This document shows, piece after piece, positions 1 to 64,000 of a DNA stretch of 64,000 nt. The DNA is taken from the NCBI GenBank assembly GCA_003151625.1, contig PLYC01000010.1, positions 133,515-197,514 on the forward strand. Reading direction: 5' to 3'. Made by a program: the position numbers and the translations under genes. Positions within the stretch are counted from its first letter, which is position 1. Each line of letters opens with the position of its first letter. The DNA comes from Candidatus Doudnabacteria bacterium (GTDB taxonomy: Bacteria > Patescibacteriota > Doudnabacteria > UBA920). The notes beneath the pieces were generated by a model. The model was not told the DNA's origin. It saw only the letters and a program-made list of their open reading frames with translations, and ran no database searches.

Positions 1-36
1 CACGCCAAGGTTAAATATAAAACCATAAGCCACAAG

Positions 37-498
37 GTGGTTTATACGGCTCATGATGCGGCGCAGACGACTAAGAAGAAACTTTCGGAAATAGCTAAGG
101 TAGTTTTGGTTAAGGCTGATAAAGATTTTGTGCTGATAGTTTTACCGGCGGGGAAATACGTGGATTTAAAAGCAGTACAAAAAGCCTTGGCCTCCGCCAA
201 AGGCGGATCCGCCTCCGGCGGAAAAAAAGTCAGTATGGCTTCAGAAAAGGACATTACCAAATATCTTAAGACGAAAGTCGGCTTACTCCATCCTTTTGGC
301 TCCGAATACCCCGCACCAGTCGCTTCGCTCCGGTACGGGGCAAGTAATCTTCAAACACTTCTTGATAAAGGGATGGCGAGATCTAAAAAAATGATTGCAT
401 CTGCCGGAACTTTTACAGACAGCGTGGAAGTAGGGCTAAAAGATTTTCAAAAAATAGTGAAACCGATGCTGGGAAATTTTGCAAAGTCAAAAAAATAA
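37..498 (+). CDS. YbaK/ProX-like aminoacyl-tRNA deacylase domain protein
   Basis: Motifs VVLVKADKDFVLIVLPAGKYVDLKAVQKAL and GLLHPFG are typical of YbaK/ProX trans-editing domains. Complete 153 aa ORF. Confidence 0.6.
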   Translation: MVYTAHDAAQTTKKKLSEIAKVVLVKADKDFVLIVLPAGKYVDLKAVQKALASAKGGSASGGKKVSMASEKDITKYLKTKVGLLHPFGSEYPAPVASLRYGASNLQTLLDKGMARSKKMIASAGTFTDSVEVGLKDFQKIVKPMLGNFAKSKK

Positions 499-501
499 CA
501 A

Positions 502-1224
502 ATGCTCCAAGCCAAAGTAAAACAATTTGAAGGTCCGCTTGATTTACTGCTCAACTTAATCGAGCAGAGACAGCTGGATATTACAACTATTGCCTTGGCC
601 GAAGTGACCGAGCAATTTTTGCAGTATTTAAAACAATTGGAAAAAATTGACCCGACGGTTTTAGCGGATTATTTGTCCATTGCCGCAAAACTTTTAGTAA
701 TAAAGTCTAAAGCAATTCTGCCCACCCTTGAACTGGAAGTTGAGGAAGAAGACGCCGGTTTTGATTTGGAAGCCAGGTTAATTTTGTACAAACAATTCAA
801 AGAAGCCGCTAAGTATTTTAAAAAACTGGACAATAAGAGAAGGCAGGCCTTTTTACGCTCCGTGACCTTCGAGCAAAAAGTCAGCTTTTATCCCGACCCT
901 TCCGTTACCACAAAAGAACTTCACACTGCGATTTTAACGGTTTTAAGCGGACTTAAAGAGCTAGACAATCTGCCTAAGGCCAAACTAAAAGAAGCCATAT
1001 CCATTCAGGAAAAAATTGACCATTTAAGGGATCTCTTAAGCTCCAAAATAGAAACCCGTCTTAGCGATTTAATAAAAACCGCCAAAAATAAAGGCGAAAT
1101 AATTGTGACTTTTTTGGCGTTGCTCGAATTAATTAAACAAAAAGTCTTTGTGGCCGACCAGGAAGCCATGTTTGCCGACGTGGTAATAAAAAAATATGAA
1201 AACAGACCTGTAACAAATGAGTAA
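502..1224 (+). CDS. scpA: Segregation and condensation protein A (ScpA)
   Basis: N-terminus FEGPLDLLLNLIEQRQLDITTIALAEVTEQFLQYL is the ScpA signature. It is followed by scpB. Confidence 0.85.
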   Translation: MLQAKVKQFEGPLDLLLNLIEQRQLDITTIALAEVTEQFLQYLKQLEKIDPTVLADYLSIAAKLLVIKSKAILPTLELEVEEEDAGFDLEARLILYKQFKEAAKYFKKLDNKRRQAFLRSVTFEQKVSFYPDPSVTTKELHTAILTVLSGLKELDNLPKAKLKEAISIQEKIDHLRDLLSSKIETRLSDLIKTAKNKGEIIVTFLALLELIKQKVFVADQEAMFADVVIKKYENRPVTNE

Positions 1225-1456
1225 AACACTTATTGGGTTGATATTTATATTAGCCGGGGTGATTTACGGAGCCATGGCCGTGGACGGAATTTACAACCAC
1301 ACGCTCGGCTGGCTGCTCGCTAATGATTGGATAAAACCGCCGCAACCGGGCAAAAATAACGCGAGCAATTTTTTGGGTCGCAAGCCGCTAATTTTATTAT
1401 ATTCAGCTATTTTAATTATTATTGGCCTATTTATTTTATGGAACAGGAACAACTAA
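1217..1456 (+). CDS. Small two-TM membrane protein (hypothetical)
   Basis: 79 aa ORF between scpA and scpB with two hydrophobic segments. Its ends overlap both neighbours. Confidence 0.35.
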   Translation: MSKTLIGLIFILAGVIYGAMAVDGIYNHTLGWLLANDWIKPPQPGKNNASNFLGRKPLILLYSAILIIIGLFILWNRNN

Positions 1457-2304
1457 ACACGGTTGGCAAAACTAATGATCAATCGGTTGGCAATCAGGAT
1501 GTGGATAGTAAACAAATACTAAAAGAAAAAGCTCCCAAGCTGACCGCAAACGGCGTGAAAAAAATATTAGAGGCGGTACTTTTTGTGGCCAGCAAGCCTT
1601 TTAAGGCGAAAGATTTTGCCAAAATATTTGAATTGGAGGAATCTGCGGTAAAACTGGCGCTCGATGCTTTGGCCGAAGAAAAAAAAGATTCCGGGATTGT
1701 GCTTTTAGAAAATAGGGGTGAGTATCAGCTTTCCACAAACAGCGCCTGCTCAACACAGGTGAAAAATTTTCTTAACGCGGAATTGCGGGAAAAATTAACA
1801 GACGCGACAGTGGAAGTATTAGCTATTATTGCCTATCGCCAGCCTATTTCCAAAGCAGAAATAGAAGCTATTAGAGGTGTAAACTCCCAATACAGCCTAA
1901 GGCATTTACTTATGCGCGGGTTGATAGAAAAAATTAACAACCCGGCCGATGCCCGTAGCTTTTTATACCAAACCACAACGGAATTCTTAATGCACATGGG
2001 CATGATTTCTGTCAGCGAATTGCCGGAATTCGCAAAACTGGTGGAAAACATTAAGCTTCCCCAAACAGCCGGTTTAAACCAGCAAGCTTCCCCTGTGGAG
2101 GCAAATGATAATAACCCGATTGAAGAATTAGAAGTCCTAACTACAAAAATGGGATCACAAGATTCCGTAAAAACGGAAAACAATTTGGAAAAAACACAAA
2201 CCGAAAGTTCAAATATCACGCCGCAGGAGCCTGCTACAGAGGTCATACCTAACAAACAAACAGAAGAAGATGATGATGCTGAAGACGACGATGAAGAAGA
2301 ATAG
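1438..2304 (+). CDS. scpB: Segregation and condensation protein B (ScpB) with acidic C-terminal tail
   Basis: Motifs ILEAVLFVASKP, AYRQPISKAEIEAIRGV and LLMRGLIE. C-terminal run EEDDDAEDDDEEE. Confidence 0.85.
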   Translation: MEQEQLNTVGKTNDQSVGNQDVDSKQILKEKAPKLTANGVKKILEAVLFVASKPFKAKDFAKIFELEESAVKLALDALAEEKKDSGIVLLENRGEYQLSTNSACSTQVKNFLNAELREKLTDATVEVLAIIAYRQPISKAEIEAIRGVNSQYSLRHLLMRGLIEKINNPADARSFLYQTTTEFLMHMGMISVSELPEFAKLVENIKLPQTAGLNQQASPVEANDNNPIEELEVLTTKMGSQDSVKTENNLEKTQTESSNITPQEPATEVIPNKQTEEDDDAEDDDEEE

Positions 2305-2311
2305 CCAAATC

Positions 2312-2448
2312 TATTGCGGCAACTGCTCGTAAGATTCTTTTGGCGATGTGGGGATTTCCTGTTTAAGCTGAACCTTAGCACATCCGACAGCCAATAAGGC
2401 AAGCAAGCTCAAAAGTAAAATAAATCTTTTTTTGTTTGTTATCATAAA
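2312..2448 (-). CDS. Possible small lipoprotein (44 aa)
   Basis: Manual translation gives MITNKKRFILLLSLLALLAVGCAKV..., with a lipobox-like AVGC. Not in the ORF track because it is under 60 aa. Ends are approximate. Confidence 0.25.
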
Positions 2449-2491
2449 TTTCCTGCATATAATAAATTGCGTGGCCGCGTAATTTATTATA

Positions 2492-3250
2492 TCACCTTAT
2501 TAGCAATGCCGCGCCCAAGGCGCCGGCGTTTTTTAATTTGGAAACCACAATACGAGGTTTTACTCTATAAGTTGAAAACATATTGGCGCAAATTGTTTCG
2601 GCATTTTTCACAAATTTGCGTTTACTATCGGTTGAGACTCCCCCGCCCAAAACTATAATATCCGGATCAAGCATGCGGCAAATATTCCACAATAAGAGGC
2701 TTACGATTTGTGACAGCTGCCTGTTATTATGGGAGTCGCGGGCTTTTTGAAAAAGACTTTCAAAAGTGTGCTTGCCGTCGTAAAGCATCCGGCCTACTTC
2801 TCCGGCTCCATAATGCCCTCCGGTATAAACTTTTCCGTCTAAAACAAAACCGCTGCCTACGCCGGTTCCTAAGATTACACCGACAACACTGTTATAATTC
2901 TTTCCTTGCCCTAATTTTGCTTCGGCGTAAGCAAAACACTTGGCATCGTTTGCGACCTCGAGTTTGAATTTATTCCCAAATAATTTTTTAAAATTAAAAT
3001 TGTTAATATACTTAATGTTCGGCGAATAAACGGCCGTTTGCTTTTTTATATTTATCACTCCTGCCATGCCTATGCCAATGCCGGTAATTTTCCGTCCGAC
3101 CGATAAAAAAGCCACCAAATGTTTTAGGCCATATGCAAAATCAGCCGCTGTTTTTGGAGTGACGATGGTCAGTTCTTTAATAACTTTTTTCCCGTCAAAC
3201 AAAATACCGGCGATTTTTGTCCCCCCAATATCTATTCCAATAATGTACAT
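2492..3250 (-). CDS. ROK-family sugar kinase (glucokinase-like)
   Basis: N-terminus YIIGIDIGGTKIAGILFDGK and GILGTGVGSGFVLDGKVYTGGHYGAGEVG are ROK signatures. Confidence 0.75.
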   Translation of the reverse strand: MYIIGIDIGGTKIAGILFDGKKVIKELTIVTPKTAADFAYGLKHLVAFLSVGRKITGIGIGMAGVINIKKQTAVYSPNIKYINNFNFKKLFGNKFKLEVANDAKCFAYAEAKLGQGKNYNSVVGVILGTGVGSGFVLDGKVYTGGHYGAGEVGRMLYDGKHTFESLFQKARDSHNNRQLSQIVSLLLWNICRMLDPDIIVLGGGVSTDSKRKFVKNAETICANMFSTYRVKPRIVVSKLKNAGALGAALLIR

Positions 3251-3255
3251 AGTAC

Positions 3256-3335
3256 TAAATAAAATTGACCAAAATTAAATAAAATTAAATAAAATTTGGA
3301 GATGTCTCTCAATTTTACTTATTTTTACTTAATTT
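3256..3335. repeat. AT-rich inverted-array element R5 (AAATAAAATT direct repeats facing AATTTTACTT repeats). Other copies at 9265-9370 and 57640-57735
   Basis: All three copies share the core aaattgaccaWaattaaRtaaaatt ... aattttacttaattttatttaatt. Confidence 0.5.
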
Positions 3336-3338
3336 TAT

Positions 3339-4328
3339 TTAATTCTTAAATAACTCTCTTGCCCTGTCCCAAAACTCCGGATGCCCGTGTTGCTGCATCC
3401 AATACCACCATTCTACACCCCATAGGTACTGCGGCGAAAACCCGGTTCCCGCGGCATGGGAAATAATTGTATTAAAATTATACATACTCATTGTTTTAAA
3501 CTGCTGGTCTATGGGCGTATTTGGAATGCCGGCGGTTGTCCATGGCTCTGCCTCAAGCTCGACTATCATTACTGGCTTGCCCGGATGAAGCACTCTTAAC
3601 AGCCCTGCTTTGAAACGGTAAAACCACGAAAAAAAATAAAAGTTTGTCCAATAGCGGTGCAGCACATCGGAATAAACATACCGGTAGTATGTTGTGCCAA
3701 ATTCATCTCCTCTGTCGCCCGCTTTAACCCACCAGTTTAGCTCACCGCTGTCGGTAATTAAAACCGAGCGGGACGGATCTAAATTTTTTACCAAAGCAAT
3801 TTCCTTATCAAAAAAGTTGACATCGAGCGGCGGACAGGGGCCAAATGAAGATAAAAATGGTTCGTTTTCCACCTGCCAAGTAGTTACAGAGCTGTCACCC
3901 TGGTATTTTTGTACCACAGTTTCTACATAAGACAACTGGGCATTTTGTTCGTCGGCAATTGATAATTTTGATGCCCATCCAGGTTCGTGACACTCCGGCC
4001 AACGCGGCAGGCGCTTACCAACAGCTAGAACTACCTGGACATGATTTTGCTTAGCCAAATCCAGCATATAATTTATATCATCAAAATTATATTGGTCGCG
4101 AGTATTTTCTACCTCGTCCCAATAAACCGGAATGCGGATTAATTTTACGCCGAGATCTTGGGTTGTGGACGCGTATGCCGCTTTCCAATCTATGCCCAAA
4201 CCCTGGGCGTAAGGCACGCTAAAAGTCACTCCGTACTGGATTTTTTTTGCTTTGGTACCGGCATTAAGCGTTACACACCAAATCGCCAGAACAATTAAAA
4301 TTACGGCAATTAATATTTTTCTTAACAT
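3339..4328 (-). CDS. Secreted glycoside hydrolase, clan GH-A (GH5-like TIM barrel)
   Basis: N-terminal signal peptide MLRKILIAVILIVLAIWCVTLNA. Motif WQVENEP carries the NEP acid/base; YWDEVE is also present. Confidence 0.6.
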   Translation of the reverse strand: MLRKILIAVILIVLAIWCVTLNAGTKAKKIQYGVTFSVPYAQGLGIDWKAAYASTTQDLGVKLIRIPVYWDEVENTRDQYNFDDINYMLDLAKQNHVQVVLAVGKRLPRWPECHEPGWASKLSIADEQNAQLSYVETVVQKYQGDSSVTTWQVENEPFLSSFGPCPPLDVNFFDKEIALVKNLDPSRSVLITDSGELNWWVKAGDRGDEFGTTYYRYVYSDVLHRYWTNFYFFSWFYRFKAGLLRVLHPGKPVMIVELEAEPWTTAGIPNTPIDQQFKTMSMYNFNTIISHAAGTGFSPQYLWGVEWWYWMQQHGHPEFWDRARELFKN

Positions 4329-4331
4329 AAT

Positions 4332-5216
4332 TTATATAAACAAAAATATTGTTCCCAAAAAAATCAAAATTACGCCAAAACTTTTCTGTGTAAAAATGTG
4401 CCGGCCGGAATCTTCTTCTATTAAATGCCGGCGCTTTTTGCTTAAAAACAAACTAAACAGCAGCAAAAATATGTATCTAAAACCCTGTAGGCCGTTTACT
4501 ATGGCAATTTTGCCTAATACCAATAAAAAGCTAAAAAAAACAAAGTTTAAACCGCCTAACAACTGCTTGAATAAAAACATTATCGACGTTCCGGTCTTAT
4601 TTTTTATGGCTTCGGTGGCAAAAACTTTTTTCTTGAACGAGGGAAGAATTAACAGCGCCAATAAAACCAAAGCCGCGCCTAGCCGGTTCCACATTAGATT
4701 ATTTAAAACCGGCCCCACTTGGGAGCTGTATTGCCATAGCGCGTAATAAACGCTAAATAAAAAAGCGCTTAAAACTTTGAGGCTGACATGTTTGCCCCAG
4801 CCGCTGGATTGTTGATGTGAAATTAGCAGAGCGCCGGGAATAAGCAAAAACATCGCCGCCACCTCGTTTACCCGCAAAATGTTCCTGCCGGTTAAAACTG
4901 AAATTAAAATATCAAAAACCGGAACAAGACCAAACACAAATGGTACCACCCGGGAAACTTCTCCTTGTGACAGGGCTTTAAAAAAGACATAAATCGCCAA
5001 CGAAAACATGGCGCCGGAAAGCATGCACAGAAAAATTAAATGCGCCGGGAGGCTGTAGTAACTCCAAGGCCACGCGGCCAACAAAACCAAACCGGTAACC
5101 ACTGTGTAAAAAGTGTATTTAACCGGCTCCAGTTTGCGCGCGGTAATCAAAAACTTATCCATTAAGTCGACAACGGCCTGGATAAGGTACTGAAAAATTG
5201 TAAGAAAAATAATCAT
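4332..5216 (-). CDS. Polytopic membrane protein (possible DMT/EamA-like permease)
   Basis: About eight or more hydrophobic helices. Its start overlaps the GH1 gene stop (ATGA). Family assignment is uncertain. Confidence 0.5.
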   Translation of the reverse strand: MIIFLTIFQYLIQAVVDLMDKFLITARKLEPVKYTFYTVVTGLVLLAAWPWSYYSLPAHLIFLCMLSGAMFSLAIYVFFKALSQGEVSRVVPFVFGLVPVFDILISVLTGRNILRVNEVAAMFLLIPGALLISHQQSSGWGKHVSLKVLSAFLFSVYYALWQYSSQVGPVLNNLMWNRLGAALVLLALLILPSFKKKVFATEAIKNKTGTSIMFLFKQLLGGLNFVFFSFLLVLGKIAIVNGLQGFRYIFLLLFSLFLSKKRRHLIEEDSGRHIFTQKSFGVILIFLGTIFLFI

Positions 5217-6448
5217 GCGGGTTTTGTTTCTACTTCGTATTCAAACTGATTATTTTTACATATCTCCGCGTATTTTAAAGCGCTATAGCGGACTTTGCGG
5301 CGCAATAAATCATTCCTGTCAATTTCTATAAGTCCGAATTTTGGCCCGTGCCCTTCCTCCCATTCAAAATTATCAGTTAACGACCAGTGCAAATAGCCCC
5401 GGACATCCGCGCCGCGTGAAATGGCCTTATAGACATAATACAAGTTGTCTTTTATATATTTCTCCCGCCGGCTGTCTTTGGCGTCTGCCAGCCCATTTTC
5501 CAAAATATATATTGGTTTGCCAAAATCTTTTAATCCCATTAATACAGGCTCCATACCTTCGGGATGAATGCCCCATCCGCGGTCGGTTAATTCGTGTTTG
5601 TGGGCGCTATGTCTCCGCCATCCTAAAATACTTAAGTGGTGATGAAAATAATAATTTACGCCAATAAAGTCGCAAAATTTAATCGTTCTCGACAAAATAT
5701 AACTGTTGGCAAAGTATCGGACTATTCGAACCGCGAACTCGCCCAAAAACCCGCTCGGCTCCAGGTCCACCTGGTTAAAAGCCATACTTACAGGGGCGGG
5801 ATAATTCTGTTTAATGTAAACACTTAACTCGTTATGTGCGGAAATTAAATTATTTACGGTTCGCAAAGTTAAAAATAGGTTCTTTTTTTGGGGAGGAAAA
5901 GTTCCCACCAAATAGGACTGCATTGCGTAAAGCTCTGGCTCGTTAATAGTTACCCAAAAATCCACATATTGGGAATACCGCGCCACCATTTTTTTTGCGT
6001 AATTTAAAAAGTGTATCAAATTTTGTTTTTTACTAAAACCGCCTTTTTTGGCGAACCAAAGAGGGTTGGTATAATGATGCAGGGTTAAAAACACCGTCAA
6101 CCCATGGTATTTAGCCGACTGGAATATTTTTTCATAATGATCCATTACCGCTTCATCGAACACCCCTTCTTTGGGCTGAATTCTCGACCATTCTATGCCA
6201 AACCTTATGGCATTATGGTTTAAATGCTGGGCAAGTGAGAAATCTTCGTCAAAACGGTGGTAAAAATCGCAGGCCTCGCCGGAACAAAAACCGGCAGGAT
6301 CAAGACCCTTAGCTCTAAGCTCCATTTCTCTTTTTTGGCTGTGCTCCCAAGTCCACCAATCGGCATTGGTGTTTCCGCCTTCCGTTTGATACGAACTTGA
6401 GGCCGCGCCCCACAAAAAATCTTTTGGGAATTTTAGTATTTGTTTCAT
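5213..6448 (-). CDS. GH1 beta-glucosidase
   Basis: FLWGAASSSYQTEGG N-terminal signature, TINEP acid/base and YILENG nucleophile motifs. Confidence 0.85.
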   Translation of the reverse strand: MKQILKFPKDFLWGAASSSYQTEGGNTNADWWTWEHSQKREMELRAKGLDPAGFCSGEACDFYHRFDEDFSLAQHLNHNAIRFGIEWSRIQPKEGVFDEAVMDHYEKIFQSAKYHGLTVFLTLHHYTNPLWFAKKGGFSKKQNLIHFLNYAKKMVARYSQYVDFWVTINEPELYAMQSYLVGTFPPQKKNLFLTLRTVNNLISAHNELSVYIKQNYPAPVSMAFNQVDLEPSGFLGEFAVRIVRYFANSYILSRTIKFCDFIGVNYYFHHHLSILGWRRHSAHKHELTDRGWGIHPEGMEPVLMGLKDFGKPIYILENGLADAKDSRREKYIKDNLYYVYKAISRGADVRGYLHWSLTDNFEWEEGHGPKFGLIEIDRNDLLRRKVRYSALKYAEICKNNQFEYEVETKPA

Positions 6449-6690
6449 TGGTTTGTTTATAAGCTTTTACCGAACACCAACCAGGCTAGAAAACTACATT
6501 GGGGTAGAAAATTTTATTTTAGTACTTTTAGTTTCTTTGGCATTCAGTAGAAATATACCTATATATTATGCCACACTTGGCTAAATTATCAAAATCTGAT
6601 AAGATTGGTAAGACCTATAGGTCATATAGGACAAATAAAGACTTTGATTTGCAATCTTAAATCTAAAATCTTTAACCTAATATCAAACAC

Positions 6691-6765
6691 GGCGCTATCA
6701 TCTAATGGTTAGGATAAGTGGTTCTCATCCACTAAATCCGGGTCCGATTCCCGGTAGCGCTACCA
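6691..6765 (+). tRNA. tRNA-Glu (anticodon CUC)
   Basis: Manual cloverleaf: acceptor GGCGCTA/TAGCGCT, anticodon stem AGTGG/CCACT with loop TTCTCAT, T-arm GGGTC-CGATTCC-CGG(T)AGC, 3' CCA encoded. Confidence 0.8.
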
Positions 6766-6772
6766 AAATTAA

Positions 6773-6804
6773 AATACCGCAATGCATGCGGTATTTTAAT
6801 TTTA
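6773..6804 (+). terminator. Rho-independent terminator after tRNA-Glu
   Basis: Hairpin ATACCGC-AATGCAT-GCGGTAT followed by a T-rich run. Confidence 0.6.
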
Positions 6805-7184
6805 TCCCGAGCGAGTCCTGCAAAGCAGGACTAGTCGAGAGGCAAAACTAAATTAATTGTATCGGACAATTTTTCTTAGACCAAATGTCGCTGATGGCCA
6901 GTAAATAGACACGCTACGCTTAATATACGCGGCCGGCCACTAAATTCTAGGCCATAAAACTCCCTTAAACTGACTGTTCACGATTAGTGGGACTCCGCGC
7001 AGGGATTGGACGCGCAGAGAGATTTCCCTTACCGGACAGCGGTGTTGGCGGTTTGAACCGGATGAGCAATGAGCACATAGGCCGGAAAGCTGGGAAAGAA
7101 TATTTTGTTTTATTTTCATCATTTCTGACATATAGTTAAACATTTAGCAGTTAGCAATTAGCCCTTAGCCAACCACTTATTAGT

Positions 7185-7535
7185 TTATCTGTTTATTAAA
7201 AGCACGCTAAGTATTTTCATCACCTCTTCTAGCAAAGAATCAACTTTGGTAAAATTTAAATTTTTTCCCAATGGAAGTTTTTTTGCAATTTCAATTTGAG
7301 TTTCAAGCCCCGCTCCCGAACCAAACGCTATGGATAAAAAATGATAGAATTCTTTATCGGAGCCGCGTCGTCTCCCCTCAGCAATATTTGAAGGCATTGA
7401 TACTCCGCATCGTCTCGACTGAGAAACCAATCCGTACAACTCACTCCTAGGGTAATTCTCTGTAAGTAGATAAACTTCTAATACCAACTCCATCGATTTC
7501 TGCCAGACTATTAAATTTTTATAATTGGGCTGCAT
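7185..7535 (-). CDS. Four-helix-bundle protein (TIGR02436 / 23S rRNA IVS protein family)
   Basis: Motifs NLIVWQKSMELVLEVY, SQSRRCGVSMPSNIAEGRRRGSDKEFYHFLSIAFGS and ETQIEIAKKL. Confidence 0.75.
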   Translation of the reverse strand: MQPNYKNLIVWQKSMELVLEVYLLTENYPRSELYGLVSQSRRCGVSMPSNIAEGRRRGSDKEFYHFLSIAFGSGAGLETQIEIAKKLPLGKNLNFTKVDSLLEEVMKILSVLLINR

Positions 7536-7582
7536 GTGTTTGTTTGGCTGAACGCTACCAGCTAAATGCTAACTGCTAGCAA

Positions 7583-8200
7583 CTACTCTAAGCTTCTAAT
7601 TACACCGACCACTTTACCCTGCACCATCCATTCTTCTTTGGGGTAAATATTTTTGTAGTCCGGGTTTTCCGCTTTTAGATAGGCGCGATTCTTTATTTGA
7701 ATAAAGCGTTTAACCGTGGCTTCGTCGTGGAGCAAGGCTACGACAATGTCATTATTTTTTACATCGTGGGTTGGGCGGACAATAACTAAATCTCCCTCAA
7801 AAATTCCGGCGTTTATCATACTGTCGCCTCTGACTTTTAACAAAAAAACGTCACGGCGGCTTTTAATTAATGTTTGCGGCAAATTAATCCATTCCTCTAT
7901 ATTTTCTTCGGCTAGATGAGGAGTACCGGCCTGAATATTCCCGAGCAGAGGAACTGCCACCAAACCTTTTTGCAAACTTTGGCCAAGGGAATTTAAAACT
8001 TCTATTCCTCTGGCCTTGCCCGTAGTTTTAACAAACCCCTGATCTTCCAAAGCGTTTAACAGCTTTGCAACACCATTTTTGGATTTAACCTTTAAAAAGG
8101 TTGCCATTTCGGAAATACTTGGCGGCAAACTATGATTTCTAATTTGCTCTATAATAAAATGCAACAACTCCTTTTGTCGGTCTGTAATTTCTTTTGGCAT
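7583..8200 (-). CDS. lexA: LexA repressor (S24 peptidase)
   Basis: N-terminal wHTH LTDRQKELLHFI, cleavage-site region VPLLGNIQAG, catalytic GDSM and a downstream Lys. Confidence 0.9.
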   Translation of the reverse strand: MPKEITDRQKELLHFIIEQIRNHSLPPSISEMATFLKVKSKNGVAKLLNALEDQGFVKTTGKARGIEVLNSLGQSLQKGLVAVPLLGNIQAGTPHLAEENIEEWINLPQTLIKSRRDVFLLKVRGDSMINAGIFEGDLVIVRPTHDVKNNDIVVALLHDEATVKRFIQIKNRAYLKAENPDYKNIYPKEEWMVQGKVVGVIRSLE

Positions 8201-8271
8201 ATATTTATTTATTAATGTTTACTTCTAAATAATATACGAACGTTCACCGAGTGTCAAATGCCCATAAACAT

Positions 8272-8285
8272 TGTACATTTGTACA
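8272..8285. promoter_or_regulatory. Candidate LexA operator TGTACATTTGTACA (GTAC-N4-GTAC palindrome) upstream of lexA
   Basis: Perfect palindrome in the lexA 5' region. A second palindrome GAACGTTC lies at 8239-8246. Confidence 0.45.
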
Positions 8286-8408
8286 CCTGAATTGAGTTAT
8301 CCACAGCACCTAGCGATTTGCCCTTAGCATTTAGCCAAACAAAAACCAGCACTTTACTCGTGCTGGCTAACTGCTAAACGCTAATTGCTAAATACTAACT
8401 ACTAAAGC

Positions 8409-8651
8409 CTACTTCGTATTCAGCAAAAACTTAATAAACACAACCAGAGCCTCCCAAACATTTTGCAGAATAGATTTACTTGCCGGCAAAAGAATAACTA
8501 AGGCAATAAGGAAAATCCAGTCCTTTTTTAAGACTTTAAATATAGAGTAAACAATTAACACAGCCAAACCAATGGAAATTAGCGGCCGTAGATTAACCGG
8601 AAAATTATTTAAGAATTGCAAGTATAGATTTTGGATATCGGCTAACGACAT
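8409..8651 (-). CDS. Small membrane protein (hypothetical)
   Basis: 80 aa with two hydrophobic helices. Confidence 0.35.
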   Translation of the reverse strand: MSLADIQNLYLQFLNNFPVNLRPLISIGLAVLIVYSIFKVLKKDWIFLIALVILLPASKSILQNVWEALVVFIKFLLNTK

Positions 8652-8695
8652 ATCTTTAATTCTGGATTATTTTAGGGCTTAAGTCCCATATTCTA

Positions 8696-9304
8696 CTATT
8701 TTTTCTTGCTTAATTCGTCTGTAACCACCAGATGCCTGTAATCAAACACATCTTTAATAAATTTGTCAAAAGTATTGCGGCGCTGTAAAAATTCGTCTAC
8801 CGTCATTACGCTATAATTAATTTCCTGCCCCATCATTTTTTCCGCTGCTTTTAGGAAATCCGATAATTTCTTTAAATTTATTTTACCGACCAGTAAAACG
8901 TCTACCGGTAAATTAGGGTAGCCGGTAAAAATACCGCTCAAAAAAGCCGCGCGAACATCGCCCAGGCGTTTTATCGCGGAGAATAACTCGTCTTTACCCT
9001 TTTGCGAATTTTTTGCCCAAAAATTTTTAATTTCCGGCAGGAGTTTATAGTGCGAGTTAATATAATAATATTTTTTGCTTTTTTTGGAAAAAACAGCCAA
9101 GAGCCCGACACTCGCCAATTTAGCCAGACTATGAGCAGTCTTTAAATACGGGGTATGCAGTCTCCTGGAGACCTCTAAAACCGAGAAGCTCCTTTCAGGC
9201 ATACTAAGAAAAAAACTTAAAATACCGGAATCTGTTTTAGAGTCTATAATTTCTTCAAGCATAAAATAATTGACAAAAATGACATAATTGAACAAAATTG
9301 ACAA
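8696..9304 (-). CDS. Hypothetical protein (possible wHTH regulator)
   Basis: 202 aa ORF. The track start is TTG; the first ATG is at residue 15. No recognisable family. Confidence 0.45.
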   Translation of the reverse strand: MSILFNYVIFVNYFMLEEIIDSKTDSGILSFFLSMPERSFSVLEVSRRLHTPYLKTAHSLAKLASVGLLAVFSKKSKKYYYINSHYKLLPEIKNFWAKNSQKGKDELFSAIKRLGDVRAAFLSGIFTGYPNLPVDVLLVGKINLKKLSDFLKAAEKMMGQEINYSVMTVDEFLQRRNTFDKFIKDVFDYRHLVVTDELSKKK

Positions 9305-9406
9305 AAATGGGGTGCTACATAATTATGTCAATTTTTTAAATTTTACTTAATTTTGCTCAATTCATTTTATTATACCATATCTATGGAGATTATCCCAGGG
9401 CAAATT

Positions 9407-9434
9407 TTGAATTTGGGTATAAATGTGGTATAAT
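9407..9434 (+). promoter_or_regulatory. Sigma70-type promoter (TTGAAT-16-TGgTATAAT)
   Basis: -35 TTGAAT at 9407-9412 and extended -10 TGGTATAAT at 9426-9434, upstream of the structured leader and the 9614 gene. Confidence 0.55.
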
Positions 9435-9447
9435 CAGATTAAAGATT

Positions 9448-9532
9448 TTCCGCCAGCCTAGGCTGGCGGATCCGCCTCCCTTCGAGGGTCTGAGGACCAC
9501 TCAGGGTCTCGAACGACCGGCGGAAAGTACAG
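9448..9532 (+). ncRNA. Candidate structured leader or small RNA
   Basis: GC-rich multi-hairpin segment in an AT-rich spacer: CCGCCAGCC-TAG-GCTGGCGG, CCCTTCGAGGG, CTGAG-GACCA-CTCAG, GGTC-TCGAAC-GACC. Sits directly downstream of a strong promoter. Confidence 0.3.
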
Positions 9533-9613
9533 AAAGATCAAAGTTAAGGATAAAAAAGCATTTTTACTCGGTTTTAATCTTAAATCCTTAATCCTAAATC
9601 TGTTAACTGACTT

Positions 9614-11668
9614 ATGGAAGCCCTGGAATCACAAATTGCTAAAATCCTGCTTGGAAACAATAAATCTTCCCAGACTTATGTTTACGTAATGGCGGAAAAG
9701 GCTCCAATTGGCGAAGCGGAGCTCTATTTAGTCGCGGAACTCCCCCTGTTTAACCCCGCGGCCGAGGAAGCCTGCGAGAGAATTTGCCTGGCCATTGCCT
9801 CCACCTTAAAACGCAGTTACAGGAGAATGCCTTCCGCCGAAAGTAATTTTGAAAATGCCATAAGCCAAATTAACGAGGAGCTTGGCAAACTGGCGGCTAT
9901 GGGCCAAACGCAATGGATAGATAAATTAAACTGCATTATTGGCGTAAAGGAGACTGCGGATTTAAGCATTGCCAGCTGTGGTAAAATTTCCGCATACCTT
10001 TTAAGAAACGGGGAACTAACAGACATTTCCTGTTCCCAGACAAAAAGCCATCCGCTCAAAACCTTTGAAAATTTCGCCGTCGGCAAAATTCGCCTTGGCG
10101 ATTTAATTTTGCTTTCCACCTCCCAGCTGTTTAACTACGTTTCCATGGATCGCCTGCTTGGCATTTTTGGCCACATGGACTTTTTAACGGCGACACAAAC
10201 CGTAATCCAGCTTTTAAAAGAAAACGCAGAGCCGCAAATTAGTTTTGGCACTTTGCTTAATTTGCAAGTCCCGGAGGGCGAAACCCCGGACGCGGAAATG
10301 GATTTGGAAAATTATGTGGTGGAAAAACCTAGCGGTCAGCCTAATGCGCTTAATAAAGTTTTAAGTTACATTAAGAGCGCCTTTGCCATCGGGGGTGTGT
10401 CCCCCGCGCGGATACCAAAAGTCGGCTTACCGGGAATTTCCTTTGGCCAAAAACTAAAAAACTTTTCCGGCAACACCAAAAACTTTTTTTACCGCTTGCC
10501 CCATTGGTGGAATTCTCTAACGGGATTTACCAAGTCTCAAGCAAAAACGGTTAAAGCAAACGCCAATCTTGAAAATTTTAAACAATTAAGCTCAACAAAA
10601 AAATTCTTTTTGGCTTCCGCAATAATTTTATTTATCGCGGTTATCGCCAACATTGGCGTGGCGATCCATTTAAAAAAAATCCGAACAAGCCAAAGCCAAA
10701 CTTTGGGACAACTAACTCAAATTCAGACCCTGTTGTCTAACGCCCAGTCTTCACATTTATATAAAGATGACGCTTCAGCTTCCAATTTTTTGCAGGAAGC
10801 CAAAAGTAAATTGCCCGGTGCAAAAACAATAAATTCCGCGGATCTGGCTCTTTACAATAAACTGGTCAGTCAAATGTCCGATTTAGACACCCAACTGCAA
10901 AAAGTTTTTAAGCCCCAAGTAACTAACCTCGGCAGTTTGGGAGCGGGCACTAATTTAATTAAACTGCCCGATTACGATGCCATCCAGGTAAATTCCACAA
11001 TTATTAGTTACCAAAAAAGCACCGGGCAAATTCAGGATAACGGCCTTAAACTTACCCTGGCCGCACTGGCCAACGCATATATAAGCGGCAACACTGCGGC
11101 TGTTTACGATGGCAGTAATTTATACCTTTGGGATTTTTCCGCCGGCAAAATTCTGGGAGCGGGCTTTGCGCAAGACTTGCCGGCTAAAGATGATTTTGCC
11201 GGGATTGCCCAATACCCTGTAAACGGCCGGGTTTATGTGGCTGACAAAAAAGCTGATCAAATAATAAGTTATTTGCCCGGAAAAATAACCTTTTCCAAAC
11301 TTGTTGTGGCGGTGCGCGACCCAAGCCTTGGACAGGCCGTGGACATTACTATAGACACCAATATTTACGTACTGACTAAAAATGGGGTCAGCAAGTTCCA
11401 GGCAGGCAAGCTGGCCGATTTTTCTCTGCAGAGTTTGCCCACTCCCCTTTCCGGCAGCGGTAAAATTTATACCCAAAAAGATTTTAGCCATATTTATATT
11501 TTAGATGCCGGCAACAACCGCATTTTAATTTTTGACAAAAGCGGTAATCTGGTAAACACTTTGCTGTCCGACAGCTTTACAAACATGAAAGATTTTCAGG
11601 TGGATGAAAAAAATAAAACTGTTTACGTTTTGAATGATGGGAGTTTATTGAAGATATTATTGCCATGA
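9614..11668 (+). CDS. Membrane-anchored protein with N-terminal PP2C-like (possibly degenerate) domain and C-terminal NHL/beta-propeller-like repeats
   Basis: PP2C-like block CIIGVKETADLSIASCGKISAYLLRNGELTDIS. Single TM FFLASAIILFIAVIANIGVAIHL. C-terminal repeats of the type YVADKKADQII and IYILDAGNNRILIFDKSGNLV. Confidence 0.6.
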   Translation: MEALESQIAKILLGNNKSSQTYVYVMAEKAPIGEAELYLVAELPLFNPAAEEACERICLAIASTLKRSYRRMPSAESNFENAISQINEELGKLAAMGQTQWIDKLNCIIGVKETADLSIASCGKISAYLLRNGELTDISCSQTKSHPLKTFENFAVGKIRLGDLILLSTSQLFNYVSMDRLLGIFGHMDFLTATQTVIQLLKENAEPQISFGTLLNLQVPEGETPDAEMDLENYVVEKPSGQPNALNKVLSYIKSAFAIGGVSPARIPKVGLPGISFGQKLKNFSGNTKNFFYRLPHWWNSLTGFTKSQAKTVKANANLENFKQLSSTKKFFLASAIILFIAVIANIGVAIHLKKIRTSQSQTLGQLTQIQTLLSNAQSSHLYKDDASASNFLQEAKSKLPGAKTINSADLALYNKLVSQMSDLDTQLQKVFKPQVTNLGSLGAGTNLIKLPDYDAIQVNSTIISYQKSTGQIQDNGLKLTLAALANAYISGNTAAVYDGSNLYLWDFSAGKILGAGFAQDLPAKDDFAGIAQYPVNGRVYVADKKADQIISYLPGKITFSKLVVAVRDPSLGQAVDITIDTNIYVLTKNGVSKFQAGKLADFSLQSLPTPLSGSGKIYTQKDFSHIYILDAGNNRILIFDKSGNLVNTLLSDSFTNMKDFQVDEKNKTVYVLNDGSLLKILLP

Positions 11669-11740
11669 TATTAATTGATATTAGGATATTAGGATATTCT
11701 TGATAATATCAGCCAATATCTATAATATCTATTAATATCT
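11666..11740. repeat. AT-rich inverted array (GATATTA x4 / TAATATC-type) between convergent genes
   Basis: tGATATTAattGATATTAgGATATTAgGATATT ... ATATCTATAATATCTATTAATATC. Likely a bidirectional terminator hairpin. Confidence 0.5.
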
Positions 11741-13018
11741 TTCCAGGTATCCCAAGACTATATCTTCCGCTTCTTCCAAATCTTTTGCGTTTAAAAGTTT
11801 GGCGCGGAGTTCGTGGGCGCCATTAAAACCACTGCAATAGGTTTTAAACTGTTTGCGCATTATAAAAAAAGATTTATGCTCGCCCAAGGTGTCTTGGAAT
11901 AGTTTGGCATGTTCGAGCATTGCCCGAAATCTCTCATTTAAACCAGGATGATAATCATCGGCGAGGAATAGCCACGGATTGCCAAACGCTCCCCTGCCTA
12001 TCATAACCCCGTCGCATCCGGTTTGCGCCACCCGTTCCAAGCCTTCTTGGCGTGACTTAATATCGCCGTTGCCTATAATTAGCGGCCGCAGGCCAACTTC
12101 TTTCCCTCTCCCTCTGGGAGAGGGTGAAGGGTGAGGGTTCATCGGAAACATTTCATCCCTAATCTCAACCGCCTCTTTAATGGCTTCCCAATGCGCCGGG
12201 GCTTTGGATTTTTCCTGCTTGGTGCGGGCGTGCAAAGTTAAAGCCGCAATGTTGGTTTCCAATAAATTTCTAACCCAATCGCCCATTTCATCGGTTTTAC
12301 TGTATCCCAATCTGGTTTTGACCGATACCGGTAAAAAACCGGCGGCTTTTTTTGTGGCGCTAATAATTTCCTGCGCCAATTTTGGCTCACGAATTAACGC
12401 GGCACAAGCGCCAATGCCGATTTCTTTGTCCTGCGGACAGCCCATATTTATGTCTATTCCGTCAAAACCCAAATCCACAATAATTTTGGCCGCCTCCTCA
12501 AACTTGGCCGGAGAATTTCCCCAAATTTGAGCGACTATCGGCCGCTGGATTTCCGAGTACTTTAAATCTATGGCCAAATTTTTCCTGCCCTCCGGATGCG
12601 TTAACCCGTCTACATTTATAAATTCCGTATACATTACGAAGCTATTACCACCTCCCCCCGCTGCGCGGGGTACTCCTCCTATGATAGGAGGAGATCTCCG
12701 CGTGTCATTCTGGGATAACTGCGGAGCGTTCCCCTCCTTGCTTAGGAGGGGTGGCTCGCGCAGCGAGACGGGGTGGTGACCGCTATAGCGGGCAAACATT
12801 TCCCGAAACGCAAAATCCGTTACCTCCTCCATGGGAGCAAGACAGAAAATCGGTTTACCCAGCACCTTCCAAAAATTATGCCCACCAGCTTCACCCAAAG
12901 CAAAAACCTCTGATTTTACATCAGATTTTCCATTTTGAAAGAAGGTGCTGGGCTTGTTAAGTTTTTGCCAGAAGCTGGACATATAGCTAAGTTTAATCAA
13001 AATACCGCTCCCGTGCAA
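11732..13018 (-). CDS. tRNA-dihydrouridine synthase (Dus family) carrying two in-frame GC-rich insertions
   Basis: Motifs LAPMEEVTDFAFREM, IDINMGCPQ and NGDI fit the Dus family. The probable true start is the Met at 12981, because the first Met lies inside the rplL terminator hairpin. Confidence 0.8.
   Translation of the reverse strand: MHGSGILIKLSYMSSFWQKLNKPSTFFQNGKSDVKSEVFALGEAGGHNFWKVLGKPIFCLAPMEEVTDFAFREMFARYSGHHPVSLREPPLLSKEGNAPQLSQNDTRRSPPIIGGVPRAAGGGGNSFVMYTEFINVDGLTHPEGRKNLAIDLKYSEIQRPIVAQIWGNSPAKFEEAAKIIVDLGFDGIDINMGCPQDKEIGIGACAALIREPKLAQEIISATKKAAGFLPVSVKTRLGYSKTDEMGDWVRNLLETNIAALTLHARTKQEKSKAPAHWEAIKEAVEIRDEMFPMNPHPSPSPRGRGKEVGLRPLIIGNGDIKSRQEGLERVAQTGCDGVMIGRGAFGNPWLFLADDYHPGLNERFRAMLEHAKLFQDTLGEHKSFFIMRKQFKTYCSGFNGAHELRAKLLNAKDLEEAEDIVLGYLERY
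12104..12137. repeat. Short GC-rich palindromic in-frame insertion in the Dus gene
   Basis: CCCTCTCCCTCTGGGAGAGGGTGAAGGGTGAGGG encodes the extra segment PHPSPSPRGRGKEVG. Confidence 0.6.
12648..12778. repeat. GC-rich palindromic element inserted in-frame in the Dus gene (family with 60840-60937 and 12104-12137)
   Basis: Terminal CCACCTCCCC...GGGGTGGTG, internal hairpins CTCCTCCTATGATAGGAGGAG and CCCCTCCTTGCTTAGGAGGGG. GC content far above the surrounding gene. Confidence 0.7.
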
Positions 13019-13035
13019 CGGGAGCGGTATTTGAA
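13000..13035 (-). terminator. Rho-independent terminator downstream of rplL
   Basis: Perfect hairpin ATACCGCTCCCG-TGCAA-CGGGAGCGGTAT followed by TTTTGATT on the minus strand. Confidence 0.7.
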
Positions 13036-13131
13036 TATTCGATGATAATCAATATTGCCTTAGAAGGGATCCTTCGCCCTCGGATGCACTCGGGCTCAGG
13101 ATGACCCTCAAATAATTTTATTGCTGAAAAA

Positions 13132-13527
13132 TTATTTGAGGGTCACTTTGCCACCAGCCTCTTCCAATTTCTTTTTTAAGGCTTCGGCATCGGCTTTCGG
13201 CATGTTTTCTTTGATAATTTTAGGAGCGCCGTCTACCATATCTTTGGCTTCCTTAAGACCGACCTGGGTAACTTCGCGGACAACTTTAATAACGTTAATT
13301 TTGCTGGCACCGGCTTCGGTTAATTCAACCGAGAATTCGGTTTTCTCTTCCGCAACGGCGGCGGCCGGACCTGCGGCCATCATCATAGGAGCGGCGGCAG
13401 AAACGCCAAACTTGCCTTCCAAAACTTTTACCAATTCAGCCAACTCCATAACGGAGAGCTTTTCTACCTGTTCCACGAGAGTTTTAAACTTCTCGGGCAC
13501 AACTACGGATTCTTTTTCTTCACTCAT
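13132..13527 (-). CDS. rplL: Ribosomal protein L7/L12
   Basis: Motifs [20 protein letters not shown] and [26 protein letters not shown]. Confidence 0.92.
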
Positions 13528-13570
13528 AATTTACCTTTCTATTAAAATCAATTAATAATTTACCTTTCCC

Positions 13571-13712
13571 GCTGATTAGTTGCTGATATGTACGCTGACT
13601 TTACGCTGAGCCTCAATACCTTCCTCGTGGATGATAGTTTAGATTCAGCGACTTATCAGCGTCCGCCTCGGCTCGAGTCGAGACGGGTCCCTATCGGCGT
13701 AGGTTCAGCGGC
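13571..13712. repeat. Phased GCTGA(T)/TCAGCG inverted-array element in the rplJ-rplL spacer (paralog of 62313-62433)
   Basis: gctgattagttgctgatatgtacgctgactttacgctga ... ttcagcgacttatcagcg ... ttcagcgg. About 80% identity with the element upstream of mraZ. Confidence 0.6.
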
Positions 13713-14222
13713 CTATACTGCAACAGGTACGCTTTCTCCAAGTTTTTTGGAACGCGCATCCAAAACTCTGACAAACGCGGATATGGTGCCGTTTAAAACA
13801 GACATAAACTGGGCACGCAACTGGTCTTTGGACGGCAGACTGCCCAAATCTTCCACCTGGATTTTGGAAAACAGTTTGCCTTCTACAAAACCTTCCAGAA
13901 TAGAAATAGTCTTAACCTCTTTGGTAAGATTTTTAACAATTCTGGCCGGAGCAACTTCGTCTTCGTTGGAAATTGACAGAATTACCGGGGTTTTATAATC
14001 GGCGATTTCAACCATAAGGCCGGCGTCCTTAATGGCTTTTTTTACCAAAGTCAGTTTATAAACTTTGGAAAAAACTTTTTCGGCGCGCAGGACTTTGCGG
14101 ATTTTATCCATATCTTTTACCGTTGTTCCGCGGTAATCGGTAAACACCACGGCTTTGGCCTCTTTAAGCTTGGCCGTGAGCTCTTTAAGGTCTTCTGTTT
14201 TTTGTGATTTTCCTTTTGGCAT
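13713..14222 (-). CDS. rplJ: Ribosomal protein L10
   Basis: Motifs KAVVFTDYRGTTVKDMDKIRK and EGKLFSKIQVEDLGSLPSK. Confidence 0.92.
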   Translation of the reverse strand: MPKGKSQKTEDLKELTAKLKEAKAVVFTDYRGTTVKDMDKIRKVLRAEKVFSKVYKLTLVKKAIKDAGLMVEIADYKTPVILSISNEDEVAPARIVKNLTKEVKTISILEGFVEGKLFSKIQVEDLGSLPSKDQLRAQFMSVLNGTISAFVRVLDARSKKLGESVPVAV

Positions 14223-14465
14223 AAATTAGTAGTTAGTAGTTAGTATCTAGCTTTTCGACCTTTAATTGTAAATATCTCAAAAATAAAACTCGGGCTTACC
14301 CGAGTGGTTGTAGTTGCCCGATTCATCAGGCCATAAAGCTTCATAAATGAAGCAACTACATATTCCTCGGTGGGCAACCATCTTGCGATGATAATTATGA
14401 CCCTACGGGTCACCAACTGTCTTTGGATATTTTCCCGCAGAGCGGGATCCGCCTTTGGCGGAAAC
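14223..14465 (-). promoter_or_regulatory. Putative rplJ (L10) leader region
   Basis: About 240 nt structured 5' UTR between the mapped promoter and the rplJ start, where the L10(L12)4 autoregulatory leader normally lies. Contains hairpins, for example GGGATCCGCCTTTGGCGG. Confidence 0.4.
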
Positions 14466-14472
14466 TTTTGTT

Positions 14473-14501
14473 ATTATACCAAAACCCTCAAAACCCGTCA
14501 A
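14473..14501 (-). promoter_or_regulatory. Sigma70 promoter for rplJ-rplL (TTGACG-17-TATAAT)
   Basis: Minus-strand reading gives cgTTTGACGggttttgagggttttggTATAATaac. Confidence 0.6.
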
Positions 14502-14535
14502 ACGCTGTATTATCCAGATCGGTAATCCGTAGACA

Positions 14536-15111
14536 CTATCCAAAAATAAATTTGGGAATATAATCTATCATCGCGAACATTTCGCGCATAAAATAGAAGG
14601 CCAGTTCGGGCTTGGTGTAGTAGAAGGGATTTGGGGAGCTCCAATAAATTGGACCAAAGCCTTCGCGCTTGGCCATTAAGACGGCGCGGGCTAAATGGAA
14701 ATCATCACTCACTATAATAAGACTTTTTGCTCCGGGTATTAAGACTTTGGAGTTTACGATATTTCCGTAGGTGGAGTTGGCGTTTTTCTCCAAAATTAAC
14801 GGCGGAACCGTTGAGGCGTTTTGTCTAATTACATTTTGCATATACACAGCCTCCGGTATGGATTTAGGATAATCCACGCCGCCCGTAAGCACTAAGACAT
14901 TGGCCTTTCCCTGATTGTAAAGCTCCAGCCCCTCCAAAGTCCGGTTATACAAAGCCGGCGTATTTATTGCCGCTCCTAAAACCACTATAGCGTCGGCTTT
15001 CTGTATGGGTGGCCGATAGACGCTAAAAAAGACCACCACGGCCAGGTCTATTAATAAAAAACTGATAACGGTGTATGCTAAGTACTTTAAAATTTTTAAC
15101 AGCTTTTTCAT
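14536..15111 (-). CDS. DUF218 (YdcF/SanA/ElyC-like) membrane-anchored protein
   Basis: N-terminal TM, then ADAIVVLGAAIN and LIIVSDDFHLARA typical of DUF218. Confidence 0.7.
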   Translation of the reverse strand: MKKLLKILKYLAYTVISFLLIDLAVVVFFSVYRPPIQKADAIVVLGAAINTPALYNRTLEGLELYNQGKANVLVLTGGVDYPKSIPEAVYMQNVIRQNASTVPPLILEKNANSTYGNIVNSKVLIPGAKSLIIVSDDFHLARAVLMAKREGFGPIYWSSPNPFYYTKPELAFYFMREMFAMIDYIPKFIFG

Positions 15112-15132
15112 GCCAACTAATTATAACATCTT

Positions 15133-15849
15133 TTGTTCAGAGATGGGCACGTTCTCGCAGCGAGAAGGTGCCCATCTCTTTTGCGTGATATAATAAGACT
15201 AACTGCCGACGGCCGAGGGATCGGCAACGGAGAATTTAAGAATAAAAAGGAGACCATAGGAGGTGCTTTATGCCCCTTCAGCAAGGGCGAAAACGTTTTA
15301 GGCAACGGCAAAGAGCTCGGGGGTCGCTTTAGCGGTCTTCTGCAAAACGCCGCGGTGCGATGGATAATTTTGTTTGGTCTGCCAATGTTGTTTTCATCAG
15401 TTGGTACAATTTTTGCCTCCGGGTGGACAAACGGCTGGAAGAACGACTTTGCCATCGTACTCGCCGAATTAATGGTAGAAAATGCCGTGTTTTACCCGGT
15501 AGCCTGGGTATGCTGGCGGTTTCTGCCGAAACAGAAAACAAACAAACAACACGAAAATCTTTTGGAGGGACTGGTTCTCGTGGAAGTATTGGACATAATC
15601 CTCCGACTTGCCTGTTTTTTGTGGGCCTTAAAATTCCCCAGCGTTAAAGGGTGGCTCACGGGATCCGGCAGTCTGCTGTTGGATGGGGTGTTTTTGATCT
15701 CTTTGAGCCAAAGCCATCGGCTCGTGGAGATTGTCCGCTGCTCAAGACAGCGTTTCAGTGTTTCCGGTACGATTATCAAGGCGCGTTGCAAAGCCGCTTT
15801 AGATCGTCCTTATATCTCAGCATGGGTTTTTTCTCGCCCAGCCTGCTGA
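15133..15849 (+). CDS. Hypothetical membrane protein (start uncertain; possibly 15355 or 15385)
   Basis: ORF with four predicted TM helices and higher GC than its neighbours, followed by a canonical terminator. An SD-like AAAGGAG precedes a 20-codon basic upstream mini-ORF in another frame. Confidence 0.35.
   Translation: MFRDGHVLAARRCPSLLRDIIRLTADGRGIGNGEFKNKKETIGGALCPFSKGENVLGNGKELGGRFSGLLQNAAVRWIILFGLPMLFSSVGTIFASGWTNGWKNDFAIVLAELMVENAVFYPVAWVCWRFLPKQKTNKQHENLLEGLVLVEVLDIILRLACFLWALKFPSVKGWLTGSGSLLLDGVFLISLSQSHRLVEIVRCSRQRFSVSGTIIKARCKAALDRPYISAWVFSRPAC
15138..15176. repeat. Near-perfect 39-nt palindrome GAGATGGGCACGTTCTCGC-A-GCGAGAAGGTGCCCATCTC
   Basis: Seen directly. Lies 27 nt upstream of the DUF218 start and shares the ATGGGCAC core with the palindrome at 15926-15968. 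Confidence 0.6.
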
Positions 15850-15873
15850 AGTTCTAAGCCGGAAAACTTTTGG

Positions 15874-15905
15874 GCGGTTTGCGAAGCGAACCGCCCCTTT
15901 TTTAT
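15874..15905 (+). terminator. Rho-independent terminator (GGGCGGTT-loop-AACCGCCC + T-run)
   Basis: Hairpin followed by CTTTTTTATTTT. Confidence 0.65.
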
Positions 15906-15925
15906 TTTGGGGAACCTCTCAACCG

Positions 15926-15968
15926 AATCAATGGGCACCATTGTGCAGCACAATGGTGCCCATTGATT
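15926..15968. repeat. Perfect 21-bp-stem palindrome AATCAATGGGCACCATTGTGC-A-GCACAATGGTGCCCATTGATT
   Basis: Seen directly. Confidence 0.6.
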
Positions 15969-16131
15969 ACAAAAATGGCTTATTCATAAGCTTTTATTAT
16001 ACAACGCTTGACGAAAATATCAAAAAGTGATATAATTATTTTTTATAAAGTCATTTTGACTTTGCTTCGGATCTTGTTTTTAAAGAATACCGCAAGCACC
16101 TTGCTGCACTTGTAGCTTTTCGAAATGACAA

Positions 16132-16293
16132 GGGTTTGTTGCCAAATGTGCTTTTGAGATGAAATTTCAGAATTTTGAGCAGATTGACGCAAATAAATTT
16201 TGACGTTTACCTAAAAGGTAAGCGGATAAATTTTTTGCGGCAAGATGCCAAAGTTATGAAATTTCGGTCAAAATGACATTTGGCAACAAACCC
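16132..16293 (+). promoter_or_regulatory. Long structured 5' UTR of the DEAD-box helicase gene (18-bp long-range stem)
   Basis: GGGTTTGTTGCCAAATGT (16132-16149) is the reverse complement of ACATTTGGCAACAAACCC (16276-16293). Internal repeats ATGAAATTTC occur twice. Confidence 0.5.
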
Positions 16294-16307
16294 AACAAAG
16301 GAAACAC

Positions 16308-17627
16308 ATGACACCAATCACCATACACACATCTTTTAGCGGGCTGGGACTTGCCCCGCGTCTTTTGGAAATTCTCCAAAAAAAAGGCTTTACAATTCCT
16401 ACGCCAATTCAAAGCCAAGCCATTCCCGTTGCCATTTCCGGCAAAGACGTAATGGGCATAGCGCAGACCGGCACGGGAAAAACCTTGGCTTTTGGTTTGC
16501 CAATGATTCAAAGCATTGCCGCCACCAAAAAAATGGGGCTGATTGTTTTGCCGACCCGCGAACTGGCTTTGCAGGTTAACGAAGCTCTGGATAACATCGG
16601 CCGCTCCTTTGGCCTAAAAACCGCGGTGCTAATTGGCGGCGAAAGTATAAACCGCCAGCTTATGGCTTTGCGCAGACAGCCGCACATTATTATTGCCACT
16701 CCCGGAAGATTAATTGACCACCTTGAACAAAGAACTGTCCGTCTTGATAAAGTGGGTATTTTGGTTTTGGACGAAGCCGACCGTATGCTTGATATGGGTT
16801 TTGCCCCCCAGCTTAAACAAATTATGAAAACCGTTCCGGCCGTTCGCCAGACAATGCTTTTTTCCGCGACTATGCCTTCGGAGATTATCAACATCGCCAA
16901 CTCTTATATGAAACTCCCGATAAGAGTGGAAGTCGCTCCGTCCGGAACCACCGTAAACAAAATTACGCAGGAAATTATTTTTGTGGAGAAACACCAAAAG
17001 CCCGAACAGCTAATGAAAATTTTAGCGGAATATAAAGGCAGCACTTTAATTTTTACCCGCACCAAATTTGGCGCAAAAAAACTTGCGCAAATTATCCGCA
17101 ATGCCGGACATTCATCGTCCGAAATCCACAGTAACCGCTCCCTAAACCAGCGCATAGAAGCTTTGCAGGGATTTAAAATGGGCAAATACCGCGTGCTGGT
17201 TGCCACCGACATTGCGGCCAGAGGGATAGACGTTACCGGAATTGAGTTAGTTTTAAACTACGATTTGCCGGAAAACCCCGAAGATTACGTTCACCGCATT
17301 GGCAGGACCGGCCGCGCGGGACTCGAAGGCCACGCCATTTCTTTAGCCACTTCCGACCAGCGCCGCGATGTTATGGATATTGAAAGGCTGATAAAAAAAC
17401 AGCTTCCGGTTTCCAAAGTCGCCTACTCCCCCGCTCCGCCGAGAAGCGCCGCGGATAACGCCCGTCCGCCCTTTGGCCAACGAAGTTCGTTCGCCCGCCG
17501 CAATCCTTTTGCTTCCAGGCCGCCTTCGGAATCCGGCCAACATCGCGGTTTCGGCCACAGCCGTCCCTTTTCTCCCAACCCTCAAGGCCGCGGCAAATTC
17601 AGCCGCCACAGAAGCCAGTCATACTAA
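16308..17627 (+). CDS. DEAD-box ATP-dependent RNA helicase with RG-rich C-terminal tail
   Basis: Q-motif TPIQ, AQTGTGKT, DEAD, SAT and HRIGRTGRAG motifs. C-terminal RGRG-rich tail. Confidence 0.9.
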   Translation: MTPITIHTSFSGLGLAPRLLEILQKKGFTIPTPIQSQAIPVAISGKDVMGIAQTGTGKTLAFGLPMIQSIAATKKMGLIVLPTRELALQVNEALDNIGRSFGLKTAVLIGGESINRQLMALRRQPHIIIATPGRLIDHLEQRTVRLDKVGILVLDEADRMLDMGFAPQLKQIMKTVPAVRQTMLFSATMPSEIINIANSYMKLPIRVEVAPSGTTVNKITQEIIFVEKHQKPEQLMKILAEYKGSTLIFTRTKFGAKKLAQIIRNAGHSSSEIHSNRSLNQRIEALQGFKMGKYRVLVATDIAARGIDVTGIELVLNYDLPENPEDYVHRIGRTGRAGLEGHAISLATSDQRRDVMDIERLIKKQLPVSKVAYSPAPPRSAADNARPPFGQRSSFARRNPFASRPPSESGQHRGFGHSRPFSPNPQGRGKFSRHRSQSY

Positions 17628-17666
17628 CAAAACAAATTAACACAAATTATAGACGAATTAACACAA

Positions 17667-17696
17667 AACACGAATCGTGCGATTCGTGTTTTTTCG
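17667..17696. terminator. Bidirectional terminator hairpin ACACGAATCG-TGC-GATTCGTGT flanked by A and T runs
   Basis: Lies between the convergent helicase (+) and SRPBCC (-) genes. Confidence 0.65.
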
Positions 17697-17711
17697 TTTG
17701 CGGTATTTGTG

Positions 17712-18149
17712 TTAATTTGTTTGTATTTCCAATATTTCCTTCATTTTTCCCAAAACCATTTTCCAGTTGTCGCCAGAGTGTTCGGCGGATTCGGCGGTGG
17801 GGTTATTTTCCTGGGTGATTTTTAAAGTAGTTTGTCCATCTTTTTCTTCCAGTTCGTAGCTGACTTTTTGGTAATTTTCCGGAACATCAGGCTTCCCGGC
17901 AAAGCCGCTCCAATAGGTGCTTACCAATTTCTTATTTGGAACAAACTCCAAAATCACACCCTTGTCCTCATAAGCTTTGCCTTCCCACACGCCTTTATAA
18001 GTAATTGGGCTCCCAACTTTCCAATCCGATTTTGCTTCAGTGCCGAATAAATACTTCTTAATTAATTCCGGCTTGGTCAACGCCTCCCAAACTTTGGCCG
18101 CAGGAACGTTTATGGTTATTTGGCTGTTGGCAATTAAGTTGCTCTCCAT
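17712..18149 (-). CDS. SRPBCC-superfamily protein (Aha1/AHSA1-like domain)
   Basis: Pattern ITINVPAAKVWEALTKPELIKKYLFG...WKVGSPITYKG fits Aha1-domain SRPBCC proteins. Confidence 0.65.
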   Translation of the reverse strand: MESNLIANSQITINVPAAKVWEALTKPELIKKYLFGTEAKSDWKVGSPITYKGVWEGKAYEDKGVILEFVPNKKLVSTYWSGFAGKPDVPENYQKVSYELEEKDGQTTLKITQENNPTAESAEHSGDNWKMVLGKMKEILEIQTN

Positions 18150-18332
18150 AATTACTCCTTTTATTAATTATTATTATTTTTTGCTTCCACTGCTTTTTTG
18201 AGCTTTTCAAATTTTTTCATAAGACTTTCCATTACATTCAAATCTAAATTTTCACCTTCTAAAACCAAAACTTCCAGCTCGTCCAGCGCCGTTTGCAAAG
18301 CTTTTACTATGTTTGATTGTTTTTCCATATAT

Positions 18333-19127
18333 TTATTGGTTTAATGCTAAATAATAACCGGGATAATAGAAGCCGGTTTTGCGTTTTTGGATGTTGGTAA
18401 AATCCAGGTGGCCGTTTGGACCGCCGGAATAAATTTTGCGGTTTAAGGCTTTTGCCGCGTGCAGCGCCACTGTGGCGTCGTAAACATTCAGGTCTTCGGC
18501 GTAAAACCCAGCTGTTTGTTTTAAAATAAACATAGACTGCTCATCGGCATCATCCATGCTGTTTCCCCAGTTAATAAACTTAATACCTTTGTCGGTAAGC
18601 TCTTTATAAATATCCCCTAAGGCTGTTTTGGGGTTGCCTTTATAATAAAGAACCGCATTTTTTTCCGCCAATGTAGATTCAAATTTTGGCTGGATTCCCA
18701 CAGTTGAATAGGTGTTTTTAATAATTTTTATGGTCCAGTCCAAAACCGGAAAATGTTTAAAAGTATAAAGCAGATTTTTTCCATCGTGCAGAGAAACAAT
18801 AACATTAAAAAATTTGCCTCCTCTGGCATAAATAGCCGTCCCATCAATGGGATCAATTGCCAGGTAGTAACCGTTTGTACCGGTAAATTTTGAAACCAAA
18901 GGCGTGTCTTCTTCGGCCAGCAAACGGCAATTAACCAAATCCGTCTTCACCATCTCCCCCAACAAAAATTCCTGCACAGCCAAATCCGCTTCCGTCACAA
19001 TATCAACCACATTTAACCCCGTGTTAGTTTTGTTGTGATGTTTTGCCGTGCTTTGCATTCTGCAAGCTATTTGCCCTGCTTGCATAAACACAGGTTCCAA
19101 TTCAATTAAAGTTTCAATTAAATTCAT
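18333..19127 (-). CDS. Inositol monophosphatase-family phosphatase
   Basis: Motifs EEDT, AIDPIDGT and a downstream WD pattern of the IMPase/FIG fold. Confidence 0.75.
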   Translation of the reverse strand: MNLIETLIELEPVFMQAGQIACRMQSTAKHHNKTNTGLNVVDIVTEADLAVQEFLLGEMVKTDLVNCRLLAEEDTPLVSKFTGTNGYYLAIDPIDGTAIYARGGKFFNVIVSLHDGKNLLYTFKHFPVLDWTIKIIKNTYSTVGIQPKFESTLAEKNAVLYYKGNPKTALGDIYKELTDKGIKFINWGNSMDDADEQSMFILKQTAGFYAEDLNVYDATVALHAAKALNRKIYSGGPNGHLDFTNIQKRKTGFYYPGYYLALNQ

Positions 19128-19327
19128 ATTCCTGTTTATTATAGCACGATTAAGCAGGCTTTTCTTTTTCCCTGTTTTATCTTATAATATACCTTAGTTG
19201 TCTTGTTTCGGATTTCGATTTTCGACATTCGAATTTTTAATACCTTGGGGCGTCGCCAAGCGGCCCGTCTCGGCCGAGGTTATCCGAATTAGCCGAGCCG
19301 AGGTGGATAAGGCAGCACAAAAAAACT

Positions 19328-19582
19328 ATGCCAGGCTATATTTATGTCCTTTTTAGTAACAAGGACAGTAAAACTTATTTGGGCTCAACCGATAATCTTC
19401 AAAGAAGACTGGACGAACATTTTGCGGGAAAAGTAAAAGCAACAAAAAATAGAAGGCCTTTAAAATTAATTTATACTGAAGAATATATGCTTTTGGGAGA
19501 AGCCAGAAAGAGAGAAATGTACTTAAAAACCCACGCCGGAAGAAAAAGATTAAAGGAATTGCTAAAGAATTTTACAAAATAA
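19328..19582 (+). CDS. Small GIY-YIG nuclease-family protein (YhbQ/UPF0213-like)
   Basis: YIYVLFSNKDSKTYLGSTDNLQRRLDEH...GKVKATKNRRPLKLIYTEEY matches the short GIY-YIG family. Confidence 0.8.
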   Translation: MPGYIYVLFSNKDSKTYLGSTDNLQRRLDEHFAGKVKATKNRRPLKLIYTEEYMLLGEARKREMYLKTHAGRKRLKELLKNFTK

Positions 19583-19598
19583 ATTTTTTACTAACGAT

Positions 19599-19673
19599 TG
19601 GGGTGTCGCCAAGCGGTAAGGCAGGGGCCTTTGAAGCCCCCATTCGTAGGTCCGAATCCTACCACCCCAGCCA
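19599..19673 (+). tRNA. tRNA-Gln (anticodon UUG)
   Basis: Manual cloverleaf: acceptor TGGGGTG/CACCCCA (U1-A72 as in E. coli tRNA-Gln), D-arm GCC-AAGCGGTAA-GGC, anticodon arm GGGGC-CTTTGAA-GCCCC, T-arm GTAGG-TCCGAAT-CCTAC, G73, CCA. Confidence 0.8.
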
Positions 19674-19909
19674 TTAGTAAATAATTTATAAAGCATTGGC
19701 GTCGCTCGTCTCGGCTTCGCCGAGCCGAAGTCGGACCAAGCAGCCCGTCTCGGCCGAGGCTATCCGAATTAGCCGAGCCGAGGTCGGATAAGGCAGGGGC
19801 CTTTGAAGCCCCCATTCGTAGGTTCGAATCCTACCGCCCCAGCCAACAACTCTCTCATAATACCGGAGACCGAAGAGTATCAGCGTTTCAAGAGACAGTC
19901 AATGATTTT

Positions 19910-20584
19910 ATGCCGTCAGATAAATTCGAAAAAACAATAGCTGCAATAGTCTGCTGCTACAACGAGGCTCGAACGATTGAACGAGTAATATCCGATTTAC
20001 TCAAAATCCCATTTTTATCGCAAATTATTGTTGTGGATGATGGTTCCTCTGACAATAGCCGGCAAATATTACAAAAATATAAAGAAGAAGTTACTATTCT
20101 TTTCAATGCATCTAATAAAGGAAAAGGTTGTAGTGTTGCCCGTGCATTGGAGATTGCAAATTGCGATATCATCCTACTATTAGACGCTGACATCATTAAC
20201 TATACTGCTGCTGATTTAAAGTTGCTTGTAGAGCCAGTTATGCAGTGGAAGTTCGACTTTAGTGTAAAAGTTCCTGATAGTTATTTTTTTCTTTATGTAA
20301 ACGTTAGCGGAATCCGATGTTATTGGCGTAAAGATTTATTGCCTCTTGCTACCGCTTTTACGCGAACCAGCAAATACGGTATAGAGTTGTTTTTAAACAA
20401 AGCAATGCGGCAAAAAAGCGGGGTATTTATAAAACTAAGCGATTACCGGCACACTGATAAATTCCAGAAGTATCCTTTTTTCAGAGCTGTTTGGGAATAT
20501 GGCAAAGAGGCCGGGAGCCTATTGTATCAGATAATTCTTACTTCCGACCGAGGGGCGTTATACAGTATTAAAAAGAATCCCTAA
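19910..20584 (+). CDS. Family 2 glycosyltransferase (DPM1-like)
   Basis: IVCCYNEARTIERVI, VVDDGSSDNS and LLDADI (DxD) motifs. Confidence 0.75.
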   Translation: MPSDKFEKTIAAIVCCYNEARTIERVISDLLKIPFLSQIIVVDDGSSDNSRQILQKYKEEVTILFNASNKGKGCSVARALEIANCDIILLLDADIINYTAADLKLLVEPVMQWKFDFSVKVPDSYFFLYVNVSGIRCYWRKDLLPLATAFTRTSKYGIELFLNKAMRQKSGVFIKLSDYRHTDKFQKYPFFRAVWEYGKEAGSLLYQIILTSDRGALYSIKKNP

Positions 20585-20649
20585 AAACCCTTTGAAGGCC
20601 GCTAAAATGGTGGTTCTAAACCGGGTTACACAGCCAGTAATTTTATAAA

Positions 20650-21141
20650 ATGGAAGCTACTCAAAATTCATTACCCGAAATTGCCATTAGGGAATATAGA
20701 CTCGATGACTCTTTACAAATAAAAGAGTGTTTGCTTGTATTGCAGGATTTTGTTCACCTTTTGGAGCCAAAAATTGTTGCCACCGGCTCAAAGGTTTTTG
20801 ACAGTTATTTTGAATATTTGATAAATGAAATAAATAAAAAGGATGGTAAAATTTTTGTTGTTGAATCAAGGAATGCAATTGTTGGTTTTGTTGGATTATT
20901 TGTTACACAGGAAGAATGGGAATCGGAAAAATCTTTGTACATTTCCGATCTTGTCGTGTTAGAAAAATACCGTGGTCTAGGCTTAGGAACTAAACTTTTG
21001 GAATATGTTGAAGATTATGCAAAACAACAGGGTGCAAAATTCATAAAAATCGGGGCGCTCGAAAAAAATCACGGCGCACTAGATTTGTATCGCAAAATGG
21101 GTTTTGCTGATTATTTGGTTGTCTTGCTAAAAACGCTATAA
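20650..21141 (+). CDS. GNAT-family N-acetyltransferase
   Basis: Motif LVVLEKYRGLGLGTKLLEYVEDYAKQQGAKFIKIGALEKN is the GNAT A/B motif. Confidence 0.8.
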   Translation: MEATQNSLPEIAIREYRLDDSLQIKECLLVLQDFVHLLEPKIVATGSKVFDSYFEYLINEINKKDGKIFVVESRNAIVGFVGLFVTQEEWESEKSLYISDLVVLEKYRGLGLGTKLLEYVEDYAKQQGAKFIKIGALEKNHGALDLYRKMGFADYLVVLLKTL

Positions 21142-21177
21142 TTTTATAACAAAATTGTTCTAATTTGGTCAAATAAA

Positions 21178-21256
21178 GCCAGCCAACGTTTTTCACCAAT
21201 GTTTATTGGTGATTTTTTGTAAGGCCATATAGTACTTTGGAACCGTGGTATAATAA
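21178..21256 (+). promoter_or_regulatory. Repeated promoter cassette R1: CAGCCAAC...CACCAAT-N5-ATTGGTG palindrome...TGGTATAAT (second copy at 39488-39562)
   Basis: About 85% identity between the two copies. A 7-bp inverted repeat lies 25-30 nt upstream of an extended -10. Confidence 0.5.
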
Positions 21257-21282
21257 ACTTGTTGACTAATTAAAATGTAATT

Positions 21283-21708
21283 ATGCAAACAAACAATTTT
21301 TGGATTTTGGTTTTAATAATTTTATTTATCGTTGCCTATTATTACGGAGGCGCATATTTGATTTATTCTCGGATGAAAGCAAGGAATGACAAAATGGAGA
21401 AACTGGCCTTGGAGTATGGCTTAAAGTTTGAAAATAAAATGCCTCCTTATAATCGGTCGCACTACAGAAACTTTAAGCAGTTAGTCGCCAACTGGGTATC
21501 TGGTAATATAGGCCAGCACTCTATCGAAATCAGCGATGTATATCACGACGAGCTACACCAGGACTTGAAAGATTACTTAAGATTTACACGCACTATCTTT
21601 AAAATCGACGACAAAGAAAAAATGGAAATTAAAGACCAATTGACTCTCCGCTCCTCAAGATTGACCACAATCAATGAACTTCGTTCAGATTTAAAAAAGT
21701 TGTTTTAG
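21283..21708 (+). CDS. Hypothetical protein with N-terminal TM
   Basis: 141 aa ORF immediately downstream of the R1 promoter cassette. Confidence 0.4.
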   Translation: MQTNNFWILVLIILFIVAYYYGGAYLIYSRMKARNDKMEKLALEYGLKFENKMPPYNRSHYRNFKQLVANWVSGNIGQHSIEISDVYHDELHQDLKDYLRFTRTIFKIDDKEKMEIKDQLTLRSSRLTTINELRSDLKKLF

Positions 21709-21737
21709 GAAGCAAGCAGTCGCATCTTTGCTCAATT

Positions 21738-21772
21738 TTTGTTCGAACATCGTCCCACAGCCCCAGCCAACA
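21738..21772 (+). repeat. tRNA-3'-end-like direct repeat TTGTTCGAACATCGTCCCACAGCCCCAGCCA (second copy at 53915-53950)
   Basis: 24-nt identical core plus a CCAGCCA ending. The two copies bracket about 32 kb. Confidence 0.5.
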
Positions 21773-21918
21773 ATTTTGGTTCCTACAGACCTACCAACCC
21801 TGAACCAAAGTTACAAGTCTTAAGAAAATAAGAGCATGGATTTTGCATCCATGCTCTTATTTTTTTCTACATTCAGTAAAAATATGCTAAAATAAGGTCA
21901 TAATTTCAATAGAATTCT

Positions 21919-22914
21919 ATGAACAAAATATATCCGGAAAAATTAAAAGTTGGAGATGAAGTTAGAATTATAGCGCCTTCAAGATCGCTCGGCATTATCT
22001 CAAATAATTTAAGAGAGATAGCCAACCGCCGATTTAGGGATTTAGGGCTTAAAGTCAGTTTTGGCAAGCATGTTGAAGAAAAAGACGAGCTTGATTCTTC
22101 CGGTATAGAATCTCGCATTGAGGACTTGCATGAAGCGTTTGCCGACAAAAACATCAAAGCAATTTTTACCGTCATTGGCGGGTATAATTCCAACCAGTTG
22201 TTGAAGCATATTGATTGGCAATTGATAAAAAATAACCCAAAAATACTTTGTGGCTATTCTGATATTACAATCTTAAATAATGCTATTTACGCCAAGACCG
22301 GATTGATAAGCTACTACGGCCCGCATTATTCCACTTTCGGGCAGGAAAAGCACTTTGACTATACTTTGGATTACTGTAAAAAATGTTTGTTTTCTGACGA
22401 ACCGTTTGAAATTAAACCCAGCGAAAATTGGAGTGATGATTTTTGGTTTAAAGATCAAAACAACCGCACCTTCATTCCTAACGAAGGGTGGTTGGCAGTA
22501 AACGAAGGCGAAGCTGAGGGAACTATCCTCGGAGGTAATCTTTGCACTTTTAATTTGATACAAGGCACGGAATTTTTTCCAGATTTGAACGACAGTATTT
22601 TATGTTTGGAAGACGATGATTTACCAAAAGAAAATTCCGCTGTGGAATTTGACCGCAATCTGCAATCCTTAATTCAGCAACCAAATTTTGAAAAAGTCCA
22701 AGGTTTGGTCATTGGCAGATTCCAAAAAGGCAGCCAAATTACGAACGAAAAGATAAAACAAATTATAAAATCAAAAAAAGAGCTGGCTAATATGCCCATA
22801 ATTGCCAATGTCGATTTTGGCCACACCGATCCCAAAATAACCCTTCCAATTGGCGGAGAAATTCAGATTAAAGCGCATTTTCAGAATTCCCAAATAAACA
22901 TAACTAAACATTAA
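21919..22914 (+). CDS. LD-carboxypeptidase (peptidase S66; LdcA/MccF-like)
   Basis: VRIIAPSRSL, ILCGYSDITILNNAIY (Ser nucleophile) and a C-terminal His/Glu region. Confidence 0.8.
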   Translation: MNKIYPEKLKVGDEVRIIAPSRSLGIISNNLREIANRRFRDLGLKVSFGKHVEEKDELDSSGIESRIEDLHEAFADKNIKAIFTVIGGYNSNQLLKHIDWQLIKNNPKILCGYSDITILNNAIYAKTGLISYYGPHYSTFGQEKHFDYTLDYCKKCLFSDEPFEIKPSENWSDDFWFKDQNNRTFIPNEGWLAVNEGEAEGTILGGNLCTFNLIQGTEFFPDLNDSILCLEDDDLPKENSAVEFDRNLQSLIQQPNFEKVQGLVIGRFQKGSQITNEKIKQIIKSKKELANMPIIANVDFGHTDPKITLPIGGEIQIKAHFQNSQINITKH

Positions 22915-23055
22915 AGTTACCATTCAAGCAAAAAAATAAGGGCATGGACAAAAAATCCAAGCTCTTTTTTATCTAATGTTATTCCAAGTCTTTAAAATAT
23001 AGGACAATAGGGGTCGACGAGAGCCGGCCCCTATTTGGTTTGAGCGCCATTGCGC

Positions 23056-23508
23056 TCAGTTGATGGTGACGGGACGCAGCTCGAGGGGTTCCTGTTCGTA
23101 GGGAACGAAGAACGCTTTGGATCCCGCCACAGCTACGCCCTTTCCGGAAGTCCCGTCCGCCAAGGCGAGACCGATGTTGCAGCGGCAGCCTAATCCTGGA
23201 GTGGTGATGAGTTCGTGATACTGCTGAAAGGCCTCGCTCCACCTCTCCAGGACGATATGGTGACCGTGGTCGTCAGTGTAGACATTGACACCCTCTTCGT
23301 GCAGGAGGCGGAGAACGGCGTTCTCCACAACCTTGCCCGAGAAGGGCTTGTCCGCATTGATTACCAGGTGAAACAGGCGGCCGGTCATCCGGGCGCCGTT
23401 CATGATGATGGTTTCTGGGTTGCCGACAACGAACTTCGTATCCGGTTGGCCGGATCGTAAATGCATTGCCAGCGTTTCCGCAATCTGCCCTTGACGTTCT
23501 GTGAACAT
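23056..23508 (-). CDS. Hypothetical 150-aa protein of the high-GC island
   Basis: High-GC codon usage continuous with the island. No confident family; motifs VVGNPE and TDDHGHH noted. Confidence 0.45.
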   Translation of the reverse strand: MFTERQGQIAETLAMHLRSGQPDTKFVVGNPETIIMNGARMTGRLFHLVINADKPFSGKVVENAVLRLLHEEGVNVYTDDHGHHIVLERWSEAFQQYHELITTPGLGCRCNIGLALADGTSGKGVAVAGSKAFFVPYEQEPLELRPVTIN

Positions 23509-23544
23509 ACACGCTCCTTGGTTGGTTGTCGGTAACTTTCGGTA

Positions 23545-23754
23545 TTAGGCCGAGTGAACGCAGGTGCCGTCGGAATTGTAGGCATAAACTTCAATGCCGA
23601 CGCCGCGGTTGGTGTGAGCGATGTCATCGATCTCCCGTTGGCTTAACGGTGCGTTGTAGTCGCCAATAAAGAAATCTTCGCCATGCTCGTGCCCGATGAA
23701 ACGGATCTTACCATCCGGAGCCTTGGGCTCCGTATCTGACTTTCGGAATAGCAT
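23545..23754 (-). CDS. Hypothetical 69-aa protein of the high-GC island
   Basis: ORF upstream of the 150-aa gene in the same transcription unit. An AT-rich promoter spacer precedes it. Confidence 0.35.
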   Translation of the reverse strand: MLFRKSDTEPKAPDGKIRFIGHEHGEDFFIGDYNAPLSQREIDDIAHTNRGVGIEVYAYNSDGTCVHSA

Positions 23755-23904
23755 GATTCCTCCCCCTTTGCAAATTTATATCGCACGTTTCAAAACATAT
23801 TTATAAACTCTGTGAACCGTAAAATAATGAAAATACTACTTACTGAGAAAATGATCTTGGTTTGAAATAATTATATACCTATTCAATAAATAAAAACAAC
23901 CTGA

Positions 23905-23945
23905 AAAAATCAACCCGGCGCGTCCTCCTTTGCGCCGGGCGTGGT
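23905..23945 (-). terminator. Terminator after HisRS-like paralog 1 (CCCGGCGC-loop-GCGCCGGG + T-run on the minus strand)
   Basis: Seen directly. Confidence 0.6.
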
Positions 23946-23959
23946 TGAAGAACAACAAC

Positions 23960-25285
23960 TTAAACCTCCTGGAGCACCTGCCCCAGGGCATTCCGGACAT
24001 CGGCCTCGAAAGCGGAGCGGCATTCGAGGGCGTGGGTGAGGGTGGCTTCTTTGCCGCTGACGCAGACCACCAACTGGCATCCGCGGAGTTTGGCCTGTTC
24101 TACCGCTCCCGCGGAGGAAAGCGGGTCGTAGCTCAGGTCAACGTTGATGCCAGCATTGCGAAGCTGCTGGGCGAATCGGAAAGCCATGGCTGTACTGTCG
24201 TTATTGCCGCAGTACGCTACCAGGACTTTATCCGGAAGGACAAGCTCGGATTTGAGCATGTCCAATTCCTTCATGACTGCAAGGATGCGGTCGAGGCCGA
24301 AGGCCATGCCGACCGCCGGTTCAGGCGGAGCGCCGAAAGCGCCCACCAGATTGTCGAATCGGCCACCGCCGAGTACCGCGCCGATTGGCACGCCGGGAAT
24401 CACTCCTTCCAGAATGAAACCGGTGTAATAGTCGGCGCCGCGAGCCAACGTAAGGTCGATTCTGACGTGAGATAGCACTTCGTCGGGCAGATAAGAGAAA
24501 ATCTCCCGGAGCTCAGCGATGCCGGTTAATCCGGCCGGCTGGTCGTGAAGATTGTCTTGAAGGTGTTGAAGCATGTCTTCGAGCGAGCCGGAAATAGCGA
24601 TGACGCCCATAATGCTTTCTATCAGGGCGCTGCCAACCCGGCGGCGTTTCAGGTCTTCGCGAATCCCTTCCAGGCCTGCCTTGGTCACCTTGTCGGCGTA
24701 ATCCATAGCGCGTTGCACCTTGAGGATGCCGTCTTTGCCGGTGATACCGGCGCGGGCAGCAATGGCCTGGATGATCATGCGATGATTGACGCGGATGACG
24801 AACTGCCGGAAACCGAGGTCGCAAAGGCCGCGGTATGCTACGGAGATAATATCAGCGTCAGCCAGAAGGCTGGAAGCGCCAATGATGTCCCCATCGCATT
24901 GCATAAACTCGCGGAAGTGCCCCTTGTCCGGTTTGTCATCGCGAAACACATAGCCGAACTGATACCGCTTGTAGGGGCGGGGCAGGTCGGGGTGCATGCT
25001 GGCTACGCGAGCCAGCGGTACCGTTAGGTCGTAGCGGAGAACGAGACGGTGTTTCTTGTTGTCTCCCAGGCGGAAGATGAGCTTCTCGCCCTCGCCGTGG
25101 TGGCCGTCAAATACGACCTCGTTCTCGATGGTGGGGGTATCGTGGGGAGTGAAACCGCTCTTCTCGTAGACAGAACGGAGAATACGGATAACGTAATCAC
25201 GCACCCGCATTCCAAGCCCCAGCTTGTCAGTAGTGCCCGGAGGGACGGCGTTCTTAAGCCGAGACCGGGTCTGTGGATGACCCAT
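23960..25285 (-). CDS. Divergent class-II HisRS-like paralog 1 (full length with anticodon-binding-like domain)
   Basis: Altered motif 2 RDDKPDKGHFREFMQCDGDIIG, histidine-binding ARGADYYTG, motif 3 LGGGRFDNL and a C-terminal alpha/beta ABD-like region. Confidence 0.8.
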   Translation of the reverse strand: MGHPQTRSRLKNAVPPGTTDKLGLGMRVRDYVIRILRSVYEKSGFTPHDTPTIENEVVFDGHHGEGEKLIFRLGDNKKHRLVLRYDLTVPLARVASMHPDLPRPYKRYQFGYVFRDDKPDKGHFREFMQCDGDIIGASSLLADADIISVAYRGLCDLGFRQFVIRVNHRMIIQAIAARAGITGKDGILKVQRAMDYADKVTKAGLEGIREDLKRRRVGSALIESIMGVIAISGSLEDMLQHLQDNLHDQPAGLTGIAELREIFSYLPDEVLSHVRIDLTLARGADYYTGFILEGVIPGVPIGAVLGGGRFDNLVGAFGAPPEPAVGMAFGLDRILAVMKELDMLKSELVLPDKVLVAYCGNNDSTAMAFRFAQQLRNAGINVDLSYDPLSSAGAVEQAKLRGCQLVVCVSGKEATLTHALECRSAFEADVRNALGQVLQEV

Positions 25286-26621
25286 TGTTTGCGCTCTCCT
25301 TGGCGCGGATGAGGCTAATAGCCTCTTTGGTGCTCACGTTGCTGGTTTGTCCTGTGGACATATCCTTGAGGGAAACATAGCCGCCGGCGACTTCGTCGTC
25401 GCCGATCACGATGATGAAAGGAATTCCCAGCCGGCTGGCGTAGGTTACCTTTTTTTTCAGCTTGGCATCATCGAAGTATACGGCCGTAGGTATGCCGCCT
25501 TCGCGCAACTCGGTAGCTGCCTGCAAAGGAACGCGGAGATCGGAAGTTTGCGGAATGACCAGCACTATAGCGGGCGTTGCGGATTTGGGAGTAATGATGC
25601 CCGCTTCGCGAAGCTGGTAAAACAGCCTGGTCAGGCCAATGGAAATTCCGACGCCGGGCAACTGTTTGTTGGTATAGTACCCAGCCAGGTCGTCGTAACG
25701 TCCGCCCGAACAGACACTGCCGATGCCGGGGTAGTCATTCAGCACCGTTTCGTACACGGTGCCCGTGTAATAGTCGAGGCCGCGGGCGATTGTCAGGTCA
25801 ATAGCGTAATTCTGCCCGGGAACCCCAAGCGCCGAGACGTAGGAAATTACCTTCTCCAATTCGTCGACGCCGGTATGGAAAGTGCCGTTGCTGATCTGCA
25901 TCTGCTTGAGCTGGGAGAGGATGGCGGCCGTGTCGCCTGTCAATCCGATGAACGCAAGAACTTCGCGCGCCGCATTGGGTGGCGCTCCTAGACCGGCCAA
26001 CTCCTGCTGAACTGCTTCCTGCCCGGCTTTCTCCAGCCTGTCGACCGAACGGAGGATGTCCGCGGCCTGGCTGGCAAGTCCGAGCGATTCGAAGAAGCCG
26101 TTCAGAATCTTGCGATTGTTGATTTTGATGGTGAAGCGGGAAAAGCCGAGCGCCGTAAAGGTTGCGTAGATGACGCTGGGAATTTCCGCGTCGTTTAGCA
26201 AACTCAAAGCGCCGTCGCCGATGATGTCGATGTCGCACTGGTAGAATTCCCGGAAACGGCCTCTCTGCGGCCGCTCTCCGCGGAACACTTTTCCGATGTG
26301 GTAGCGCCGGAAAGGAAACGCGAGGTCCGGATAGTGCTGCGCTACATAGCGGGCCAACGGAACCGTGAGATCAAACCTCAAGGCCAAATCGCTGTCGCCC
26401 TTGGTGAAGCGGTAAATCTGCTTTTCGGTCTCACCGCCCGCCTTGGCCAAAAGCACTTCGGCCAATTCGATGACGGGGGTATCTAGCGGAATGAACCCGA
26501 ACCGTTCATAGCTTTTCTGGATTACTCCCAACATGCCGTTGAACAGCATTTGGTCTGCCGGGAGCAGTTCCATAAAGCCGGAAAGGATCCGGGGGGTGAC
26601 TTTACTTGGATTGTTGTTCAT
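25254..26621 (-). CDS. Class-II HisRS-like paralog 2 (more canonical)
   Basis: Motif 2 FRGERPQRGRFREFYQCDIDIIG, ARGLDYYTG, CSGGRYDDL and ABD region AIVLVIP...IPFIIVIGDDE. Its 3' end overlaps paralog 1 by 32 nt. Confidence 0.8.
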   Translation of the reverse strand: MNNNPSKVTPRILSGFMELLPADQMLFNGMLGVIQKSYERFGFIPLDTPVIELAEVLLAKAGGETEKQIYRFTKGDSDLALRFDLTVPLARYVAQHYPDLAFPFRRYHIGKVFRGERPQRGRFREFYQCDIDIIGDGALSLLNDAEIPSVIYATFTALGFSRFTIKINNRKILNGFFESLGLASQAADILRSVDRLEKAGQEAVQQELAGLGAPPNAAREVLAFIGLTGDTAAILSQLKQMQISNGTFHTGVDELEKVISYVSALGVPGQNYAIDLTIARGLDYYTGTVYETVLNDYPGIGSVCSGGRYDDLAGYYTNKQLPGVGISIGLTRLFYQLREAGIITPKSATPAIVLVIPQTSDLRVPLQAATELREGGIPTAVYFDDAKLKKKVTYASRLGIPFIIVIGDDEVAGGYVSLKDMSTGQTSNVSTKEAISLIRAKESANNGSSTDPVSA

Positions 26622-26875
26622 AATATTTGATCAATCCTCCTGCATGGTACAAACTACGGAATGACTGGCTCCATAATTCTGCCAATCGATGGTAAAGAAC
26701 AAACAAGCTCATCCTTATTGCACGGATAAACTTATCGTATTACTATAAATCAATTTAGCTTATATTGTCAAGGAGATTGGGTTTGGCCAGAGAAGCCCCT
26801 GACAAAATTTTTTAACTTGATTTTATTGGATAAATAATATATATAAAAGTCGAGTGAACTGTAAAAAAAGATATC

Positions 26876-26920
26876 CGGGCAGCTCCTAAGAGGAACTGCC
26901 CGGAAGATAAAACCTTTGCC
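26876..26920 (-). terminator. Terminator after the MIO-lyase gene (CCGGGCAG...CTGCCCGG + T7 on the minus strand)
   Basis: Seen directly. Confidence 0.6.
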
Positions 26921-26933
26921 AAACGGCTCGGGT

Positions 26934-28589
26934 CTAAGTGGTCAACGCGTTGCAGGCTGACTGCATCAGACTTCCGTCTGCCAGCATGCCCTCGACTGCG
27001 TCCAACTCGGCCTTGAGATACCGGTCATCAAACCAGGTCTGGTGGCCTTTTGCCGTTTCCTTCTGGAATACGCCGCGGATGTGGCCGTAAGCCTCGCTCG
27101 TTCCGAGCCCGAGCTGCTGGAGGTTTTCCGGCAGCAAATGCTGAGTGAGGGTGATCCCTTGCGACGCCATGAACAGTTCGGCGGCAAGCACGCGACGGAT
27201 GATCGGCAGCATGGAGCGAACTTTGAGAGCGCTGTTCATTCCCATGCTCACCCAGTCTTCCTGGTCTGCCGAGGTCGTGATCGAATGAGTCGAGCAGGGA
27301 TTGGCCAGAAGCGCAATCTGATTCACCAAGGAGGCAACCCCATATTGCACGATCATCAGGCCGGTATTGGCCGTATTGGGACCGGCAAGATCCGCAGGCA
27401 AACCGTAGCTTAACCTGGGAGTAGTCAGAGCGAAACCTCGCCGGTCACTGGCGCCGGCAAGCGGCGTCAGGGCTATTGCGAGGTAATCCAGCGGCGCCGC
27501 CAAAGGCTGACCGTGAAAATTGCCGCCTGAAATGGCTATGTATTGCGCGCCGTTCTCATCATCCTCGAACACCAGAGGATTGTCGGTTGCCGAGTTGAGT
27601 TCGACTTCGAGAATCGATTCCAGATGAGAAAGTGCTTGGTATGCCGCCGCATGAATCTGGGGCGCACAGCGGAACGAGTAAGCGTCCTGAACGCGGGGAA
27701 CCTGCTTGCCGTGGCTAAACTTCTTCTGTTCGTCCGGAAAGGCTACGGATCTGGCTTCTTCCGTAATTCTCCTGGATCCTTCGGTAAACTTCCTGATGCG
27801 CGCCGCGGAATGAACCTGACCGGGTAATGGCCTGGCTTCATGGATGCGGGCATCGAAAGCGTTCTGTTCTCCGCGAATAGCCTCTAAAGACAAGGCCGTA
27901 GCGAGGTCGGCGGTTTCCAAGAGAATCCAGCCGTCCACTACCGCAAGACACGCAATTGCCGCAATGAAGTTGGCGCCGTTTGTCAGTGCCATGGCTTCTT
28001 TGGCCGCAAGCGTGAGGGGTTTGAGGCCGTGGTTTTCAAGAACTGTTCTGGCCGGTTGAATTTCGCCCGCCACGAACATTTGACCTTCCTCAAGGCCGAT
28101 TATGCCCGCGGACATGTGAGCCAAGGGAATTAAATCTCCCGAGGCGCCCACCGATCCGAACTCAGGGACTACCGGGGTAAGCCCCAAATTCAGGCAATCG
28201 CGGAGCCTTTCAATCAGGCAAGGTCGCACGCCGGAGTGACCCTTCAAAAAGTTGTTCAGCCGAACAAGCATGGCTGCTCGGGTGACTTCGGGTGAAAGCG
28301 GGTTCCCATAGCCGCAGCAATGGGCCGGGATATAACGCATCTGGTAATCGGACAGTTCGTCCGACGGCAACACTTGGTTCTTGCGGGAGCCACAGCCGGT
28401 ATTGACACCGTACATGATGTCTCCACGGATAGCGGCGGCTTCGAGTCCTTGACGGAAACGTTCGATTTTCGCAAACGTCTCGGGGTTGATCTGAACCTCG
28501 TGATGATGTCTGGCCACGGCTATAACCTGTTCAGTGGTTAAGCTGTGACCGTCTACCTCCACGATTCTCTGCGTAAGCATAGATTTCAC
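26934..28589 (-). CDS. MIO-dependent aromatic amino-acid ammonia-lyase/aminomutase family protein (HAL/PAL-like)
   Basis: Ala-Ser-Gly MIO triad in GSVGASGDLIPLAHM, plus YGVNTGCG and a selectivity-region A-H (IPAHCCGYG) resembling the HAL S-H. 551 aa. Confidence 0.85.
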   Translation of the reverse strand: MKSMLTQRIVEVDGHSLTTEQVIAVARHHHEVQINPETFAKIERFRQGLEAAAIRGDIMYGVNTGCGSRKNQVLPSDELSDYQMRYIPAHCCGYGNPLSPEVTRAAMLVRLNNFLKGHSGVRPCLIERLRDCLNLGLTPVVPEFGSVGASGDLIPLAHMSAGIIGLEEGQMFVAGEIQPARTVLENHGLKPLTLAAKEAMALTNGANFIAAIACLAVVDGWILLETADLATALSLEAIRGEQNAFDARIHEARPLPGQVHSAARIRKFTEGSRRITEEARSVAFPDEQKKFSHGKQVPRVQDAYSFRCAPQIHAAAYQALSHLESILEVELNSATDNPLVFEDDENGAQYIAISGGNFHGQPLAAPLDYLAIALTPLAGASDRRGFALTTPRLSYGLPADLAGPNTANTGLMIVQYGVASLVNQIALLANPCSTHSITTSADQEDWVSMGMNSALKVRSMLPIIRRVLAAELFMASQGITLTQHLLPENLQQLGLGTSEAYGHIRGVFQKETAKGHQTWFDDRYLKAELDAVEGMLADGSLMQSACNALTT

Positions 28590-28774
28590 TCCTAAACCGA
28601 GATTTCAACTGTACTGAGACTTAGAACAGACAACCCAAAAATAGGTGCGTTGATGTTATTTTTCCTCCAAATTCAAGGCAAAACAAACAACTCAACCCTT
28701 TGAGCGGTCTGGTCTGTGCTATATGCATATACCTTTTAACACCCTTCTGTCAAGGGCTTAAATAAAAGAGTTTT

Positions 28775-29374
28775 TTATCTACGCTTACCGACTTCGTCCG
28801 TAATATTTTTAAAAGAGATATCTTTTTCTGCCAGTAAAACGAACAGGTGGTAAATTAAATCCACAGTTTCCTCAATTAATCTGGGTTTGGTTTGTTTTTG
28901 CGCTGCGTGTACAACTTCGAGTGCTTCCTCGGCCACTTTTAGGGAAATTTTGTCCAAACCAGCTTTGAATAAAGAGGCTGTATAGGATTTTTTTGGCATC
29001 TTTAATTTTCGCTCCTGGATTACGCTGAACAACTCCAATAATTTGTTGGGGTCAAAATTTTCTTTAAAACAGGAATAAGCACCCGTATGGCACGTCGGAC
29101 CTACCGGTTTGGCTTTAATTAGTATTGCGTCGTTATCACAGTCTAACTTTATATCAACAAGGTTTAAGATGTTCTTGCTGGTTTCGCCTTTCATCCAGAG
29201 CCGCTGTTTGCTTCGGCTATAAAACCAAACTTTTTTTGTCTTTAAAGTTTTGGCGAAAGATTCCTTATTCATATAACCCAGCATCAAAACAGCGGACGTG
29301 TCGGCATCTTGAATGACGGCCGGTACCAGACCTTGACTTTTTGTCCAATTTATTTTTTTGATTAAATTTTTCAT
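28775..29374 (-). CDS. hisIE: Bifunctional phosphoribosyl-AMP cyclohydrolase / phosphoribosyl-ATP pyrophosphatase
   Basis: N-terminal HisI ([18 protein letters not shown]) and C-terminal HisE helices. Confidence 0.85.
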
Positions 29375-30855
29375 AAGCGTATTGGTATGTTATTAGTTGA
29401 TAAATAATTTTTAACCTGGCTGACGCTAAATTGTCCATAATGGAACAAACTTGCTACCAATGCCGCGTCTGCCTTGCCCTCGGTAAAAGCCAATTTTAAA
29501 TCTTCCAAAGATCCGGCGCCGCCTGATGCGATAACAGGGATTTTTACCGCTTCCGAAACTTTTTTCAAAAGCTCTAAATCATAACCTGATTTTGTGCCGT
29601 CCTTATCCATAGAGGTCAATAAAATTTCTCCCGCTCCTCTTTTTTCAGCTTCTTTGGCCCAGTCGATTGCGTTTAATGAAGTTTCATCGCGGCCGCCCTT
29701 TAGAAATACTTTATATACGCCATCCTTCTTTTTTGCGTCAATTGCTACCACCACGCATTGCCGGCCAAAAGCAAGCGCTGCTTCGGAAATAAATTCGGGG
29801 TTAAGCACGGCCGTGGTATTAATGGAAATTTTGTCAGCGCCTAATTGCAATAATTTGCGAATATCATCAACGGTCTTAATTCCGCCCCCAACGGTGAAAG
29901 GTATAAAGACCTCTTTGGCCACCTGGGCTACCATGTCAAATAACGTCTGCCGATTCTCATGCGACGCGGTAATGTCAAGAAAGACCAGCTCGTCAGCGCC
30001 TTCTTCAGAATACCTGCGACCCAAGGCTACCGGGTCGCCCGCATCCCTCAGGTTTACAAAAGATACGCCCTTAACCACCCTGCCGTCTTTAACGTCCAAG
30101 CAGGGAATAATTCGTTTGGTTAAGTTTGATACAGGTGTTTGAAAATTTAAAGCCTCAGCCAACGTTAGCCTATTTTCATACAAAGCTTTGCCCAAAATGG
30201 CGCCAAAGGCACCCAATGTATTTATTTTTTTCAGAGATTTTAAATCGGAAATTCCTCCGGACGCTATAACATTAAACCCCAAATTTATCAGTTCTTTTAA
30301 AACTATAAAATTTGGCTCGGTTAGGCTGCCGTCTTTTTCCACGTCCGTAAACAAGATTTCGGTTATCCCAAGGGTTTTAAGTTCTTTGGCAAAATCCAAA
30401 TAATTTTTATCAACGGTTTCCTGCCACCCTTTTATCGCAATTTTGCCTTTTTTAATTTCCAGCGCTACTACTATTCGCTTGCTGCCGAACTCTTTAATTA
30501 AAGATGATAATAGGCCAAAATCCGTTAATGCTTTGGTGCCTAAAACAGCACGCCGCACGCCGGAATTTAAATATTTTTGCGCGGTACTTATATCGCGGAT
30601 CCCTCCGCCGACTTCTATGGGAATTTTGACAGCCTTACAAATTTTGGTAATCAGTTCCTGGTTGACCGGCACTCCTGTTTTAGCCGCATCCAAATCAATA
30701 ATATGAAGCATGGCCGCCCCTTGCCGCTCAAAGTCTTGGGCCACGCCTAAAGGATCGGAAGAATAAATTTTTTTCGTGGAAAATTCTCCCTTAGTTAACC
30801 TTACACATTTGCCGTCAATAATGTCTATCGCGGGAATAATTAACATAAATCGCAA
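29371..30855 (-). CDS. hisAF: Fused HisA-HisF protein (ProFAR isomerase + IGP synthase cyclase subunit)
   Basis: The first ~240 aa are HisA-like ([27 protein letters not shown]). The last ~250 aa are HisF-like ([44 protein letters not shown]). Continuous 494-aa ORF. Confidence 0.85.
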
Positions 30856-31430
30856 AAGTTAGATAATAATTTCATTCCCCATTGTCCGGATTTTTCCGGA
30901 TGGAATTGAGTAGCGTAAAAGTTATCTTTCTGTGCGATGGCCGCAAAATCAACATCATAAGCGGTTTGACCGATAACGTATTTTAAGTCCGTTGCCAAAT
31001 AATACGAGTGCACAAAGTAAAAGAAACTACCTGTCGGAATTTCTGTCGTAAGCTTGGATTCTTTAATTAGCTCAACTTTATTCCAGCCCATATGCGGGAC
31101 TTTTAAGTCTGTTTGGAATCTTACTACCCGGCCGGGAATTATAGATAAACATTCGGTGTTATCTTCTTCCGAAAATTCCGCCATCAACTGCATGCCTAGA
31201 CATATCCCTAAAGTAGGAACTTTAAGTTTAGGTAAAACTTTGGCAAAGCCGCTTCCTATTAGTTTCTCCATAGCGCTTCCCGCCGCGCCAACCCCGGGCA
31301 AAATAACCTTATCAAAAGCAGCCAAGCTTTCCGGTTTGTTTACAATCTCAAAAGACTTGCCAAGCGAAGTTAACGCGTTGGCTACGCTTTGTAAGTTACT
31401 CGCGCCATAATCTATAATCGCGATTTTCAT
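30840..31430 (-). CDS. hisH: Imidazole glycerol phosphate synthase glutaminase subunit
   Basis: [22 protein letters not shown] (catalytic Cys) and VHSYY. Confidence 0.9.
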
Positions 31431-32489
31431 TTATAATGACCCTTTCGTGGAAGGCAGTATATCCTTTTGCCGGAAGTCCTTATCAACCGCCATACGCAAA
31501 GCCTTGGCAAAAGCTTTGAAGATTGCCTCTATTTTGTGATGTTCATTCCGGCTATATTTAACATTAATGTGAATATTGGCCTTCATTGTTTCGGCAACTG
31601 AACGGAAAAAGTGTTCTACCATTTCCGTTGGCAGGTCTCCGACCTTCTCTCTTTTAAAATCACAGTTAAACACTAAATACGGTCTGCCGCCCAAGTCTAT
31701 CGCAACCTCCACAAGCGTATCGTCCATTGGCAATAAGAATCCATAACGTTTTATGCCTTTTCTTTCGCCCAATGCCTGTAATAGAGTCTGCCCCAATGTT
31801 AGCCCCACATCTTCTATTGTGTGGTGGTCATCTATCTGTAAATCGCCCTTGGCTTTAATTGTTAAATCAATCAGCGAGTGTTTGGAAAGCTGTTCCAGCA
31901 TGTGGTTGAAAAAATTGATTCCCGTATCAACGCTAAAATTCCCTTGTCCATCCAGATTGCACAAAATAAAAACTTCGGTTTCTTTTGTGCCGCGCTCCAA
32001 GCTTGCGATTCTCGGAAATATTGAATTGGTTTGCATGCCAAAAAACTTCACTCCGATATTTTTGGCAAATCCCGCATCGCTTTCCCTGTCTCCGACCATA
32101 AAAGATTTTTCAAAGTCTATAAGTTCTTTTTGCAAGAAACTTTTCAATAATCCGGCTTTCGGCTTCCTGCAATTGCATTTATCTTTAGCAAAATGAGGGC
32201 AGGTAAATATTCCGTAAAATTCTACCCCTTCCTTTTTTAGCAGTTTCAAAAAAGCATTTTGTACTATTTCAAAATCTTTTTTTGGAAAGGACATTGTACC
32301 CAGGCCGTCCTGATTGGAAACCATAACCAGTTTATAGTTTTGATTTGTCAGATTCTGTAGAACTAAAATTACCCCAGGCAAAATTTTAAGTTTGTCCAGG
32401 CTGTCTACCTGCTCGGTAACCGGCGGTTCAATAATTAGTGTGCCGTCCCTGTCCAAAAAGGCAATTTTTAACAGTTGTCCGGAATTCAT
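31431..32489 (-). CDS. hisB: Bifunctional histidinol-phosphatase / imidazoleglycerol-phosphate dehydratase
   Basis: N-terminal HAD motif FLDRDGTL. C-terminal IGPD motifs (DDHHTIED, RNEHHKIEA). Confidence 0.9.
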   Translation of the reverse strand: MNSGQLLKIAFLDRDGTLIIEPPVTEQVDSLDKLKILPGVILVLQNLTNQNYKLVMVSNQDGLGTMSFPKKDFEIVQNAFLKLLKKEGVEFYGIFTCPHFAKDKCNCRKPKAGLLKSFLQKELIDFEKSFMVGDRESDAGFAKNIGVKFFGMQTNSIFPRIASLERGTKETEVFILCNLDGQGNFSVDTGINFFNHMLEQLSKHSLIDLTIKAKGDLQIDDHHTIEDVGLTLGQTLLQALGERKGIKRYGFLLPMDDTLVEVAIDLGGRPYLVFNCDFKREKVGDLPTEMVEHFFRSVAETMKANIHINVKYSRNEHHKIEAIFKAFAKALRMAVDKDFRQKDILPSTKGSL

Positions 32490-33526
32490 ATAATTGATGA
32501 TAAATTTTTAATTAATAATTGATTTTGCTCCGGTGTGCCAATGGAAATCCTAATGCAGTTTTCGAGTTTGGGTTTGGAATTAAAATCTCTTACGATAATT
32601 CCAAAATCTTCGGCTAATTTTTTCGCTATCAGCGATGCGTTAGGATAACGAACCAGTAAAAAATTGGCTTCGCTGGGAAAAACTTTAAATCCTAATTTAG
32701 TTAATTCCAAAGCCAATTTTTCTCTTTCCCTGAGTATTAAGGTTTTAAATTCCAACATCTTTGGGTATTGCTGCAAGGCCTGTATAGCTATCTTGCTGGA
32801 AACACGGTTTAAATTATATGGCGGCTTAATTTTGTTTAAATATTCAATAGGAGCCTCCTGCGCTACGGCATAACCTACCCGAATACCGGCTAATCCCCAG
32901 GCTTTGGAAAAAGTTCTAAGTATAATCAAATTTTCCAAACTTGATATTTTGCCGATTAAAGACGGCTTTGAAGCAAACTCAACGTAAGCCTCATCAACCA
33001 CTACAATGCCGCGGAAATTGCCGCAAATCTTTTCCAATTCTTCCGGCTTAATTAAAGTTCCGGTAGGGTTGTTTGGGGAGCAACAAAAAATAATCTTTGT
33101 TTTGCTGTTTATTTGGGAAAGCAGGTTTGGAACATCCACTTGGAAATCTGAAGTCAAAGAAATATTTTTTACTGCCACCCCGGCAACTTCGGCCGCAACT
33201 TTGTACATCCCGTATGTGGGTTCCATTATTATAATTTCTTCGTCTGGCTCTACAAAAAGACGAATAAGCAAATCTATGGCCTCGTCCGAACCGTTACCCA
33301 CAAAAATGTTTTTTTCCGAAATTCCCAAAAATTTTCCCAATGCTTTGCGCAAATCAAGGGAGTAGGGATCGGGATAACGGTTAAGTTCGTTGTCGATTGA
33401 TTCGTTAATGACACTGCCAAGCGAGTTTTCGTTGGCGTCCATAAAGACGCCTTTTTGATAAAGGCTGCGGGCCGAACTATAAGGTTTAAAGCCTCTTAAA
33501 TTGGAACGTATTAAATCGGTAATCAT
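32486..33526 (-). CDS. hisC: Histidinol-phosphate aminotransferase
   Basis: Class-II aminotransferase with GSDEAIDLL and the PLP-Lys region TFSKAWGLAGIRVGY. Confidence 0.9.
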   Translation of the reverse strand: MITDLIRSNLRGFKPYSSARSLYQKGVFMDANENSLGSVINESIDNELNRYPDPYSLDLRKALGKFLGISEKNIFVGNGSDEAIDLLIRLFVEPDEEIIIMEPTYGMYKVAAEVAGVAVKNISLTSDFQVDVPNLLSQINSKTKIIFCCSPNNPTGTLIKPEELEKICGNFRGIVVVDEAYVEFASKPSLIGKISSLENLIILRTFSKAWGLAGIRVGYAVAQEAPIEYLNKIKPPYNLNRVSSKIAIQALQQYPKMLEFKTLILREREKLALELTKLGFKVFPSEANFLLVRYPNASLIAKKLAEDFGIIVRDFNSKPKLENCIRISIGTPEQNQLLIKNLSSII

Positions 33527-34818
33527 AAATTTTTCTTGAATCTTATACTTACGGCATTTTTGTGGGCATCAAGGCCTTCTTTTGCAGCCAGGACTTCAAC
33601 CGTGGTTCTTAAATTTTTAATTCCTTCTTTGGTGACTTGTTGAATTTGCATTTTCTTTCCAAAAGATTCTACGGAAAGCGCCGAGAACATTTTAGCATAA
33701 CCGGAGGTAGGCAAGGTGTGATTACTGCCTGTGGCGTAATCTCCCAAAGGCTCGCTGGAATAATTTCCCAAAAATACCGAACCCGCGTTGTTTATTCTTT
33801 TCAGTATGGCATTCTCGTTCTTACAAACTATTTCCAAGTGCTCGGGAGCATAATCGTTAATTAAATCACAAGCTTCCGTTATGGTTTTTGTGATAATAAT
33901 AAAGCTGTTTTTTAAAGACTGCCGCACAATCTGCAACCGGAAAAGTTGCTCGGCCTGTTTTAAAACTTGATCGTAAACCTGTTTTGCCAAAGTTTCGGAT
34001 AAAGTAACCAAAATCGCCTGAGAGTCTTCGCCGTGTTCTAACTGCGAAAGCAGATCCGCGGCAATCCAATCCGGGTCAGCGCTTTCGTCCGCTAAGGCTA
34101 AAACCTCGGAAGGGCCAGCCGGCATATCTATATCCACCTCTCCATATACCATCATTTTTGCAGTGGTAACGTATTGATTCCCGGGACCAAAAATTTTTGA
34201 TACTTTAGGTATGGACTCTGTACCGTAAGCCATGGCCGCAACAGCCTGTGCCCCGCCTACTTTAAAAATTTTTGATATACCGCACAAATCAGCTGCTATC
34301 AGTACCGCGCTTGGAACCTTTCCTTCTTTGTTCGGAGGCACGCAAAGCACAATTTCTTTACAACCGGCAATTTTTGCGGGAATGGCTAACATTAAAACCG
34401 TGGAAGGATAAGCCGCCTTTCCGCCGGGAATATAAAGGCCAACCTTTTCAATCGGGCGAAATTCCCGCCAGATTTGGACGCCTTTGGCGGTTGTGACTTT
34501 TTGTTCCTTAATTTGCACGTTGCTTTTGTGAAATTTTTCAATGTTAGTTTTAGCTACTTTTAGCGCCTTAACCAATTCCTTACTTTCTTGTTTATAAGCC
34601 GTAGCTATTTCTTGTTTAGAGACCGCTAGGACTTTTAAATCCGCCCCTTCAAATTTTTTAGTAAAAGCAAAAAGCGCTTTGTCTTTATTTTTTCGGACAT
34701 CGCCAATTATTTTACTTACTACCGCCTCTACATTTGTTTTTTTGCTTTGCCTTTCCCGGATCAAATTCAGTATAGTTTGAAAGGAATATTGCTTTGTAGA
34801 TATAATTTTCATAAACAT
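33523..34818 (-). CDS. hisD: Histidinol dehydrogenase
   Basis: Typical HisD length and motifs ([22 protein letters not shown]). Confidence 0.9.
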
Positions 34819-35438
34819 TAATTAATACCGCACTTGGATAAGAATTTTGCTTTGGCCTGCTTATTAATCGGGCTTTCGATTAATACGGCTTGGGATTCTA
34901 ATATCGTGAATAACGGCACCAAATTATGCGCTTTTAAAGTAGTGCCGGTTTGCACTATATCGCAAATAGCGTCTGCCAGGTTCAAATCTGGCGTTATTTC
35001 CACGGAACCGGAAATGGGAATTATGGCCGCCTCAAGCTTCTCTTTTTTTAAATAGTCGGTAAGCAGTTTTGGATAGGAAGTGGCGATTCTTTCTCCTTCC
35101 AAATCCTTGGAGGTTTTTATAACGGAGTCTGCCGGAGCCGCTATCATCAGCCTGCATTTGCCAAAATCAAACTTTTTTAATATTTTCGGTTCAAATTCTT
35201 TTTCCGCGAGGACATTTTGTCCCACAATGCCAAAATCCGCCACGCCCCGGCTCACGTATTCCGGAATATCATCGTCCCTAAGATATAATACATCAAGGTC
35301 AAAATTTTGACAGGGCAGAATTAGCGAATGCCCGTTTGGAGCAAAAGTCAGCCCGCAAGAAACAAGGAAGTCCATACTGCCCTGATTCAGCCGGCCGCTT
35401 TTTTGAACGGCAATTCTTAGTCTTTCCGGAGTTTTCAT
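34818..35438 (-). CDS. hisG: ATP phosphoribosyltransferase, short form
   Basis: 206 aa short HisG (LRIAVQKSGRL). Overlaps the upstream HisRS gene by ATGA. Confidence 0.9.
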   Translation of the reverse strand: MKTPERLRIAVQKSGRLNQGSMDFLVSCGLTFAPNGHSLILPCQNFDLDVLYLRDDDIPEYVSRGVADFGIVGQNVLAEKEFEPKILKKFDFGKCRLMIAAPADSVIKTSKDLEGERIATSYPKLLTDYLKKEKLEAAIIPISGSVEITPDLNLADAICDIVQTGTTLKAHNLVPLFTILESQAVLIESPINKQAKAKFLSKCGIN

Positions 35439-36727
35439 AATGAGCTATATCCTTTAAAGTAATTAATAATCTGGTCCTGCGGTATAGTTTTTTGCTTGCC
35501 GGTCTTCATCATTTTAATGGTTACCTCGCCGCGTTCCTTTTCGTCCGATCCGCACATAACAACAAAAGGTATGCTTTTTTTGTCCGCGTATTTTAATTGT
35601 TTCGCAATTTTGGCCGGTTCAAAATAAATTTCCGCTTTTAACCCAGCCGTCTGTATATCACCCAAAATTTTAAGTGAATCCGGCAAGGTGTCCGCGTCAA
35701 AATATGCTACTAATGCCTGCGAATTTAAGCTTATTTCGTCAAGCAGTTTAAGTTGTTCCATCGCTACAATAATACGGTCAAATCCAAAGGCAACGCCCAC
35801 CCCGCTGAATTTTTCAGGGCAAAAAAGTGAGCACAGGTCGTCATACCTGCCTCCGGCGCAAACGGCTCCAATGTCCACTTCCGGTATGTAAACTTCAAAA
35901 ATAACGCCGGTATAATAATCCAGACCCCGCGCCAGACTGGGATCAAAAACCAAAACTTCATCCGGAATTCCAAACCCCTTTGCAATTTTTAAAAACTCCT
36001 GGATTTCAGTAATGTTATATTTTTGAAATAAGTTTAATCTTTCGTTTGAACTGCCTTCTACGCACACTAATTCCAATAATTTTGAAACCTCGGAGTCAGA
36101 AGCTAAAGACTTAAGCTCCTGTTTGATTTCGGCAGGGCTTAACTTATCCATTTTATCCAATATCCTAATCATCCCTGCCTGATTCTCGGCCGGGATTTTT
36201 AGGTCGTTCAAAATACTGTTAATCAATCTGCGGCTGTTAAATTTAATTTTAAACTTGGAAAAGCCCAAGGTAGTAAAAACTTCGGCCATTACTTTGGCGA
36301 TTTCGGCTTCAGCCACCAGGCTCTGTGTGCCGATAATATCTATGTCGCACTGGTAAAATTCCCTATATCTGCCTTTTGCCGGCCTGTCAGCCCGCCAAAC
36401 TCTTCCAATCTGGTACCGCTTAAAAGGCATTGGTAAAGTTTTGTAGTTGGCGGCCACCACTCTGGCAAAGGGGACGGTTTGATCATAACGCAGGCAAATA
36501 TCTCTGTCGCCATTATCCTTAAAACGGTAAACTAGTTTGGATCCCTCTTCGCCATACTTGCCTAATATTGTTTCCGCGTATTCAATTGCCGGAGTTTCGA
36601 TGGCATCGTAGCCAAACTTTGTAAACACAGTTTTAATTTTTTCCAAAACATAATCTCTCTTTGCCATTTGTTCGGGCAAAAAGTCCCTTGTTCCCTGTAA
36701 TATTTTTGGTTCAATAAATTGGTTCAT
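35435..36727 (-). CDS. hisS: Histidyl-tRNA synthetase (catalytically intact), translationally coupled to short hisG; possible dual HisS/HisZ role
   Basis: Motif 2 WRADRPAKGRYREFYQCDIDIIG, ARGLDYYTG, motif 3 GGRYDDL and a complete anticodon-binding domain. Confidence 0.85.
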   Translation of the reverse strand: MNQFIEPKILQGTRDFLPEQMAKRDYVLEKIKTVFTKFGYDAIETPAIEYAETILGKYGEEGSKLVYRFKDNGDRDICLRYDQTVPFARVVAANYKTLPMPFKRYQIGRVWRADRPAKGRYREFYQCDIDIIGTQSLVAEAEIAKVMAEVFTTLGFSKFKIKFNSRRLINSILNDLKIPAENQAGMIRILDKMDKLSPAEIKQELKSLASDSEVSKLLELVCVEGSSNERLNLFQKYNITEIQEFLKIAKGFGIPDEVLVFDPSLARGLDYYTGVIFEVYIPEVDIGAVCAGGRYDDLCSLFCPEKFSGVGVAFGFDRIIVAMEQLKLLDEISLNSQALVAYFDADTLPDSLKILGDIQTAGLKAEIYFEPAKIAKQLKYADKKSIPFVVMCGSDEKERGEVTIKMMKTGKQKTIPQDQIINYFKGYSSL

Positions 36728-36785
36728 AAAAAAAATGTTAATTAAAAATCCACCCTGCTAATTTAGGGTGGGCGGTTTAAGAGCT

Positions 36786-37085
36786 TTAATTCGTCTTAAC
36801 GCCGAGACGTTTAAGCACCAAACCATACCCACCCATGCCATGATGCAGCCAGTGGGCAACACGAGTGATAGTAGCGGTGCTGGAACCGGTTTGTTTGCAA
36901 ATTTCTCTATAAGATTCCTGATTGGAAACTTTCTTGGCTACCTGAAAACGTTCTGCCATAGCTTCAAGCTCGGCAATCGTGCATAAATCTCTAAAGAATT
37001 GTTTGCATTCTTTGGTATTTTTGAGTTTAAGAATACCTAAAAACAACTCCTCAAATTCTTTGGTATTTAACAACTTGTCTTCCAT
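36786..37085 (-). CDS. TrpR-like YerC/YecD-family protein
   Basis: FFRDLCTIAELEAMAERFQVAK and TGSSTATITRV match the YerC/YecD family. Confidence 0.7.
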   Translation of the reverse strand: MEDKLLNTKEFEELFLGILKLKNTKECKQFFRDLCTIAELEAMAERFQVAKKVSNQESYREICKQTGSSTATITRVAHWLHHGMGGYGLVLKRLGVKTN

Positions 37086-37220
37086 AAATATAACTGTTTT
37101 AACGTGTTAATACACTAACACGATTATATTAGCAGGGTGCTAAAAATTTGTCAATAGTTTATCGGCTGTCATTGGCTGGCTCTTAGGACTGGCCCTGAAA
37201 CAATTTAGGAACCGGCGGTA

Positions 37221-37961
37221 TTAAAATTGGCATTGGTTTCTTTCGTAAATTTTGATTTCATTTGTTTCCATATCCTGCACCACGTTTTCAATCCTTCTCT
37301 TATCGCCGTTGGTGGATACAGTATCGTCCAGAGAATATGCTTGTAGCGGTTTTAAACCCCAGCCGCTGTATTCTAATGTTCTAAACAAATAACCGATAAA
37401 CGTTCCTGTGAACCGGTATAGTCGGATGCAGGATTTTATTTTGTCTTCTACGTCATCGCCGTAACCTTTCCACTTCCGTAGCCTCGGCGATAATTCAATC
37501 CACTGGTCAACCATAAAGCGCAACAGTGGTATAAGTTCCTGCTGCGCTTTTATATTACCTTTTTGAGCAAGCCGAACCAAGGCAATACTTATGGCATCAC
37601 GAAACATTCGGTCGTCCGGATCTGCCGGCGCGATAAAAATATACAGCTTTTCTTGGAATGGTTTTAGCACCGCCCGAACTTCCCGGATATTTCTGTACGG
37701 CTTAACTTTTTTCGGTCTGCGCTGCGTCCAGCGCTTTTGAAACTCCCGGTCCAACTTGCGAACCACTGCATCCCAATCAATGTCGCCAAGCGGAGTTTTT
37801 ACCTTTCTCCAGACGTAATGGTAGACCTGCGGGGTTTGGTAATATATCCAAGAACTGCTAAATAAGGCCGGTTGTTGCTTTTGGAGGGTGGTGTTTAGTA
37901 GTTGGATAGCTTCGTTAATATCCATGGTATAATTACACCATAGAGACAGCGGAACAGCCAA
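37221..37961 (-). CDS. Hypothetical protein
   Basis: 246 aa ORF adjacent to the IS3 element. No family recognised. Confidence 0.4.
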   Translation of the reverse strand: MAVPLSLWCNYTMDINEAIQLLNTTLQKQQPALFSSSWIYYQTPQVYHYVWRKVKTPLGDIDWDAVVRKLDREFQKRWTQRRPKKVKPYRNIREVRAVLKPFQEKLYIFIAPADPDDRMFRDAISIALVRLAQKGNIKAQQELIPLLRFMVDQWIELSPRLRKWKGYGDDVEDKIKSCIRLYRFTGTFIGYLFRTLEYSGWGLKPLQAYSLDDTVSTNGDKRRIENVVQDMETNEIKIYERNQCQF

Positions 37962-38071
37962 GTTTGGACACGTGACGCAGGCTTATGATCTGTACCCCGA
38001 AAAGTAGACACTCGTGTCTCTTTTTTTGTATCCGTCTACAATAAGTACAGATCAACTAATTCATACTAACC

Positions 38072-38443
38072 ATGAGCAGAAAACAAGCATTCACCAGCGA
38101 CCAAATCAGACAACTGTCCAAGAACCCCAACATCTCCCGTTGCGGCAGCAATACGGTCCGTTACAGCAGGGCGTTCAAGCAAGAGGCCATGAGGCAGTAC
38201 GAGGCAGGATTATCCGCAGTGGAGATATTCCAAAATGCCGGAATTGATTTGGATACCATCGGCAAGTACGCCCCCAACCACTTAATGCACCAATGGCGGG
38301 CATCACTTCGGGCCAAGTCCGGAGAAAAGGTCGATCCCTTAACAAGGCCAAACAACAACCTGGAAATGCTGAAGGCCCAGGTGGCCTACCTGAAGGCGGA
38401 AAACGATTTTTTAGCCAAGCTCCGGGCACGGAAAAGAAAATAG
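38072..38443 (+). CDS. IS3-family transposase OrfA (HTH + leucine zipper)
   Basis: LEMLKAQVAYLKAENDFLAKL zipper. Ends in the A-rich frameshift window CGGAAAAGAAAATAG. Confidence 0.85.
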   Translation: MSRKQAFTSDQIRQLSKNPNISRCGSNTVRYSRAFKQEAMRQYEAGLSAVEIFQNAGIDLDTIGKYAPNHLMHQWRASLRAKSGEKVDPLTRPNNNLEMLKAQVAYLKAENDFLAKLRARKRK

Positions 38444-39315
38444 GCTTAAGGCCTTGCCAGCAGTTTGCCATTATCAAAAAGCTTGGCGGAAACCTCAAGC
38501 TCCTCTGCGGGATCGCCCGGGTCTCGCGGGCCGGTTACTACAAATGGCTCAAGGGGCAAGGCAAGCAGCCCAAAGATTATGAGGATTATCTGCTGGTTAA
38601 GAAAATCTTTGACCAAGGCAAGGGCAAGTGGGGCTGGAGAACCATCCAGATGCATTTAAAGGATGATTACGGTATAATTATGAACCACAAGAAGATTGAG
38701 AGGATCAAAAATGACTACGGCTTAATTACCAAAATCAGGAGGAAAAATCCGTACAAGGCCATGCTCAAAAAGACTCTTGAGCACCGGGTGTACCCCAATA
38801 TCTTAAATCGGCAGTTCCGGCAAACTCAGCCCAAGACGGTTTTTTGCACGGACATTACCTATTTGCCTTTTAGCGACAAGCTGACCTACCTTTCTGCGGT
38901 CAAAGACATCGCCAGCCGGGAAATCGTAGGCTGGAGCATGTCACAAAATATCCAGATGGATTTAGTCTTAAACACCTTGGACAATTTAAAACAAAACATG
39001 CCTGGAAAAGAGGTACTCCTGCATTCGGATCAAGGTTCTCATTACACCAGCCCGGACTTCGCCTTAAAGGCCAAGGCGCTTAATCTGATCCAGTCCATGT
39101 CCCGGAAAGGCAACTGCACGGATAACGGTCCCATGGAATCGTTCTTCGGCCACTTCAAGGACGAGGTGGATTTTAAGGACTGCAAAACCTTCGCGGAGCT
39201 GGAAGAGTTGACCGCCGCCTACATGGACTATTACAATACCAAAAGGAAGCAGTGGAACTTAAACAAAATGACGCCGGAACAATACCGGCAATACCTGATA
39301 GAAAAAAGCGGCTAA
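38293..39315 (+). CDS. IS3-family transposase OrfB (DDE integrase core)
   Basis: ARVSRAGYYKW, CTDITYLP and SDQGSHYTS are DDE motifs. The likely product is an OrfAB fusion via a -1 frameshift near 38430-38445. Confidence 0.85.
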   Translation: MAGITSGQVRRKGRSLNKAKQQPGNAEGPGGLPEGGKRFFSQAPGTEKKIGLRPCQQFAIIKKLGGNLKLLCGIARVSRAGYYKWLKGQGKQPKDYEDYLLVKKIFDQGKGKWGWRTIQMHLKDDYGIIMNHKKIERIKNDYGLITKIRRKNPYKAMLKKTLEHRVYPNILNRQFRQTQPKTVFCTDITYLPFSDKLTYLSAVKDIASREIVGWSMSQNIQMDLVLNTLDNLKQNMPGKEVLLHSDQGSHYTSPDFALKAKALNLIQSMSRKGNCTDNGPMESFFGHFKDEVDFKDCKTFAELEELTAAYMDYYNTKRKQWNLNKMTPEQYRQYLIEKSG

Positions 39316-39487
39316 AACCAGGCCGCCGATCGTGTCTACTAAATGGGGTACGCATCACATTAAGGCGTGTTCCAAGTGTTCCAAAACGGTCCAGCGCGGC
39401 GCGACCTACCAACCCTGGCCGCCATTGGTCAAGACTCCAAAAACCCCTTATAATGGTTGTAACGGACGGGTACTAGACCTGTACGTT

Positions 39488-39562
39488 CAGCCAACACTTT
39501 TCACCAATGTCTATTGGTGTTTTTTGTTAGGCCACAAATTACTTTGGAACTATGGTATAATA
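39488..39562 (+). promoter_or_regulatory. Second copy of the R1 promoter cassette (CACCAATGTCTATTGGTG...TGGTATAAT)
   Basis: See 21178-21256. Confidence 0.5.
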
Positions 39563-39678
39563 CAATTACAAAATATTAAGTCTTAAAACTAACATGTCAG
39601 CAGAAAAATCAACAAACTCTGAATACTCAAGGGCCCAGGATGAAGCTCGAGAGGTCAGGGCGGACATCATTCCATAAG

Positions 39679-39794
39679 GCCAGCCAACAACTTTTTTTAT
39701 CGTAGAGACCGAGGAGCATTGTAGATAAGCCAGATTTTTAGTTCTTATCCTAGGTGCGTGACTGCTCCCCCATTTAGGATTCGAACCAAAATAA
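39679..39794 (+). repeat. tRNA-fragment-like repeat R2 (CAGCCAACAAC...AGACCGAGGAG...TAGGATTCGAACCAAAAT)
   Basis: About 115 nt, closely similar to 49778-49893. Partial copies at 19846-19885, 44620-44760 and 53769-53795. Confidence 0.55.
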
Positions 39795-39894
39795 CACTAA
39801 AATAATCATATGATTTAATAGTTTGCGATCAAAACTTGCGTTGTTTAGGAATAATTACAAATAATTCTTTATTTAAATTAATTTCAATGGCCTT

Positions 39895-41376
39895 ATGAAG
39901 CTAAACGAACCGTTAAAAATTCTGTTTGTCGGATCCGAAGCGTCACCTTTTGTAAAAATCGGAGGGTTGGGCGAGTTTCTTTATACTTTGCCAAAAGCGC
40001 TTCGGGAGCTGAATCATGACGTTCGCGTGATAATTCCCAAATACGCGAGCGTTGATGCGGAAAAATTTCCCATGACCACCGTGATCGAAGGATTAATAGT
40101 TCCCAATCCGGGGCACGAGGACATCGTTTGCAACATTAAAAAATATAATAACGACAACCCGCTGGATCCGATCAATTATTTTTTGGAAAATGAAGAATAT
40201 TACGAGAAACGCGGTAGTGTTTATGGCTACGACGATGATGCTGACCGTTGGGCTCTTCTGTCCCGCGGTACGATAGAATTTATTCGAAACCAGAACGAGT
40301 GGCGGCCGGATATTATTGTAGCCAACGATTGGCAGGGGGGACTTCTCCCTAATTATATGAAAACTGAATATAAGGATGATCCGGTAATTTCCAAAATTGC
40401 GACCGTGTTTGTAATTCACAATTTATACTTCCAGGGAATGTTTGACCACCATCACATCAGTGAGCTTAATTATGACGATGGCAAGTCAGATGTCCCACCG
40501 ATCACCGACCCGAGGCTGTTAAAGACAAATTTCATGAGCCGCGGCATACGTTTTGCGGATGTGGTTAGCACTGTCTCAGCCAACTACGCCCGTGAAATTA
40601 CCACTCCTGAGTACGGCGAGCGCCTCGACACTTTGTTGCAGGAGCGAAGGTCCCATCTGTATGGGATACTTAACGGTATCAGCTATCAGCGGTATAACCC
40701 CGAAACTAACCCTTATGTTGAATTTAAATACAACGCCGAAAGTTTAAACGAACGGAGCAGAAATAAAAAGATTCTTCAACAAAAATTCAATTTGGCGGAG
40801 CAGGGCGATGTTTTTGTGGTCGCGATTGTTTCCCGATTGAATGATCAAAAGGGATTGGATTTGGTGACCGGGACGATTGAGCCTCTCTTGGATAATTTTG
40901 ATTTTCAATTTGTGGTGGTGGGGTCGGGCGAGTCCAAGTATCTTACATTTTTCGAAGACCTCGACAAAAAGTACCCGCAAGTGGCGACTCATCTTTCGTA
41001 TGACGAAATTTTACCCCAAGTAATTTATTCCGGCGCTGATATGATTCTTATCCCATCCAAGTTTGAGCCGTCGGGTTTAACCCAAATGGAGGCCATGCGC
41101 TATGGCATGATTCCTTTGGTGCGCAAAACCGGAGGGCTGGCCGACAGTGTCGAGGATTACAATCCGATTACTCAGACCGGAACCGGTTTCGTGTTTGAAA
41201 AATATGAGCAATACGCCTTCTTCGGGACATTCGTTCGCGCGCTTGAGACATATAAATATCATAACATTTGGCAGGGTATCCAAAAACGCGCCATGGCCGC
41301 CAATTTTTCCTGGGAAAAATCCGCTAAAGAATACGTCAAGCTTTTCAAACGCGCACTGGACCAATTTAACCTGTAA
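39895..41376 (+). CDS. glgA: Glycogen synthase (GT5)
   Basis: KILFVGSEASPFVKIGGLGEF N-terminal signature. Length fits. Confidence 0.9.
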   Translation: MKLNEPLKILFVGSEASPFVKIGGLGEFLYTLPKALRELNHDVRVIIPKYASVDAEKFPMTTVIEGLIVPNPGHEDIVCNIKKYNNDNPLDPINYFLENEEYYEKRGSVYGYDDDADRWALLSRGTIEFIRNQNEWRPDIIVANDWQGGLLPNYMKTEYKDDPVISKIATVFVIHNLYFQGMFDHHHISELNYDDGKSDVPPITDPRLLKTNFMSRGIRFADVVSTVSANYAREITTPEYGERLDTLLQERRSHLYGILNGISYQRYNPETNPYVEFKYNAESLNERSRNKKILQQKFNLAEQGDVFVVAIVSRLNDQKGLDLVTGTIEPLLDNFDFQFVVVGSGESKYLTFFEDLDKKYPQVATHLSYDEILPQVIYSGADMILIPSKFEPSGLTQMEAMRYGMIPLVRKTGGLADSVEDYNPITQTGTGFVFEKYEQYAFFGTFVRALETYKYHNIWQGIQKRAMAANFSWEKSAKEYVKLFKRALDQFNL

Positions 41377-41394
41377 TCATTAAGACTAATATGT

Positions 41395-42888
41395 ATGCGG
41401 TGGGCAAATTTTTTGCACATGTACCAGCCGGCAGAACAGCAGCCGGATATTCTGGAGGCGATTGTCGTCCAAAGCTACCGGCCAATTATCGAAGGCTTGC
41501 TTAAGCATAAGCAGGTACGTCTGACGCTGAACATCAACGGCGCTTTATTGGAATTATTGGATAAGTATAATCATCGCGATATTATCGACAATCTTCGAGA
41601 GCTTGGGTCACAAAAGCGGATTGAGTTTACATCCTCGGCCAAATACCATGCTTTGCTGCCTTTTTTAAATGGCCAGGAAATCGACCGTCAAATTAGGCTT
41701 AATAATGAATCACTGGAATTTTTTCTCGGGAAAGATGTCAAACCCCAAGGTTTTTTTGCGCCAGAAATGGCCTATGATGAAAAAATTCTGTCGATTGTCG
41801 AAAGTTTGGGTTTTAAATGGCTGATCTTGGACGAAATTTCCTGCGGAGGGGAAGTCGGCCATGTCGATTATAATAAAATTTACAAGATTACTGGCACCAA
41901 CCTGAGCGTCTTTTTCCGCGACCGGAGGTTGAGCAATTTAATTATGAGCGCGGTGGTACGGTCCAGGGAGACTCTGCTTGAAGCCATGCGCGACAACCTC
42001 AACAGCGGCCGCTACATTGTGACTGCCATGGATATGGAAACCTTTGGCCACCATCGCCCAGGCCTGGAAAAAATGCTGTTTGAAGTATTTGACACTCCCG
42101 AATTCGAGCTAATTCAAATTTCGGATATTGCCGGGTATTACAAAGAAACCAAAGAAATAATTCCTGCCAAAGCGACCTGGGCCTCAAGCAAGCAGGACAT
42201 TGATAATGGAAGCCAATTCCTCTCGTGGTCGGATCCGGAAAATATTATCCATAAATGGCAGTGGGCATTCACTGGCATGGTGCTCAAAGAAGTATACGCA
42301 ATGGATAAAATCCATCCAAGATATAATTTGGTCCGTAAAAAAATGGATATTGCCCTAGCCTCAGACCAATTTTGGTGGGCCTCAGCCAAGCCATGGTGGA
42401 GCTTGGAAATGATTGAGGATGGGGCTTACCGTCTCCTTGATACGTTGCGCTACATTCCTGATGTCGGGAAAGAGAAACTTGAGCAAGGGCGTGATTTTTA
42501 TGAGCATATTATCGCTACCGCCTTCAATTGGCAAAGAACCGGAAAAATCCGTCAGATGATGGCGGAGCAGGGAGCCATTTTGCGCATACCGTTTAAGGAC
42601 CGAACCATCGGCCGGGGCGGCGCGGAAGAAGGGGTATACTGGGCGTTTATTGATATAATGAAGCGGCTGGAAAAAACGGCCGCTTCAAGTGGCGAGTACG
42701 AGAAAGCGATTCTTTGGCGCGATGCGATCTACAAGCTTGAAAATAAACTGGATATTTACGACACCATCAACGCCATCGATCTTTTGCGCGTTGAAATCCC
42801 TCATAATGAAGTCGAAGCCACGATTGAAAAATACAAGGCGAAATATTACGCCATTCGTGGCGGCCAGCCGGAACAGCGCGGCACGTAA
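41395..42888 (+). CDS. GH57-family alpha-glucan-active enzyme (amylase / 4-alpha-glucanotransferase / branching type)
   Basis: N-terminal HMYQP and typical GH57 blocks. Sits in the glycogen gene cluster. Confidence 0.75.
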   Translation: MRWANFLHMYQPAEQQPDILEAIVVQSYRPIIEGLLKHKQVRLTLNINGALLELLDKYNHRDIIDNLRELGSQKRIEFTSSAKYHALLPFLNGQEIDRQIRLNNESLEFFLGKDVKPQGFFAPEMAYDEKILSIVESLGFKWLILDEISCGGEVGHVDYNKIYKITGTNLSVFFRDRRLSNLIMSAVVRSRETLLEAMRDNLNSGRYIVTAMDMETFGHHRPGLEKMLFEVFDTPEFELIQISDIAGYYKETKEIIPAKATWASSKQDIDNGSQFLSWSDPENIIHKWQWAFTGMVLKEVYAMDKIHPRYNLVRKKMDIALASDQFWWASAKPWWSLEMIEDGAYRLLDTLRYIPDVGKEKLEQGRDFYEHIIATAFNWQRTGKIRQMMAEQGAILRIPFKDRTIGRGGAEEGVYWAFIDIMKRLEKTAASSGEYEKAILWRDAIYKLENKLDIYDTINAIDLLRVEIPHNEVEATIEKYKAKYYAIRGGQPEQRGT

Positions 42889-42896
42889 TTCCATTT

Positions 42897-44600
42897 ATGA
42901 ATATATCAACTGATTATAAGACTTGGTTTGATGGTTTTAAAACCAGACAGGAGTACGGGGATTTTTTAAAAAAACCGGTGGCTTACTTTTGCGCAGAGTA
43001 CGAGCTGTTTGCCTATCTGCCTACTTATGCCGGAGGATTGGGAATCCTGGCCGGAGATTATGCCAGGGAAGCCGGAATTCGAAAATTCCCTCTGCTCTTT
43101 GTCGGTCTTTACTATCGCAACGCGCAAAATAGCCTAACCCCATCAAGCAGTTCACGCGGGGATTTTTTAGAGGAAGCCGGGCTTAAATTGGTGACAAACA
43201 GGCACAATGAGCGCCTGCTCATCAGCCTCCCCATCCACGATCGCGTAATTCATGCACAGGCCTGGGCGTGGACCAGGGAGGGGGCCACAGTGTATCTGCT
43301 GGATACCAATATAGAAGAAAACCAGCCGCACGACCGCGTTATCACCGCCCGCCTTTACACAGACGACCGTGAAATGCGCCTAAAGCAGGAAATACTTCTT
43401 GGCATAGGGGGCTTCCGCCTGCTGGAGCAGCTTGATTATCACTGTTCCGTTTACCACTTAAATGAGGGGCATTCAGCGTTTTTGGCTTTGGAATTAATCC
43501 ATCATGAAATGAAGCACCAGCGCGTTGATTTTCAGACCGCTGTCGTATACGCACGCCAGCATATTGTTTTTACCAACCACACCCTGATTGCTGCCGGGCA
43601 AGAGCAATTTACCACCGAGCTGATCTCGGCAATGATGATTGAATACGCCAAAGAAATGGAAGTTAGCGTGGCTGACATCATTTCTTTGGGCACGATTGAA
43701 GGTTCAAATCTTTTTTCTATGACTGTGCTGTCTTTCCGTCTGGCCAGCAGAATAAGCGGTGTGAGCAAACTTCACGCCGCTAAAGCGCATGAAATTTGGC
43801 CCCAGCACCCGATGAATTACGTGACCAACGGCATTTTTTTGCCGCATTGGGACAAAATCGGCAGTCGGGATGGCGCAAATTTTTGGGAACAGCACCAGGA
43901 AAATAAAAAAAGGCTTCTCTCTCATATCAAAGATAAAACAGGCGAGGTCTGGGACGAAAACATTTTGCTTTTCGGCTGGGCGCGGCGCGTCGTTCCTTAT
44001 AAACGGCCGTTGGTGTTTTTGGAACCGCTCGAACAGTTTTTGGCGCTTGCAAAAGATGCAAGTAAACCGCTCAGAGTTGTCTTTGCCGGACCCACTGATA
44101 ATGACAACGGATTAAATAACGAGCTGTTAGTTAAGCTTAAAAAAATTATTGAAGAAAAATTAAAAGGCATCGGAGTATTTTTACCGAACTACAATGTGGA
44201 ACTGGCGAAACTGATGACTGCCGGCTCGGATGTTTGGCTCAATACTCCAGTGGTCGGTTCTGAAGCGTGCGGCACCAGCGGCATGAAGGCATTACTCAAC
44301 GGCGTACTTCCGCTGTCCACTCGCGACGGCTGGGTTGACGAGGTTGACCTCTCGGCTATCGGTTGGGTTGTTGATGAACCAAATGTCGGGGTAAAGATGC
44401 TTGATGTCGCGGCCAAGGAAATTATCCCGGCCTATTACGGGCATCGTGCCAACCCCAATGGATCAAAGTGGCTAAATCGCATGCAAAATGGCCGTCGGAT
44501 CATTATTGAGCAATTTTCAACCTCGCGCGTGCTTAAACAATATATTGAGGAACTGTATATCCCTACTCTGGCCCAAAAGCACGAGCATAAGTATGAATAA
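42897..44600 (+). CDS. glgP: Alpha-glucan (glycogen/maltodextrin) phosphorylase, short GT35 type
   Basis: AEYELFAYLPTYAGGLGILAGD and the PLP-Lys region ACGTSGMKALLNG. Confidence 0.85.
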   Translation: MNISTDYKTWFDGFKTRQEYGDFLKKPVAYFCAEYELFAYLPTYAGGLGILAGDYAREAGIRKFPLLFVGLYYRNAQNSLTPSSSSRGDFLEEAGLKLVTNRHNERLLISLPIHDRVIHAQAWAWTREGATVYLLDTNIEENQPHDRVITARLYTDDREMRLKQEILLGIGGFRLLEQLDYHCSVYHLNEGHSAFLALELIHHEMKHQRVDFQTAVVYARQHIVFTNHTLIAAGQEQFTTELISAMMIEYAKEMEVSVADIISLGTIEGSNLFSMTVLSFRLASRISGVSKLHAAKAHEIWPQHPMNYVTNGIFLPHWDKIGSRDGANFWEQHQENKKRLLSHIKDKTGEVWDENILLFGWARRVVPYKRPLVFLEPLEQFLALAKDASKPLRVVFAGPTDNDNGLNNELLVKLKKIIEEKLKGIGVFLPNYNVELAKLMTAGSDVWLNTPVVGSEACGTSGMKALLNGVLPLSTRDGWVDEVDLSAIGWVVDEPNVGVKMLDVAAKEIIPAYYGHRANPNGSKWLNRMQNGRRIIIEQFSTSRVLKQYIEELYIPTLAQKHEHKYE

Positions 44601-44887
44601 AGAGTCTCTTTATAATTTTCCTGCTAGGGTTCGAACCAATTTTTTGATAATTGGTAGAAAGCATTCCGCATATTTAAGACAATTTAGATTCTGAACCGAG
44701 CAGGGTTCGAATACTAGCGCCGCAGCCATCAACACTTTTTATCGAGTGACCGAGGTGCGTCTCAAAAAGTCCACATCCGAGACGCGTCACCACACAGTGA
44801 TGCGTGCAATCGTACCGAGAGGTGTCAGCCCCGCGTGGCCAAATTTTTACACCCCGACAGGGATGGAGCCACAAAGATAGAGAATAA

Positions 44888-44916
44888 AAAAAATCCGGAT
44901 GCCCCGGATTTTTTTG
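44888..44916. terminator. Bidirectional terminator AAAAAAAATCCGG-ATGCC-CCGGATTTTTTT
   Basis: Seen directly. Confidence 0.65.
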
Positions 44917-45192
44917 TTGAGAAGTTTTAGTTAGTCATCCCCGCGATGCTGAGTAAATAATCTTTTTAAATAATAAATACATCCCTCCTTTAAGTAACAC
45001 TGCTTGAATTCCCTGATGCTACGGCCGTAAGGCCGTAGTACTTCACTTTCTTAAATCTTGAACGCAAAATAAACAGAAAGCTCCTAATAAGTGCATAACT
45101 TACCTTTGGGCTATATACTGTATCTAAAATAGGGAGTATGCTTAAAGCCGATGGTATGAATAGTTAAATTATTAGCCAATCGTTTAATTAGT

Positions 45193-45810
45193 GTGCTTAA
45201 TTATAATTATATGAACAATTCAAAACTGGAGTTATTAACTCCAAAAAACAGCCTCTTGCTGTTGGTTGATTACCAGTCCGCCATGTTTAACGGCGTCGGT
45301 TCGGGAGACCGGACAAACATCAAAAATAACGCCGTAGCAACAGCCAAGGCCGCCAGTATATTAAGCGTGCCAACAGTGTTTACTTCCATTTACCCTAAAG
45401 GGAATGGAGAATTTATTAAAGAACTTACCGATATCTTTCCCAAACTCAAAGTCATTGCCCGTAAATTGCCCGGCTTTGATGCCTTGGAAGATAAGGCGGT
45501 GCTTTCAGCCGTCAAAGCTACCGGACATAAAAAATTGGTTATTTCGGGTTTATGGACCAGTATGTGTTTTGCCTTCACGGCTCTGCATGGTTTGAGCGAG
45601 GGAATGGATGTTTATGGTCTTATGGACGCTGCCGGGGACGCGACACGGGACGCCCACAAGTACGGCATTAAGCGGATGATGCAGGCGGGCGTAATACCCA
45701 TTACTTGGGAGACAGTAACTTCCGAATGGATGCATGACTGGAATAATCCTAAAGCGTCGCGGTTGAAAAAGGAAGTCTATGGAAAATATGATGTGATGTT
45801 GGGAATATAA
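45193..45810 (+). CDS. Isochorismatase-family cysteine hydrolase (YcaC-like)
   Basis: LLLVDYQSAMF (Asp), a Lys, and SGLWTSMCF (catalytic Cys). Confidence 0.8.
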   Translation: MLNYNYMNNSKLELLTPKNSLLLLVDYQSAMFNGVGSGDRTNIKNNAVATAKAASILSVPTVFTSIYPKGNGEFIKELTDIFPKLKVIARKLPGFDALEDKAVLSAVKATGHKKLVISGLWTSMCFAFTALHGLSEGMDVYGLMDAAGDATRDAHKYGIKRMMQAGVIPITWETVTSEWMHDWNNPKASRLKKEVYGKYDVMLGI

Positions 45811-45870
45811 TTTTTAGCGTGAAGAAGTAATAAAATAGGATAGAGCAGCGACATTATTAATTCAAAAATT

Positions 45871-46926
45871 ATGACCAAAAAAATTAAAGGCTACGCGGCG
45901 ATTGGCGCGGATAAACCGCTGGAGTTCTACGAATTCGAACGCCGCGAACTGCGCCCTCATGATATTGAATTCGACATACTCTATTGTGGTGTATGTCATT
46001 CAGACGTTCATCAGGCGCGTAATGAATGGGGTATTTCGGTATATCCGATGGTGCCGGGTCACGAACTGGTCGGACACGTAACGCGTATTGGCAAAGAGGT
46101 ATCAAAATTCAAAGTTGACGACATGGCGGGTGTCGGCTGCATGGTGGATTCATGCCGTAAGTGCGCTGCGTGTCTGGCCGGTCTTGAACAATATTGTGAA
46201 CACGACATGCTGCAAACCTACAATGCCGTTGATCCGATTGACGGCATGAAAATCCAGGGAGGTTATTCACAGACAGAAGTTGTTGATGAAAATTACGCGT
46301 TGCATATTCCGAAATCAATAGATCCCGCCAAGGCCGCGCCGTTGCTTTGCGCCGGCATCACAACGTATTCTCCGCTCCGGCATTGGAAAGTCGGCTCGGG
46401 CCATAAAGTCGGTGTTGTCGGCATCGGCGGTCTTGGTCATATGGCGGTGCAATACGCAAAATCTTTCGGTGCTGAGGTTTATATGATTACGACGACTTCC
46501 GGAAAAGCTTCCGATGCCGCAGAGCTTGGCGCGGACGGCGCCATTATTGCAACTGATATGGCTGCCATGGAAGCGCAGGCAAAGAGCTTTGATTTTCTTT
46601 TAAGCACCATTCCGCAAAGCCATGACTTGCAGCTTTATCTTAATCTCTTGAAGCAAGGCGGTACTCTGATCATTGTCGGTGCGCTGACGCAGATAGAGCC
46701 GGGAATCAACGGTATGAATATGGCAGCCAGGCGCTTGAGCATCGGTACTTCGCTCATTGGAGGTATTAAAGAAACTCAGGAAATGCTTGATTACAGTGCA
46801 AAAAATAATATTGCTCCCGCAATCGAACTTATCAAAATAGAAGATATTAATAAAGCCTTTGATCGTATGGTAAATAAAGATGTGCGCTACCGTTTTGTTA
46901 TCGACCTCAAGGCTTCGTTTAAATAA
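45871..46926 (+). CDS. yahK: NADPH-dependent zinc alcohol/aldehyde reductase (YahK / CAD family); elevated GC and proteobacterial-like codon usage
   Basis: Strong colinearity with E. coli YahK: YCGVCHSD, VPGHE, GGYSQ, PLLCAGITTYSPL, VGVVGIGGLGHM, IGGIPETQEMLDF, VRYRFVID. Confidence 0.9.
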   Translation: MTKKIKGYAAIGADKPLEFYEFERRELRPHDIEFDILYCGVCHSDVHQARNEWGISVYPMVPGHELVGHVTRIGKEVSKFKVDDMAGVGCMVDSCRKCAACLAGLEQYCEHDMLQTYNAVDPIDGMKIQGGYSQTEVVDENYALHIPKSIDPAKAAPLLCAGITTYSPLRHWKVGSGHKVGVVGIGGLGHMAVQYAKSFGAEVYMITTTSGKASDAAELGADGAIIATDMAAMEAQAKSFDFLLSTIPQSHDLQLYLNLLKQGGTLIIVGALTQIEPGINGMNMAARRLSIGTSLIGGIKETQEMLDYSAKNNIAPAIELIKIEDINKAFDRMVNKDVRYRFVIDLKASFK

Positions 46927-47061
46927 TATGAAATTGACCAGTCCGCGACTTTTATATTTGCCGTTGTTTGCGCACTACTTTCGCTGATAATATTTGCCGG
47001 CATTAAAACCAATAGCCCAAAGTCCTATTAGGACACGGGTGCTATAATTTAATAAGAAAAC

Positions 47062-47490
47062 TTGCTAATAATTAAACTTAATTTTATGAAAGGATTTAAC
47101 ACCAATATCGAAAAAGCGACTTTAGAAAATAATAATTTTCGTAAAGTCTTGTATACGGCTAAACATAGCCAATTAGTACTAATGAGCCTTTTACCAAACG
47201 AGGAGATTGGTATGGAGGTACACAAGGATAATGACCAATTCTTCCGTTTTGAACAGGGCCAAGGCAAGTGCATTATTGACGGCAATGAATATCAAGTTAC
47301 GGATGGCTCGGCCATAATAGTTCCGGCCGGAGCGGAGCATAATGTAATTAATACCTCCGAAACCGAGGAGCTAAAGCTCTACACCATTTATTCCCCGGCT
47401 CACCATAGAGACGGAGTGGTGCGGATGACTAAAGAACAGGCCGAAGCAAAAGAAAATGAAGAAGAGTTTGATGGGGTGACGACGGAATAA
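47062..47490 (+). CDS. Cupin-domain protein (paralog of 55173-55577)
   Basis: About 80% amino-acid identity with the minus-strand copy 8 kb away. Cupin motifs G(X)5HxH...G and PAGxxH. Confidence 0.7.
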   Translation: MLIIKLNFMKGFNTNIEKATLENNNFRKVLYTAKHSQLVLMSLLPNEEIGMEVHKDNDQFFRFEQGQGKCIIDGNEYQVTDGSAIIVPAGAEHNVINTSETEELKLYTIYSPAHHRDGVVRMTKEQAEAKENEEEFDGVTTE

Positions 47491-47605
47491 GCGATTTATA
47501 GTCCTATTTTGCCTTAATCAAACAATGAGCCCCGTGAATCTCCCCGAAGATACCGTGAGTCCGGTATGGGGGCTCAAATAAGAGCAATTTTGTTATCCTT
47601 TAATT

Positions 47606-48739
47606 ATGGTAAAAATCGCAAAAGAAAAGGAAATAATAAGCCAACTGCTGGCCTTTGGCAATATCACCCCCAATGGCAATAAGCCGTGGGATATTACCAT
47701 TCATAATGAAGCATTTTACGGCAGGGTTTTAAGCCGGGGCAGTTTGGGCTTGGGTGAATCTTACATGGAAGGCTGGTGGGATTGCCGGGAGCTGGACCAA
47801 TTTTTTTATCAGCTTATGCACGGAAGCCTAAACCATAAGTTAAAGCTTAACTTAACCATGGTGGCTCATTATTTAAAAAACCGAATCCTAAATTTGGAAA
47901 AGAAAAGCCGCGCTTTTAACCTTAAGCACTATGACATAGGCAATAACCTTTATGTCAAAATGTTGGATAAACGAATGACCTATACCTGCGGCTGTTGGGA
48001 GAATGCGGAAAATTTGGATCAAGCCCAGGAAGCAAAATTGGAACTGGTTTGCCGTAAAATCGGATTAAAACCCGGAATGAAAATTTTGGACATTGGTTGT
48101 GGTTGGGGTAGTTTTATGAAATATGCCGCGGAAAGGTACGGGGTTACCTGCGTAGGCATTACCATTTCTCAATCGCAAATTGATTTAGGCAAGCAAATGT
48201 GCCAAGGTCTCCCTATTGAATTTAGGTTACAAGATTATAGGGATACGCAAGGGCAATACGACGCTGTGGTTTCTTTGGGTATGTTTGAGCATGTAGGTTT
48301 TAAAAATTACCGGACATATATGAAGCTGGTGCATAAATGTTTAAAGGATGACGGACTATTTTTGCTCCAGACTATTGGCAGTAACAGCTCAAACCCGGCT
48401 CATACCTCCGATCCGTGGATTAAAAAGTATGTTTTTACTACCGGCGCACTGCCTTCCGCTAAGCAAATTTCCGGCTCCGTGGAAAATTTGTTCATTATGG
48501 AAGACTGGCATAATTTCGGCGCGGATTATGATAAAACTTTAATGGCTTGGTGCCGTAATTTTGAAACTCACTGGCCGGAGTTTGAAAAAGATTATGGGGC
48601 TGTTTTTTATAGGATGTGGAGGTATTACCTGCTGTCCTGCGCCGGATCATTCCGCAACCGGTCTATCCAATTGGGGCAGGTCGTGTTTTCCAAAACAGGG
48701 GTGCCTGGAGGGTATAAATTGGTCAGGTCTTTAAACTAA
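47606..48739 (+). CDS. cfa: Cyclopropane-fatty-acyl-phospholipid synthase
   Basis: ILDIGCGWGSF SAM motif and a full Cfa-family alignment (YEHVG, FYRMWRYYL). Confidence 0.9.
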   Translation: MVKIAKEKEIISQLLAFGNITPNGNKPWDITIHNEAFYGRVLSRGSLGLGESYMEGWWDCRELDQFFYQLMHGSLNHKLKLNLTMVAHYLKNRILNLEKKSRAFNLKHYDIGNNLYVKMLDKRMTYTCGCWENAENLDQAQEAKLELVCRKIGLKPGMKILDIGCGWGSFMKYAAERYGVTCVGITISQSQIDLGKQMCQGLPIEFRLQDYRDTQGQYDAVVSLGMFEHVGFKNYRTYMKLVHKCLKDDGLFLLQTIGSNSSNPAHTSDPWIKKYVFTTGALPSAKQISGSVENLFIMEDWHNFGADYDKTLMAWCRNFETHWPEFEKDYGAVFYRMWRYYLLSCAGSFRNRSIQLGQVVFSKTGVPGGYKLVRSLN

Positions 48740-48768
48740 AATTATTAATAATTAATTTAGATAAAAAT

Positions 48769-49050
48769 ATGCTTTCAAAAACGCCAATGGATTTTAAGAA
48801 TATAAATATAAAAGATGCCGATAAAGAGATTTTGCGACTGGGGATAATCTCCGAGTTGGATGCAATCAACCTGTATGAACAGTTGTCCGCAACAACAAAA
48901 AACAAAAATCTAAAGGTAATACTTTTGGATATAGCGAAAGAGGAAAAAACCCACATGGGAGAATTTCAGGCGCTGCTGTTAAAACTGGATAAGGAACAAG
49001 TTGAAGAACTGGAAGCGGGCAAAAAAGAGGTTGAAGAAAAAACGGAATAA
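48769..49050 (+). CDS. Small ferritin/rubrerythrin-like domain protein (tentative)
   Basis: DAINLYEQLS...AKEEKTHMGEFQ resembles an ExxH diiron helix pair. Confidence 0.35.
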   Translation: MLSKTPMDFKNINIKDADKEILRLGIISELDAINLYEQLSATTKNKNLKVILLDIAKEEKTHMGEFQALLLKLDKEQVEELEAGKKEVEEKTE

Positions 49051-49070
49051 GGTTTTGAATTAAATCATTT

Positions 49071-49743
49071 ATGCTTCCTCGAGCTATGGTCAAAGAGTTG
49101 GCCGATTTGCCAATAGAAAATTTGGACGAATTTAATTCGTCGGTGCAGTATTTTAAAAAAACAAATAAATTGTTTTTTAATTACTGGTTAATTTATTTCA
49201 ATTTATGCCCATTCCTTAATAAGGAAACCATCAACAAAATTGTTGATTTTGGAACGGGAATCGGCGACTTGCCAGTTTATTTAGCGGAAAAGTTGGAGCA
49301 AAAGAAAATAAATTATTTTATAACTGGCATAGATACTAATGTCCAAGTCATTTCATTGGCAAAAAATGAAGTGAAAAATTACCGAAATATAAAAGTTGTT
49401 TGTTGTAATCTAAATGATTTGGTTGAACGGTTTGATATCGCATTGCCTCGCAGGTTTTTCATCATTTATCGCCAGAAGAAGCCGTTGATTTTTTAAAAAC
49501 AGCTTATACAAAAGTTAACAATGTTTTAATTATTTCGGATTTAATTAGAAGCAAGTTAGTTTATTGGCTGGTCAAAGGGTTTGTTTTCTTGACAACCACA
49601 AATAAAATCAACAGATATGACGGTGCTATTTCGGTTTTACGGTGCTACAATGATGGTGAAATTAAGCAGTTACTACACCAAGCAGACATAAAAAATTTTA
49701 AAATCCGTAATATATTTTTTAGAAAATTCATCATCATCCCAAA
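49071..49743 (+). pseudogene. Class I SAM-dependent methyltransferase interrupted by a frameshift near 49440-49460
   Basis: The N-terminal part (motif I VDFGTGIGD) ends at 49496. The continuation VFHHLSPEEAVDFLKTAYTKV...IIIPKQ runs in another frame to 49743. The shift lies at a T5 run. Confidence 0.5.
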
Positions 49744-49777
49744 ACAATAGTGGACGGCAGGGTGGGCACCCGTGCCA

Positions 49778-49893
49778 CACAGCCACCTACTTTTGTTATC
49801 GTACAGACCGAGAGGCGTTGTAGATAAGACATAAATTCGAGTTCTAATCCGAGAGGGATCATAAGGATCCTGCTAGGGTTCGAACCAAAATCA
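49778..49893 (+). repeat. R2 tRNA-fragment-like repeat, second full copy
   Basis: See 39679-39794. Confidence 0.55.
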
Positions 49894-50246
49894 GACGATT
49901 AAAAAGTTGATTCCCGTCCCCGGTAGTTAATAAAATATTGTTTTTTATAGATAAAAAGTTGCAGACGTTTCGTCTGTAATTTTTTTTGGCTATGTTCTTT
50001 AAATGTCCTGCCAATTCGTAACAGGTGGAAAACTTATCTGGCTTTGGTTAAAGAAATTTTTGAATGCTTTAGCGATGGCTACTGTTCTATGCGCTTTGTA
50101 CTGAAAAACTTGCATGAAGAAAAGAACAATAAAAAACCCCAGGGTTGCGCCCCGAATTTTTGTTTTGCATAAATGCCTAATCTTTTGAAGAATTACCCCA
50201 AACCCTTACATCCTGCATATGGAAAAAATGCGTATTAAAACATTAC

Positions 50247-50412
50247 AGCCAGAGCTAAGCCTTAAGAAATGTTTAACGCCGTAGTTAAGCTTTTAAATAG
50301 TTATTTAATTAAAATATCGAACATAAAAGAGCTAAAAACTTCATAATTAAGTGCATAACCCCCCCAGCTATATACTATATTCACAATAAGGAACATACTT
50401 AGGGCTATAGTA
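50247..50412 (+). repeat. Conserved upstream element R3 (GCTAAGCCTTAAGAAAT...AAGTGCATAAC...GCTATATACT...ACTTAGGGCT). Other copies at 55833-55990 and a partial copy at 45085-45150
   Basis: Three copies. Each lies 10-40 nt upstream of a plus-strand start codon (isochorismatase, ArsR, and the 68-aa ORF). Confidence 0.5.
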
Positions 50413-50425
50413 ATAAAATAAAAAT

Positions 50426-50734
50426 ATGCTCACTGATAAACAAATAACAAACATCCGCGAAGCGTTTAACGGTACCGACCAAAGAGTAATTCTTAAGGCT
50501 CTCGGCGACACCAACCGTTATCGCATTTTTGAAATGCTGGGCAAGCTGCCAAGATTGGCCGTCAGCGATATTGCCAAAGTCCTAAAAATCTCCGTACTTT
50601 TGGCATCGCAGCATCTTAAAATTTTAGAGCAAGGCAAAATGCTAGAAAAAGAAGAACAAGGCCAAAAAATTTATTATAAACTCAAGGCCGATAGGATTGT
50701 CCAATCTTTTATTCCAGTACTCAAAATTAAATAA
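50426..50734 (+). CDS. ArsR/SmtB-family transcriptional regulator
   Basis: LGDTNRYRIFEML and ASQHLKIL HTH motifs. Confidence 0.8.
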   Translation: MLTDKQITNIREAFNGTDQRVILKALGDTNRYRIFEMLGKLPRLAVSDIAKVLKISVLLASQHLKILEQGKMLEKEEQGQKIYYKLKADRIVQSFIPVLKIK

Positions 50735-50742
50735 TTCTTTTT

Positions 50743-51060
50743 ATGCTTTCAAGCCAAGAAATAAAAAAAGTGCAGAGCTATCTCGAAGATGGGGATGTGG
50801 ATACGGCATTGACCAAGATTTTTAAAAGCCTGAGCGACATAAATCGCTGCAAAATTTTTAGAATGCTCGCGGTCCAGCCCCAGCTCTCTGTTAGCAGTGT
50901 GGCCAAGGTACTTAATATTTCCACGCCTTTGGCATCGCAGCATCTTAAAATTCTTATGCAAAACGGACTATTGACCAAAGAAAAGGTGGGGATAAGGGTC
51001 TACTATAAATTAAAAGACAAAAATCCAATTATAGCCACCATTCTTAAAGTAATTAAATAA
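50743..51060 (+). CDS. ArsR/SmtB-family transcriptional regulator (tandem paralog)
   Basis: LSDINRCKIFRML and ASQHLKIL. Confidence 0.8.
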   Translation: MLSSQEIKKVQSYLEDGDVDTALTKIFKSLSDINRCKIFRMLAVQPQLSVSSVAKVLNISTPLASQHLKILMQNGLLTKEKVGIRVYYKLKDKNPIIATILKVIK

Positions 51061-51087
51061 TTTTTTTATAACTGAAACTCCACCGGT

Positions 51088-51483
51088 ATGAAAACACAAA
51101 AAATAATATTGGTGGTTGAAGATGAAAAAAGTCTGCGTGAAGCCATTGTGGATATTCTTCGCCGCAAAAACTACAACCCTCTTGAAGCAAAAAACGGCAG
51201 AGAAGGCGTAGAGATAGCGCTCTCTAAACATCCCGACCTTATTTTGCTTGACCTTATTATGCCGGAGATGGACGGCATGACTGCTCTTAAAAAGATTCGG
51301 CAAGACGTTTGGGGGGCAAAAGTTCCCATTATTATTCTGACGAATTTAAGCATGAACAACAAACAGCTGGCGGACGATATGGCAAAGCATAAGCCAATAT
51401 TTTATTTAATAAAATCAGACTGGAAGATCCATGATGTCGTAGATAAGGTTGCAAAGATATTAGAAGAAACAAATTCTTTATGA
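51088..51483 (+). CDS. Stand-alone response-regulator receiver domain
   Basis: VVEDE...LILLDLIMPEMDG...TNLS matches the CheY-like phosphoacceptor fold. Confidence 0.85.
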   Translation: MKTQKIILVVEDEKSLREAIVDILRRKNYNPLEAKNGREGVEIALSKHPDLILLDLIMPEMDGMTALKKIRQDVWGAKVPIIILTNLSMNNKQLADDMAKHKPIFYLIKSDWKIHDVVDKVAKILEETNSL

Positions 51484-51770
51484 ATAAAAAAAATGTTAAA
51501 TCTTCATCCTATAACATAACCTTTAAGCTAAAAGCTTTGGCTAAGGAAAAGGAAGAAGTCAGACACAGGCTGGTAATAACCGCAAAAAACCTCAGCCTCA
51601 AAGCTAAACAACTGGTTAAGATAGCCAAGGAAAAAGAAGACGTTAGGCTCAGGCTGGCGGTAACGGCCAAAAACCTTAGCCTTAAAGCCAAACAACTCGT
51701 GGTAACGGCCAAGGAAAAGGAAGAAGTCAGACGCAGGTTGGTAGTAACGGCAAAGAACCTCAGCCTTTAA
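51480..51770 (+). CDS. N-terminal coiled-coil tandem-repeat segment of the histidine kinase, cut off by a 1-nt indel
   Basis: 27-aa repeats KAKQLV(K/V)IAKEKEDVRLRLAVTAKNLSL x3.5. Removing one T at about 51766 fuses this frame to the kinase ORF. Confidence 0.5.
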   Translation: MNKKNVKSSSYNITFKLKALAKEKEEVRHRLVITAKNLSLKAKQLVKIAKEKEDVRLRLAVTAKNLSLKAKQLVVTAKEKEEVRRRLVVTAKNLSL

Positions 51771-51786
51771 AGCTAAGCAGCTACTT

Positions 51787-53118
51787 GTGATAGCCAAGGA
51801 AAAAGAAGACGTTAGGCTCAAGCTGGCGGTAACGGCAAATGAATTGAAAAAGTCGCGCGAAACGCTCGAGAAAAAAGTTCTTGAACGGACCAAAAACCTT
51901 GAGCGGATTACAGCCAGAAACGAAGCCATGCTTGCGAGTGTTGGCGATGGTTTGGTGGTGGTGGATAAAGAAGGTAAAATAACTTATATTAACAAATCTT
52001 TTGAGGAGACGCTTGGTTTGAAAGTGCAGGAAGTAATCGGCAGGAGCATGGTTAAAGTGGTGCCCAGGGAAGACCAGAGCGGGACAGAGGTGCAATTTAA
52101 AGAAAGAATTTTAACTCAAGTCTTGCTGGGAAAAAAGTTTGTAGCCGATTTAACCAACCCTTTTTATTATATCCGTAAAGATAAAAGCAGATTCCCTGTC
52201 AGTAGTATTATAACGCCTGTCGTTCTGGACGGAAAAATTATTGGGGCGGTAGAAACGTTTAGAGATATTACCAAAGAAAAAGATATTGACAAAGCCAAAT
52301 CGGAATTCGTCTCGCTGGCTTCGCACCAGCTCCGTACCCCGCTTTCTACCATTAATTGGTATACGGAGATGCTTCTGGCGGAAGACGTCGGCAAAATCAT
52401 GCCTGAACAGAAAAAATATCTGGACGAGGTCTACCGCGGTACTCAAAGAATGACTGAGCTGGTCAACGCTCTTTTGAATATTTCCAGCATTGAATTAGGG
52501 ACATTTGTTGTTGACCCGGAACCAACAGACATAATCAAACTCGCGCAAGGCGAAATTGAGGAACAAAAACTGCAAATTGACGCCAAGCGTATAAAATTTT
52601 CTTCCTCATTCAAAAAGGATATTCCCGTGATTCTCGCCGATCCGAAACTCCTGCATATGGTCATGCAAAATCTTTTGACTAACGTCGTGAAATATACTCC
52701 CGAAGGGGGCAAGGTTACGCTTGAGATTGTCTTATCAGATGACCAAGGACGAACGACTCTCCCGAGTAAAATTAAAAGGTCACATGTCCTGATTAAAGTT
52801 TCCGATACGGGTTATGGCATTCCAAAGAACCAACAGGACAAAATTTTTACCAAGCTGTTCCGTGCCGATAACGTGCGGGACAAAGATACCGAAGGAACAG
52901 GCCTCGGGCTTTACATTGTAAAATCAATTATTGAACATTCCGGCGGCAAGATTTGGTTTGAGTCTCCGGGAGATGCACCTGTGGGAGGGAAGGATTTAGC
53001 CTTGGAGGGCAACCCCGGCACCACTTTTTATGCAACGCTTCCTTTGAATTCGGTGAAAAAGTCCGTCGAACGTGGATCTGTCTCTGATAAAAAAGAAGCC
53101 GCCAAGACAAATGATTAA
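51787..53118 (+). CDS. Sensor histidine kinase (PAS + HisKA + HATPase_c), cytoplasmic
   Basis: H-box FVSLASHQLRTPLSTI, N-box LLTNVVKYTPEGG and G-boxes DTGYGIP and GTGLGLYIVK. Confidence 0.85.
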   Translation: MIAKEKEDVRLKLAVTANELKKSRETLEKKVLERTKNLERITARNEAMLASVGDGLVVVDKEGKITYINKSFEETLGLKVQEVIGRSMVKVVPREDQSGTEVQFKERILTQVLLGKKFVADLTNPFYYIRKDKSRFPVSSIITPVVLDGKIIGAVETFRDITKEKDIDKAKSEFVSLASHQLRTPLSTINWYTEMLLAEDVGKIMPEQKKYLDEVYRGTQRMTELVNALLNISSIELGTFVVDPEPTDIIKLAQGEIEEQKLQIDAKRIKFSSSFKKDIPVILADPKLLHMVMQNLLTNVVKYTPEGGKVTLEIVLSDDQGRTTLPSKIKRSHVLIKVSDTGYGIPKNQQDKIFTKLFRADNVRDKDTEGTGLGLYIVKSIIEHSGGKIWFESPGDAPVGGKDLALEGNPGTTFYATLPLNSVKKSVERGSVSDKKEAAKTND

Positions 53119-53151
53119 TAAACGCTCCAAAGGTGTAGTATACTAAAACAT

Positions 53152-53553
53152 ATGATAAACGAATCTACAAAAGATAAAATGCAAATATTAGTCATTGAAG
53201 ACGAGCTTCCTCTAATGGAAGCAATAAAGGCAAAACTTGAAAAAAATGGCTTTGAGGTTATTACTGCACGTAGTATCACATTCAGCTCTCTTCTGGATTT
53301 GGGGCAGGTTGACGCAATCTGGCTGGATCACTATCTCTTGGGAAAAGAAAATGGCCTTGATTTTGTAAAAAAATTAAAAGCTAAAGGCAGCCGATTGAAT
53401 AAGACTCCTATCTTTGTTGTCTCCAATACGGCATCTCCTGCTGAAATAAAATCATACAAACGGTTGGGAATAACTAAATACTACGTTAAAGCCGAACATC
53501 GAATTGCCGCGATTGTCGACGAAATAAAATTGTTTCTGGATCGTAGTAAATAA
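53152..53553 (+). CDS. Stand-alone receiver-domain protein
   Basis: ILVIEDE...AIWLDHYL...VVSNT matches the receiver fold. Confidence 0.75.
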   Translation: MINESTKDKMQILVIEDELPLMEAIKAKLEKNGFEVITARSITFSSLLDLGQVDAIWLDHYLLGKENGLDFVKKLKAKGSRLNKTPIFVVSNTASPAEIKSYKRLGITKYYVKAEHRIAAIVDEIKLFLDRSK

Positions 53554-53942
53554 ATAACCGGACACGACCATTTATTTTAACATCTAGATCATTAACCAAA
53601 AATTATGCAAAAACCTCCACTCAAACTTTATGTAATTGCGGTAATCATCCTTTGGACGCTTAACTAAATCAATAAATAAAAAAACTGCGGACATTTGCTC
53701 ATAGTTTTTTTATTTTTATTTTTGGCTATCATATTTTTGCAGGCTTATCACTTTGTGGGGCTATTTACCCATTTAGGATTAGAACCACAATAAAAGAAGC
53801 CGCTCCGCATAATTAAGATAAAGTTGTGGTGGGGTCAAGTCTGAATATTCAACAAATTATTTCAACATAAACCAAAATGTCAAAAATTCAGACTTGACCC
53901 TCTGTTTTGTTTTTTGTTCGAACATCGTCCCACAAGTCCAGC

Positions 53943-53980
53943 CAGAAAATACTCAAGCAAAAGCTTGAGTATTTTGTTTT
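53943..53980. terminator. Perfect 13-bp hairpin AAAATACTCAAGC-AAAA-GCTTGAGTATTTT flanked by A and T runs
   Basis: Seen directly. Confidence 0.6.
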
Positions 53981-54001
53981 AAAGTATGTTAAAATTTATG
54001 T

Positions 54002-54679
54002 ATGATTGAATTAAACAAAAAAGCCTTTGGGGGATTATTTTTCTTGATTGTTGCCTTGGCGCTGCTCATATTCCTTCCGGCGTGGACGGTTTATTACTGG
54101 CAGGCTTGGATTTTTTTGGCTGTGTTTTCGGTAACGGTGCTGGCAATTACTTTTTATTTAATGAAAAAAGACCCCAAACTGTTGGAGCGCAGGGTAAATG
54201 CGGGGGCGGCGGCAGAGAAGGAAAAGAGCCAAAAAGTAATTCAGTTTGTGGCTCAATTAGCTTTTATAACCGTTATTGTTTTCCCGCCCGTAGATCACCG
54301 CTTTAACTGGTCGCTTGTGTCCCCTTTTGTATCTGTTATTGGAGACGTTATGGTCTTTTTGGGACTCCTGTTTGTATTTTTTGTTTTTAAGGAAAATTCC
54401 TTTACCTCGGCTATTATTGAAGTCGCCAAAGAACAAAAAATTATCACCACCGGCCCATACGCGTTGGTGCGGCACCCCATGTATTTGGGGGCTTTAGTAA
54501 TGCTGTTTGGAGTACCTTTGGCGCTTGGTTCATACTGGGGATTACTGGCTGTCATCCCTATCGATCTAGTGATTGTCTGGAGGCTGCTTGATGAGGAAAA
54601 ATTTTTAGCAAAGAACCTGCCGGGATATTTGGAGTATAAAAATAAAGTGAGATGCCGCTTAATACCTTTCATCTGGTAA
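54002..54679 (+). CDS. Isoprenylcysteine carboxyl methyltransferase (ICMT/PEMT)-family membrane methyltransferase
   Basis: Multi-TM protein with the C-terminal motif ITTGPYALVRHPMYLG...EE. Confidence 0.8.
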   Translation: MIELNKKAFGGLFFLIVALALLIFLPAWTVYYWQAWIFLAVFSVTVLAITFYLMKKDPKLLERRVNAGAAAEKEKSQKVIQFVAQLAFITVIVFPPVDHRFNWSLVSPFVSVIGDVMVFLGLLFVFFVFKENSFTSAIIEVAKEQKIITTGPYALVRHPMYLGALVMLFGVPLALGSYWGLLAVIPIDLVIVWRLLDEEKFLAKNLPGYLEYKNKVRCRLIPFIW

Positions 54680-54682
54680 CTT

Positions 54683-54922
54683 TTACTCTACGCCGGTATT
54701 AGCATCTTTCTCGGTGGCGCTGTATATTTCTTCCGCCAGTTGTATGGGATCTGTGGTCCGGTCGTAAGGAAGGTTATTGTCATCGGCTAATCCGCGCAAG
54801 CGCTCCAAGGATTCTGAAGTACCGGCCTGCGCAAGCTCTTGTAACTCTTTGTAATTTATCTGCCCATGGTCACTAAGCCAGTCATTAGCATTACTAATTT
54901 GTTTTTGGTCTGAATTGGGCAT
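54683..54922 (-). CDS. Hypothetical small protein
   Basis: 79 aa ORF. No family recognised. Confidence 0.3.
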   Translation of the reverse strand: MPNSDQKQISNANDWLSDHGQINYKELQELAQAGTSESLERLRGLADDNNLPYDRTTDPIQLAEEIYSATEKDANTGVE

Positions 54923-55172
54923 AATATTTTTTTAAATAAACTACCTAATCCACCTTTGGCTTACGCATTCTTTGGGTGGCTTTTGTCCTGTATTTTCCTT
55001 GTTTCAAATTTTTCAACTGGAGCTGGGCGACATTAATAATATCTTCAAGCCGGTTGCGGTTATCTTCCGGATTTTCTATTATTGTCCTGGCGCTTCTGAC
55101 AATATTTTCCAGCCCCTTAGCCAAATCATTTACCGCTTTGTCGTCCATTGTATACATAAAATTTTTTATTAT

Positions 55173-55577
55173 TTATTCAGTTGTAACACCGTCAAACTCT
55201 TCGTCATTTTCCTTTGCTTCAGCTTGTTGTTTGGTCGTACGTACAATGCTGTCTTTATGATGGGGCGGAGAATAAAGGGTGTACATTTTAAGATCTTCTT
55301 TTTTTGAAGTGTTAATAATATTGTGTTGCGATCCAGCAGGCACAATAACAGCTGACCCGTCAGCAATCGGGTATTCGTTGCCGTCAATAACGCATTTGCC
55401 CTGACCCTGTTCAAAACGGAAAAACTGGTCGTTGTCTTCATGGACCTCCATGCCGATTTCCTCTTGCGGCTTCAAACACATCAATACCAGCTGGCTGCGT
55501 TTAGCTGTATAAAGCACTTTGCGGAAATTATTGTTTCCCAAAGTATTTTTTTCAATGTCCGTTTTAAATCCCTTCAT
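55173..55577 (-). CDS. Cupin-domain protein (inverted paralog of 47062-47490)
   Basis: See the plus-strand copy. Confidence 0.7.
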   Translation of the reverse strand: MKGFKTDIEKNTLGNNNFRKVLYTAKRSQLVLMCLKPQEEIGMEVHEDNDQFFRFEQGQGKCVIDGNEYPIADGSAVIVPAGSQHNIINTSKKEDLKMYTLYSPPHHKDSIVRTTKQQAEAKENDEEFDGVTTE

Positions 55578-56037
55578 AAAAAATTTAATTTATTATACTT
55601 CCACGCAATAAGTTTGTTCACAAAATTATTATTTTATATTAATATAGTTTTAGTTTTCGGCCTTTGCTTTTACCGGTATAAGTTTTCTGTAGCCGCTCCA
55701 TCGTGTTGGAAATGATTTTAAATCCAATAGCCATTTTTTAATTTTCGTAAAGTTTTTTTCCTTGGCTCCTTAAGCATAGAATTTATTATAACTTCTGTAT
55801 ACGGCAAAAATCTGTATTACAACATTAAAGCCTCAGCTAAGCCTTAAGAAATATTTAATAGCCTAGTTAAATAACTTATTAATTGTTTAACTGAAGATAT
55901 TACCCATAAAATAGGTAGAAGGTTCACAACAAGTGGATAATTAACCTTGTAGCTATATCTATCCTCCATAATAGAGAGTACGCTTAAGGCTCTGGATATA
56001 AAGCAACAAAGGTCGAAAATAATAAGGAGAAAAATAT

Positions 56038-56244
56038 ATGGATTCCAAAAAATCAATACTACCCGCCAAAAAAAGGCAACACAAAATATCTTTTCATGAA
56101 GGCGGATTGCACGCCTCTACCGGTACTCCTTTGTCAAAAAAGATTTCACCCGCAAAGCACGCCTCGGCAAAATCCGGAAAACTAGGTTCAAAGGCCCAAA
56201 AACAGGAAATGTTTTATGAAAATGTTTTAAAACGCCGAAAATAA
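56038..56244 (+). CDS. Hypothetical small basic protein
   Basis: 68 aa ORF downstream of an R3 element. Confidence 0.3.
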   Translation: MDSKKSILPAKKRQHKISFHEGGLHASTGTPLSKKISPAKHASAKSGKLGSKAQKQEMFYENVLKRRK

Positions 56245-56681
56245 AGGTTTCCCCGCCGCAAGCAGCGGAGTATTACCGCAAGGACATTTCTGTAAATTCG
56301 CGGCAAGCCGCGGGGTATTAAACCTTTCTTAGCTCCTCGGCTCGCAAAGTAATGCCTTAAGGCATTACTTTGTCTCGCCTACGTCGCGAATAACAAAGAA
56401 TTAAAGCACACACAATCGGCATAAAACTATGGGCATTTGAGCAATCCGACGGCTTTATAAAAGCTTTTGCCTTAGGTTTTACGCTAGTTAAACTTTTCTG
56501 CCGATATCTCCGTACCAGATTTAACCACCGGTTGCTGGAATTACAATAAATTTTGGGTACGCACATTCCAATTTTATCAAATAGAGCCAGCCAAACAAAA
56601 ATCGCAAGTGGCGGTTTTTTTAGTTTTACAAAACTATGCCCGCTCTATTTATGATATAATGTAGTAAATTAATCCAACAAA

Positions 56682-57230
56682 ATGAAACAAAATAATATTG
56701 AATTTTTAGAGCCTCCGTTTTCACGGTTTTTGTTTGCTAATACAAAAATGGCTTGGTTATGGCTAATTATTCGTCTTTATGTGGGATGGCAATGGGTGGA
56801 AGCCGGCTGGGGCAAGGTGCATAGCAATTTATGGGTGGGTAGCCAGGCCGGCGTAGCTTTACGGGGGTTTTTACAAAGCTCACTGGTTAAGGCCGCGGGC
56901 GCGCATCCGGACGTACAGGGGTGGTACGCAGGATACATCCAAAACTTTGTAATGCCCCATGCCGCGGGTTTTGGCTATTTGGTGGCCTATGGCGAGCTTT
57001 TGGTGGGTATTGCCCTAATTTTGGGCATTTTTACGGGTATTGCGGCATTTTTTGGCACCTTTATGAACCTTAATTATCTGTTAGCCGGAGCTGTGAGCAT
57101 AAACCCCATTTTACTGTTATTACAATTATTTTTAATACTGGCCTGGCGGGTGGCCGGCTGGTATGGATTTGACCGTTGGGCACTCCCCGCTCTCGGGACG
57201 CCCTGGCAAAAAGGAAGTGTGTTTAAATAA
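56682..57230 (+). CDS. DoxX-family membrane protein
   Basis: WLWLIIRLYVGWQWVEAGWGKV is the DoxX signature. Four TM segments. Confidence 0.8.
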   Translation: MKQNNIEFLEPPFSRFLFANTKMAWLWLIIRLYVGWQWVEAGWGKVHSNLWVGSQAGVALRGFLQSSLVKAAGAHPDVQGWYAGYIQNFVMPHAAGFGYLVAYGELLVGIALILGIFTGIAAFFGTFMNLNYLLAGAVSINPILLLLQLFLILAWRVAGWYGFDRWALPALGTPWQKGSVFK

Positions 57231-57256
57231 AGAGATTAGAGATTAAAGATTAAAGT

Positions 57257-57634
57257 ATGGATCAGGACAAAGATTTAGAAAAAAAAATAAATTTATATCA
57301 AGATGTGGCAAAAGACAACCCCAATGTGGATGTAGGGATGTTAATGTTAAATGCTCTGCAGAATGAAGATAAAAACAAAGTTTCGTCTAAAATGAAACGC
57401 TGGTCGTATTTAATTTCCCTGAGCGCGCCGCCTTTTGGTCTGCTGTTTGCTTTAAAACTTTATTTTAGCGACGAGGACGATGCCAAAGATGTGGCCTGGA
57501 TGTGCGTAACTTTAACAGCGGTATCTATATTGCTGTTTGCCATTGGCGCCAAAATGTTGTTTTCCAGTTCCGGTGCCAGCGTCAGCCAAATTGAAAAAAT
57601 TACTCCCCAGCAAATTCAGGAGCTGGGACAATAA
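57257..57634 (+). CDS. Hypothetical membrane protein
   Basis: 125 aa with two hydrophobic segments. Confidence 0.4.
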   Translation: MDQDKDLEKKINLYQDVAKDNPNVDVGMLMLNALQNEDKNKVSSKMKRWSYLISLSAPPFGLLFALKLYFSDEDDAKDVAWMCVTLTAVSILLFAIGAKMLFSSSGASVSQIEKITPQQIQELGQ

Positions 57635-57741
57635 AAAGTATTAAGTAAAATTGACCATAATTAAGTAAAATTAAATAAAATTTACTTCAGCCCAATTTTA
57701 CTTAATTTTATTTATTTTTATTTATTTTTAATTAATACTCT

Positions 57742-59475
57742 TTATTTTCCCGCCGTTCGTGTGGGAGCTACCTGCATATAATTTAAAATAAATTGCGCCA
57801 ATTGGCCCCAGGGCGGCACAGCCGTGCTTTCGGCAAAGTTGGCGTCACGCGGATGGTCCACCCGAATAAGCATGACAAACTGGGGATTTTCCACCGGCGC
57901 GAAACCAATAAAAGATCCGATGTTGTCGTTGACAATATATTTACCGTTTTGAACAACTTGAGCGGTGCCGGTTTTCCCCGCCACATAATAACCCGGCACT
58001 GCGGCTTTTTTTCCAAAACCGTTTTCCACTACATCCACCAGCATCGCGTCTATTGTGGCGGCAGTTTGAGGCGAAATTACCTGGCTAACAACCTGGGCTT
58101 GGGTGTTTTTGATAGTTCCATCGGGATAAATTTTAGACTGAACAATATACGGCTTCATCATTTTCCCGCCGTTGGCCAGGGCTCCGTAAGCCTGAAGCAT
58201 TTGGATTGGCGTAGCGGAAATCCCCTGCCCAAAACTCGCCGTGTCATAATTTACCGCAACATTGCCGTTAAGCCCGCTTAAGTCGCCTCTGGTCTCCGGC
58301 AGTTCAATGCCGGTGGGTTTGCCAAACCCGAACTTTTGTACATATTTTAAAAAGTCCGGGTTGCCCAATTGATTTTCCGTGTAAATCGCGCCAGTGTTAA
58401 GCGACCAATCCAAAACCTGGGTCATAGTTTGTACGCCACGCGCGCCGGGTTCCGCATTTTTAATTACATAATTATCCACCGCGACCTTCCCGGTATCGGT
58501 GTAAGTGGTGTCCGGGGTAATTTTCCCCTCGTCCAAAGCCGCGGCCATAGTAATGGCTTTAAAAGTTGAGCCCGGCTCGTAAGCCCCGGTTACAGCCTGG
58601 TTGTTGAACACCGAGGGGTCAGTAACTTTTCCGTAATTATTAGGGTCAAAATCGGGATAACTGGCAATGGCTAAAATCGCTCCGGTTTTGGGATTCATAA
58701 CAATAACATCACCGCTGTCCGCGCCGTTTTTGGTTACCATATCTTTAAGCACGCTCTCGGCCTGAAACTGGATGGTCTTGTCCACGGTCAAAATTAAATT
58801 CACACCGTCTTCGGCCGGTTTTTCGTTATTCGTCGCTCCAAAAATTTGCGCTCCGGATGGATCTTGCTCCGCTACCAGTTCACCGGGCGTGCCGGCTAGC
58901 TCTTTATCAAAATATCTTTCCAGCCCGTACAAACCCGATTTTTGCCCCGCGGCGTTAAAGCCCACAAAACCCAAAGTCTGGCTTAGCAACGTGTTTTGCG
59001 GGTATATTCTGGTGTCCTCGGAATCAAAATAAATTCCCGGGAGAGCCAAATCTTTTATTTTTTGCTGTTCGCTGTCCGTGAGCTGTTTTTTTAACGGGAC
59101 ATATTTTTTGTCCGTTTGAATAATTTTTGCCAGAACATCTTTTGAATTTAAATTTAAAACCGATGCCAAACTGCTGGCGGCTAAATTGGGATTTAAAATG
59201 TCGTTTGGCACAGCGTAAACTAAATAGCTTTTGGTATTGGTGGCCACCGGAACGGTTTGCTCGGAAAATTTGTCCGCCAATTTAATTTCGCCGCGGCTGG
59301 GAAATAATTTTAAATATATGCTGTGTTGTTGGTTGGCTTCCAGCCTGGCCTGGGCGCCGCGAATCACCTGCAAATAAAATAATCTATAAACTATAACGGC
59401 AAAAAACAGCAATAAAAAAGCAGTCAAAAGGCTGCTTCTGTGGTTAAAGGAACTTTGAACTATTTTACGAGCCAT
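57742..59475 (-). CDS. ftsI: Peptidoglycan D,D-transpeptidase (class B PBP, FtsI-like)
   Basis: N-terminal TM anchor, STFK active-site motif, SLN and KTGTA. dcw-cluster context with ftsL, rsmH and mraZ. Confidence 0.9.
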   Translation of the reverse strand: MARKIVQSSFNHRSSLLTAFLLLFFAVIVYRLFYLQVIRGAQARLEANQQHSIYLKLFPSRGEIKLADKFSEQTVPVATNTKSYLVYAVPNDILNPNLAASSLASVLNLNSKDVLAKIIQTDKKYVPLKKQLTDSEQQKIKDLALPGIYFDSEDTRIYPQNTLLSQTLGFVGFNAAGQKSGLYGLERYFDKELAGTPGELVAEQDPSGAQIFGATNNEKPAEDGVNLILTVDKTIQFQAESVLKDMVTKNGADSGDVIVMNPKTGAILAIASYPDFDPNNYGKVTDPSVFNNQAVTGAYEPGSTFKAITMAAALDEGKITPDTTYTDTGKVAVDNYVIKNAEPGARGVQTMTQVLDWSLNTGAIYTENQLGNPDFLKYVQKFGFGKPTGIELPETRGDLSGLNGNVAVNYDTASFGQGISATPIQMLQAYGALANGGKMMKPYIVQSKIYPDGTIKNTQAQVVSQVISPQTAATIDAMLVDVVENGFGKKAAVPGYYVAGKTGTAQVVQNGKYIVNDNIGSFIGFAPVENPQFVMLIRVDHPRDANFAESTAVPPWGQLAQFILNYMQVAPTRTAGK

Positions 59476-59623
59476 GGTGTTACATAGTTAAGACTTCCGG
59501 GCGATCGGGTTGTAGCGGAGGGCATTGCCCTCCATTATGTGACGGCCAGCGGTGGCCGCCGCTACATCGCCAATAAATCCACCTCGGCTTCGCGAGAGCG
59601 AGACGGGTCGGCATGCTACATGC

Positions 59624-59995
59624 TTATCTCTCCGCCACCCGCGTTGCCTGTAAAAATTTTGGCGTGCCGGCCGGAACAAAATTTGCGGCTGTAAAATCGT
59701 TTTGGATTTGCACCATAGAAGAGGCTTCGGAGACCTGCAAGTTAATAGATTTATTACTGCTGTTTAAAACATTCAACTGTTTTTGCATAATGGCTATTTG
59801 ATACCCGGTGTCCGCAAACTGGTTTACCCCGTAAATGTAACTCATTAGCAAAACCGCGTTTACGGCAATTAGTGAAATGGAAAACCAAAATTTTAAATTG
59901 CTTTGGGTTTCGACTTTTTTAATTACGCGTATCCCGGGAGCTTTACGGGCGGAAAACGACTGCCAAAAATTATCTAGAACTAAGGCTTTTAACAT
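59624..59995 (-). CDS. ftsL: FtsL-like cell-division protein (single TM + coiled coil)
   Basis: Size, topology and position between rsmH and ftsI. Confidence 0.55.
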   Translation of the reverse strand: MLKALVLDNFWQSFSARKAPGIRVIKKVETQSNLKFWFSISLIAVNAVLLMSYIYGVNQFADTGYQIAIMQKQLNVLNSSNKSINLQVSEASSMVQIQNDFTAANFVPAGTPKFLQATRVAER

Positions 59996-60121
59996 AGACT
60001 CATTTGCTGACGATTTTAATTTTTATTTTTTGTTTTGAGCTTTTGGCTTGTTTTATTTTTATTTTTCCGGCGGAGCCGGATCCCGTTCCGCGGGACATAT
60101 CCATAATCATTTATTTGCGTG

Positions 60122-61168
60122 TTAAAGTTTTGTAATCGCTCTTAGCTTTGCCGGTTTGCTTTTACTATTCAGTGCTAATTCGTGCGAATTAGCACTCACC
60201 GGTTTTTTTGTTAAAATTCTGCCCCTAGGGTCTCGCCCGCAAATACATTGGGGGAAATCTGGAGGGCAAACACAGCCTTTGGTTAACCCAACAAAAAATT
60301 GTTTAACAATTCTGTCTTCCAGAGAATGAAAGCTTACCACCACAAGCCTACCGCCGGGAACTAACAAATCAAAGGCTTTGGGCAAAAATTCCTGCAAATT
60401 TTCCAACTCGTGATTAACCTCTATCCTCAAGGCCTGGAAAATTCTCCTGGCACTGTCATCGGCCTTATGCTTTACCGGCTTTGGCAGCGCCTCTTCGATA
60501 ATCTGATAAAGTTGGTCTGTGTGCGTTATTTGGTTCCTGGTTCTTGAGTCTTGAATCTTCCGGCCTATTTGCCGGGCAAACTTCTCCTCGCCGTAATCTT
60601 CAAAAATTTTTATCAGCCGTTTTTCGTCGTAACTATTTAAAATAAACTTTGCATCTTCCGGCTGGCTTTGGTTAAACCTCATATCCAGCGGCTGGTTTGT
60701 CTGGAAGCTAATTCCGCGATGTTCTAATTCGTACGATGACAGTCCGAGATCTGCGACAATCCCGTCAGGAGCGGGAAAATTATGATTCTTTACTATGTGA
60801 TCTATCTTGGCAAAATTCCCCTGGATTATCATCGCGTTTCCACCCTCCCCTAGCCCCTCCCCTGAAGGGAGGGGAAAAGAACCCCCTAGATGTTCTGCAG
60901 TTTCCTCTCCCTTTAGGGGGGAGGTTAGGTGGGGGTGATTTTTGATATTTAAAATTTGAAGTTTAAAATTTTCTACCGCATCTTTATCCAAATCAATGGC
61001 CAGTAATTTCCCAGTTTTACCAATTTCTTTTAATATCGCTTTACTGTATCCCCCACCTCCTAAAGTCGCGTCCACGATATTCTGACCAGAACCGGGACTA
61101 AGATACTCCAAAACCTCGTTAAGTAGGACTGGAATGTGTTCATAGGTGTTCATTATGATATTAACCAA
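60122..61168 (-). CDS. rsmH: 16S rRNA (cytosine1402-N4)-methyltransferase RsmH with an in-frame GC-rich insertion
   Basis: HIPVLLNEVLEYL, VDATLGGGGYS and FHSLEDRIVK motifs. Extra segment HLTSPLKGEETAEHLGGSFPLPSGEGLGEGG. Confidence 0.9.
   Translation of the reverse strand: MVNIIMNTYEHIPVLLNEVLEYLSPGSGQNIVDATLGGGGYSKAILKEIGKTGKLLAIDLDKDAVENFKLQILNIKNHPHLTSPLKGEETAEHLGGSFPLPSGEGLGEGGNAMIIQGNFAKIDHIVKNHNFPAPDGIVADLGLSSYELEHRGISFQTNQPLDMRFNQSQPEDAKFILNSYDEKRLIKIFEDYGEEKFARQIGRKIQDSRTRNQITHTDQLYQIIEEALPKPVKHKADDSARRIFQALRIEVNHELENLQEFLPKAFDLLVPGGRLVVVSFHSLEDRIVKQFFVGLTKGCVCPPDFPQCICGRDPRGRILTKKPVSANSHELALNSKSKPAKLRAITKL
60840..60937. repeat. GC-rich palindromic element inserted in-frame in rsmH (same family as 12648-12778)
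   Basis: CCACCCTCCCC...GGTGGGGGTG termini. Internal hairpins CCCCTCCCC-TGAA-GGGAGGGG and CCTCTCCC-TTTA-GGGGGGAGG. Confidence 0.7.
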
Positions 61169-61854
61169 AGCATGAAGATGTTTGTAAAATAAACTTCCAA
61201 TTTAAACTTGGAATCCAAATTCCTTTATAATTACACACTGATGCATAGCCTTCTCCTGATTTTAGGGTATCGGTAGTATTCCAGGAAAAGCGAATTCTAT
61301 TTGTCCAAACCAACGCTATTAAAAAAATCAAAATGATTATCGTACCGGTTATCTTTGTAGATTTTTTCATTTTTGTTTTTCCCTGTCATTCCGGAATTTG
61401 GAGTGCGCCCGACAAATATCCGGAATCCAGGTATCCCAGAACGTCGCTAAATAAAACCGGAATGTGGCCATAGTTGTTCATTACTTAAACATTAGTTTTT
61501 TTATTGCCCCGATTTAAAAGGATAAAAACTGCTCCCAAAATACCAGTTATGGGCACAAAGATAGCGATACCAATCCATCCGCTTCCTTGTGTAGAAGGCC
61601 GAAATAATATCACGATAGACCATAACAAATACCCCAAACTAACAATAAAAAAAAGTAGTACTATGATTCTTAAAACTTTTTTAATTTTTTGCCACATTAT
61701 TTTTATTTTTTTGTTTATTTGTCATCCCGCCCGAGTGCATCCGAGAGCCGGGATCTAGTTCAAGCAAGAATCTGGATCCCGGATATTTTTTACGGCTGAC
61801 GATGTGCTTTGGCGTAAAAAATTCCGGGATGACACACCTTTTTTTAAAAAACGG

Positions 61855-62286
61855 CTAAACTCCTAAAGACCCCAACTGTTCCGCTATCTGGTTTGAAGCC
61901 GCTTCGGTTTGCGCTTTGTAGGCTGTCCAGAGTTCTTCGCTCCAAATTTCTATACGGTTGTAGAGGCCGACCACAATAACTTTTTTGTTGATTTTGGCGA
62001 ATGTTTTTAAATAGCCGGGAATGATTATGCGCCCCTGCTTGTCAATTTCACAATCCATGGCGCCGGCCAACATGAGCCTGGAAAAAGCGCGGGTATTGGC
62101 GGTAGAAATTGGGAGACTAGCCAACTTTTCCGCAAGCTTTTTCCACTCATCCATACTATACAAAAAAAGTGAATTGTCTAACCCCCTGGTAACAACAATT
62201 TTTGATTTCAAACTCGGGCGAAACTTTGCCGGAATGGAAATTCTGCCTTTGTCGTCAATACTGGCTTGATATTCGCCGATGAACAT
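61855..62286 (-). CDS. mraZ: Transcriptional regulator MraZ
   Basis: MFIGEYQASIDDKGRISIPAKFR and a second SpoVT/AbrB-like half. Confidence 0.9.
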   Translation of the reverse strand: MFIGEYQASIDDKGRISIPAKFRPSLKSKIVVTRGLDNSLFLYSMDEWKKLAEKLASLPISTANTRAFSRLMLAGAMDCEIDKQGRIIIPGYLKTFAKINKKVIVVGLYNRIEIWSEELWTAYKAQTEAASNQIAEQLGSLGV

Positions 62287-62312
62287 TTTTCTAGTTTAGT
62301 TCTTGTTAGACC

Positions 62313-62433
62313 GCTGATTGGTCGCTGATAGGTACGCTGATCTTGCCGCTGAATTTTACCACCCTACTCGGGGAGAATGCTTAGACTCAGCGACTTTTCA
62401 GCGGTTACAGTCATTCAGCGGCTATTTCAGCGG
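62313..62433. repeat. Phased GCTGAT x4 / TCAGCG x5 inverted-array element upstream of mraZ (paralog of 13571-13712)
   Basis: ccGCTGATtggtcGCTGATaggtacGCTGATcttgccGCTGAA ... acTCAGCGacttTTCAGCGgttacagtcatTCAGCGgctatTTCAGCGG. Repeat period 11-12 bp. Confidence 0.6.
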
Positions 62434-62646
62434 AGTAGGGATATCCACAAGTCACACCACTTATCCCCACTTTTATCCACTTTTTACCATTGCTTATACA
62501 TTATATACCACAAAGACCCATAAGTCAAAGCTCGTAAAACTTTGTCAAACAATTAAAATACCCCTTAATTAAGGAGTATCTTAATACTTTTATAATTGTC
62601 TCTAAACTATATCCACAGCTATAAAAAAATTACTTGTTTTATGTCT

Positions 62647-63129
62647 TTATCCACTGATTATTTTGTAAGCCGCGATGCCAAAGGCCACGGAAACATTTAG
62701 GCTTTCCTTTTTACCGAGCATCGGGATTTCCACTACCGCATCGCAAAGCTTAAGCAATGACTTCTGTATCCCCTCCCGTTCCTCGCCTAAGATTAAAGCC
62801 AACGGAGACTTTGGTTTAAATTTATTTAGCGCCTTGGCTTTTACATTATTTTCCAAGCCGATGACTGTAAGTTTTGGGTATTGCTTGCGAAGTGACCTAA
62901 TAACCGCAAAAGCCGTGGGACTTTTTTCCCATGGTATCCAGGTTTCCGCTCCCAGCGCCACTTTGGATATTTTTGCAAGATGCGCGGGGTTTACAGGCGT
63001 ACCGGTATAGCCGGTTAAATAAATTTTATTGACATTAAAAGCGTCGGCAGTGCGAAAAATTGAGCCGACATTGTATAAAGATCTAATATTATTGGCAATT
63101 ACAAAAAATTCTTTGCCTGATTTTGGCAT
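62647..63129 (-). CDS. SpoU/TrmH-family RNA 2'-O-methyltransferase (SPOUT)
   Basis: GSIFRTADAF, LILGEEREG and VEIPMLG SPOUT motifs. Confidence 0.8.
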   Translation of the reverse strand: MPKSGKEFFVIANNIRSLYNVGSIFRTADAFNVNKIYLTGYTGTPVNPAHLAKISKVALGAETWIPWEKSPTAFAVIRSLRKQYPKLTVIGLENNVKAKALNKFKPKSPLALILGEEREGIQKSLLKLCDAVVEIPMLGKKESLNVSVAFGIAAYKIISG

Positions 63130-63325
63130 TTTTGTATTAGTAGGAATTACGCGCTTGGCCGAGTACGAGGCATTTTGGGAGGATTTTTGGAGGCGTAGTT
63201 CGACTACGTCGGCAAAAACCGCAGCAAAATAACGAAGTAATCGGCCAAGTCCTTGTGGTTTGAGGCAACAAGATATAATTTTTGTTCATTTTTGCCTCAA
63301 ACGCGTAAGTCCTAATTAGGACAAA

Positions 63326-63724
63326 CTATTTTTGAGAAGACCCGGCGTTACAAATTCTGTCAATTCGTTTTGTTAAGATCCCCATTGTGACATCGGACTT
63401 CATAAAATAAGCTTCAACTTTGTATTTAGTGACCTTCTCAATGCTTTCATTATCGCTCAAGTTACTGACCACTAACACGGGAGTTTTTGCCAAAACCTGC
63501 TCCGGCATGGCTCGCAATTTTTCCAGGAACTTGAAACCATCAAGTTTAGGCAAAAGCAAATCCAATACTATTAAGTCCGGCCGACTGGCCTCCACTTGAT
63601 GCAGGGCTTCTTCCCCGTCTTTGGCCGGCACTACCAAATATCTGCCGATTAATTGGCTAAGAATTACGTTTCTTAACATATCATCGTCCTCCACTACTAA
63701 AATTTTTTTATCTGAATAGCTCAT
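63326..63724 (-). CDS. Stand-alone response-regulator receiver domain
   Basis: ILVVEDDD...LIVLDLLLPKLDG...VVSNL. Confidence 0.8.
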   Translation of the reverse strand: MSYSDKKILVVEDDDMLRNVILSQLIGRYLVVPAKDGEEALHQVEASRPDLIVLDLLLPKLDGFKFLEKLRAMPEQVLAKTPVLVVSNLSDNESIEKVTKYKVEAYFMKSDVTMGILTKRIDRICNAGSSQK

Positions 63725-63742
63725 ATTTAAGGTCGATTATTT

Positions 63743-63967
63743 TTATACCAATAAACTTAAATTAACTCCGTCGTCCAACCTGCGGTCAAGCGTGCCATCC
63801 ATTTGAGTTAGAAAAATTTCACAGGTAATTGAAACTGCCATTTTAGATACATGGCCTCCGATGGTGGAAAAATCGGTTCGACCAAACATACCGTGGGAAT
63901 GTAGCACCGGCTGTCCGTCTTTTAAACCGCCGTTGCCGCTGAACGAAATAATTTCCAAATCTTCCAC
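63743..63967 (-). CDS. PPC/DUF296-like small protein (tentative)
   Basis: The HSHGMFGRTDF...GGHV pattern resembles DUF296. Confidence 0.35.
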   Translation of the reverse strand: MEDLEIISFSGNGGLKDGQPVLHSHGMFGRTDFSTIGGHVSKMAVSITCEIFLTQMDGTLDRRLDDGVNLSLLV

Positions 63968-64000
63968 AAAAGGTTTTGTGCGCCAATTTTTTATATGGGT

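Follow-up and report, generated by a model that had tools for sequence, protein, structure and literature searches.

A phased inverted-array element in the mraZ leader of a Doudnabacteria genome belongs to a dispersed repeat family tied to GxxExxY nuclease genes

What is the pair of helically phased, mutually inverted hexamer arrays that lies upstream of mraZ in a Doudnabacteria genome? The original prediction, made on a 64,000-nt stretch of DNA (hereafter the window), left three options: a binding array for an unknown regulator, an RNA structure, or a MITE with subterminal repeats. The element, referred to here as copy 1 (62311–62433, assigned to neither strand), is a gene-less inverted-array element of subfamily A. 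Its left arm (62311–62352, plus strand) consists of a C followed by four CGCTGA hexamers starting at 62312, 62323, 62335 and 62347, in the layout C-CGCTGA-N5-CGCTGA-N6-CGCTGA-N6-CGCTGA. The 34-nt centre (62353–62386, likewise without strand) carries the subfamily-A loop motif ACCCTACTCGGGGAG...TTAGA, and the right arm (62387–62433, minus strand) holds four TCAGCG hexamers starting at 62387, 62398, 62415 and 62427 and a terminal G, laid out as TCAGCG-N5-TCAGCG-N11-TCAGCG-N6-TCAGCG-G. Counted over exact hexamers, the spacing is 11, 12 and 12 in the left arm and 11, 17 and 12 in the right arm, where a single spacer exceeds the other spacers by 5–6 nt. The predicted left array, four GCTGA(T) repeats at 11–12-bp spacing, is confirmed in the form of four CGCTGA units, and the predicted gap of about 35 nt agrees with the measured centre. 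On the right the inverted array is real, but it contains four units at uneven spacing, not five at equal spacing as had been claimed.

The shortness of the motif, and nothing more, speaks for a chance cluster. On both strands of the window, the hexamer CGCTGA/TCAGCG was observed 37 times versus 19.7 ± 4.6 expected, and 14 of these 37 occurrences fall inside copy 1 and a second copy described below. Within copy 1 there are eight exact hexamers per 121 nt against the ~0.04 expected by arithmetic from the window count, a clustering that far exceeds chance. The assembly fares no better as an explanation, as the copy 1 locus is present in two independently assembled contigs (L001 and L002) and homologous copies occur in many genomes. 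A chance cluster or an assembly artefact has therefore a negligible probability.

The position of copy 1 relative to mraZ bears on its possible role. Between mraZ (61855–62286, minus strand) and the next gene upstream, which encodes a SpoU-type methyltransferase (62647–63129), lies a 360-nt spacer. In minus-strand order it contains a promoter-like site, TTGACT-17-TATAAT (62500–62528, minus strand, 11 of 12 matches, kept in relatives), four GTGG MraZ-type boxes spaced 10–12 bp apart (62445–62480, minus strand, conserved in all seven related lineages), copy 1, 24 nt and the ATG. The direct GTGG(G) repeats at ~10 bp that characterize an MraZ operator are present at 62445–62480 and absent from copy 1; the boxes are located between the promoter-like site and copy 1 and are not part of it. 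As copy 1 is downstream of a consensus-matching promoter-like site that is conserved in relatives, it is most likely situated in the 5' leader of mraZ and not in the promoter, the transcription start being deduced from these signals. Thus, the earlier statements that the element lies upstream of mraZ and that its motif differs from the MraZ box both hold, the true four-box array being adjacent and distinct, whereas the placement of the array in the promoter region of the dcw cluster has to be given up in favour of the leader.

Copy 1 has a homologue in the window. Copy 2 (13569–13712, assigned to neither strand) is an ORF-less member of subfamily A that fills the rplJ–rplL spacer, with one end 1 nt from the rplJ stop codon (13713–13715). 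The two copies, 121 and 144 nt in size and both ORF-less, share 86% identity in the left arm and 78% across their first 93 nt. The figure for the full length, 68%, is depressed by a secondary insert of 28 nt (13662–13689, no strand) in the right arm of copy 2, which is a small hairpin itself and which is missing from the orthologous copy of a relative whose RplJ is 98% identical (L198). An arm profile built from 59 arms of other genomes found exactly two loci in the window, with E-values of 3e-11 and 1e-12; the former, obtained with nhmmer, belongs to the left arm of copy 1. The original prediction had noted an element of ~80% identity at 13571–13712. This is a true homologue, with the span and the identity revised as given above.

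The two window copies belong to a much larger population. An exact-pattern scan of one genome per species, in which two inner units were required on each side, retrieved at least 115 loci versus ~6 chance matches expected, the latter being an estimate for uniform base composition. With Actinobacterial matches set aside, at least 57 elements had at least 3+3 units, with several per MAG; these counts come from a single-pattern scan and are hence lower bounds that are biased to CGCTGA-type arms. The hosts of the 3+3 elements are Saccharibacteria, Parcubacteria, Doudnabacteria, Daviesbacteria, Staskawiczbacteria, Verrucomicrobia, Chloroflexi, Planctomycetes and Syntrophobacteraceae/Desulforhabdus, and the gene-less element of Desulforhabdus sp. 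TSK (L114) provides a cultured example. The Actinobacterial matches are a separate case, in which GCTGA-N6 repeats occur directly upstream of an operon encoding an OmpR-type regulator and a kinase (L105).

Members of the family share inverted arms, each a direct array of 3–4 units at 9–12 bp spacing, around a short loop. The unit, (C)CGCTGA(W) in the window copies, has the consensus CRCNGA across the family, and the terminal consensus is approximately TAGAC-CGCTGA...TCAGCG-GTCTA. Spacing depends on the lineage (11/12/11 in Patescibacteria; 9/11/10 in Chloroflexi and Syntrophobacteraceae), as do a few bases outside the outer unit. Loops recur as well. Both window copies have the 34-nt subfamily-A loop, which reappears at two loci of Saccharibacteria and one of Doudnabacteria (A4, 74% column identity). 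Another type of loop, AACGTCAATGTCAGC, is common to Doudnabacteria and Saccharibacteria elements (A5). The occurrence of the same subfamilies in different Patescibacterial lineages suggests horizontal spread. In Patescibacteria/CPR, the elements typically fill the whole spacer between co-directional genes, beginning 1–4 nt after a stop codon and ending 4–7 nt before the next ATG, and subfamily-A copies are found in both orientations relative to the neighbouring genes. Copy 1 and copy 2 are, in short, gene-less members of a dispersed multi-copy family of inverted arrays.

The ends of the elements and possible vehicles were also considered. A search for a clear target-site duplication at the element ends found none. 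TA is enriched at positions -5/-4, yet most elements lack it on one side or both; as a palindrome, it may just as well belong to the terminal repeat, and a TA target duplication was consequently not accepted. Phage carriage was likewise set aside: among 2.9 million viral contigs, the array pattern and the GxxExxY family yielded one match each, and this near-absence means that phages are not evident vehicles.

Do the elements move? Similarity of RplJ and MraZ places the source genome with Doudnabacteria-like Patescibacteria. The mraZ leaders of six further lineages were compared with that of the window, giving seven lineages with MraZ proteins 89–99% identical. While the promoter and the four MraZ boxes are almost unchanged throughout, the elements before the ATG differ. 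Where the window, which served as the MraZ reference, has a CGCTGA element of subfamily A, the closest lineage (L204, MraZ 99%) has a CGCTGA element of subfamily B that ends 6 nt from the ATG and whose loop matches Saccharibacteria and Doudnabacteria elements. The next lineages contain a larger element of the ACGAAT type (L205/L206, 96%), one of the CACAGA/CACGGA type (L207, 94%), another CGCTGA element adjoining a decayed CAGAT-type remnant (L208/L209, 93%) and a CGCGGA 4+4 element (L210/L211, 90%). In the most distant one (L212/L213, 89%) the site is taken by an AT-rich hairpin with ends like TAGAAGCC...GGCTTCTA. The rplJ–rplL spacer behaves similarly: L198, whose RplJ is 98% identical, carries an orthologous copy of subfamily A, the relatives at 86% and 80% have an AT-rich hairpin, and the one at 82% has a hairpin with a 7-nt period. 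Further, the AT-rich type occupies both the mraZ leader and the rplJ–rplL spacer on one contig of a single genome (L202, L212).

Because the noncoding flanks are near-identical while the element type differs, point mutation can be excluded as the cause; the differences imply either replacement or the insertion of a new element beside a resident one that subsequently decays. The occupant of a given site thus changes within short evolutionary times. An empty site, searched for through RplJ and MraZ homologues, was encountered in none of the seven mraZ or four rplJ–rplL lineages. With every examined relative occupied at both sites, the insertion point and a duplication are undefinable, and as this leaves no presence/absence pair, mobility is deduced from the turnover together with the distribution of copies.

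These observations weigh heavily on the view that copy 1 is an operator array through which some unknown transcription factor of the host regulates the dcw cluster, for example a response regulator that binds hexamers at 11-bp intervals. Helically phased hexamers are typical of OmpR/PhoB-type and ParR-type sites. As in those phased operator and centromere arrays, there is about one unit per helical turn, implying a cooperative multimer on one face of the DNA. Receiver-domain genes are located close by (window 63326–63724), and the Actinobacterial GCTGA-N6 repeats upstream of an OmpR-type two-component operon offer a further parallel. However, each receiver close by consists of a single domain, and none has a DNA-binding domain on record, so that the geometry of the window array fits an OmpR/PhoB site while an adjacent winged-helix regulator is lacking. 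Moreover, the element is swapped among near-identical relatives in which the promoter and the MraZ boxes stay fixed, one copy sits inside the rplJL operon, and others lie between unrelated genes in many phyla. MraZ boxes, OmpR/PhoB repeats and ParR–parC sites are single-locus arrays tied to one promoter or plasmid; the element here is a dispersed, interchangeable repeat, adjacent to and distinct from true MraZ boxes. An operator function is hence very improbable. The outcome that had been named in advance as speaking against a regulator array, occurrence at many unrelated intergenic sites, is the one observed, and the MITE option has gained support from the many copies at such sites in many phyla. 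As for abundance, there are two copies in the 64-kb window and several per MAG elsewhere.

A lead to the possible agent of this turnover came from copies in which the arms lie ~400–500 nt apart and enclose a single GxxExxY ORF in place of the loop. The enclosed proteins are 125–136 aa long and belong to TIGR04256/PF13366 (PDDEXK_3). Gene-bearing copies were found in Saccharibacteria (L006, 3406–3882) and Anaerolineales (L090, 4622–5201), with ORFs of 133–136 aa; in another locus (L065), the GxxExxY ORF stands between a complete hairpin and an extra right arm. All three ORFs match TIGR04256 (E 1e-25 to 6e-40) and PF13366, and these are the only families matched by the enclosed gene. The Saccharibacteria MAG of L006 also holds gene-less copies (L006 68–148, L024 and L080), and the Doudnabacteria MAG nzgw384 has three gene-less copies (L052, L069 and L110) together with a GxxExxY gene (L110). 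More generally, related Doudnabacteria and Saccharibacteria MAGs carry gene-less elements and a GxxExxY gene together. The window copies align with elements of such GxxExxY-bearing MAGs; within the 64-kb window itself, a search for a GxxExxY gene found none.

The converse sample started from the gene. GxxExxY candidates were confirmed in at least 524 of 600 cases, and of 80 genes drawn from metagenome contigs, the 64 with complete flanks were tested. The flanks were mutually inverted repeats for 78–83% of these (scoring above the 99th percentile when the controls were shuffled, or the 95th when they were position-shifted), and an exact 5-mer occurred at least three times on both flanks in 41%, versus 0.2% and 1.3% in the controls. 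An array hairpin encloses or adjoins 53 of the 64 genes: 36 have the arrangement arm–gene–arm, 14 the same plus one or two complete hairpins, and 3 an adjacent hairpin only, leaving 11 with none. Some flanks carry the same arm on both sides of the gene. Based on these numbers, the array family is statistically tied to GxxExxY genes.

The flanking units are of the types CGCTGA, CGCGGA, CGCAGA, CGCGAA, CACGGA, CACAGA, CACGAA, CACCGA and TACGAA, with few outliers. Each element has one motif type and the types vary between genes, although position 4 of the unit varies even inside an element. On a single contig, CGCTGA occurs four times on each side of one gene and TACGAA four times on each side of a second, decayed gene. 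Sister GxxExxY proteins tend to share a unit type, a correspondence that is confounded by shared descent. Cultured organisms are represented by Gemmatirosa kalamazoonensis KBS708, in which a GxxExxY gene is followed by a CGCGGA 3+3 hairpin, and by Fusobacteria bacterium ZRK30, which has a plasmid-borne GxxExxY gene.

Other candidate cargoes and enzymes did not stand up. No known transposase was seen between or beside the arms, and ends of the IS607, Tn7 or IS21 type, which were considered by analogy, were dismissed on the same ground. A gene for a four-helix-bundle protein (23S_rRNA_IVP) as alternative cargo was discarded as well, being a lone case (L208, 1–163) with no array downstream.

Could the gene-less copies, including those in the window, be immobile scars, comparable to solo LTRs, left behind when recombination between the arms deleted the GxxExxY gene? 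Gene-bearing and gene-less copies do have a common arm architecture, and decayed genes with degenerate arrays are known (L110; L006, 1812–2135). However, specific loops of 34 or 15 nt are shared by gene-less copies at unrelated sites, both in one phylum and in different phyla, and this disfavours scars since independent deletions would not yield recurrent identical loops. Further, among CGCTGA-type elements there are over ten gene-less copies for each gene-bearing one. An origin as deletion scars is quite unlikely on this evidence, if less so than an operator.

A different possibility is that the element is a host-useful, cis-acting RNA hairpin that affects mRNA processing (e.g. by RNase III), stability or downstream translation, with selection keeping some hairpin at the site. 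Copy 1 is predicted to fold as an interrupted hairpin at -48.1 kcal/mol (z -4.8) when read from one strand and at -52.1 kcal/mol (z -3.8) from the other, and the fold of copy 2 reaches -58.9 kcal/mol (z -4.8). Both copies give long interrupted hairpins on either strand, with z between -3.8 and -4.8. In support of an RNA role, both copies are predicted to be transcribed and to fold stably, some hairpin-like element is found in 7 of 7 mraZ-leader and 4 of 4 rplJ–rplL lineages, and the elements often stop 4–7 nt before the next start codon. A match to a catalogued RNA family, on the other hand, did not appear: in an Rfam scan of the whole window at the gathering score, tRNAs alone reached the threshold, and a scan of both window copies at E≤10 gave no credible match. 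No intrinsic terminator or U-tract was predicted at either copy.

The arms themselves also argue against an RNA stem. Among 17 canonical-arm elements (11/12/11) of other genomes, the spacers between units pair with their own partner arm at 0.43 versus 0.54 with the arms of other elements. With complementarity no better than between unrelated elements, a continuous or covarying RNA hairpin was rejected. Arms may in addition carry non-complementary unit variants (L124), and in the arrays that flank genes, variants of the unit frequently fail to line up between the arms or differ from one arm to the other. What is conserved is the unit sequence, roughly aCGCTGAt, and its phasing, a pattern that marks a sequence-specific binder rather than an RNA stem. 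The orientation of subfamily A relative to genes is not fixed either, and the elements lie at numerous unrelated loci and are linked to a nuclease gene. It is therefore rather unlikely that a host RNA function is the primary explanation, although this remains a better prospect than the scar and operator readings; such a role may be secondary or co-opted, which would be compatible with a selfish element. The RNA-structure option of the original prediction thus loses ground for want of an Rfam match and of partner-specific spacer complementarity.

What kind of enzyme is the GxxExxY protein? The invariant residues E33, P71-D72 and E82-x-K84 constitute the canonical E...PD...(D/E)XK set, and the AlphaFold (AF2) model (pLDDT 86, pTM 0.80) has a minimal restriction-endonuclease-like PD-(D/E)XK fold. 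From these residues and the predicted fold, the nuclease looks active. The nearest solved structures are all distant and comprise Cas4 SSO0001 (E 5e-4), LHK/lambda exonucleases, MGME1 and the Hjc resolvase; sequence search returned no solved structure for the GxxExxY family. Membership in a defence system or a phage family was considered and rejected, as the PADLOC scores for Cas4/Csn2 were no more than marginal (E ~0.01) and PHROGs yielded nothing. To our knowledge, a 125-aa PD-(D/E)XK protein does not correspond to a known transposase type. In the literature covered on GxxExxY/PF13366 and on REP and MITE elements in Patescibacteria/CPR, no description of flanking arrays was found, and a survey listing PF13366 gives the function of the family as unknown (PMC3424549). 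In the literature searched, the link between phased inverted arrays and PD-(D/E)XK GxxExxY genes hence appears to be undescribed.

Taken with the turnover and the copy distribution, the most probable account, which we favour with reasonable but far from full confidence, is that copy 1 and copy 2 are non-autonomous, MITE- or REPIN-like members of a nuclease-associated repeat family that are co-transcribed with their neighbours as a neutral hairpin. In this account the nuclease would bind the arrays and mobilise them, and the window copies would be transcribed but neutral; these parts of it are inferred. The GxxExxY nuclease would recognise the phased units cooperatively, as a multimer, and would promote transposition or a homing-like, break-induced copy-replacement in which the arms serve for both recognition and homology. 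Gene-less copies would rely on a nuclease encoded elsewhere in the genome and supplied in trans. In this manner, resident elements at the mraZ leader and the rplJ–rplL spacer would be repeatedly replaced or joined by other family members.

How such inserts could persist in essential operons is suggested by their structure. Elements in operon spacers and leaders would be co-transcribed, and the arms would pair in the RNA as an interrupted hairpin that has no U-tract. Such a hairpin should neither terminate transcription nor permanently part the flanks, making an insertion close to neutral, and persistence in a leader and in operon spacers of only a few nucleotides would be explained by the inverted arms folding the insert away in the transcript. 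Further, at the 11/12/11 spacing of canonical arms the TGA within CGCTGA falls in all three reading frames, as read from the sequence, so that the arms would also stop read-through translation; this may be a by-product.

More broadly, GxxExxY proteins may be the enzymes of an unrecognised class of bacterial mobile elements that home to, or copy-replace, hairpins at fixed intergenic sites and that maintain a gene-less, REPIN-like population colonising spacers and leaders, notably in the very small genomes of Patescibacteria. This wider proposal is tentative, and we hold it at somewhat less than an even chance. As the arrangements of the gene vary, the GxxExxY gene could instead be a separate parasite that targets the hairpins rather than the enzyme that mobilises them.

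A close parallel among known systems is REP/REPIN–RAYT. There too, short, inverted, hairpin-capable noncoding repeats are dispersed over intergenic regions in many copies (PMC3116915, PMC2817692, PMC3333891), and a lone nuclease-type gene is flanked by inverted repeats while gene-less doublets are far commoner. The differences lie in the protein, which is PD-(D/E)XK (GxxExxY) and not an HUH/Y1 transposase, and in the arms, which consist of 3–4 phased units of 6–7 nt and not of a 20–40-nt palindrome with a GTAG or CGTC head. Unlike in REPs, the spacers between the units are non-complementary.

MITEs with subterminal repeats offer a second comparison. Plant MITEs of the hAT and CACTA type belong to this class, and bacterial elements such as Mu, Tn7 and IS21 have ends with several transposase sites. 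The elements described here resemble such MITEs in being small, noncoding and multi-copy, in having phased inverted terminal or subterminal repeats (four units per arm in the window copies), and in having longer, gene-carrying relatives; those relatives have the same arms and encode the GxxExxY nuclease, to which a role in transposition is putatively ascribed. They differ in that no DDE or other known transposase is linked to them, no clear target-site duplication was found and nearly the entire element is repeat array.

Correia elements (NEMIS), which are restricted to Neisseria, end in 26-bp repeats, duplicate a TA and contain an IHF site. Like them, the family comprises inverted-repeat inserts of 100–150 bp, located between promoters and genes or between the genes of an operon, that would be co-transcribed as RNA hairpins and that have no internal transposase. 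However, the termini and the host phylum differ, neither 26-bp repeats nor an IHF site was found, and the TA is ambiguous. Finally, the intervening sequence in the 23S rRNA of Coxiella burnetii, with its S23p protein, is a selfish hairpin element in a transcribed region (PMC4990558). The likeness is that of a hairpin with or without a small ORF in the loop that is harmless to the host RNA. Those elements sit in helices of the 23S rRNA and their protein is a four-helix bundle, and phased arrays have not been described for them, whereas the elements here reside in mRNA leaders and spacers and are associated with a PD-(D/E)XK protein.

For genome annotation, the findings advise against reading arrays of this kind as operators or riboswitch-like leaders. 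Cultivable hosts of the family are at hand in Gemmatirosa kalamazoonensis, Desulforhabdus sp. TSK and Fusobacteria bacterium ZRK30. If the proposed link is true, it would provide the first functional context for the large family TIGR04256/PF13366, which has hundreds of close relatives in Patescibacteria alone, and PD-(D/E)XK would be the third enzyme type tied to bacterial hairpin repeats, after HUH RAYTs and DDE transposases. It would also mean that Patescibacteria, in spite of their streamlined genomes, tolerate and rapidly exchange selfish hairpins in essential operons such as the leader of the dcw cluster and a ribosomal-protein operon.

The mraZ gene (61855-62286, minus strand) is preceded by the promoter-like site of the dcw cell-division cluster, TTGACT-17-TATAAT, followed by four GTGG repeats of the MraZ-box type at a spacing of 10-12 bp (together 62445-62528, minus strand). 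An additional GTGG lies immediately 5' of the -10 hexamer. Seven related lineages keep the promoter-like site, the four boxes and the extra GTGG, but not the sequence that lies 3' of them. Two contigs of the relatives with 96% identical MraZ, L205 and L206, encode the same MraZ and have in common an ACGAAT-type element in the mraZ leader together with all sequence 3' of it. Their upstream sequences are wholly different, with the divergence beginning exactly at the left end of the element, and L206 has neither the promoter nor the MraZ boxes. The difference between the two reflects either a rearrangement breakpoint at the ACGAAT-type element or a chimeric assembly.

At the second copy of the CGCTGA element (inverted arrays of phased CGCTGA/TCAGCG units), which fills the rplJ-rplL spacer at 13569-13712, a 14-nt segment, ATAATTTACCTTTC, is present twice (13526-13539 and 13555-13568) with 15 nt in between. 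Its transcript-strand form, GAAAGGTAAATTAT, comprises the ribosome-binding region of rplL and the first two bases, AT, of the start codon. The two copies are located at the start of rplL and directly against the end of the CGCTGA element, respectively. The same duplication, with 13 of 14 positions matching, is found in L198, a relative with 98% identical RplJ, and may have some connection with the insertion of the element. The element in this spacer also carries a 28-nt insert (13662-13689), CCCGTCTCG...GCCGAGG on the transcript strand, both halves of which are shared with a 49-nt repeat beside tRNA genes (19256-19304 and 19736-19784). The third tRNA call there (19776-19834) matches the model over positions 9-63 only.

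At the actinobacterial locus L105, GCTGA-N6-GCTGA repeats and their inverted counterparts (5430-5500) stand directly 5' of an OmpR-family response-regulator gene (5519-6211), which is followed by a histidine kinase gene (6257-7585); L011, L083, L095, L102, L103, L106, L107 and L115 are similar actinobacterial loci. These repeats are probably autoregulatory boxes, separate from the hairpin element family. In a Saccharibacteria MAG (L024 934-1536), a receiver-only response-regulator gene (~1050-1404, minus strand) sits exactly between two CGCTGA elements, the second of which has an internal insert. Small proteins of the 23S_rRNA_IVP family (PF05635, four-helix-bundle) are the other kind known to occur with hairpin intervening sequences. 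A gene of this family lies two genes 5' of mraZ in L208, a relative with 93% identical MraZ (L208 1-163); no array was seen just 3' of it.

Two proteins encoded in the window exceed their counterparts in close relatives in length: RsmH (rsmH, 60122-61168) has 348 aa compared with 310-314, and the product of a dus-like gene (11732-13018) has 428 aa compared with 332-419. Both contain a Gly/Pro/Ser-rich stretch (in RsmH, for example, ...GGSFPLPSGEGLGEGG...) that looks like an in-frame insertion. A tandem repeat at 51516-51839 comprises four copies of an 84-85-nt unit with 61-89% identity to the reference copy.

A twin mini-hairpin built of two adjoining 6-bp stems with loops of 3-4 nt is present in the window in three copies (193-224, 14433-14464 and 60066-60097), one of them 5' of rplJ and another in the rsmH-ftsL interval, and its stems show compensatory changes across copies (TCCGCC/GGCGGA, TCCCGC/GCGGGA, TCCGGC/GCCGGA). 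Besides the CGCTGA element, the window has a second family of inverted arrays, AT-rich and with a 10-bp period (3246-3350, 9328-9372 and 57632-57745), in which three to four (T)AA(G/A)TAAAAT units are followed by a short loop and four ATTTTA(C/T)TT units. They share the layout of the CGCTGA element but differ in the unit. The copy at 57632-57745 adjoins the ftsI stop codon (57742-57744), so that this copy, too, lies within the dcw cluster.
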